NCBI GenBank assembly: GCA_002269645.1
Contig: NIVC01003110.1
Span: 54,930 to 118,929 of the forward strand
Direction: 5' to 3'
Source: Macrostomum lignano
Taxonomy: Eukaryota
DNA length: 64,000 bases
Part shown: positions 1 through 64,000 of the stretch, in pieces
Numbering within the stretch: the stretch's first letter is position 1
Layout: each line of letters starts with the position of its first letter
Made by a program: the position numbers and the translations under genes
The notes under the pieces: model-generated
The model's database searches: none
What the model saw: only the letters and a program-made list of their open reading frames with translations
What the model was told of the DNA's origin: nothing

Positions 1-140
1 TTGATGATAGGGGAATTCCCCATTTGTCCGAATAGGTATTTCCAACTGTTTGATAAGGGAAGTGCACTCTGATGTAAAACCATCTACAGAATGTAAAAAA
101 GGCATTCGGCTCTTTTCTTTTGTTACAGCGGGCAATTATT

Positions 141-3100
141 ATGCAGCCATCTTTGAATGGTTGCGAAGCGAACCGGCAACCGCACAGTGCTGGCAGTTAT
201 TACAATAGCAATTTCAACTCGGCTAGCGGCGGCGACGAAGACTGCAACTTTGCCAAACTCTATCGAGCTGTTCGGTGCGGCCGTCTAGTTGCCAGTTGGT
301 CCGAATCTGAGCTGCTGGCCTTGGCGCCGCTGCTATCCTGGCATCGGGACCGGCTAAATCTGGCCGAACTATTGGCAGCCTGCCAACCGGAAGCGAATAG
401 CTTACATTTCGGTCACGTGCTTGACTATGCCAATTCCTTGCATTATAGCGTAGAATTTGATGCCATCGGGCACGACGCTAAGGTGGACCTGGAGCGGCGG
501 GTTGTCGATAAGTGCGGCCTGATTGGCGATTTCGTCTCCGTGGTCTGGCCGTCAGCCGCGTCCAGTGGCGAGTTCGAATCCTGCGACCGGCCGGACCAGC
601 AGGCCAGGATGTTGCTTCGGTGAGGCGATTCGCGTTGTTATTTTACATGCTCATTGATTTTTTGACAATTTTTGTTAGTGTTTTATCCTTCAAAACTATA
701 AAATATTCTTTTTCGAAGTTGTCTTGATTATATTTGAATAATGAACCCTTGCTATCCTTGCCATTGATTATCCTTGCCAATCATCATTGATTATCCTTGC
801 CAATCTCCTTTGATTATCCTTGCCAATCTCCTTTGATTATCCTTGCCAATCATCATTGATTATCCTTGCCATTGATTATCCTTGCCAATCTCCTTTGATT
901 ATCCTTACCAATCATCATTGATTATCCTTACCAATCATCATTGATTATCCTTGCCAATCTCCTTTGATTATCCTTGCCAATCTCCATTGATTATCCTTAC
1001 CAATCATCATTGATTATCCTTGCCAATCTCCTTTGATTATCCTTGCCAATCTCCATTGATTATCCTTGCCAATCATCATTGATTATCCTTGCCAATCTCC
1101 TTTGATTATCCTTGCCAATCTCCTTTGATTATCCTTGTCAATCTCCATTGATTATCCTTGCCAATCATTGATTATCCTTACCAATCATCATTGATTATCC
1201 TTGCCAATCTCCTTTGATTATCCTTGCCAATCTCCATTGATTATCCTTGCCAATCATCATTGATTATCCTTGCCAATCTCCTTTGATTATCCTTGCCAAT
1301 CTCCTTTGATTATCCTTGTCAATCTCCATTGATTATCCTTGCCAATCATTGATTATCCTTACCAATCATCATTGATTATCCTTACCAATCATCATTGATT
1401 ATCCTTTCCAATCTCCATTGATTATCCTTGCCAATCTCCTTTGATTATCCTTGCCAATCATCATTGATTATCCTTGCCAATCTCCTTTGATTATCCTTGC
1501 CAATCTCCTTTGATTATCCTTGTCAATCTCCATTGATTATCCTTGCCAATCATTGATTATCCTTACCAATCATCATTGATTATCCTTGCCAATCTCCTTT
1601 GATTATCCTTGCCAATCTCCTTTGATTATCCTTGCCAATCTCCTTTGATTATCCTTGCCAATCTCCATTGATTATCCTTGCCAATCATTGATTATCCTTG
1701 CCAATCTCCTTTGATTATCCTTGCCAATCTCCTTTGATTATCCTTGCCAATCTCCATTGATTATCCTTGCCAATCATTGATTATCCTTACCAATCATCAT
1801 TGATTATCCTTGCCAATCATTGATTATCCTTACCAATCATCATTGATTATCCTTGCCAATCATCATTGATTATCCTTGCCAATCTCCTTTGATTATCCTT
1901 GCCAATCTCCATTGATTATCCTTGCCAATCATCATTGATTATCCTTGCCAATCTCCTTTGATTATCCTTGCCAATCTCCATTGATTATCCTGACTAATCA
2001 TGCCTAAATCGGCCCTAATTTTATAATTTTCTTAGGAGAATGGGCATACACTAAATGTACTCAGTTTTTCAGTTCAGCTTCCAAATTCAATTCCTTCAAA
2101 AACACTACAGAGACATCCTAGTGGCCGTTCGCACCACGGAAGCTCGCGGCTTCGACGCCTTCAACTCTGCCGTCGCCGTTGCTACGTCGCCAGCCGACGA
2201 CAACAGCTCAGACAGCAATGACAGCCCGGCGGCCACCGAGCTGGCCGACTCCGAGCTGCTGTTCCACCACTGCCTGGCCACCCTAGTCGCTGTCAATCAT
2301 CGCCTGCCGGACCTCCTGCCGCCCCGCCGCCTTCTGCCCGGCCTTCTACGCTTGCGCCGAGGCCGTCGCCTACTTCAACACTTGGCTGCTCTGCAGCCGG
2401 CCGCCTGGCGCAGCCTCGTCCGTCAGCTGCTGGCCTGCGGTCCCGGCCGGCCAATCCGTTGGGCCCTCAGCCTGGCCGAGTTGGATCCCGGCCAGTCCGC
2501 TTGGCTAGCCGAGATGTGCGCCTCAGAGCGGCGCTATCCGGACCTGCTGGCCGGCCTGCTGACCCAGGCTACTCCGCCAGCCGCTAGGCCAGCCGCTCTG
2601 CGTCGCTTATTGATGCACGAGTCACCAGACACGCGGGCCTGGTTTCTAGCGGCCGTCACAGCCGCCGCGTCTGGCGGACGGCAGCAGCAGCAGCAGCAGC
2701 AGCAACAGTCTCCAACATCGCCTGGTCCGGCATTCCTAGCCGCTTGTCGACCAGATCTACTGGCCGAGTTGCGCTCGGTTGCATCGGCTAGTGCTATCGC
2801 CTCCTCGCCTGCGGCTGTCATCCTAGCCAGTCAGCTAGTGAAGCTTTACGCTGTACTGCACTGCCACGCGCCAACTCAACCGGCTTTGACCGAATCGGAG
2901 CTGGCCGCCCTCGCCGAACTGTTGACATCGGCTGGGCCGGATGCAACTGGCGGATTAACGGCTGTGTGCGTAGCCTTTGCTCTGATAGCTTATACAGCGT
3001 TTAACGATACCCAACAGGCCAGACTGTTGGCCTGGCTACGCCGGCTGGTTCGGGAGCCCGGCCGGCCCGACTGTCGGTACAAGGTCTGTTGTAGCTTATT

Positions 3101-6100
3101 GGCTTAAATAATCGAACTGTGCCATTCATTCTTGTTAGTCACGTGACTGCATGAAGTGCATGAAGTTTTCTTACAGAACTATAGGACCATTCAAACAGTA
3201 GGAAGAAAATCAAGCATTTTTCGGCCCGTCGAACTGCCTGAAGAGAAAAGAGGCGATAGAGGAGATTTAAGGAGGGATGAGATGAGAGATGGGATGTGAG
3301 AAGATGGGGGGGAGAGGATAGAGCAGAAATAACAGAGACGAGAGGAGATAAAAGAGGAAGAGGGAAGAAAAAGGAGGAGAGGAAAGAGTGCTCAAAGTAA
3401 CGCAGATGAGGAGGGAAGAAGTGAAAGAGGAAATAATAGGGGGGAGAGAAGAGAAGAGGAGAGAAAAAGGACAGGGAAGAGAGGAAAGAATAGAGATAAG
3501 ACCTGAGATAAGACACAAACCTTGAGCGGGCCCGATTGCTATTGAGATTTTCAAAAGACAAAAAAGCGATTGTTTTTTTTTCTAATTGTTATGTTTAGTA
3601 AAGAAATGCTCCATTGATTTTTTTATTTGTAAAAAAGACAAGAAATAGGATATTGATATACTTTTATAATGCATATTAGCTCAAGCCCAACCCCCCCCCA
3701 AAATGTTTTACTAAGAAACGAGGGGCCAAGAGCCCCAGATGAATGTGTCATTGAAGTTAATCGGCTACCTATTTGTTATAAACCAAACATTTTATCCTTA
3801 TAAACCAAACAGGAGGTGCTGCTCCTCTGCGCCAGCCATCTGCACTCCAGACAGCAGGGCCAGGCCTGCGAATTTCTAGACGGCCTACTGGGCCTTCGTC
3901 AGGCTGCCAAACGAGCCGCACAGCAGCAGCAGCCGCATCTGCCCTCTACTCATCAACAGCTTCAACAGCAGCAGCAGCATCATCTTGTACAGCTGGCGCC
4001 GTCTCTCGTGAAAGTGTTCCTTACTGACCTGCTGCCCGAGCCGGCCGCCGCAGCGCACGCTGTTCGAGTTGAAGTGACGCCCGGCCTGACGTCAACAACT
4101 GAAGGTCATCTGCCTGCGCATTGCGTGCTACAGCTGCTGCAGATGCGTTCGTTTGCTAAGTATAAGGTAAATTTTTGCTCTGTGTTCATGGTATTAAACT
4201 TATAGGCCTTTTAAACTAGGGAATAAAATCTGATGTGTGAGATTTTTAATGGCGACCTTAGTTTGGTGAGATTTCGATTGAGAGTGCTTAGTTTGTTGAG
4301 ATTTCGATTGAGAGTGCTTAGTTTGGTGGGATCTGTATTGAGAGTGCTTATTTTGGTGAGATATCGATTGAGAGCTTAGTTTGGTGAGATATCGATTGAG
4401 TGCTTAGTTTGGTGAGATATCGATTGAGTGCTTAGTTTGGTGAGATATCGATTGAGTGCTTAGTTTGGTGAGATTTTGGAGTGCTTATTTATCGACTTCA
4501 AAGACTTCGCTTCGTTGCATTCCTAGGCTGACGTCACTGGCTGGGTGCTGCGCCAGATCAAAGAGTGCCGCGCTCCGCTCAACACGGTCATGCCAACCCT
4601 AATCGAGGCGTTCGCCAAATCTCTCGTACAACCGCACGACAAATGGAGCGCCCCAGCCTACGAGGTCATCAGGCAGACCGATATTCTAGCATTCTACACG
4701 CCCTCCGCCTGCGGTCCGGCAGCCGCCTGCGCGCCCCTTCGTTGCTTTGATAACGAAGGCGAGAACGAGCTCGAAATGTCTACTATTGAACGAGATTTAA
4801 CCCCGCAACTATTGATGCTGTACTATGTACTGTGCTACGTTGATTGCCTGTTCGATTCTAGGCTAGAAATCTCTCGGTCAGGCCGATCTGTGCATCGCTA
4901 CGATAGCAATCTGCTGTCGCGAATTCCTGTCGGTTATCTGGTCAGGCATTGCCAGCGAAGGCCCGAACACTATAGGGTGCTCTATCCGCTGCTGGTGCGG
5001 CTGCTTGTTCTGCGTATGCCGCATCTGCTGCTAACTGAACTGCCTATTCAGGTAATGCGCTGAGTAATACTGAATATACCCCTAGTCCTTTGGTAGCACC
5101 GTTACCCCTTCCCGTCATTCGGTGACTGCCCCCATCCGGTCATTCGGTGACTGCCCCCATCCGGTCATTCGGTGACTGCCCCCATCCGGTCATTCGGTGA
5201 CTGCCCCCATCCGGTCATTCGGTGACTGCCCCCATCCGGTCATTCGGTGACTGCCCCCATCCGGTCATTCGGTGACTGCCCCCATCCGGTCATTCGGTGA
5301 CTGCCCCCATCCGGTCATTCGGTGACTGCCCCCATCCGGTCATTCGGTGACTGCCCCCATCCGGTCATTCGGTGACTGCCCCCATCCGGTCATTCGGTGA
5401 CTGCCCCCATCCGGTCATTCGGTGACTGCCCCCATCCGGTCATTCGGTGACTGCCCCCATCTTGTCATTCGGTGACTGCCCCCATCTTGTCATTCGGTGA
5501 CTGCCCCCATCCGGTCATTCGGTGACTGCCCCCATCCGGTCATTCGGTGACTGCCCCCATCCGGTCATTCGGTGACTGCCCCCATCCGGTCATTCGGTGA
5601 CTGCCCCCTTTCAGTCATTCGGTGACTGCCCCCTTCCGGTCATTCGGTGACTGACCCCTTTCAGTCATACGGTGACTGCCCCCATCCGGTCATTCGGTGA
5701 CTGCCCCCATCCGGTCATTCGGTGACTGCCCCCATCTTGTCATTCGGTGACTGCCCCCATCCGGTCATTCGGTGACTGCCCCTTCCGGTCATTCGGTACT
5801 ATACTGATATTGGTATTGCAGTCTAAGCACAATATATTGATATAGAATATCTATTCACTGCCCGCAGGACGAGCTGGCCCTGTCTCAGGACAGCTGCCCG
5901 GACGACCTTCGCCCAGTCCAGCTGCTGCCGCCGCCTGGCTCGCCGCCGCCTCGTCCAACAGATTTTGTCGGCTGCAGCGCCGCCGAGCTGGCCTCCGGTG
6001 GACACGCCCTGGCCGGGATTATGACCCGGCTAAACTGGCTAGCCAATCGCAAGGCCGACTGTCTGATACCCTACGCTGATTGGCTGGTCCGGCTGCTTAA

Positions 6101-9100
6101 GGCTTCAACCGGATTGGACGGGCCGGCTAGTCAGCTGGTGCAGGAGCGGCTAAAACCGCTGTGGCTGCGGCTCTACCAGCTGATGCCGCGTCGGCTGGCT
6201 TTGGCTACGCTGTCAGCCCTGCGTGGCGTGTCCCTCAGCGAGGAGACCATCGAGAAAGATCCTGTTGAACAGGTAGGACTGAAAGGTTGCTGAGTCAGTC
6301 ACATGTGTATAAAAATGAATAAATATTCTCAGGTGGATTAGATGAATCCTGGCGCAACCATTTCGGCGACATCGTCATACAACCAGCGCTGAGGCAATTC
6401 TGCCCATTCCGCTGACTCCTGAGCACATGCAAGCGCGCCAATGCTGTACGCAGGCACGCACTCATGACTTTCTAATCGCAAGGCATGTACACTCTCTGTG
6501 CCTTGGGGGTTGGCCATCATGGCTGTGAATCGCACGAACAACCCCAGGCTAATTTTCGTGCACACAGGCCCCAAATGAATGTGGCCGCGCACGGAATCGA
6601 ACCAATGATCAAACGTGTTTACGGCTGAGGTCTCAGCCCCCGATGCGTCATCAGTCATCTAAGGCTTACAGAACGTCAGCTTGATTGGCTTTATTGTCGT
6701 CTATCCCGTTGAAAACTTTAACGTGACCAAAATCGCTAGAGTCATTGCAAATACCTCACTAGTGACTCTTGGGGCAACTCTGCGAATTTTTACGACTCAA
6801 ACACCCGCCTGGCTGTCGTAATCCGGTTTTCATCCGGAGCGACGTCCGGAATTTCATCCGGTACGTAATACAAATGTCCTATTTAAAAACCGGATGAGAG
6901 CCGGATGAAAAGTTTACAAACCGGATGAAAACGTGCATATTTGACCTTTCATCCGGGTGTTCAACCAACATTAGTCCGGAAATTCATCCGGGAAGCTATC
7001 CGGAAAGCCGCGGAGAACAGACATGTATGCACGCCTCCACCAGATGAGAAACCGGACGAAGTTCCGGATGAATGCCGGATCAAATGTATGCACATGTCTA
7101 CCGGATGGTAAAGCAGATGACATGTTAAATAACTAAGTAAGGTTGACAACAAGACGAAATCTTTTGAAAACGTAAGAAAACAAATTGCTGGAAACACCTC
7201 AAAGAAAGCAAGGTATATTGCACTTGCACAGAGGGTGGCCAACCTCTAATTCACTGTGCTGGATAGAGTAGTGGAAGCTGAATATATTGAAACCGAAGAT
7301 AATTGTTAAAGTTGCGTGTCGCTAAAAATGCAAATACACAAGACATGCTTGAGTCAAAAATAGAATGGCAAAACCTCACATTGGGTGGACAAATCAGGAG
7401 AAATGGAGAATCAGACGACACACTGTCTTTTGGGCGGCTACAAATTAGTACCAGGCAGAAAAACTAGAAATTTCACAGAAGAAAAACTTCCAGCTACACG
7501 AAGAAACAGGCGCAGACAAAAACTCACTTATAAAATTGGGGACAACAGAAAAAATAGCGACATATACATTTTTCCATACTGGGAGTGAAACAGAAAGTGT
7601 CAACAGAAAACCAGAAACGCAGACCCGAGGGCGATATTACCTATCTGCAGAACAGTGATTACTGTACACGTTAGTAACGTTAAGTAACGTTACTGTTCTA
7701 AAACACCCACCATGATGTACAGATTGCAGGCGATGGGTACATCGTGCACTTTACATACTGCAGAATTTTTGAGGAATTTTTGTCCTCATGATATGCTACT
7801 GTCTAATCGAGCACATGCTCTTAAGACCCCTAGGCGCTACATATTTGATTCGTGACCAATAGTAAGTTGCAGTCGCAGAAGCAGTAGTGTCATGAGCATA
7901 TTGGCGCCACGCCGCGGCCACTGGCAATGGCACACGGCTCCCTCTTACATCCTATAGTCTGCGACAAAACGACTGGCCCACGACTATATAGCCTACTATC
8001 CCATCAGGGAAAGTAGCATATCTTCCGCATTGTGCACATCGCCGGCCGGACGCTGACTTGTGGGCCCAACCTCTGCGAAGACAGTTCTGGCCAGGTCAAA
8101 GATCGCGCTAGCGGGGGCATTGTCCGAGTCAGCGGCGACTTCTTCCGCCTCACTCGTCGGTCCGATTATGCGCACAATCGTACCCACGTCTTCGTGTCTG
8201 CCTGTCCCCCGTTTAGCCGAGCTGCCTGGCCCTGATTGGGCAGAGCCGCCTCGCCGTGGCTTGGCAGTCTTTGTACCAGGCCGACCGTTTAGTGTGTCAC
8301 GGGTGCGCTTTGGCATCCCCAGTCTTTCCCGTGCAGTTTCACCGCAGCGCGTAAACGCGCGCTGCAGCTCTGCAGAAGTGTACTGCACGGAAGCATTGGC
8401 AAGCCACTGCTTGGCGGCGGCCAGCTTTCCGGGATTTGCCGGCACTGAGATGTAGCCGCAAGCCTTGCGACCTGACAGGCTACTGTTCGCCAGCTCGGTG
8501 TCAGTAAAAAATGGCCCTGAAAAGGGCCCTGATCGTCGCCAGTCGGGCCGATCGGCGCGCTAAAAGAAGCTCAGTCTCGTCGCGCTCATCGAGATCGAGG
8601 CCTTCTATTATCGCCTTTTGCAGGTCGGCTAGACGGCTGTCCAGTTCGGATCGGAGCTGCACCGACGTTTTTAGATACGGTTGCTTGTCGGACAGTGACA
8701 CTGTGCCACCTGACAGCAGACTAGCCGACGATGGACCCGCCTTGTTACAGGTGAGCAGTAACTGGCGAGTCTGGGACGCCGACAGCTCGCAATTAGCATC
8801 AAAGGCGCCACCTCCGGGGTCCGCCAGCGCGTCATCGCCAGCGTCAGAAGCCGTGCTGTCCGACTCCACTGGACCTGGCTGGCAGCCAGAAGCTGGGATC
8901 GCTGCTGCGTCTGCAGAGTGTGGCACCATGCACTGTGAGGCCCGAACGATTAGCGCGTTAGCAGTCTTTACATTCCGTTCCAGGTTGGTGAACTTCGAAC
9001 GTTCCTGATCCAATTGTCGCAAGAGCTTTGCTTCCATCTTCTGTGCCACGACTGCCTTCTGCTGCAGAACTTTTATCTCTTCTCGCAATCGGGCTTCAGT

Positions 9101-12100
9101 GACGCGGGCTGCCCGAACCTCGGAACCTGAAATATTGGTTTATTCAATACCCTAGACTACCAATGACCGGATGTACGTACCAGTATATTTATACAAACAA
9201 AACATATGTATGTATGTACGTATGTATGCTAACATGTACACATGCACTACGGCAGAACCTCAGTATACTCACCTTGTGCATTAGTGAGTGTCTTGGCCCT
9301 TTGCAACTCGAGAAGGAGTCCTTTGCAGGACACGCAAGCTCGGGGCAGCTCCGTCGGCTGAGCGTGGACGTTAGTCAAGCTTGCGGCTCCAGAGGCTTCG
9401 GCTTTATTAGAAAATGGTCCCCGTACTAGCCTTTAGTCTTCGCTGTGACAATGCAGACGCGACAGCCTACTTGTACGGGAATAGCCGATTCCCGCGCAAC
9501 GGCAACAATAAGCGGTGCTGCCGTGGATCCATCAGTGCCGACAACTTGGGTCTTGTCAAGATAGTCGTCATATTGAAAAAGGAAGTACCGCTGCGTCCTC
9601 TCTGCTTTGTACGGCACCATATCAGGCGACGGATTGCAACCTGCAGCTGTTGCGCCAGCCTGCAGAGCAGTAGTCGCAGCATCCGGCGGTTGGGTGTCAC
9701 CTGCAGTCGTCACCTCAGCCTGCAGTGCAGTAGCTGTAGCACCTGGCGGTTGGGTGTCACCTGCAGTCGTCACCTGCAGTCGTCACCTCAGCCTGCAGTG
9801 CAGTAGCTGTAGCATCTGGCGGTTGGGTGTCACCTGCAGTCGTCACCTCAGCCTGCAGTGCAGTAGCTGTAGCATCTGGCGGTTGGGTGTCACCTGTAGC
9901 CGTCAAGCCAGCCTGCAGAACAGTAGCCGCAGAATCTGGCGGTTGGGTCTCCCTTGCAGCCGTCCCTTTCTTGCAAGCCACCAAAGAGACCTTGGCCGCC
10001 ACCTTTTTTACACTTGGGCGGTGTCGTTTGACCGGCATGTCGGCTTTCTGTTTTGCTGCGGTGCGTTTACGTGCGGTGGCTTCATGCATAGTCGCTCTGG
10101 AAAGACGTTTAGATAACCAGAGTTGCTTTGGGGCAGAACAGCATCAGAAATTTCTTAATGAGGTGACGTTAATCTTTTCATTAATGAGGTTAATGAGGTG
10201 ACGTTTAGTTAGTGTACTAAACTTTTTACACAGACGAGATAGGAGTTAAGAGCATTCTTAAAACTGAAAGGTTTTGTACTACAACCCCATAGACCACAAG
10301 CGTTAAAGATCGTAGGACGCAATGTTATGAAAGAAAGTAATGAAACAAATGTCTGGAAACATCTTAGAGAACAAAATTGACACACGTTGCATTGCACATG
10401 CACAGAGGGCCAACCTCTAATGTATTTTGCATAAAAGTTCGATAAAGTTTCGATATAAGTTCTGCAGCAGAAGGCAGTCGTGGCACAAAAGATGGAAGCA
10501 GAGCTCTTGCGACAATTAGATCGGGAACATTCGAAGTTCACCATTACTTCATTACTTCATAACTTCACGAAACATACTTCTTTAGTTTTAAAATAGAAAA
10601 GCCTGTCCCCGCTTAGCAGTCCATTGTAACTACAGATCTCACGGCTTCTTCTGGGGGGGCCTCTTTCGGTAAGACGGATATGTCGCGCAGAGGGCGCCGT
10701 CGACGCTTGCCGACCTTCATGTGCTCCAGGGGAGCAGGCGGCGGGCTTGGTGGCATGTCGATGGCAAAGAAGTTCGGGGCCTGCAGGATTGTACGATGCC
10801 GGTGACGACCATGACTCTGCAACCGCCTGTCCCGTTCTTCTGGGGCAGAGCCCCATACCAATCCGCACAGTCTGGACAGCACTGGGCAGGTAGGCGTCTT
10901 CTTTCGTCTCGGCGGCGCGACACATAAGATGGGGGGGCCTCGTCAGGCAGTCTGTTATAGTCTTCTAGGGTGTACCGACCTGCGCCGGGCTGTTGAAGGC
11001 TTGCGCTAGAGCTAGGCAGACATGGCGACGATGGCAGGACGGAGTAGCCAGGACCTTCTTTGTATGCAGCTTGCGTGCTGCATGCGACAGGGGACGACGG
11101 ACCCAGCAATGACGGTGACATAACGTCGCCGTCGGGTGAGACCTCAGGAGTCCACTTTGGCGGCGGCGACCCAGCCACCGTGGTCTCGTCGCCACTGGAG
11201 CGGTCATCGAGGTCACCAAGCACGGAATCTGGAATGACAGTATCGAGCAGCTTTGACCAGTCGATGACGGCCTGCTCGCTCGCTCGCTTGGGTTTGCTCG
11301 ACATCCGCTGCAGTTGGGTTAATGAGCAATAATTTTTTAATTGACATAAATGTACCAGTGCCTATTATACTCGTATGTCTCTATAATACCTTAATAATTC
11401 GTTTTGCTAGTGCCTATGGTAGACTGTTGGTTCTATAATTATTGAGTTAGTTATTTCAAGGAGAGAGAGTAATAGTGCTCAGAAACTTACTAAGAGAAGG
11501 GAGTGGGATAATATACAAAGAGGATTCAGAGAGAGTTGTACCGTGACCCTCTAATCTTGGCGAACGCCCGATTAAGACTGCAAACTAATACATGTACCAG
11601 TACTAAGACCGCTCAGGCCAATACATAAGACGCTACCAGAACGCTACCAGAAACGCTACCAGAAACGCTACCCAGAAAGTATTTGAATGAAATTCTAGGA
11701 AATATGTAAAATTATCAGACAGAGGCAAAAGATCTGTTACAACTTTGGTGGCAGCTTAAGGATAGTTAAAAGGACAGGACCATAACGCCTGTTACAGCTC
11801 GTATCAGCGGTGGTATCCTCTTTCTCACCCGTACGGACGTAATTAAATAAAAATAGTTACTAAAAAATATGGACACAAAACAGTTGCAGTTCAGATTCGC
11901 GATTGCCCAGACGGAGCAAGCAAGACAGTATACTTCTATACAAGTGCAGTTTAGCAGATGAACCAGCATACGAGCGTGATATAGCGAGGCCCGCACTAAA
12001 ATCAGTGACGCGAAATGTACGCATATAGAGGATGTACGCAAAATTAAATTGCATGGGACGCAGCATGACTAAAAATATTTGTTAAGAAAAGCCAAACTGC

Positions 12101-15100
12101 GCATAAGGAAGCAAAGTAATCTTTGTGTTTGACACAACGCAGGCGCCGACGATGTCCTCCGGTGCAGCCTGCCTGACTTCACCAAGGTACTCTTCGACTC
12201 GATCGATTTCGACGTCCTGCACACGCAGCTCACGCAGCGTCAGTACAACACCTGTGGCAGTCGCACTGATGGTCTCCACGCGCTGGAACCTAAAAGACGT
12301 TGCCTCGACTCCACGAGTGGCAACAAGGCAGGAGACTTTCGGATGCTCATCGCCTATAGGCTGTCGAAATACTTCAATAAACAACCCACTTGGAAGCGAC
12401 GCCGTGCGCCATCCGTCCGCCGTACCCATGGGTCGTCGCAGCTTAACGCCGAAGTGAATAATGCACTGCATTCTGAGTCACGTGCTGCTGCGGCTCCAAG
12501 TCATCGCTCTTCAGTCGGCTCTCAGCTTCTATGAGAGCAAATTCACGCTCAATGGCATGTACAATTTCAACGTCCGTACGCCGCGAACCGTGAAGACGCT
12601 GCCGTAAGTGGACGTGCATCGTCTCAAAAAGCCCTGCCGATTGCGTGTGCAGTGGGCCTGCGAGATACGCGTATGACACCATATGGGCACAAACATGGTG
12701 GGCGTTATACGTGAGTGCGCGAAGAGAATATAGACGAGCCAAATTGGCGTGGAAGTGCCTCAGCGAAACTTCGACGTGACACAGTTCACTCTTTGGCGCA
12801 CCTTCAAGCGTCAACCAGAACACTGCGGACGAAAGCACGAGCAAATGCCAATAGTGAGCCTCTGGCAGAAAATCTTCTAGTAGCATTGGGAAGTAAGCAA
12901 TTATCCACAATGCCAGTTCAAGTCCCCGTAGGTGCCTGATGTCCTTCAGCAGTCGGATGGAATGTCGCTGGACGGACCTGGGAACTCGAATGTAGCGCAT
13001 GCGCTGTGATATGTCACCAATCCGTTTGTGCAGGTCGGGGCAATTCTCCGCGAACCGGTCAGGTTTCTCGTGGCGCACGAGGAAAAGCTGAAACAGTAGC
13101 CAGCGCACTAATCCCAAGCAAAGCTGGTGGAGAAAGCAAGGAGGCGTCGCTCTGACAAAGTCGAAGCCAAACAGATCACCAAGCGGAGATTGTCCACGTA
13201 CACCCAGAGTGTCATCTCCGTTGCCACGTAACGTCCGGTGTTCCGCAAGGTGTTCCGCAATCGCTGTCATTCAGCGATCGAACTACTGTCTGGACACATC
13301 CGAGGCGGCGTGCGTTCATTTGCATGGCGTCTGTCAACTCCACATCATACACTCTGCCGTGGCCTGACGGATGAACTGACGTCCGTAGGTAGCACTTGTC
13401 GCATCCGTATACGGCGGAAAAGCGCTTAAAGCACAAAGCGTCTGCCCTGGCAGGTGCGTTAAACATGGCGAACAATACATGTACCCGAAGACGCTGCCGA
13501 ACGCCATGTCGGTCCACATACTGTATACCATTCAGACGCAGATCGTTAAGTCCGTCAACTATAATAGGTAGACATGCCTTGGGATGCACCTTTGTAGTTC
13601 CTGCCCAGACTCCGAGCTTCATTACGAATTGCAACTTGTACCGGTCGTGAACTTCAACGAAGCACAAATAAAAGGGGCACACCTCAACAGTACTTGTCCT
13701 GCAAAGCCGGAACCCATCCGAGAATAAGATGCCGGAGACGTCGCTGCGACTCTCCACATCGATGCCATCGACGAATTCTTTGTACAGTTCGCTGCTACGC
13801 ACGTGGAGCACCTCGGGATCTATGACAGGGAACACAACGTGGTCGAGCATTCCACGCCACATCACAAGCGCTTTCAGCTGCATAGGACCATCAAAGTGCT
13901 AGAAATTTGCGACGCTGCGTCCTCCGCAGTGGACGCACGTTGCGGTGCTTGGATCACTCCGTCCGGGAGAGTTCTTGTAACACTCGTTGCAGACTGTGGA
14001 GCACAGCGTCGTTCCAGAGAATGACTGAGCAGTCTTTATCGCATCCCGCGCAGCACGTCCAGTTTTGGGCAGCCTGTTGTTGGGCACAAGGCGGTGCAAC
14101 ATCTCTAGAAGTCTTGTAAACTTCTCACGGGACAGTTTGAGATCCTCCGCACAGGAATTGACCTCAAAAAGAGCCTCGCCTAGTGTGTGCGGAAATCCCG
14201 GGTGCCAGTCTTCCAGCAGCCTGGCGTTGATACGACGTGGTTCCTCGCCATCATCGCCTGTGTGGGATATGCGGTGGAAAAAGATTACTGTATACTCAGT
14301 AAGACTAATTAGAGCAAGACTCACACAGTGCCCGGTGTGTGAATGTGTGGAGCAGCGTATGCAGGCAATCTGTATTCTGTATTGTGTCACGGACAGTAAT
14401 GCGTCAAAGGAATATTACCGTCTTCGTTATCGTCCTCTTCGTCATCCGATGTATGGGACCCAGCGGACGTGTCTGCTCCCGATGGCGAGTCTGATGTATG
14501 GGACCCAGCGGACGTGTCTGCACCCGATGGCGGTTCCTCGCCATCATCGCCTGTGTGGGATCGCCCGTCTTCGTTATCGTCCTCTTCGTCATCCGATGAG
14601 ACGCTCGCAGAGTTGTCCAGTGGCTCACCTGTGCGGGATGAGCGGTGCAAAAAATTTGTACTGTATAACCAGCCACATCATCTCAACGTCACATCGCCTC
14701 ATAAAGACAAGTGTCTCACTTTCAGAAATGTCTGCAGGTTTTCCGTCAGTGTTGCAGTTGCCAGAGCTGGTAGCACCTGAGCTGGTAGCACATGAGCTGG
14801 TAGCACATGAGCTGGTAGCACCCGGACCATTGTGCGCGGCTTCAGCTGATGCCCTTTCCGAAGAACGTGATCGGCTTACGCCAGCAGAACCACGCCCGCG
14901 TCTGGTAGACAGCCTGCGTTGGCGCATGTAGTTGTCGCATCCAGTCGCGACGGCGAGTGCTACGATCATCGCCATCCATATCCATGCGCTGTAATGAGGT
15001 TTGCTTCTTCACATTATCAGTAGTACGAAAAAAAATTCTAGACGGATTTTTAGCATGAACCTACGCATGCATTTAAATCTGAAATATATTCAGCATGTCT

Positions 15101-18100
15101 TTGTTCCTTCAACTGATAATATAATATACTCCCTTACTTCTTTTTCATTATTGTGTCTTTGATCTGATTGCTGGACTGACAAGAAAGATACGCTACAGAC
15201 AACTAAACATAATTAGTTATGGAATCACAAAGCATGAGCCATAAACTTTGGAAAATTCCCAAAATTCTCAGGCCATAGGCAACATAGACAACAGTGTATT
15301 TAAAATTGAAATTGGGATAACATATGGCACGAAATTACTACGGCTTTTGCCACAAAATGTATGGCTTTTATACCGTCTTTGGCGATACAGCTCTATAATT
15401 CAATACTTACGAGTACTTCACTATTTACGTCACTCACAGTGTGACCAGGAACAAAAATGTGAAAAATAACACAGCTAGAAAGAAAAAACACAGCTGCTAC
15501 TTAAATGAAGAAAAAGTGAAAAACATTCACTATAGCAATTTTTCCAATGCTTACTTATTGTCCGAATAGCAATTCTCGTTTTAATTCATTCCAGCTAAGT
15601 CAAGCAGCGCATTTTCATCTTAAATCGACATCATCATCAATCATACGTTGTAGGGATGGATTGAAACGGTATTACCCTATTTGTCTGGGCTAGTGGCCTT
15701 CCTTGCTACTGCCAGTTGCTTTCCACCCAGGTAGAAAATATAAAAACACAAGAAAAAGCTAAATTGGGCTGTTTATTTAAGTTTAACACAGAAAAGGGAT
15801 GACTTCTTAAAAAGACTCTACAGCACCAGAGTCATTTCAGAGTCGCAGACAATAAACCGCCTCAGATTGACTCTACAGCGCCAGAGTCATTTCAGAGTCG
15901 CAGACAATAAACCGCCTCAGATTGACTCTACAGCGCCAGAGTCATTTCAGAGTCGCAGACAATAAACCGCCTCAGATTGACTCTACAGCGCCAGAGTCAT
16001 TTCAGAGTCGCAGACAATAAACCGCCTCAGATTGACTCTACAGCGCCAGAGTCATTTCAGAGTCGCAGACAATAAACCGCCTCAGATTGACTCTACAGCA
16101 CCAGAGTCATTTCAGAGTCGCAGACAATAAACCGCCTCAGATTGACTCTACAGCACCAGAGTCATTTCAGAGTTGCAGACAATAAACCGCCTCAGATACG
16201 TCTCTACAGCACCAGAGTCATTTCAGAGTCGCAGACAATAAACCGCCTCAGATTGACTCTACAGCGCCAGAGTCATTTCAGAGTCGCAGACAATAAACCG
16301 CCTCAGATTGACTCTACAGCACCAGAGTCATTTCAGAGTCGCAGACAATAAACCGCCTCAGATTGACTCTACAGCACCAGAGTCATTTCAGAGTCGCAGA
16401 CAATAAACCGCCTCAGATACGACTCTACAGCACCAGAGTCATTTCAGAGTCGCAGACAATAAACCGCCTCAGATTGACTCTACAGCACCAGAGTCATTTC
16501 AGAGTCGCAGACAATAAACCGCCTCAGATTGACTCTACAGCACCAGAGTCATTTCAGAGTCGCAGACAATAAACCGCCTCAGATTGACTCTACAGCACCA
16601 GAGTCATTTCAGAGTCGCAGACAATAAACCGCCTCAGAATGACTCTACAGCACCAGAGTCATTTCAGAGTCGCAGACAATAAACCGCCTCAGATTGACTC
16701 TACAGCACCAGAGTCATTTCAGAGTCGCAGACAATAAACCGCCTCAGATTGACTCTACAGCACCAGAGTCATTTCAGAGTCGCAGACAATAAACCGCCTC
16801 AGATTGACTCTACAGCACCAGAGTCATTTCAGAGTCGCAGACAATAAACCGCCTCAGAATGACTCTACAGCACCAGAGTCATTTCAGAGTCGCAGACAAT
16901 AAACCGCCTCAGATTGACTCTACAGCACCAGAGTCATTTCAGAGTCGCAGACAATAAACCGCCTCAGATTGACTCTACAGCACCAGAGTCATTTCAGAGT
17001 CGCAGACAATAAACCGCCTCAGAATGACTCTACAGCACCAGAGTCATTTCAGAGTCGCAGACAATAAACCGCCTCAGATTGACTCTACAGCACCAGAGTC
17101 ATTTCAGAGTCGCAGACAATAAACCGCCTCAGATACGACTCTACAGCGCCAGAGTCGCAGACAATAAACCGCCTCAGATACGACTCTACAGCGCCAGAGT
17201 CGCAGACAATAAACCGCCTCAGATACGACTCTACAGCGCCAGAGTCGTTTCAGAGTCGCAGACAATAAACCGCCTCAGATTGACTCTTAAGCGACTCTTT
17301 GCCGACTTTTTGGCGGCTTTTACCGTGACATCTCGTCGTTTTAGAATCGTCTAGAGTCTTTTTTTTCCTATTTTACCTGTGTTACATGCACCGACTCTGG
17401 GGCTACGCAAGTGACTTTGAGACGCCTCTGGCCCGCAGGTTGTCGCCGCACTCCCAGACTGCGCCTATCGCCAGCCGGCCCTGCTAGAGCTCTGCCTTAG
17501 AATCATTGAACTATCACTGCGCGCCTCCGAGTCCTACTGGGAGCGGCAGATTGCTCTGGCCTGTCTAGATGGCCGGCATCAGGTGGAGCAGCTTCACCAG
17601 CAGCAGATGCTTCAACAACAGCAGCTGCAGCAGCAGCAGCACCCAGACAAAGGCTCGCCTTGTCAGCCGCTCCGTCGGAGCCTGCTAGCTACTCAGGCCG
17701 CTTGCACAGTTCAGCTACTGCTGGAGCGATGCCTGGACTCGCCCAGGCACGTTCGTCGTATTCTGGCCACCTTTGTTCATTCGTTGTTCATATCGGATCG
17801 GGAGCGAGCCCTGTGCCAGGTGGTTCACTGGCAGTGCTATCCGCTCCGGCTGGTTCCATTCACCGCCTGCGCCATACCATCCATGCATATTTGCCTGGAT
17901 TTCATACTGGACCATTTGGCTTTTAATGCCGATCCGGCTGCTAGGATTTTCAATATCAATCTAATGGGATTTCTGGCTGGCCAGTACAGAATTCAGGCTG
18001 CGCTGGATAAGGCGGCTACCGTACTAGAGAGCCTTACTGTGCTATCTAATCAGGTAAATACAGATGAATTGCTTCATAATCTGGCCACCCAAACCAGCTA

Positions 18101-19010
18101 TGACCCTCCATGATCTGGCCACCCAAACCAGCTATGACCCTTCATGATCTGGCCACCCAAACCAGCTATGACCCTTCCATGATTTGGCCACCCAAACCAG
18201 CTATGACCCTCCATGATCTGGCCACCCAAACCAGCTATGACTCTTCCATGATCTGGCCACCCAAACCAGCTATGACTCTTCCATGATCCGGCCACTCAAA
18301 CCAGCTATGACCATTCCATGATCTGGCCACCCAAACCAGCCACACCCCAGCTATGAGCTGCCCACAGAATTTCTTCTATACACCAATGTGATAACTTTGT
18401 TAACCGAGGCAGAAGTGTGGAATTGCAGGAGTGAGAAAGGTGCTCGCTTGAGAGCTAGGCTGACAATATTTATTTTGATTAGTAATGAGGTGGTGGGTGC
18501 AGACAGATTCAATCGCGCGCATGGGATGGGGGTTGAATACAAAACCAAACAAATCTCTAAGCCGGTCAATAACAATCTCCACTGCTAGTGAGTCAACACT
18601 TCAGTGCATGCAACCTATTGCAAAGTTCATCGTGTCACGATATCACAACCAATACTTTTGCAATCGCCAATTCCCAGGTTCACTCGTTGGATGAAAAGGC
18701 TGATTTTGCCATTCAATGCATGGCAGCGGTGCTCAACATGTGCAAAGCCTTCCCCAAACTGGCTAGGCCAGCTTCTCAATACTTGCTCGGCCTAATGTAC
18801 CAGTGTCGCGTCACCTTGGCAACGCTGAAATCGCCGGTGCCCGTAGAATTTCGACTGCCCCCGGAAACCGTGGCTCGCTATCGTCGCGATCTACAGAGCC
18901 TGACCCTGCCCCAGCGGTATCAGCTGTGCTATGTTCTGGCCGAGTCTACCCTGGATGCTATTGTACGGCGAACCCTGGTGCCCAGGACTCTGTACTTTTC
19001 ACCGGAGTGA
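141..19010 (+). CDS. INTS2: Integrator complex subunit 2, 7 coding exons
   Basis: GT-AG exons in consistent phase: 141-619, 2111-3083, 3813-4166, 4527-5051, 5868-6272, 17439-18053, 18678-19010. Motifs match INTS2: AHAVRVEVTPGLTSTTEGHLPAHCVLQLLQMRSFAKYK, TPQLLMLYYVLCY, IPSMHICLDFI, EFESCDRP. The ATG at 141 follows an acceptor-like tttgttacag at 128. Confidence 0.93.
750..1990. repeat. ~22-bp minisatellite (TTGATTATCCTTGCCAATCTCC variants), INTS2 intron 1
   Basis: Direct tandem array visible in the sequence. Confidence 0.95.
3205..3555 (-). mobile_element. Copy of a short hAT-like non-autonomous repeat with an internal CT/GA tract
   Basis: The reverse complement shares gaaaNtNNcaatagcaaNcNgNcNgctNaagNtttgtgtct followed by a CT-rich tract with the copies at 20351 and 39061. 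Confidence 0.45.
4258..4487. repeat. ~30-bp minisatellite (GCTTAGTTTGGTGAGATATCGATTGAGAGT), INTS2 intron 3
   Basis: Tandem array seen directly. Confidence 0.85.
5113..5797. repeat. 25-bp minisatellite (GTCATTCGGTGACTGCCCCCATCCG), INTS2 intron 4
   Basis: Near-perfect tandem array. Confidence 0.95.
6820..7110. repeat. Cluster of CCGGATGA/TCATCCGG motifs in both orientations (transposon subterminal-like)
   Basis: More than 10 copies of the motif in ~300 bp. No matching partner end was found. Confidence 0.5.
7996..10089 (-). pseudogene. BEN-domain accessory (TnpA-like) protein with 20-aa repeats and a coiled coil, frameshifted
   Basis: Exons ~10096-9273 and 9126-7996. Removing one T from the run at 8506-8511 joins LFRAIF to TDTELANSSLSGRKACGYISVPANPGKLAAAKQWL...ELQRAFTRCGETARERL, a BEN-like pattern. 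It also has 60-bp repeats (TATALQAEVTTAGDTQPPDA) and a coiled coil REEIKVLQQK...LERNVK. Confidence 0.6.
10613..11304 (-). CDS. CtIP/Sae2 (RBBP8/Ctp1) C-terminal domain-like protein, with one 1-bp frameshift
   Basis: Adding one base to the G run at 10842-10845 fuses ORFs 11304-10717 and 10882-10613 into VSRRRDERRRLPAQCCPDCADWYGALPPEERDRRLQSHGRHRHRTILQAPNFFAIDMPPS. This aligns with human CtIP [61 protein letters not shown]. Confidence 0.8.
11351..11796. mobile_element. Solo-LTR-like repeat (TGT...ACA), related to 34501-35007
   Basis: Collinear shared motifs gtgaccctct, gaacgccc, gaccgctcaggcca, acgctacca (repeated), acaactttggtg and ataacgcct. No TSD was seen. Confidence 0.4.
12082..14975 (-). 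pseudogene. EnSpm/CACTA (Transposase_21-like) DDE transposase with a premature stop and frameshifts
   Basis: Motifs: LSREKFTRLLEMLHRLVPNNRLP, CxxC..CxxC, LFSDGF (D1), LGVWAGTTKVHP, MFNAPARA (D2 position is N), YGCDKC, GVRGQSPL..FDF, CFLHQLCLG (C/DxxH), GPLHTQSAGLFE (E). In-frame TAG at 13899-13901; frameshifts near 13271 and 12460. 5' exons 14975-14720 and 14628-14419, next exon from 14257. Confidence 0.88.
15814..17287. repeat. 55-bp tandem repeat (~27 copies) with an internal GACTCT/AGAGTC hairpin, INTS2 intron 5
   Basis: Unit GACTCTACAGCACCAGAGTCATTTCAGAGTCGCAGACAATAAACCGCCTCAGATT, with no unique spacers. Confidence 0.95.
18073..18341. repeat. 34-bp minisatellite, INTS2 intron 6
   Basis: Unit TGGCCACCCAAACCAGCTATGACCCTCCATGATC. 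Confidence 0.9.
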
Positions 19011-19074
19011 CACTGATCTGCGGGGACTGAAGTACGGCAGGCGTGCACAGGCCACACCCCCTGTTTCTCCAGTA

Positions 19075-19735
19075 GCCCGCTGCTGCCCTCTGATCCTTCA
19101 GTAGACCGCTGCTGCCCTCTGATCCTTCAGTAGATCGCTGCTACCCTCTGTCCCTTCAGTAAACCGCTGCTACCCTCTGATCCTTCAGTAGATCGCTGCT
19201 GCCCTCTAATCCTTCAGTAGACCGCTGCTGCCCTCTGATCCTTCAGTAGACCGCTGCTACCCTCTGATCCTTCAATAGACCGCTGCTGCCCTCTGATCCT
19301 TCAGTAGACCGCTGCTACCCTCTGATCCTTCAGTAGATCGCTGCTACCCCCTGTTTCTCCAGTAGCCCGCTGCTGCCCTCTGATCCTTCAGTAGACCGCT
19401 GCTGCCCTCTGATCCTTCAGTAGACCGCTGCTGCCCTCTGACCCTTCAGTAGACCGCTGCTGCCCTCTGATCCTTCAGTAGACCGCTGCTGCCCTCTGAT
19501 CCTTCAGTAGACCGCTGCTGCCCTCTGATCCTTCAGTAGACCGCTGCTGCCCTCTGATCCTTCAGTAAACCGCTGCTGCCCTCTGATCCTTCAGTAGACC
19601 GCTGCTGCCCTCTGATCCTTCAATAGACCACTGGTTCCCTCTGCCTGATCCTCAGTAGACAGCTGCTGCCCTCTGCCTGATCCTCAGTAGACCGCTGCTG
19701 CCCTGTGTCTGATCCTCAGTAGACTGCTCCTACCC
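19075..19735. repeat. 29-bp minisatellite just 3' of the INTS2 stop
   Basis: Unit CCGCTGCTGCCCTCTGATCCTTCAGTAGA. Confidence 0.9.
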
Positions 19736-20350
19736 TCCCTGTTTACTTTATCTTATACTTTACTGACAATTCTGCTCTTGTTAGTACGAGTGTAAGTTTT
19801 CAATGCATTTTATAGCCAAAATTATCAATTGAATACATACTACAGTTACCTGTTGCCATGGGCGAATTAATCCTTGATATGTGTACAGCATGATGTCGCC
19901 AATTACCCGCCCGTACTAACACATATGCTCGTACTGTCTGTCGTACATCAAATTACTTACCTGTTCAGTGCTACTTCATATACTAAAGTTTGTGGTTAAA
20001 TCGTTTCTTATTTTTTCTTCAGGAAGAAAAATACACTCAGCTGCAATCATGCTACTGTAAGCAGCCTCGCCGACTTTTCTGTTATTTTTTGTTTGTTTAA
20101 ACCACAGGACCTTGCAGTTAGGGTTTTAGATTGTGTTATATTCATAGATGCAGTGTTATTAGTTTCTAGTCTGTAATTCAAAGCTTGGTTATGCACACTT
20201 TGTGTGCCTTGGAACTGCACGAGCCCAGAAAGCAGAGTGTACATACCTGATAATGATGAGCGAGTCACTGTACATCCCGAGTGAGCCCTTTGCGGCCACT
20301 CTTGGCTGGCAGGAGGTGCACTTTATTATTTTTAGAAGCTCATATTAGGT

Positions 20351-20764
20351 CAGGGGTCGGAAAACTCCGGCCCGCAGGCCACATGCGGCCCGCAAAGCCT
20401 CTCTATCCGACTATCGGATCCTTCGAAATTTCACAATAGCAATCCTGTCCGCTTAAGGCTTGTGTCTCTTCTCAGCTCTCTTCTCTGCCCTCCTCTCTTT
20501 ATCTTCTTTCCTCTCTTCTCTTCTCTTCACTCTCCTCTCGCCCCTCTTCTCTCCTGTCCTCTCCTCTCCTCTCTTTCCTCTCCCTTCTCTCACCTCCTCT
20601 CTTATCTCTTCTCTGATTCTATCTCCCATCTCCTCTCTTCTCCTCTGTCTCTTATCTCTAATCTTCTATTTCTCTCGCCTTTCCTTTCTTATCTGGCTCA
20701 CAGCCATGATCTGAATTCTTTATCTGGTCCTTGAGATAAAACAGTTTGCAGAACCATACAGAAT
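20351..20764 (+). mobile_element. hAT(Charlie)-like MITE with a CT tract, flanked by the 12-bp direct repeat CTCATATTAGGT
   Basis: Starts CAGGGGTCGG..CGGCCCGCAGGCC, resembling a hAT-type terminus. Direct repeats at 20339-20350 and 20765-20776. Confidence 0.5.
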
Positions 20765-20878
20765 CTCATATTAGGTGATGCAGAAGTTCATGTTAGCTGA
20801 TAAAGAAGCTCATGCATATACCAGCATCCTATCCGAGCGCAAAAGTCGCAGCCCAGACCGCACCGACCCCAACTCTTC

Positions 20879-23800
20879 ATGTCCGCTCCCCAGTCTTTGG
20901 TGTCGCGCAAGCGGCGCGAGTTCATCGGCATGCCGGCGCCGCCCGGCTACGTGCCCGGAGTTGGCCGCGGCGCCACCGGCTTCACCACCCGGTCGGACAT
21001 TGGGCCGGCCCGCGAGGCCGACGACGCCCCGGACGAGCGGCATATGCCGCCGCCTAAAAAGCCGGCGCACGACGACGACGAGAAAGGCGAAGACGAGAAT
21101 CTTAACGACGCCAACTACGACGAGTTCAGCGGCTACGGCGGCTCCCTGTGCACCAGGGATCCGTATGAGAAGGACGACGAGGAAGCGGACCGGATCTACT
21201 CGAGCGTAGACGATCGAATGGACGAGCGCCGGAGGGAGCACCGGGAGCGCCGGTTTCGCGAAGAGATGGAAAAATTTCGCAAGGAGCGACCGAAAATTCA
21301 GCAACAGTTTGTCGATTTAAAGCGCGACCTGGCGCTGGTGTCCGAGGACGAGTGGCTGTCGCTGCCGGAGGTTGGCGATGCTCGGAATAAACGGCAGAGA
21401 AATCCCCGAGCTGAGAAGTTCACCCCGGCGCCGGACAGCCTGCTGGCTAAGGGCCTGTCCGCCGGCCAGACCACCGCCCAGGTGGACCTGCGCGAGCAGC
21501 TGCAAGGCGGCATAGCAACACCATGGGGCGGCGCCAGCACCAGCAGCGCCGGCGGCGCCGATATCGATATGAAAAAGATTGGTCAGGCCCGGACTTCGCT
21601 AATGGATATTAAACTGACTCAGGCTGCCGACTCTGTCACTGGCCAGACTGTGGTTGACCCTATGGGCTACCTGACCGATCTCAATTCCGTTATACCGCAG
21701 CACGGCGCCGATATTAACGATGTTAAAAAGGCCCGCCTGCTGTTGAAATCTGTGCGAGAAAGCAATTTGAAGCATCCACCTGCTTGGATTGCCTCAGCTA
21801 GGCTGGAGGAGCTCACTGGAAAGATGCAGGAGGCTAGGAATCTGATAATGCGCGGCGCTGAGGAGTGTCCCAGGTGAGATTGGGATTGAAAAGGAGACAG
21901 ACATTACTACTGACTTTTGCACCAAATAGACGCTAAGTGAGTCCGAGGAGTGCCAGACTGGTCCAATTGTTTGTCAAATTGTCCAATGAGTGCCAAACTG
22001 TGGAATAAGTGCCAAACTGTGGAATGAGTGCCAAACTGTCCAATGAGTGCCAGACTGGTCCAATTGTTTGTCAAATTGTCCAATGAGTGCCAAACTGTGG
22101 AATGAGTGCCAAACTGTCCAATGAGTGCCAGACTGTCCAATGAGTGCCAGACTGGTCCAATTGTTTGTCAAATTGTCCAATGAGTGCCAAACTGTGGAAT
22201 GAGTGCCAAACTGTCCAATGAGTGCCAAACTGTTCAATGAGTGCCAAACTGTCCAATGAGTGCCAAACTGTCCAATGAGTGCCAAACTGTCCAATGAGTG
22301 CCAAACTGTCCAATGAGTGCCAAACTGTCCAATGAGTGCCAAACTGTGGAATGAGTGCCAAACTGTCCAATGAGTGCCAAACTGTTCAATGAGTGCCAAA
22401 CTGTCCAATGAGTGCCAAACTGTCCAATGAGTGCCAAACTGTGGAATGAGTGCCAAACTGTCCAATGAGTGCCAAACTGTTCAATGAGTGCCAAACTGTC
22501 CAATGAGTGCCAAACTGTCCAATGAGTGCCAAACTGTGCAGTGGGTGACAAACTGTGCAATGGGTGACAAACTGGTGCAATGGGGGTGACAAACTGGTGC
22601 AGTGGGTGACAAACTGTCCAATGGGTGACAAACTGTCCAATGGGTGACAAACTGTCCAATGGGGGTGACAAACTGGTGCAGTGGGTGTCAAATTGTCCAA
22701 TGGGTGACAAACTGTCCAATGAGTGCCAAACTGTGGAATGAGTGCCAAACTGTCCAATGAGTGCCAAACTGTCCAATGAGTGCCAAACTGTGCAGTGGGT
22801 GACAAACTGTGCAATGGGTGACAAACTGGTGCAATGGGGGTGACAAACTGGTGCAGTGGGTGACAAACTGTCCAATGGGTGACAAACAGTCCAATGGGTG
22901 ACAAACTGTCCAATGGGTGACAAACTGTCCAATGGGTGACAAACTGTCCAATAAGTGGCTCTCTAAGAGAAAAAGAGTATCATTCTCTATTTAACTAGGC
23001 TTGCTAGCTGTGGCGACTTATTAATTAACAAAAAATCCAAGTCACCCCTTCATACCCGCCGCCCAGATCCGAGGACATCTGGATGGAAGCGTCCCGCCTG
23101 ATCCCGGCTGACCAAGCCAGAGCGGTGGTGGCCCAGGGCATCAATCATTTGCCCCAGTCTGTCCGGCTGTGGGTCCGCGCCGCCGAGCTGGAATCCGAGC
23201 CCAAGCGCAAGCGTCGAGTATTCCGCAAAGCACTCGAACAGGTGCCCAGCTCTGTTCGACTGTGGAAGCTGGCCGTTGAACTCGAAGAGCCCGAGGACGC
23301 CCGGGTGATGCTACGCCGTGCAGTTGAATGCTGTCCAACTAGTGTGGACCTCTGGCTAGCCCTGGCCAAACTCGAGACCTACGAGACGGCTAGAAGCGTG
23401 CTGAACCAGGCCAGAGACAATGTGCCGACTGACAGGCTGATCTGGATCACCGCTGCCAAGCTAGAAGAGGCTCACAAGAATCTGCCAATGGTTGGCAAAA
23501 TTATCGATCGCGCCGTGGCCGCACTGCAGGTGGCCGGCGTTGAAATCAATCGCGACCTGTGGCTAAAAGATGCGGAAGAGTGCGAATCTAGCGGCTCCAT
23601 GGAAACGGCCAGGGCCATTGTTCGCACTGTGGTTGGCCACGGCATTGACGAGCCTGATAGGAAGCGACAGTGGCTAACGGATGCGGAAGGCTTCACAGCC
23701 AGAGAGGCGTTCGAATGCGCCAGGGCTGTGTACGCCAAACTCATTGCCGCTTTCCCGGCTAAGAAGTCTGTCTGGCTGGCGGCGGCTCATTTTGAAAAGA

Positions 23801-25559
23801 ACCACGGCACCAGAGAGGCTCTGGAATCGCTGCTAGTCAATGCTGTTAGTAAATGCCCTACTGCCGAAGCTCTCTGGTTGATGGGCGCCAAGTCCAAGTG
23901 GCTAGCCGACGACATACCCGGAGCTCGCTATATTCTAGCCAACGCGTTCAAAGCCAATCCAAATTCCGAGGAGATCTGGCTAGCCGCCGTTCGGCTGGAG
24001 AGCGAGAATAACGATTTTGAACGGGCGCGCAAGCTGCTGCTGCGGGCGCGAAATCAGGCCTCAACGGCTAGGGTGTGGATGAAATCGGCTAGGCTGGAGT
24101 GGTGTCTGGGCGAACTGGAGCAGGCTAAAGCGCTTCTAAACGAAGGCCTGCGCGCTTATCCGCAATTTGACAAGATGTGGATGATGCTGGGACAGATTGC
24201 CGAACAGGAGGACAACGTTGAGGCCGCTCGGGCCGCTTATAATGAAGGCATTCAGCGATGCCGTCAGTCAGTGCCGCTCTGGCTGCTGCTGGCTAGGCTG
24301 GAGATGGGCCAGGTGAGCTCCCGACTTTATTTTATTATCGTTAGGTTTAAGAAATCCTATTCGATTTCGATGTTAATCGGCCTTCGTACATGTACATTCC
24401 AGTTAGCTGGGAATCCAGTTCCTTAGAGATTCCAGTTTAGCTGGGAATCCAGTTCCTTAGAGATACCAGTTAGCTGGAAATCCAGTTCCTTAGAGATTCC
24501 AGTTAGCTGGGAATCCAGTTCCTTAGAGATTCCAGTTAGCTGGAAATCCAGTTCCTTAGAGATTCCAGTTAGCTGGAAATCCAGTTCCTTAGAGATACCA
24601 GTTAGCTGGAAATCCAGTTCCTTAGAGATTCCAGTTAGCTGGGAATCCAGTTCCTTAGAGATTCCAGTTAGCTGGAAATCCAGTTCCTTAGAGATTCCAG
24701 TTAGCTGGGAATCCAGTTCCTTAGAGATTCCAGTTAGCTGGAAATCCAGTTCCTTAGAGATTCCAGTTAGCTGGAAATCCAGTTCCTTTAAGATTTCGGC
24801 TAGCTGAGAATCTAGTTCCTTAGAAATTCCAGTTAGCTGGGAATCCAGTTCCTTACATTCAAAATAATTCTTTGTCAATTATCCACCCTCTTTTCTCGCC
24901 CTTAAATGTTATTTCTCTTAATCTACTAACAGTAAGCCGCAGCGAGTATTTTTTTCTTCTGAAAAAACTTTCAACCCCTCCCTTGAAAACGCACGAACTA
25001 GGGCCAGGCGACCCGAGCGCGCAGTATCCTGGAACGGGCCCGTGTCAACAATCCCCGCGTGCCGCAGCTCTGGCTGGAAGCCGTCCGCACCGAACTGAAG
25101 TCCGGACAGCCACAGATGGCCGCGGCCACAATGTCCCGCGCTCTGCAGCAGTGCCCCACAGCCGGCCAGCTATGGGCTGAAGCCATCTTCATGGAGGCCA
25201 GGCCGCAGCGGAGAGCGAAATCGGTCGACGCTACTAAGAAATGCGAGCACGATCCGCACGTGCTGCTGGCGGTTGGCCGGCTGTTCTGGTGCGAGCGGCA
25301 GATTAACAAAGCCCGAGATTGGTTCCAGCGGGCTGTGAAGCTGGACAGCGACTTCGGCGACGCCTGGGCCAACTGGCGCCGATTTGAACTGCAGCACGGC
25401 ACCGAGGACCAGCAGAGACGCGTGGCCGCCCTGTGCGAAGCGGCCGAGCCCAGGCACGGCGAGCTGTGGTGCTCGGTTAGCAAAGTGCCCAGCAACTGGC
25501 GACTGCGCACTGCTAAACTGCTGGATCTCGTAGCTGAGAAGGTGGCCACGCCCACCTAA
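20879..25559 (+). CDS. PRPF6: Pre-mRNA-processing factor 6 (U5-102K, Prp6), 3 exons, ~932 aa
   Basis: Exons 20879-21873, 23067-24312 and 25002-25559 join in frame. N-terminal [30 protein letters not shown] repeats, C-terminal [22 protein letters not shown]-type motif ([19 protein letters not shown]). Confidence 0.97.
21950..22952. repeat. 19-bp minisatellite (GTGCCAAACTGTCCAATGA variants), PRPF6 intron 1
   Basis: Tandem array with two sub-variants. Confidence 0.93.
24398..24856. repeat. 33-bp minisatellite, PRPF6 intron 2
   Basis: Unit TTCCAGTTAGCTGGGAATCCAGTTCCTTAGAGA. Confidence 0.93.
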
Positions 25560-26249
25560 TGTCACTTCTAGTTTGTTCGCCTCTGTGTATAAATGTGCAT
25601 CGCCTCGTGTTATAAACAAGAAAACAATAATAATAATAACAATCACTGGAACCAACAAGTTCGATTAATAGTAATAAATAGTAATATAATGTTGTTAAAA
25701 ATGTCTCTGTCTATAGAGAACAAACCGAAGAAAAAAGTATGCAGGCTATTTATTTGTGTCCTTGTGTTTCTGATATATGAATTGATATGAAAGCTACAGA
25801 ATTAAAGTCGTGTAAAAAGAGGCGGGACATAAGTGGCACTGCACAGGATTGATATTTTTATTTTTTTAATAAAACCAATTTTAATAGCTAGGCTGGCAAA
25901 TTCAGTGAGTTTCGGTGCAAAATATCATCTAATCAACTACTTACAGTAGCGCAAGTTTTTGTAAATAATCAGGGCGCAATTGTACAAAAAATTATTATCC
26001 TCACTTTTTACACACAGACATGTACTCTGATAAATTAGGATTGAGATGTACAAACAACACAGAGAAAGACGACAACAACAATTAGAAAATAAGAAGGAAC
26101 TATGTAAGCAGGCACAGAAGCCGATAGAGGGTTTTATTTGTACTGTACTTCAAACCATTGATTCAAACCGATCAATACGACAGAGTTAATTAAGTCGCAT
26201 GAGTAGTAGGCTGCATTTCTAAGAAATCGATGCCCAAGTCGAATGGGTC

Positions 26250-32525
<6,276 letters not shown>

Positions 32526-34500
32526 AAGAAGTAGGCCTATTCTGAGCAATAGTTAATAGAATAGAACATCAGTTTGCATAAGTACTTTTAAGAAAATCAT
32601 TGAATAGTAGCTTTGCCTAATGCATCTTATAATAAGATATTTTATTTATTTTGTATGCTCTATATCAATTTTTAAAGATCCAACCAATATTATAGTGCAG
32701 TCTGCAACAAGATCAACAATTTTTTCAAGTACCTGACTGTCAAGAACTTTTACTCAGTTGAGAAGTTGATTATTTTTAATGGGTCTATATATAGATAATA
32801 AGATCTTAGAGATTTAGTATTGCAGGAAATATCAGTATGGCAATGAAATTTCAGCATGGTGTGTTTAACAATTGTACTAGTAACTTATTTTTTATTTCTT
32901 TATAAGTTCATAATTAAGTCTTTATATGTACTTTTCTTTTGATCTAACATTGCATAAAATGTCCTGAAATTGTTTGATACAATATATTCATATAAATCTT
33001 TGTATGAAATGACACTATGACAGTGTGACTATAGAAAAAGCTGCATAAAAATGTGCTGATTACTTGCTCAACTTTTCTTGACAACTCAACATAAGCACCA
33101 AGTCTCAACTTGATACTAAGCTTGACCAAAAATCTATGCTTATTTGGCCTCTAATTTAGCTATTTATATCATTTATTGCCTTACTAGGCAAGCTATAAAT
33201 GCTTTATTTTATAGCTATTGCTTAGATATATTATAACTCTTCTAGGCCTTGTCTAAATCTTGAATATATATAGTTAAGGATTTCTGACTATCTAAGAAAC
33301 TATCTTCTGACTAAAAGGCAAAATTTGAATTAGGCCTAGGCCTAACTAAAGGAAAGAATAAAATTGAAATTAAAAAAATCTTTTATAGAAACGAACTATT
33401 TGTTATAAATTGGCTTTCATAGGAAAATTAGAGGCTTTATATCTTTAACAATTGAATCAAAAAATGGGAACTTTTTGGTTCTTAACCAATATTTTGTATA
33501 AGTAGATATACCTAGGCTATACTAGGCCTATAAGAAATAGTAAAAATTTTGACAAAAATGTTAAAATTTATAAACACAAAAAAGTTTTAATTTTTATTAC
33601 TTGACCCATTTTTTTCAAAAGTTGTGTCGTTTTACTTATATAAAAGCTTAGTTAGGCAAATGAGATTTATCAAATAATGAAATAGAATAGAAAAATTATT
33701 CAATTTAAAGACTAACTTTTAAAATCTCACTGCAGTAGAGTACCTTTAATATTAATTAATATAGTGTTAGGCAGTTAAAAATTAACTAATGATTATTATC
33801 ACATGATATATAACATAAACTGCCAGCTGACCTACATGTATGTAAGTATATAATTATCAGAATATACTAAATCTCTATAAGAACTGTCTTTTAGGACTAG
33901 GTCTAGGATCTTGCATTTAGGATCTAGCTAATGTAATTATGTAACTTGTGGCAGATTAGGATAAGTCAAAAATTGAAGCCAAGCGAATTTTCGACAGAGC
34001 ATAGGCCCTCCGGAGTCTGGCCTCCGCCTCCACTCTCCCCAATTAGGGTCCTCATCAACACGGGACCCCCTTAATCTCTCCCTCAAACCGAATTTCTAAT
34101 TGCGCCTTCTGTCATTCATTTTTAGTAGTAAAGTCAAGTTTTCTATAAATATTATGTTTTAAAAAGTTACGCCATTTTATTACGCTAATTATTATTACGC
34201 CAGTCGCTGATATTCTGTACGAATATTAAATATATTTTATATACTCTGTATATTGTATATATCATCATTTTGTTATATGATTTTATAACAAATTTTGTTA
34301 TAAATAATGAGGAAAATATTTGTATACATACTATAATATAAATACAAATATTATAATAAAGTCAAATAAATTGTTTTCTTGCCTTTGAGCTTTTAAATTT
34401 AATTCAACGTGCTAACTAAGTTGGAGACAAAATCAATCCCAGGCTCAGGAAGTCTTCTAGCTTTATTCGATTTCAAGTAGTAGATATATGGATTAAAACA

Positions 34501-35007
34501 TGTAGGAATAGCCCCAAGATTGGGAGAATTTAATCCGTTCTTAGAGAATGAGAACCCTAGATTTAGAATCTAGAAAATCGTCTTAGAAGGCAGACCACCT
34601 ACCAGAGGGTAGAGTAGTCCAGACTCAGAGTCTGAGAAACCCGCCTTAAGGGCAGAATACCCATCAAGTTAAGCTGTGACCCTCTGATCCGGGAACGCCC
34701 AGGACTGAGAGAATACCCCTTAAAGGAGTAAAATAAGGAATATAGGATAGGGTAGACCGTAGGACCGCTCAGGCCAGAAGTAGATACGCTACCAATATAA
34801 AATAAATACATGTACGCTACCAGTAGATATACATTAAGTATACAGGCATTAATTACATTCATGCGCTACCTATAAAAGTACATAAAATTGATAACTCTAG
34901 CACTAGCAGTAAGATATTATTACAGTGAGAAGCGAAACCCCTGAAACAACTTTGGTGTGACAGCCGAGGGGATTATTCTTGAAGACAGAAGTATAACGCC
35001 TACCACA
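34501..35007. mobile_element. Solo-LTR-like repeat (TGT...ACA), related to 11351-11796
   Basis: Collinear shared motifs with 11351-11796 and TATA/AATAAA-like motifs inside. No TSD. Confidence 0.4.
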
Positions 35008-35201
35008 AAAGCAATACAAAACTTGTTTTTTATGAAATTTTGTCTCGTGTCTTAAGCAAGATGACAGCAAATTACTTCAGGCATGATGATTTACTCATAA
35101 TGTAAACATAAAGCTGTTTGAAACTATATAAATCCAACTAGATGTTCTATCCGAGGTCCGATCTGACTGAATTTTTCATGTAGCTAGCAATTCCGACGCT
35201 A

Positions 35202-38200
35202 ATGCGATTGCTAACTAATCACATTTCAGCCGCTAGTTGTCTGATTCTAGCGGTTGCTTCCTGTTTTGGACGCTATACCGACAACTGTAAGTGTATGAAC
35301 TTCCACTTAACTTCAAGAACTAATCCGAGTGTAGTCGCCTGGAGAATTCAAATTACACACGTACGAAATGTCGCTTTAGCTAACTATAGCTGGTAAAAGT
35401 AAAAGGGCGCTGCAGGGGTGTAGGCAAGGGGACACTGGGGACATGTCCCCCCCTGGAAGGGGGATATTAAATTTTTTTACTGTCTTTGTATTTTGCTTCC
35501 ATCGCTTCCATCGGAGATGGATTTATGTCTCTGCCCCCCCCCCCCTGATGTGAATCCTGGCTACGCGCCTAGGCACTACTGTACCGTGCCGTGCCAAGCA
35601 GCTTTGGCATTCTTGTAGACGGTCTGGTTCTGTCGACACATCTCTGCTGTGTCTCTCACATTTCTGCTGTGTCTCTCACATCTCTGCTGTGTCTCTCACA
35701 TCTCTGCTGTGTCTCTCACATTTCTGCTGTGTCTCTCACATCTCTGCTGTGTCTCTCACATCTCTGCTGTGTCTCTCACATCTCTGCTGTGTCTCTCACA
35801 TCTCTGCTGTGTCTCTCACATCTCTGCTGTGTCTCTCACATCTCTGCTGTGTCTCTCACATTTCTGCTGTGTCTCTCACATTTCTGCTGTGTCTCTCACA
35901 TCTCTGCTGTGTCTCTCACATTTCTGCTGTGTCTCTCACATCTCTGCTGTGTCTCTCACATTTCTGCTGTGTCTCTCACATTTCTGCTGTGTCTCTCACA
36001 TCTCTGCTGTGTCTCTCACATCTCTGCTGTGTCTCTCACATTTCTGCTGTGTCTCTCACATCTCTGCTGTGTCTCTCACATCTCTGCTGTGTCTCTCACA
36101 TCTCTGCTGTGTCTCTCACATCTCTGCTGTGTCTCTCACATCTCTGCTGTGTCTCTCACATCTCTGCTGTGTCTCTCACATCTCTGCTGTGTCTCTCACA
36201 TCTCTGCTGTGTCTCTCACATCTCTGCTGTGTCTCTCACATCTCTGCTGTGTCTCTCACATCTCTGCTGTGTCTCTCACATCTCTGCTGTGTCTCTCACA
36301 TCTCTGCTGTGTCTCTCACATCTCTGCTGTGTCTCTCACATCTCTGCTGTGTCTCTCACATCTCTGCTGTGTCTCTCACATCTCTGCTGTGTCTCTCACA
36401 TCTCTGCTGTGTCTCTCACATCTCTGCTGTGTCTCTCACATCTCTGCTGTGTCTCTCACATCTCTGCTGTGTCTCTCACATCTCTGCTGTGTCTCTCACA
36501 TCTCTGCTGTGTCTCTCACATCTCTGCTGTGTCTCTCACATCTCTGCTGTGTCTCTCACATCTCTGCTGTGTCTCTCACATCTCTGCTGTGTCTCTCACA
36601 TCTCTGCTGTGTCTCTCACATCTCTGCTGTGTCTCTCACATCTCTGCTGTGTCTCTCACATCTCTGCTGTGTCTCTCACATCTCTGCTGTGTCTCTCACA
36701 TCTCTGCTGTGTCTCTCACATCTCTGCTGTGTCTCTCACATCTCTACTGTGTCTCTCACTCACATATCTCGATCTATACAGTGTCTCTCACATCTCGTAT
36801 ATCTGTAATTTCACAATGCCTCTACAGGCGAGTTGCCAGTTCGCAAGCGTTATATGGAGGCAAGTTGGCAGACCTCGAGTGATCCTTCGACTTCCTGCTT
36901 TAACAATAGAAACTCCACAGCCGAGTCTGTTGCCATAGGCTCCACTAGATACTTTCGCACGTCTGTCAACTCCGAAAATCTTCATTGGTTTGTTGTAAAG
37001 TTTGTGAAGCCTCTGCCACTGGCGTCCGTTACTATTGTGTCCTGCAGCAGTGAGGGAGGTGAGCTGTAGACAATTCTGGTGTGTGTGGTGAATAAGTGCA
37101 TTAACTCACTGGCTGTGGTGATTCACTGACTGTGGTGACTCACTGCTGACTGCGGTGACTCATTGACTGCGGTGACTCATTGACTGCGGTGACCACTGAC
37201 TGCGGTGACTCACTGACTGCAGTGACTCACTAACTGCGGTGACTCATTGACTGTGGTGACTCACTGCTGACTGCGGTGACTCACTGACTGTAGTGACTCA
37301 CTGACTGCGGTGACTCACTGACTGCAGTGACTCACTAACTGCGGTGACTCATTGACTGTGGTGACTCACTGCTGACTGCGGTGACTCACTGACTGTAGTG
37401 ACTCACTGACTGCGGTGACTCATTGACTGTGGTGACTCACTGCTGACTGCGGTGACTCACTGACTGCGGTGGCTCACTGACTGTGGTGACTCACTGACTG
37501 CGGTGACTCACTGACTGCGGTGACTCATTGACTGTGGTGACTCACTGACTGCGGTGACTCACTGACTGTGGTGACTCATTGACTGCGGTGACTCATTGAC
37601 TGCGGTACGTGACTCACTAACTGCGGTGACTCATTGACTGTGATGACTCACTGACTGCGGTGACTCACTGACTGTGGTGACTCACTGACTGCGGTGACTC
37701 ACTGACTGTGGTGACTCACTGACTGCGGTGACTCACTGACTGTGGTGACTCACTATACAGTAACTGCAAAGCTGCAATGATGGCTACAACTAAGTATATT
37801 AATTGCGTGACCTCAAAAGTCAGCCTGGACTGTTGAATTGTTTTAATTTTTCAGACCGCAAACTTAGAGACGACATCGAGGTGTGGATCTCAGCCGCCAG
37901 CCAGTTAGACTTTGGCTCTGACCACTGCACAGCAGACCCAAAAAATTTATAATTTTTTTCGAACGAGATTTAAACTGCGCTGCAATCTCGCACAAACTAC
38001 CGACCGGAGGGCGGGTACAAACTGGACCACCGACTGCACTCAGAGTCCTCATCACGTGAGTTTCACAAGCTCGCATTTTAGCTTATCTGGATATGAATAT
38101 TAATAATGTAAGACGCATTTTTACACCATTTTTTGAGGCGCGATTTCTGGTTCTGCTAAAACAAAATGATGCCCCAATGGGCTTCTCTGATCTTCGCGTG

Positions 38201-40349
38201 CAGTTGCGATCTGTCGAAGGAAGGTTTCGAGAGATCTTGGACTGCGATTCTGAAGCAGCACCATTTTCCAAAGAACCAAAATAACATGCATATAGTAGAC
38301 TGGGGGATTGTTGAAAACCACAACAGAGGGTCAATTAGATCTCTGAAAGACAAATACATGTATTCAATACATCTATACGAATACATGTGTGCCACTTGGA
38401 AACGTTAAAGGTAGTTAAAAGCTCACTCCATTGCCGCTTCGAAGTTACCAAAAGACCCCAGAAAGTAGAAAATTACAGACATATAGGAAGTTATATAACA
38501 AGATGTAGGACCAAAAGCGACTTTTAGGACATTGGAAGTTCTATTTATACTTCAGGACATTGGGAGCTACTTTGAGACATCAAAAGTTGTACATACTAAG
38601 ACAGTAGATGCTTCTTAAGACCTTCAAAAGCTTTTAACGCAAGAAAATGCCTGGAATTAAGCTCTAAAAACCTTGAAAGCCAGTTGAGAAATCACTGATG
38701 ATTAAAATTCTAAAGCAGTCAAAGTAAATCGCCGCTATTGCATTCAAAAGCTCCCGCAGCCGAGCTGTCGCTGAACCGCAGCGTACCAGCAAAATCAAAT
38801 TTCTCAGTTGACTGCAGCAAATCCTGCGGCCACAGGTCCGGAGTGCAGGGCCTGCAGCTCTGCCTGCCTAACGGCACCTGCAACCCGCTAGGCCGAGCCG
38901 ACATTTGCTCGGCTAATCAACAAGATTCTGGCAGCTACATGTGTCGGGATGGAGAACACTTTTCTGAGCTGGTGGCTTTCGTGAATGTAACTGCAGCTGG
39001 TAAGAAATAGGTTCTAGATGATGGTATGGGATCAACTCGCGGGCAGGGTAAGCCCTACAGCAGGGGTCGGCACGCAAAACCTCTCAATCCGGTCCTCGGG
39101 TCCTTTTTGAAACTTCACGATAGCAACCCGGCCTGCTCAAGTTTGTCTCTTTCCTCATCTGTTCTCTACTCTCTACCCTTCTCCTTCCCTCCTCTAGCTA
39201 TTTATTATTTTCTCTCATCTCTTCTCTCCTTCAACCTCTCATCTCTTTTCTATGGGATGTACACCGATGAGGACTAAATCACGGGGCAAGAGAGAGTGTA
39301 CATACCGGACGATGGCAAAGTCAGGGCCACTGTACACCCAAAGTGAGCGTGTGCCCTCGTACGTATCTATATGCGCGTGAGCGTGCTCATGGGCCAGCAA
39401 ATAGACACGACTGCTTGCCTCTTTGCTGACTCGGGGGAAGGGGGGGGGGTCGAGTGTTGCTTGTAAATGGCACATGTCGATTCTGAGGGGTTACTCCTTT
39501 TACAACTCTACTGCTAATTCTAACTAAACGCTACATAGCTGCGTGTAGTTGTAAATAACTGAAGTTGAAAACCATGATGATTTCATTTCAGAGCAGCCAC
39601 TCCATCCAGTGAAACAGCCGATAGGCACACAATTTCTTGTCGCAGTGATCGCCCTAGTAGTAACTGTGTCGCTCATTATCATTGCAAGCTTTGGAGCCTT
39701 AAAGGTGAGATATTTAAACTAGCTCAAAACTGGACAATTTTATCGATTTAGTTTATATACAAATTCGAGCTTGTGAATTGCCCCGGCCGGCTGCAGGAGC
39801 AGCTCAGCGGCAAAGGCGTGCGACTCTCGCGACTTTTCATGCGGTTCACACCCTTAAGGGGCAATTGCTCTAAGGCACAGAGAGTGACCTACTAATCATT
39901 GGAAAGTCAGAGCCGCTGTGCAGCCTGTGTGAGCGTGTGTATTATGAGTGCGTGCCTGCGTACAGTGTTGGCGCGCTTTACTTTAGAATGCTCATCTTCA
40001 ATTACCGCTGGTTGCGAGAGGATCTCACCGAAGGCGTTTCGACAGGGTGCCCGCAGTCCTACGATATTTATATTATTATAACACCCGAGCCGATCGCATA
40101 GCTAAGATAATTTGAAACATAATTATTGCAGATCCTTCGTAATCGACCAGCATCAGGGCAGCAGAATCCGATGGAGTACGAACAGCCAGTGAGGCTAAAA
40201 GCCTCAGGCTGTTCAACCACAGTCGCTGCAGAGCCTTCGACCACCGCGATGGTGAGCTAGGAGCAGTTGTATGAGCTACATGTATCAAAAAACTTCAGGC
40301 ATCTGTTCTTGGAATTATGGGTGCCGATCCGTACATACAAGGACTGTGA
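35202..40349 (+). CDS. Putative single-pass receptor with a signal peptide and Ig-like segments (broken frames: pseudogene or assembly error)
   Basis: Signal-peptide exon 35202-35286 joins 36828-37058 in phase. Further exons run from 37855 and ~38110, each with an in-frame stop right after an A run (~37945, ~38281). Next come ~38751-38999 (QDSGSYMC, Ig F-strand-like), a TM exon 39592-39704 (FLVAVIALVVTVSLIIIASFGAL), and cytoplasmic exons 40132-40251 and 40299-40349. Confidence 0.5.
35410..35569. mobile_element. Short MITE-like element with imperfect TIRs
   Basis: Left end AGGGGTGTAGGCAAGG pairs imperfectly with right end CCTGGCTACGCGCCT. Confidence 0.35.
35637..36760. repeat. 20-bp minisatellite (CATCTCTGCTGTGTCTCTCA)
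   Basis: Near-perfect tandem array; the source of spurious ~400-aa ORFs. Confidence 0.96.
37105..37755. repeat. 17-bp minisatellite (GACTGCGGTGACTCACT)
   Basis: Tandem array. Confidence 0.92.
39061..39260 (+). mobile_element. Third copy of the hAT-like CT-tract repeat
   Basis: Starts CAGGGGTCGG and shares the gatagcaacccggcctgctcaag core and the CT tract. Confidence 0.45.
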
Positions 40350-41225
40350 CGTCCCTGTACAGTCCGATCAAGGACGACTAAAGTAACGTACTCAAGTAGT
40401 CCTTGAGTCCGATTTGTATAAGAACTGTGATGTCTGTACAATCCGATTCGTATAGCTCGTAGGACTTTTGATTGTAGCAGATGTACAATGGCGGCATAAA
40501 TAGCCACAAGTTTCTGGTGTCTATAGATTGTATAGCCTGCGGCTGTACAAGAAGTATGAATGCTTATTGGAAAATTGCTGAGTAATACGGGGGTTGTAAA
40601 GGATGTACATGCACGACTTTGAGTGCAGTATAACAGTTACAGTAACTGATGGAGCAGTGCTCTCTAAACTCTCCAAAATACGACAAGTGTGCTGGGAGCA
40701 TGATTGATAATTACATAAAGATTGTACCAGAAACCGAATGTAAAAGTATATACTCTCGCCAACCACAAATATTAATCTGACAGGCCGAAACATACGCGGA
40801 TATCTACTGCGACGAGTGAGCGAGTCCGGTTTGAATTCGAATATTCCAATATAAATTTTATGAATTATATTTACCTTATATTTATCTCTGTATTTGCTCT
40901 CGAGCGGTGTATAGTGAACCTTTTTGAATTCGATTAAATTGGCGAAATTTACTGTTCAAAGCCACGTACAAAAATGTTTATCCAAGTCTGCGGCTTCGAA
41001 CTCGCTGTATCTTGCTATTAAAGACATACTCGTAGTTCTAAGTTTATCAAGCTTCATCGCACAGATGAATTCATATCGATGGCTCAGCTCAATATAAGGC
41101 CCGATCAACAATTTGACGATCTAAAATTGTGGGCCGAACACCTTATATTAAGAAACTTTTGTATCCAAGATATTATTAACATCTGTATTCTTCTCCCCTA
41201 TTGACTTTCAGTTGGAAGGGATTAA

Positions 41226-41644
41226 TGCCCAGTCTCAGTTGAGAGGATTAGTGCCCAGTCTCAGTTGAGAGGATTAGTGCCCAGTCTCAGTTGAGAGGAT
41301 TAGTGCCCAGTCTCAGTTGAGAGGATTAGTGCCCAGTCTCAGTTGAGAGGATTAGTGCCCAGTCTCAGTTGAGAGGATTAGTGCCCAGTCTCAGTTGAGA
41401 GGATTAGTGCCCAGTCTCAGTTGAGAGGATTAGTGCCCAGTCTCAGTTGAGAGGATTAGTGCCCAGTCTCAGTTGAGAGGATTAGTGCCGAGGATTAGTG
41501 CCGAGACTGTTGAAAGGATTAGTGCCCAGTCTCAGTTGAAAGGATTAGTGCCGAGGATTAGTGCCGAGTCTCAGTTGAGAGGATTAGTGCCCAGTCTCAG
41601 TTGAGAGGATTAGTGCCCAGTCTCAGTTAAGAGGATTAGTGCCC
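41226..41644. repeat. 26-bp minisatellite (GAGAGGATTAGTGCCCAGTCTCAGTT), left part, split by the Polinton
   Basis: The array resumes in register at 56979. Confidence 0.95.
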
Positions 41645-42054
41645 AGTAGAAGGCATGAGGGGGCTTTTGGGACAAAATTTTTCACGTCCTCCATAATCCC
41701 ATTAAATCCATCCATATTATCCCTGACAGAATCAGAAAAAAGGGGGGTCGCACTCGCTCCGAAAACGTCCTCCATAATCCACCTAAATCCATCCATATTA
41801 TCCCCGACAGAATCAGAAAAAAAGGGGGGTCGCACTCGCTCACAAAACATCCTCCATAATCCTATTAAATCCATCCATATTATCCCTGACAGAATCAGAG
41901 CATTATCCCTGACAGAATCAGAGCATAACAGTAGGACACCTGTTATGCTCACTGACACTGACATAATCCACTGACATCCACCCATAGCATCTTCGAAACA
42001 ATCAGAAAACAATCTGCATTCTTCTCCCCACATTCAATCCGCAACGTGCTACCA
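41645..42054 (+). repeat. Left terminal inverted repeat (~410 bp) with internal direct repeats
   Basis: Reverse complement of 56570-56978, differing only at A/G run boundaries as far as seen. Confidence 0.95.
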
Positions 42055-42123
42055 GATCCCAAGGACTTTAAATCATCAGCGCAGGGTCCTTACCCTTTGA
42101 AAAAATCTAAATTTTCTCTAAAA

Positions 42124-42363
42124 ATGTTTCCAGTTGTCTCTCCAGGTTCTTATTACAAAGCGCATGAGCCTAATTTCAAGAGCAAGTACCGATGCAAACT
42201 TGAATGCAGCGAGTACATGAGAAAATATTGGCCCGGCGTTGATATCAATGCCTCTAATATTAATCAAGCTCTCCAAAGACACTGGTTTCTTAAGTATGGA
42301 GTAACCTACGTAAAAGATTTTGACAGCTATTATAACTTTGCTGAAGTTATAAGGCAGTTGTAG
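42124..42363 (+). CDS. Polinton small hypothetical protein (79 aa)
   Basis: ORF with an A-rich ATG context like the other element genes. No recognised motif. Confidence 0.4.
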   Translation: MFPVVSPGSYYKAHEPNFKSKYRCKLECSEYMRKYWPGVDINASNINQALQRHWFLKYGVTYVKDFDSYYNFAEVIRQL

Positions 42364-42424
42364 TAGCCAACTACAAGGATGTACCTGGCGGCTTATATCG
42401 TAATTTTACAAGTCTGAAGACGAC

Positions 42425-43282
42425 TCACATTCTCTCAATAATAATTGTTAGCACAAACTCTTCCCCGTTAAAATCGACACCAACGCCATCCTCTGTTTCA
42501 AACTGCAGAATGATTTCATGTATCTCTCTATTACTCAGAATCACTCTTTTCACGGGGTTTGGCTTTTGCACAAGCATTTTGCCACCAGCAACAGAGTTTG
42601 AAATGTTAAAAAGTATGTTGGTTCGTTTGCCTTTGAATATCCAATCATGGCTCAGATTGCTGCGAATTAATATATTCAAACCTTTGACAATGTCAGCGAT
42701 ATTTGGCGCCAAGTACATACCGGATATTAGCCGGGACACAGCAACAGTGCCAGGCGCCTGCAGCGGGCTTTGGTCTGTGGCGCCACCATAAACTCTCTTT
42801 TCAAATCCCAACTCGCGATACCAAGTGTCATCTTTAAACTCTACCTCTGCGTCCTTATGAACTTGCAAGACAACTCTCATGACAGTTAGATCATAAGTTA
42901 ATCTAACAGGGAACAGTTTATTTTCTGGTTTGCTTTCATCCGGTATCTCAAAATGCTTTCGTTTAGTGAAGACGTTCTCCAAGAAGTAATTATAAGTATC
43001 CACGCTCTGTGTGCTGACAGGAAATATCACAACCTCTGTTGTAGTACGCTTCCATTTGTAATAAAACTTGTTATTTTCCGCTGTCACATTGGGAACATTT
43101 GACCACCCAGTGAAATCATTGAGATAGACGTGGTAATTCGCCTCGGGATCCAAACGAAGTGGTTGCTCCAATTTTTGAATGAAGATTCCGTTTGACTCAG
43201 TAATGCGACCCGCTACAGTGATTGGAATGCTCTCCTTAGAGTGTGAAACAATGTTGTTCAGTCTTTCGGCTATGGCTTCCAT
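42425..43282 (-). CDS. Minor capsid protein (penton, single jelly-roll)
   Basis: Pattern YHVYLNDFTGWSNVPNVTAENNKFYY...ADIVKGLNILIRSNL...VDFNGEEFVLTIII is typical of Polinton mCP. Confidence 0.8.
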   Translation of the reverse strand: MEAIAERLNNIVSHSKESIPITVAGRITESNGIFIQKLEQPLRLDPEANYHVYLNDFTGWSNVPNVTAENNKFYYKWKRTTTEVVIFPVSTQSVDTYNYFLENVFTKRKHFEIPDESKPENKLFPVRLTYDLTVMRVVLQVHKDAEVEFKDDTWYRELGFEKRVYGGATDQSPLQAPGTVAVSRLISGMYLAPNIADIVKGLNILIRSNLSHDWIFKGKRTNILFNISNSVAGGKMLVQKPNPVKRVILSNREIHEIILQFETEDGVGVDFNGEEFVLTIIIERM

Positions 43283-43304
43283 TTTTTTATTGAAAAAAAA
43301 TTGT

Positions 43305-64000: not shown

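What the first reader, a model, noticed from the sequence alone, without database searches (positions are those of the whole stretch)
10613..11304. CACTA-type transposon carrying a CtIP/Sae2 end-resection domain
Seen: an intronless, co-oriented ORF sits between the EnSpm transposase and the BEN accessory gene. With one base restored in a G run it reads R-R-D-E-R-R-R-L..CCPDC..YGALPPEERDRRLQSHGRHRHR..APNFF..MPPS..KRRRRP, matching by eye the CxxC, RHR and FW region of CtIP/Ctp1/Sae2. Established: this domain binds DNA and stimulates MRN (Mre11) nuclease at blocked DNA ends and hairpins, and CACTA excision leaves breaks that the host must repair. Also seen: the position of the CDK site (human T847-P) reads A-P here, and the N-terminal tetramerisation helix is absent. 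Inference: the transposon captured a repair-pathway module, either to help process excision ends or as a decoy that steers repair choice. I do not know of a described transposon-borne CtIP domain.
Basis: partly seen in the sequence, partly recalled or inferred. Interest (0 to 1): 0.9.

Follow-up and report, generated by a model that had tools for sequence, protein, structure and literature searches.

The report
Transposon family carrying CtIP repair domain
A family of cut-and-paste DNA transposons, in what is almost certainly the flatworm Macrostomum lignano, carries as a conserved second gene a copy of the C-terminal domain of the host's DNA-break resection factor CtIP/Sae2, so a mobile element appears to have taken over part of the host's break-repair control.

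Summary
On the minus strand at 11304..10613 lies an intronless ORF. It reads as a CtIP/Sae2 C-terminal domain once a C4 run is read as C5, as it is in three intact sister copies.

A profile of 12 such domains from this genome finds 383 proteins among 1.84 billion. Every listed match lies at or near the C-terminal end of the protein, and checked top hits carry both CtIP_N and SAE2 at E about 1e-12.

The ORF is a fixed part of a roughly 9.8 kb element with 34-bp terminal inverted repeats (TIRs). The order is transposase, CtIP-like ORF2, ORF3, ORF4. About 42 loci carry ORF2. At least 30 have the transposase just upstream on the same strand, even where transposases are only 38% identical. Synonymous sites are saturated and dN/dS is 0.10-0.24.

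The host's own three-exon CtIP lies elsewhere, and TE plus host domains form one clade (100/99).

Corrections: the element is CACTA-related (CMC clade) but not canonical, with CCC termini and 2-bp target-site duplications (TSDs). The missing Thr-Pro CDK site is also missing in the host gene. The window copy is dead. "BEN" for ORF4 is only weakly supported.

Helper versus decoy remains untested. I found no published precedent.

The parts
6804..6837 (-). 3' terminal inverted repeat (TIR) of the element. It reads CCCGCCTGGCTGTCGTAATCCGGTTTTCATCCGG on the + strand. It is the only TIR in the window.
   Evidence: The same 34 bp sits at both ends of the C138 copy. The 23-bp core of this TIR (CCCGCCTGGCTGTCGTAATCCGG) occurs 35 times in the genome, mostly as inverted pairs.
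6838..7110 (-). 3' subterminal region dense in CCGGATGAA / TTCATCCGG motifs. These are candidate binding sites for an element-encoded protein.
   Evidence: (inverted pairs I2, I4-I6). The same motif is found at the 5' end of complete copies and in the marine relative L056.
7996..9139 (-). ORF4: N-terminal coiled coil plus a C-terminal helical, possibly BEN-like, domain. It is split by a frameshift here and is an intact 380 aa ORF in C137 and C138.
   Evidence: No Pfam hit, not even BEN at E<=10. An AlphaFold2 model has a helical core with pLDDT 64-85. The best Foldseek hit is the BEN-solo protein Bsg25A (TM 0.54, E 4.5); NACC1 and BANP BEN domains are also listed.
8986..9077 (.). One arm of a 92-nt inverted repeat, lying inside the 5' coding part of ORF4.
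   Evidence: I1, 93% complementary. The same pair is present in the C138 and C1022 copies.
9426..10143 (-). ORF3: low-complexity 20-aa repeats, a small predicted beta-rich domain, then CxxC and a helix. It is broken into two frames here and is 303-323 aa in intact copies. Function unknown.
   Evidence: The AlphaFold2 model is of low to moderate confidence and has no meaningful structural match. No Pfam hit.
10452..10543 (.). Second arm of the inverted repeat, just downstream of the ORF2 stop codon.
10613..11304 (-). ORF2, the finding: an intronless CtIP/Sae2-like gene, frameshifted in this copy.
   Evidence: Intact copies of 221-267 codons.
10688..10980 (-). The conserved Sae2/CtIP C-terminal domain within ORF2, from 'GRYTLEDYNRLP' to 'KRRRRPL'. 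It contains CxxC, RHR, NFF and (S/T)P.
   Evidence: Alignments A3 and A4. Profile search. Conservation table.
10842..10845 (-). Homopolymer that is C4 here and C5 in intact copies. It causes the frameshift. It is either a real 1-bp deletion or an assembly error.
12082..14414 (-). Transposase (CMC/EnSpm-related DDE), broken into four ORF pieces here. It is roughly 800-950 aa in intact relatives.
   Evidence: It aligns at 23% identity over 600 aa, E 4e-23 in the database search, with P0002, which carries Pfam Transposase_21/Tnp2. Motifs SDG, FDAPA, GCDKC, HVCAH and LFETM are visible in the sequence.
14415..15813 (-). 5' untranslated and subterminal part of the element, 98.3% identical to C138. 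Homology stops at about 15813. Roughly 475 bp, including the 5' TIR, are missing.
15814..17287 (.). 55-bp satellite, 27 copies, abutting the truncated 5' end. It is not part of the complete elements.

Best explanation
What it is (shown). ORF2 is the second gene of a CMC-clade (CACTA/EnSpm-related) cut-and-paste DNA transposon family. That family captured the C-terminal 'Sae2-like' domain of its host's CtIP gene. It has kept the domain under purifying selection while the family split into many subfamilies. The window holds a dead copy of a young subfamily: it is 5'-truncated, lies antisense in an intron of INTS2, and all four genes are broken.

How it works (inferred).
- The domain keeps the residues that define the CtIP/Ctp1/Sae2 C-terminus: the R..R..L stretch, CxxC, RHR, NF[FW] and P.(S/T). 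I therefore expect it to make the same contacts as the host domain, with Rad50/Mre11 (MRN) and DNA.
- In yeast this domain alone is the minimal unit that stimulates the Mre11 endonuclease.
- The transposase belongs to the clade that includes Transib/RAG1, whose members leave hairpin-capped donor ends. Processing of such hairpin-capped, or protein-blocked, ends involves MRN-CtIP/Sae2.
- My preferred reading is that ORF2 is brought to the element's own breaks, perhaps through its TE-specific N-terminal 'DWS..LD' motif. There it promotes MRN processing and resection. The donor break is then opened and repaired by homologous recombination from the sister chromatid, which also restores the element.

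The direction of the effect, activation or competitive blocking, is not shown.
For: Homology.
- The profile of 12 TE domains finds 383 hits at E<=1e-3 in 1.84e9 proteins, each listed match at or near the C-terminal end.
- P0007, P0008, P0012 and P0013 carry CtIP_N plus SAE2.
- Pfam SAE2 is above cut-off for 7 of 19 paralogues, best 8.3e-7.
- 15 of the 24 positions that are at least 80% conserved in 60 canonical CtIPs are kept in the TE copies.

Part of the transposon.
- TIR pairs plus 2-bp TSDs flank Tpase-ORF2-ORF3-ORF4 in C138 and C1022.
- 35 hits to the 23-bp core of the TIR, including four full-length pairs and about ten 1.3-2.8 kb derivatives.
- At 29 loci the transposase sits about 1-8 kb upstream of ORF2 on the same strand (mostly 1-4 kb; 6-8 kb in C4280, C251 and C1267). 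C10 adds one more by inspection. Transposase identity goes down to 38%.

Selection. pS is 0.60-0.93 and above 0.69, essentially saturated, in every pair but one; dN is 0.12-0.63; dN/dS is 0.10-0.24 where it can be computed. The N-terminal half diverges freely while the domain is conserved.

Capture.
- The host CtIP has three exons, an N-terminal coiled coil and a neighbouring acetyl-CoA synthetase gene.
- TE plus host form a clade at 100/99; TE monophyly has support 74/69.
- The marine relative L056 lacks the gene.

Mechanistic background.
- PMC6167383: Sae2 residues 170-345, a monomer, is the minimal unit stimulating MRX. It is 3-fold weaker than full length and binds Rad50 when phosphorylated.
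- PMC3299998: no revertants in the Ac/Ds hairpin excision assay in yeast without Mre11 and Sae2.
- PMC12730594: EnSpm, Mirage, Chapaev and Transib/RAG1 share the C(2)C and H(3-4)H motifs.
Against: - No expression, protein or activity data exist.
- No N-terminal tetramerisation domain is detectable. Pfam CtIP_N finds nothing, and BLAST to host exon 1 gives E 0.48. In yeast, oligomerisation is needed for full function in vivo, which fits a competitor as well as a helper.
- The canonical CDK site (human T847-P, 93-97% conserved) is absent. It is equally absent in the host gene, so how the domain is switched on in this animal is unknown.
- Hairpin formation by this transposase is inferred from distant relatives only.
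- The host's position inside the TE+host clade is unresolved. A single capture, and even its direction, rest on parsimony.
- The assembly contains duplicated chromosome sequence, so copy counts are inflated.
Confidence: 0.5

Rival explanations
1. Decoy or antagonist. The TE protein occupies the CtIP-binding surface of Rad50/MRN, or DNA ends, without activating the nuclease. This would protect the excised element's ends, or push donor-site repair towards end joining. It would be analogous to phage and adenovirus proteins that neutralise MRN/SbcCD or RecBCD.
For: - It has only the C-terminal domain, with no detectable tetramerisation domain.
- In yeast the monomeric C-terminal fragment is weaker in vitro, and oligomerisation-defective forms fail in vivo.
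- There is no Thr-Pro CDK site, and S267A-type proteins are inactive in yeast.
Against: - The host CtIP has the same 'QAPNFF' without Thr-Pro, so this is not a TE-specific inactivation.
- Every residue class kept in canonical CtIPs is also kept in the TE copies, so nothing marks the domain as crippled.
- Six of 19 TE variants have Asp-Pro at or next to the CDK position. That would mimic the active state rather than the inactive one.
Confidence: 0.27
2. DNA-binding and end-bridging accessory protein. The RHR/CxxC region is used for its DNA-binding and bridging activity, to pair or hold the transposon ends. This would be the role TNPA plays in maize En/Spm, and it would not involve MRN.
For: - RHR and CxxC are invariant in the TE copies.
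- The RHR motif is described as DNA-binding in Ctp1/CtIP (from my own knowledge; see also the title and abstract of PMC11317151).
- The element has dense subterminal repeats that need a binding protein.
Against: - ORF3 and ORF4 (the latter possibly BEN-like, a DNA-binding fold) are the more obvious candidates for binding the subterminal repeats. They are present in the marine relative that lacks ORF2, so end recognition does not need ORF2.
- Conservation also extends to parts of the domain outside RHR/CxxC, namely NF[FW], MP.(S/T)P and KRRRRPL.
Confidence: 0.13
3. Passenger. A transduplicated host gene fragment that hitch-hikes in the element without any function, as in many Pack-MULE or CACTA gene captures.
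For: Captures of host fragments by DNA transposons are common. The window copy and 13 further loci carry stops or frameshifts.
Against: - dN/dS is 0.10-0.24 with synonymous sites saturated.
- The gene is kept at the same position in subfamilies whose transposases are only 38-60% identical.
- Most copies are open across the domain.
- Conservation is domain-specific while the N-terminal half diverges.
Confidence: 0.04

Closest known systems
CtIP / Ctp1 / Sae2 / Com1 C-terminal domain (Pfam SAE2, PF08573)
   Same: The domain is homologous over about 100 residues:
- the basic R..R..L stretch
- CxxC
- W/Y-Y/F
- RHR
- NF[FW]
- P.(S/T), at the position of human T859
- the terminal basic (K/R)RRR-P-(L/Y) motif
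The profile search retrieves true CtIPs at E about 1e-12.
   Different: - It is encoded inside a transposon and is intronless, 220-410 aa.
- No CtIP_N or tetramerisation domain is detectable.
- It has a TE-specific N-terminal 'MD..DWS..LD' motif.
- There is no Thr-Pro at the CDK position, but that is shared with this host's own CtIP.
EnSpm/CACTA and the wider CMC (CACTA-Mirage-Chapaev) / CMCT clade of DNA transposons
   Same: - The DDE transposase aligns over 600 aa with a Transposase_21 (Tnp2) protein.
[quoted passage not shown]
- It has TIRs, dense subterminal repeats, several genes on one strand, and short deletion derivatives.
   Different: - Termini are 5'-CCCGCC..GGCGGG-3', not CACT(A/G)..(C/T)AGTG.
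- The TSD is 2 bp in both copies where it could be read, not 3 bp.
- There is no direct Pfam hit to Transposase_21.
- From memory, a 2-bp TSD is what Repbase gives for Mirage. I did not test this.
DNA transposons that carry captured host enzymes or repair proteins
   Same: A host-derived gene is kept as a stable extra ORF of a DNA transposon lineage, presumably because it helps the element. Examples:
- fungal KDZ, Plavaka, EnSpm, hAT and Helitron elements with TET/JBP dioxygenase (PMC12730594)
- Helitrons with RPA-like proteins (from memory)
- CACTA/MULE elements with ULP1 protease (from memory)
   Different: The captured module here is a regulator of MRN-dependent end resection. I found no report of that in a transposon.
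Mobile-element proteins that manipulate end processing
   Same: A mobile element encodes its own factor acting on the host's DNA-end machinery. Examples, all from memory: phage Mu Gam (Ku-like), lambda Gam, adenovirus E4/E1B against MRN.
   Different: Those are inhibitors or end-binders unrelated to CtIP, and they come from viruses. Here a eukaryotic transposon carries a homologue of the activator itself.

Membership tests
CtIP/Sae2 C-terminal domain (PF08573) | Match to the Pfam SAE2 profile above the gathering score (19.8 bits) | tested here: met
   Met for the family: 27.4-28.8 bits for the C10 paralogue, and 7 of 19 members hit, best E 8.3e-7. The window's own subfamily is just below the cut-off: 17.7 bits for the joined window protein and 14.2 bits for the intact C138 copy.
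CtIP/Sae2 C-terminal domain (PF08573) | A reverse search with the family profile retrieves recognised CtIP proteins | tested here: met
   383 hits at E<=1e-3, each listed match at or near the C-terminal end. Hits with CtIP_N plus SAE2 come at E 1.6e-12 to 7.6e-12.
CtIP/Sae2 C-terminal domain (PF08573) | CxxC and RHR motifs and the NFW box | tested here: met
   C56 and C59 are kept in 18-19 of 19 TE variants, R-H-R in 18-19 of 19, and F102 in 19 of 19. W103 is F in 15, W in 2 and L in 2.
CtIP/Sae2 C-terminal domain (PF08573) | CDK site (human T847-P, yeast S267-P) | tested here: not met
   The TE copies read Q-A (13 of 19) or x-D (6 of 19). The host CtIP also reads Q-A. The canonical set has T in 93% and P in 97%.
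Full-length CtIP/Ctp1/Sae2 protein | N-terminal coiled coil or tetramerisation domain | tested here: not met
   No PF10482 hit over the cut-off anywhere in the genome. ORF2 versus host exon 1 gives E 0.48 over 13 aa. Older subfamilies have a short CxxC plus heptad-like stretch of unknown meaning.
Full-length CtIP/Ctp1/Sae2 protein | Binds Rad50/MRN and stimulates the Mre11 endonuclease | not testable with these tools
   Needs biochemistry.
EnSpm/CACTA (CMC clade) transposon | [quoted passage not shown] | tested here: met
   Indirect. E 4e-23 at 23% identity over 91% of the query to P0002, which scores 51 bits on PF02992. GCDKC and HVCAH lie between FDAPA and LFETM in the sequence. The criterion comes from PMC12730594. 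There is no direct Pfam hit.
EnSpm/CACTA (CMC clade) transposon | Termini 5'-CACT(A/G), or at least CA..TG | tested here: not met
   Termini are CCCGCCTGG..CCAGGCGGG in all 25 exact-match termini. The marine relative has CCCGCTG...
EnSpm/CACTA (CMC clade) transposon | 3-bp target-site duplication | tested here: not met
   2 bp in both copies where both flanks could be read: TG in C138 and GA in C1022. A range of 2-5 bp is within the wider CMCT clade.
EnSpm/CACTA (CMC clade) transposon | Subterminal repeats and non-autonomous deletion derivatives sharing the TIRs | tested here: met
   CCGGATGAA motifs at both ends. About ten TIR pairs lie only 1.3-2.8 kb apart.
   No Pfam hit at E<=10. The AlphaFold2 core is helical with pLDDT 64-85. 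The best Foldseek hit is the BEN-solo protein Bsg25A (TM 0.54, rmsd 3.3 over 82 columns, 23% identity). NACC1 and BANP BEN domains are also listed, but all E values are above 4.

The most novel reading that the evidence does not exclude
This would be the first eukaryotic transposon known to encode its own regulator of MRN-dependent end processing. On this reading:
- The TE protein docks on Rad50/Mre11 at the hairpin- or transposase-capped breaks made by its Transib/RAG1-related transposase.
- It sets the repair outcome, through opening and resection, so that homologous repair restores the element at the donor site.
- It does this free of cell-cycle control, because it has no CDK site and older subfamilies carry Asp-Pro there.

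If so, repair-pathway choice would be a trait under selection in the transposon itself.
Probability: 0.35. Interest if true: 0.85.

Novelty: new variant of a known kind. Interest (0 to 1): 0.72.

Why it matters
Cut-and-paste transposons depend on host repair of the breaks they make. The choice between end joining and homologous repair decides whether the element is lost from, or restored at, the donor site. Until now that choice has been treated as the host's.

A transposon lineage that has kept a CtIP/Sae2 domain under selection through deep diversification suggests the element intervenes at the very step that commits a break to resection. Three things follow.
- It offers a natural, minimal, oligomerisation-free and apparently CDK-independent version of the Sae2-like domain, in dozens of diverged variants. 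That is useful for dissecting how this poorly structured domain talks to Rad50/Mre11.
- It adds a repair regulator to the short list of host modules stably recruited by DNA transposons.
- The likely host, Macrostomum lignano, has transgenesis and RNAi, so the question can be tested in vivo.

Tried and rejected
- Word-indexed search of 5.8 billion proteins with the whole intact ORF found nothing. The domain is too short and diverged for that index. The exhaustive profile search was needed.
- PDB sequence searches with the protein and with the family profile found nothing relevant. I found no solved structure of this domain to compare folds with, so I ran no further search on ORF2.
- Pfam on the two window fragments separately gave no hit.
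- A CtIP_N (PF10482) search of the genome to find the host gene gave only noise. The host gene was found instead through P0003 and the loci C3324, C176 and C2929.
- I suspected C277 and C725 of being the host gene. They turned out to be further TE-type copies with ORF3 downstream.
- I tested the idea that the ORF2 N-terminus derives from the host's N-terminal coiled coil, which would mean a full-length retro-copy was captured. BLAST gives E 0.48 over 13 residues ('LT[DE]ENR.L'). The idea is not supported and is kept only as a lead.
- ORF3 fold: a low-confidence beta-rich model with no meaningful match.
- A search for a 5' TIR in the window found none. That copy is truncated.
- Reading TSDs in more copies was not possible.
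- Scripts could not read most genome loci, because no files were provided for them. I went through alignment files instead.
- The sigma-70 promoter and terminator scan is irrelevant for a eukaryote, and I ignored it.
Full report
**1. The observation**

On the minus strand an ORF starts with ATG at 11304. It reads 'MSSKPKRASEQAVIDWSKLL...RRRDERRRLPAQCCPDCADWYGALP' and then runs out of frame. The next frame (10942..10613) continues 'PEERDRRLQSHGRHRHRTILQAPNFFAIDMPPSPPPAPLEHMKVGKRRRRPL...'.

The switch is at the G run 10842-10845. The coding strand has CCCC here. They are C138, C1022 and C137, 96-98% identical in protein and about 98% in DNA. The 'restored base' is what intact copies actually have. 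Whether the window's C4 is a real deletion or an assembly error in a homopolymer cannot be decided without reads.

**2. It is a CtIP/Sae2 C-terminal domain**

- The two fragments give nothing in Pfam on their own.
- Joined, they give SAE2 (PF08573) at 17.7 bits, just under the 19.8 cut-off.
- A six-frame search of the whole genome with PF08573 found 12 places, all in long open frames, best 28.8 bits.
- A search with the joined protein found 53 matches.
- Diverged paralogues pass the Pfam threshold. The C10 copy scores 27.4 bits at E 7.4e-6, and 7 of 19 members hit, best 8.3e-7.

I aligned 12 diverged domains (A4) and searched the profile exhaustively against 1.84 billion representative proteins. 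There were 383 hits at E<=1e-3. Every listed match lies at or near the C-terminal end of the protein. Of the top hits I checked, P0007, P0008, P0012 and P0013 carry both CtIP_N and SAE2 at E 1.6e-12 to 7.6e-12.

A column-by-column comparison with 60 canonical CtIP domains shows that 15 of the 24 positions at least 80% conserved there are kept in the TE copies. These include the R..R..L stretch, both cysteines of CxxC, R-H-R, the F of NFW, and the P.(S/T) that aligns with human T859. The terminal 'KRRRRPL' corresponds to the '(K/R)RRRP(L/Y)' that ends many animal CtIPs.

**3. It belongs to a transposon, and which one**

The three close copies have the same gene order on one strand:
- transposase, 629+201 aa in C138
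- the CtIP-like ORF2, 221-267 codons
- ORF3, 303-323 aa with 20-aa repeats
- ORF4, 380 aa, a coiled coil plus a helical C-terminal domain

Aligning the ends gives the element's limits. In C138 the element runs for about 9.8 kb between perfect 34-bp inverted repeats, CCCGCCTGGCTGTCGTAATCCGGTTTTCATCCGG. It sits inside an ATGGGATATTTGGAC microsatellite that continues on both sides, with TG duplicated. In C1022 the duplicated dinucleotide is GA. Both ends are dense in CCGGATGAA motifs.

The 23-bp core of the TIR occurs 35 times in the genome, against 2 for the reversed control. There are four full-length pairs (9.7-14.5 kb) and about ten pairs only 1.3-2.8 kb apart, which are deletion derivatives that keep the ends.

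The transposase has no direct Pfam hit. It does align over 600 residues (23% identity, E 4e-23) with P0002, a protein that scores 51 bits on Transposase_21/Tnp2. Its sequence shows SDG, FDAPA, GCDKC (a C(2)C), HVCAH (an H(3)H) and LFETM in the order described for the EnSpm-Mirage-Chapaev-Transib clade (PMC12730594).

So 'EnSpm' is right at clade level. The element is not a canonical CACTA, because its termini are CCC..GGG and its TSD is 2 bp in both copies I could read.

**4. The window copy is dead**

- The window has only the 3' TIR, at 6804-6837.
- Homology to C138 (98.3%) stops at about 15813, where a 55-bp satellite begins. About 475 bp with the 5' TIR are missing.
- The transposase is in four pieces. 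ORF2 is frameshifted. ORF3 and ORF4 are broken.
- The copy lies antisense in an intron of Integrator subunit 2. Exons at 2055-3107 and 17421-18113 match INTS2 profile positions 128-411 and 817-1009.

**5. The gene is an old, selected part of the family, not a passenger**

*Copy number.* The 53 matches collapse to about 47 loci. Three are the host gene (section 6) and two match only the N-terminal part. That leaves about 42 TE-borne domains. Most are open across the match, and 14, counting the window, carry stops or frameshifts.

*Linkage.* Comparing coordinates with the transposase search gives 29 loci where the transposase lies about 1-8 kb upstream of ORF2 on the same strand (mostly 1-4 kb; 6-8 kb in C4280, C251 and C1267). 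C10 adds one more by inspection. That search listed 72 matches, because only 70 of 588 candidates were scored. The linkage holds in subfamilies whose transposase is only 38-62% identical to the window's type, for example C255, C1111, C2225, C312 and C1411.

*Selection.* Between ten subfamily representatives, synonymous differences are 0.60-0.93 and essentially saturated (pS above 0.69) in every pair but one, while dN is 0.12-0.63. Where dS can be computed, dN/dS is 0.10-0.24. Conservation is confined to the roughly 100-residue domain and a short N-terminal motif ('DWS..LD'). The acidic middle part diverges and expands freely.

*Caveat.* The assembly is known to contain duplicated chromosome sequence. 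Identical pairs on different contigs should therefore not be counted as separate insertions.

**6. Where the gene came from**

*The host gene.* The best hit of the profile search, P0003 (395 aa, E 7.5e-46), is a gene model. Its C-terminal domain is identical, and its N-terminal part nearly identical, to the product of locus C3324, which has near-identical copies on C176 and C2929. That locus looks like an ordinary host gene.
- Exon 1 has a coiled-coil-like N-terminus.
- An intron is filled with a minisatellite.
- Exon 2 follows, and exon 3 carries the domain (SAE2 at 21.9 bits).
- An acetyl-CoA synthetase gene lies upstream, and no transposase is nearby.
- A canonical short CtIP from a metagenome, P0004 (coiled coil plus SAE2, with 'RTPPHFW'), finds nothing else in this genome.

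I therefore take C3324 as the host's CtIP.

*The tree.* On 118 columns, all TE domains plus the host domain form one clade (100/99), with P0004 as sister (99/87). TE monophyly has support 74/69. The host's place within the clade is unresolved. TE ORF2 is 55-60% identical to the host's last exon over the domain only.

*A relative without the gene.* A related element on a 10.2 kb marine metagenome contig has a transposase 50% identical, and is complete with TIRs starting CCCGCTG. It has ORF3- and ORF4-like genes but no trace of the domain, even with all HMMER filters off.

The simplest reading is that ORF2 was captured from the host lineage's CtIP after the three-gene element already existed. 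That was long enough ago for synonymous sites to saturate.

**7.

- *The CDK site.* The Thr-Pro that is T847-P in human and S267-P in yeast is conserved in 93-97% of canonical CtIPs. It is absent from all TE copies. It is equally absent from the host gene, which reads the same 'VQAPNFF'. Its absence therefore says something about this animal's CtIP regulation, not about a TE-specific decoy.
- *Asp-Pro variants.* Six of the 19 TE variants, the older C10, C312, C1566 and C255 types, have Asp-Pro there. In C312 it is in exact register with Thr-Pro counted from the FW anchor; in the others it is one residue off. An acidic residue at that site is partly active in yeast (S267E). This is a lead only.
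- *A shifted CDK-type site.* All copies and the host have (S/T)-Pro at the position of human T859, where canonical proteins have T-Q.
- *N-terminal helix.* 'No N-terminal helix' holds for detectable homology. However, the older subfamilies begin 'MDHWSHAA(S/T)C.IC.AL..EN..LR.E..RL', a CxxC followed by a heptad-like stretch.
- *ORF4 as 'BEN'.* There is no Pfam hit even at E<=10. An AlphaFold2 model of the conserved C-terminal part has a four-helix core at pLDDT 64-85. Its best Foldseek hit is the BEN-solo protein Bsg25A (TM 0.54, 23% identity), with NACC1 and BANP BEN domains also listed, but no E value is below 4. This is plausible but not shown.
- *ORF3.* It has no recognisable fold.

**8. 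How it probably works**

*Shown.* A homologue of the domain through which CtIP/Sae2 acts on MRN is a selected gene of the element.

*From the literature.*
[quoted passage not shown] It is about three-fold weaker than the tetramer. It depends on phosphorylation at S267 and binds Rad50 (PMC6167383).
- In the Ac/Ds excision assay in yeast, where the transposase leaves hairpin-capped donor ends, no revertants are recovered without Mre11 and Sae2 (PMC3299998, citing Yu et al. 2004).
- EnSpm-type transposases share catalytic-core motifs with Transib and RAG1 (PMC12730594). From memory, both of those make hairpins on the flanking DNA.

*Inference.* The element's breaks are of the kind that MRN-CtIP handles, and ORF2 engages MRN there. 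I favour a helper role. ORF2 would stimulate or recruit MRN to open and resect the donor ends. That keeps the host cell alive and favours homologous repair from the sister chromatid, which puts the element back and so gives a net gain of copies. The TE-specific N-terminal motif could tether ORF2 to the transposase complex.

*The main rival.* A competitive blocker of the same interface fits the lack of an oligomerisation domain about as well. I give 0.5 to the helper reading and 0.27 to the decoy. A DNA-bridging role independent of MRN gets 0.13, and a functionless passenger 0.04. That the thing is a selected TE-borne CtIP domain I hold at above 0.9.

**9. The organism**

The genome has 764,410,778 bases in 5,269 contigs. 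The Mlig_3_7 assembly of Macrostomum lignano is described as 764 Mb in 5,270 scaffolds, with duplicated chromosome sequence (PMC8629364). I did not confirm this with a marker gene, so it is a strong inference only.

**10. Novelty**

Full-text searches that combined CtIP/Sae2/RBBP8/Com1 with transposon, transposase, CACTA, EnSpm or Macrostomum returned only papers on host repair. None describes a transposon-encoded CtIP domain.

DNA transposons that keep captured host genes are known. TET/JBP dioxygenase in several fungal superfamilies is one example. From memory, RPA in Helitrons and ULP1 in CACTA/MULEs are others. This is therefore a new variant of a known kind, with an unusually telling cargo.

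Noticed in passing
window 40500-54650: A Polinton/Maverick-like virus-like element. It has an rve integrase (53042-54082, minus), a poxvirus-A32-type packaging ATPase (45806-46579, plus), an adenovirus-type cysteine protease (48064-48561, minus), and long ORFs that look like a protein-primed DNA polymerase (48980-51341, minus; no Pfam hit) and capsid proteins (42425-43964, minus). An ORF with a parvovirus-type phospholipase A2 domain lies at 54064-54609 (PF08398, E 1e-12).
   Followed up: partly
window 2055-6293 and 17421-19010 (+ strand): The transposon lies antisense in an intron of Integrator complex subunit 2. The exon at 2055-3107 matches INTS2 profile positions 128-411, and the exon at 17421-18113 matches positions 817-1009.
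   Followed up: partly
G000 C3324:~48550-51380 (L054 2554-5384); also C176 and C2929: The host's own CtIP gene has three exons. Its domain lacks the otherwise 93-97% conserved Thr-Pro CDK site (it reads RHRDNQRPPVQAPNFF). It has (S/T)-Pro where other animals have the T-Q ATM/ATR site. This suggests CtIP is regulated differently in this lineage.
   Followed up: partly
window 8986-9077 and 10452-10543; L045 5398-5488 / 6874-6964; L043 5260-5349 / 6791-6880: A roughly 91-nt inverted repeat (88-93% complementary) brackets ORF3 in all three copies examined. One arm is part of the ORF4 coding sequence. The other is an inverted copy of it, just after the ORF2 stop. Its purpose is unknown. It could form a long hairpin in a read-through transcript, or mark an old inversion.
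   Followed up: partly
window 15814-17287: A 55-bp satellite (27 copies, 96% matches) starts exactly where the element's homology to complete copies ends, replacing its 5' terminus. The window is very rich in minisatellites elsewhere too, for example at 18075-18340, 21900-23000, 28300-29200, 30250-32300 and 35550-36900.
   Followed up: no
L044 5698-6861 (C137) and L043 3222-4384 (C1022): A Mos1/mariner-type transposon is nested at the same place, between the transposase and ORF2, in two copies. Its transposase ORF is an intact 387 aa in C137 and split into two frames in C1022 (HTH_48, DDE_3, Transposase_1). The nested insertion was therefore copied along with the host element, or else the two loci are assembly duplicates. 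A separate Tc1/mariner-like remnant lies in the window at 58117-59458.
   Followed up: no
L056 (ENA ERZ976238, Tara Oceans marine metagenome contig, 10198 bp): A complete relative of the element, about 9.9 kb, with TIRs starting CCCGCTGAAAAAATCG and the same TCATCCGG subterminal motif. It has a transposase 50% identical plus ORF3- and ORF4-like genes, but no CtIP-like gene.
   Followed up: yes
L002 (C312), L008 (C1566), L053 (C725), L052 (C277): Older ORF2 subfamilies begin 'MDHWSHAA(S/T)C.IC.AL..EN..LR.E..RL' and carry tandem acidic repeats (DDEEGSETQGPD...) before the domain. They have Asp-Pro at or next to the CDK position. In these subfamilies the ORF3-like gene runs on into the coiled coil that belongs to ORF4 in the window's subfamily.
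   Followed up: partly
window 10650-10662: A second homopolymer (a G run on the + strand) near the 3' end of ORF2 differs in length between copies. It gives each copy a different C-terminal tail after the conserved 'RRRRPLRDISV'.
   Followed up: no
window 20804-25559 (+ strand): A PRP6-like pre-mRNA splicing factor gene (HAT/TPR repeats) in three long exons, separated by minisatellite-filled introns.
   Followed up: no
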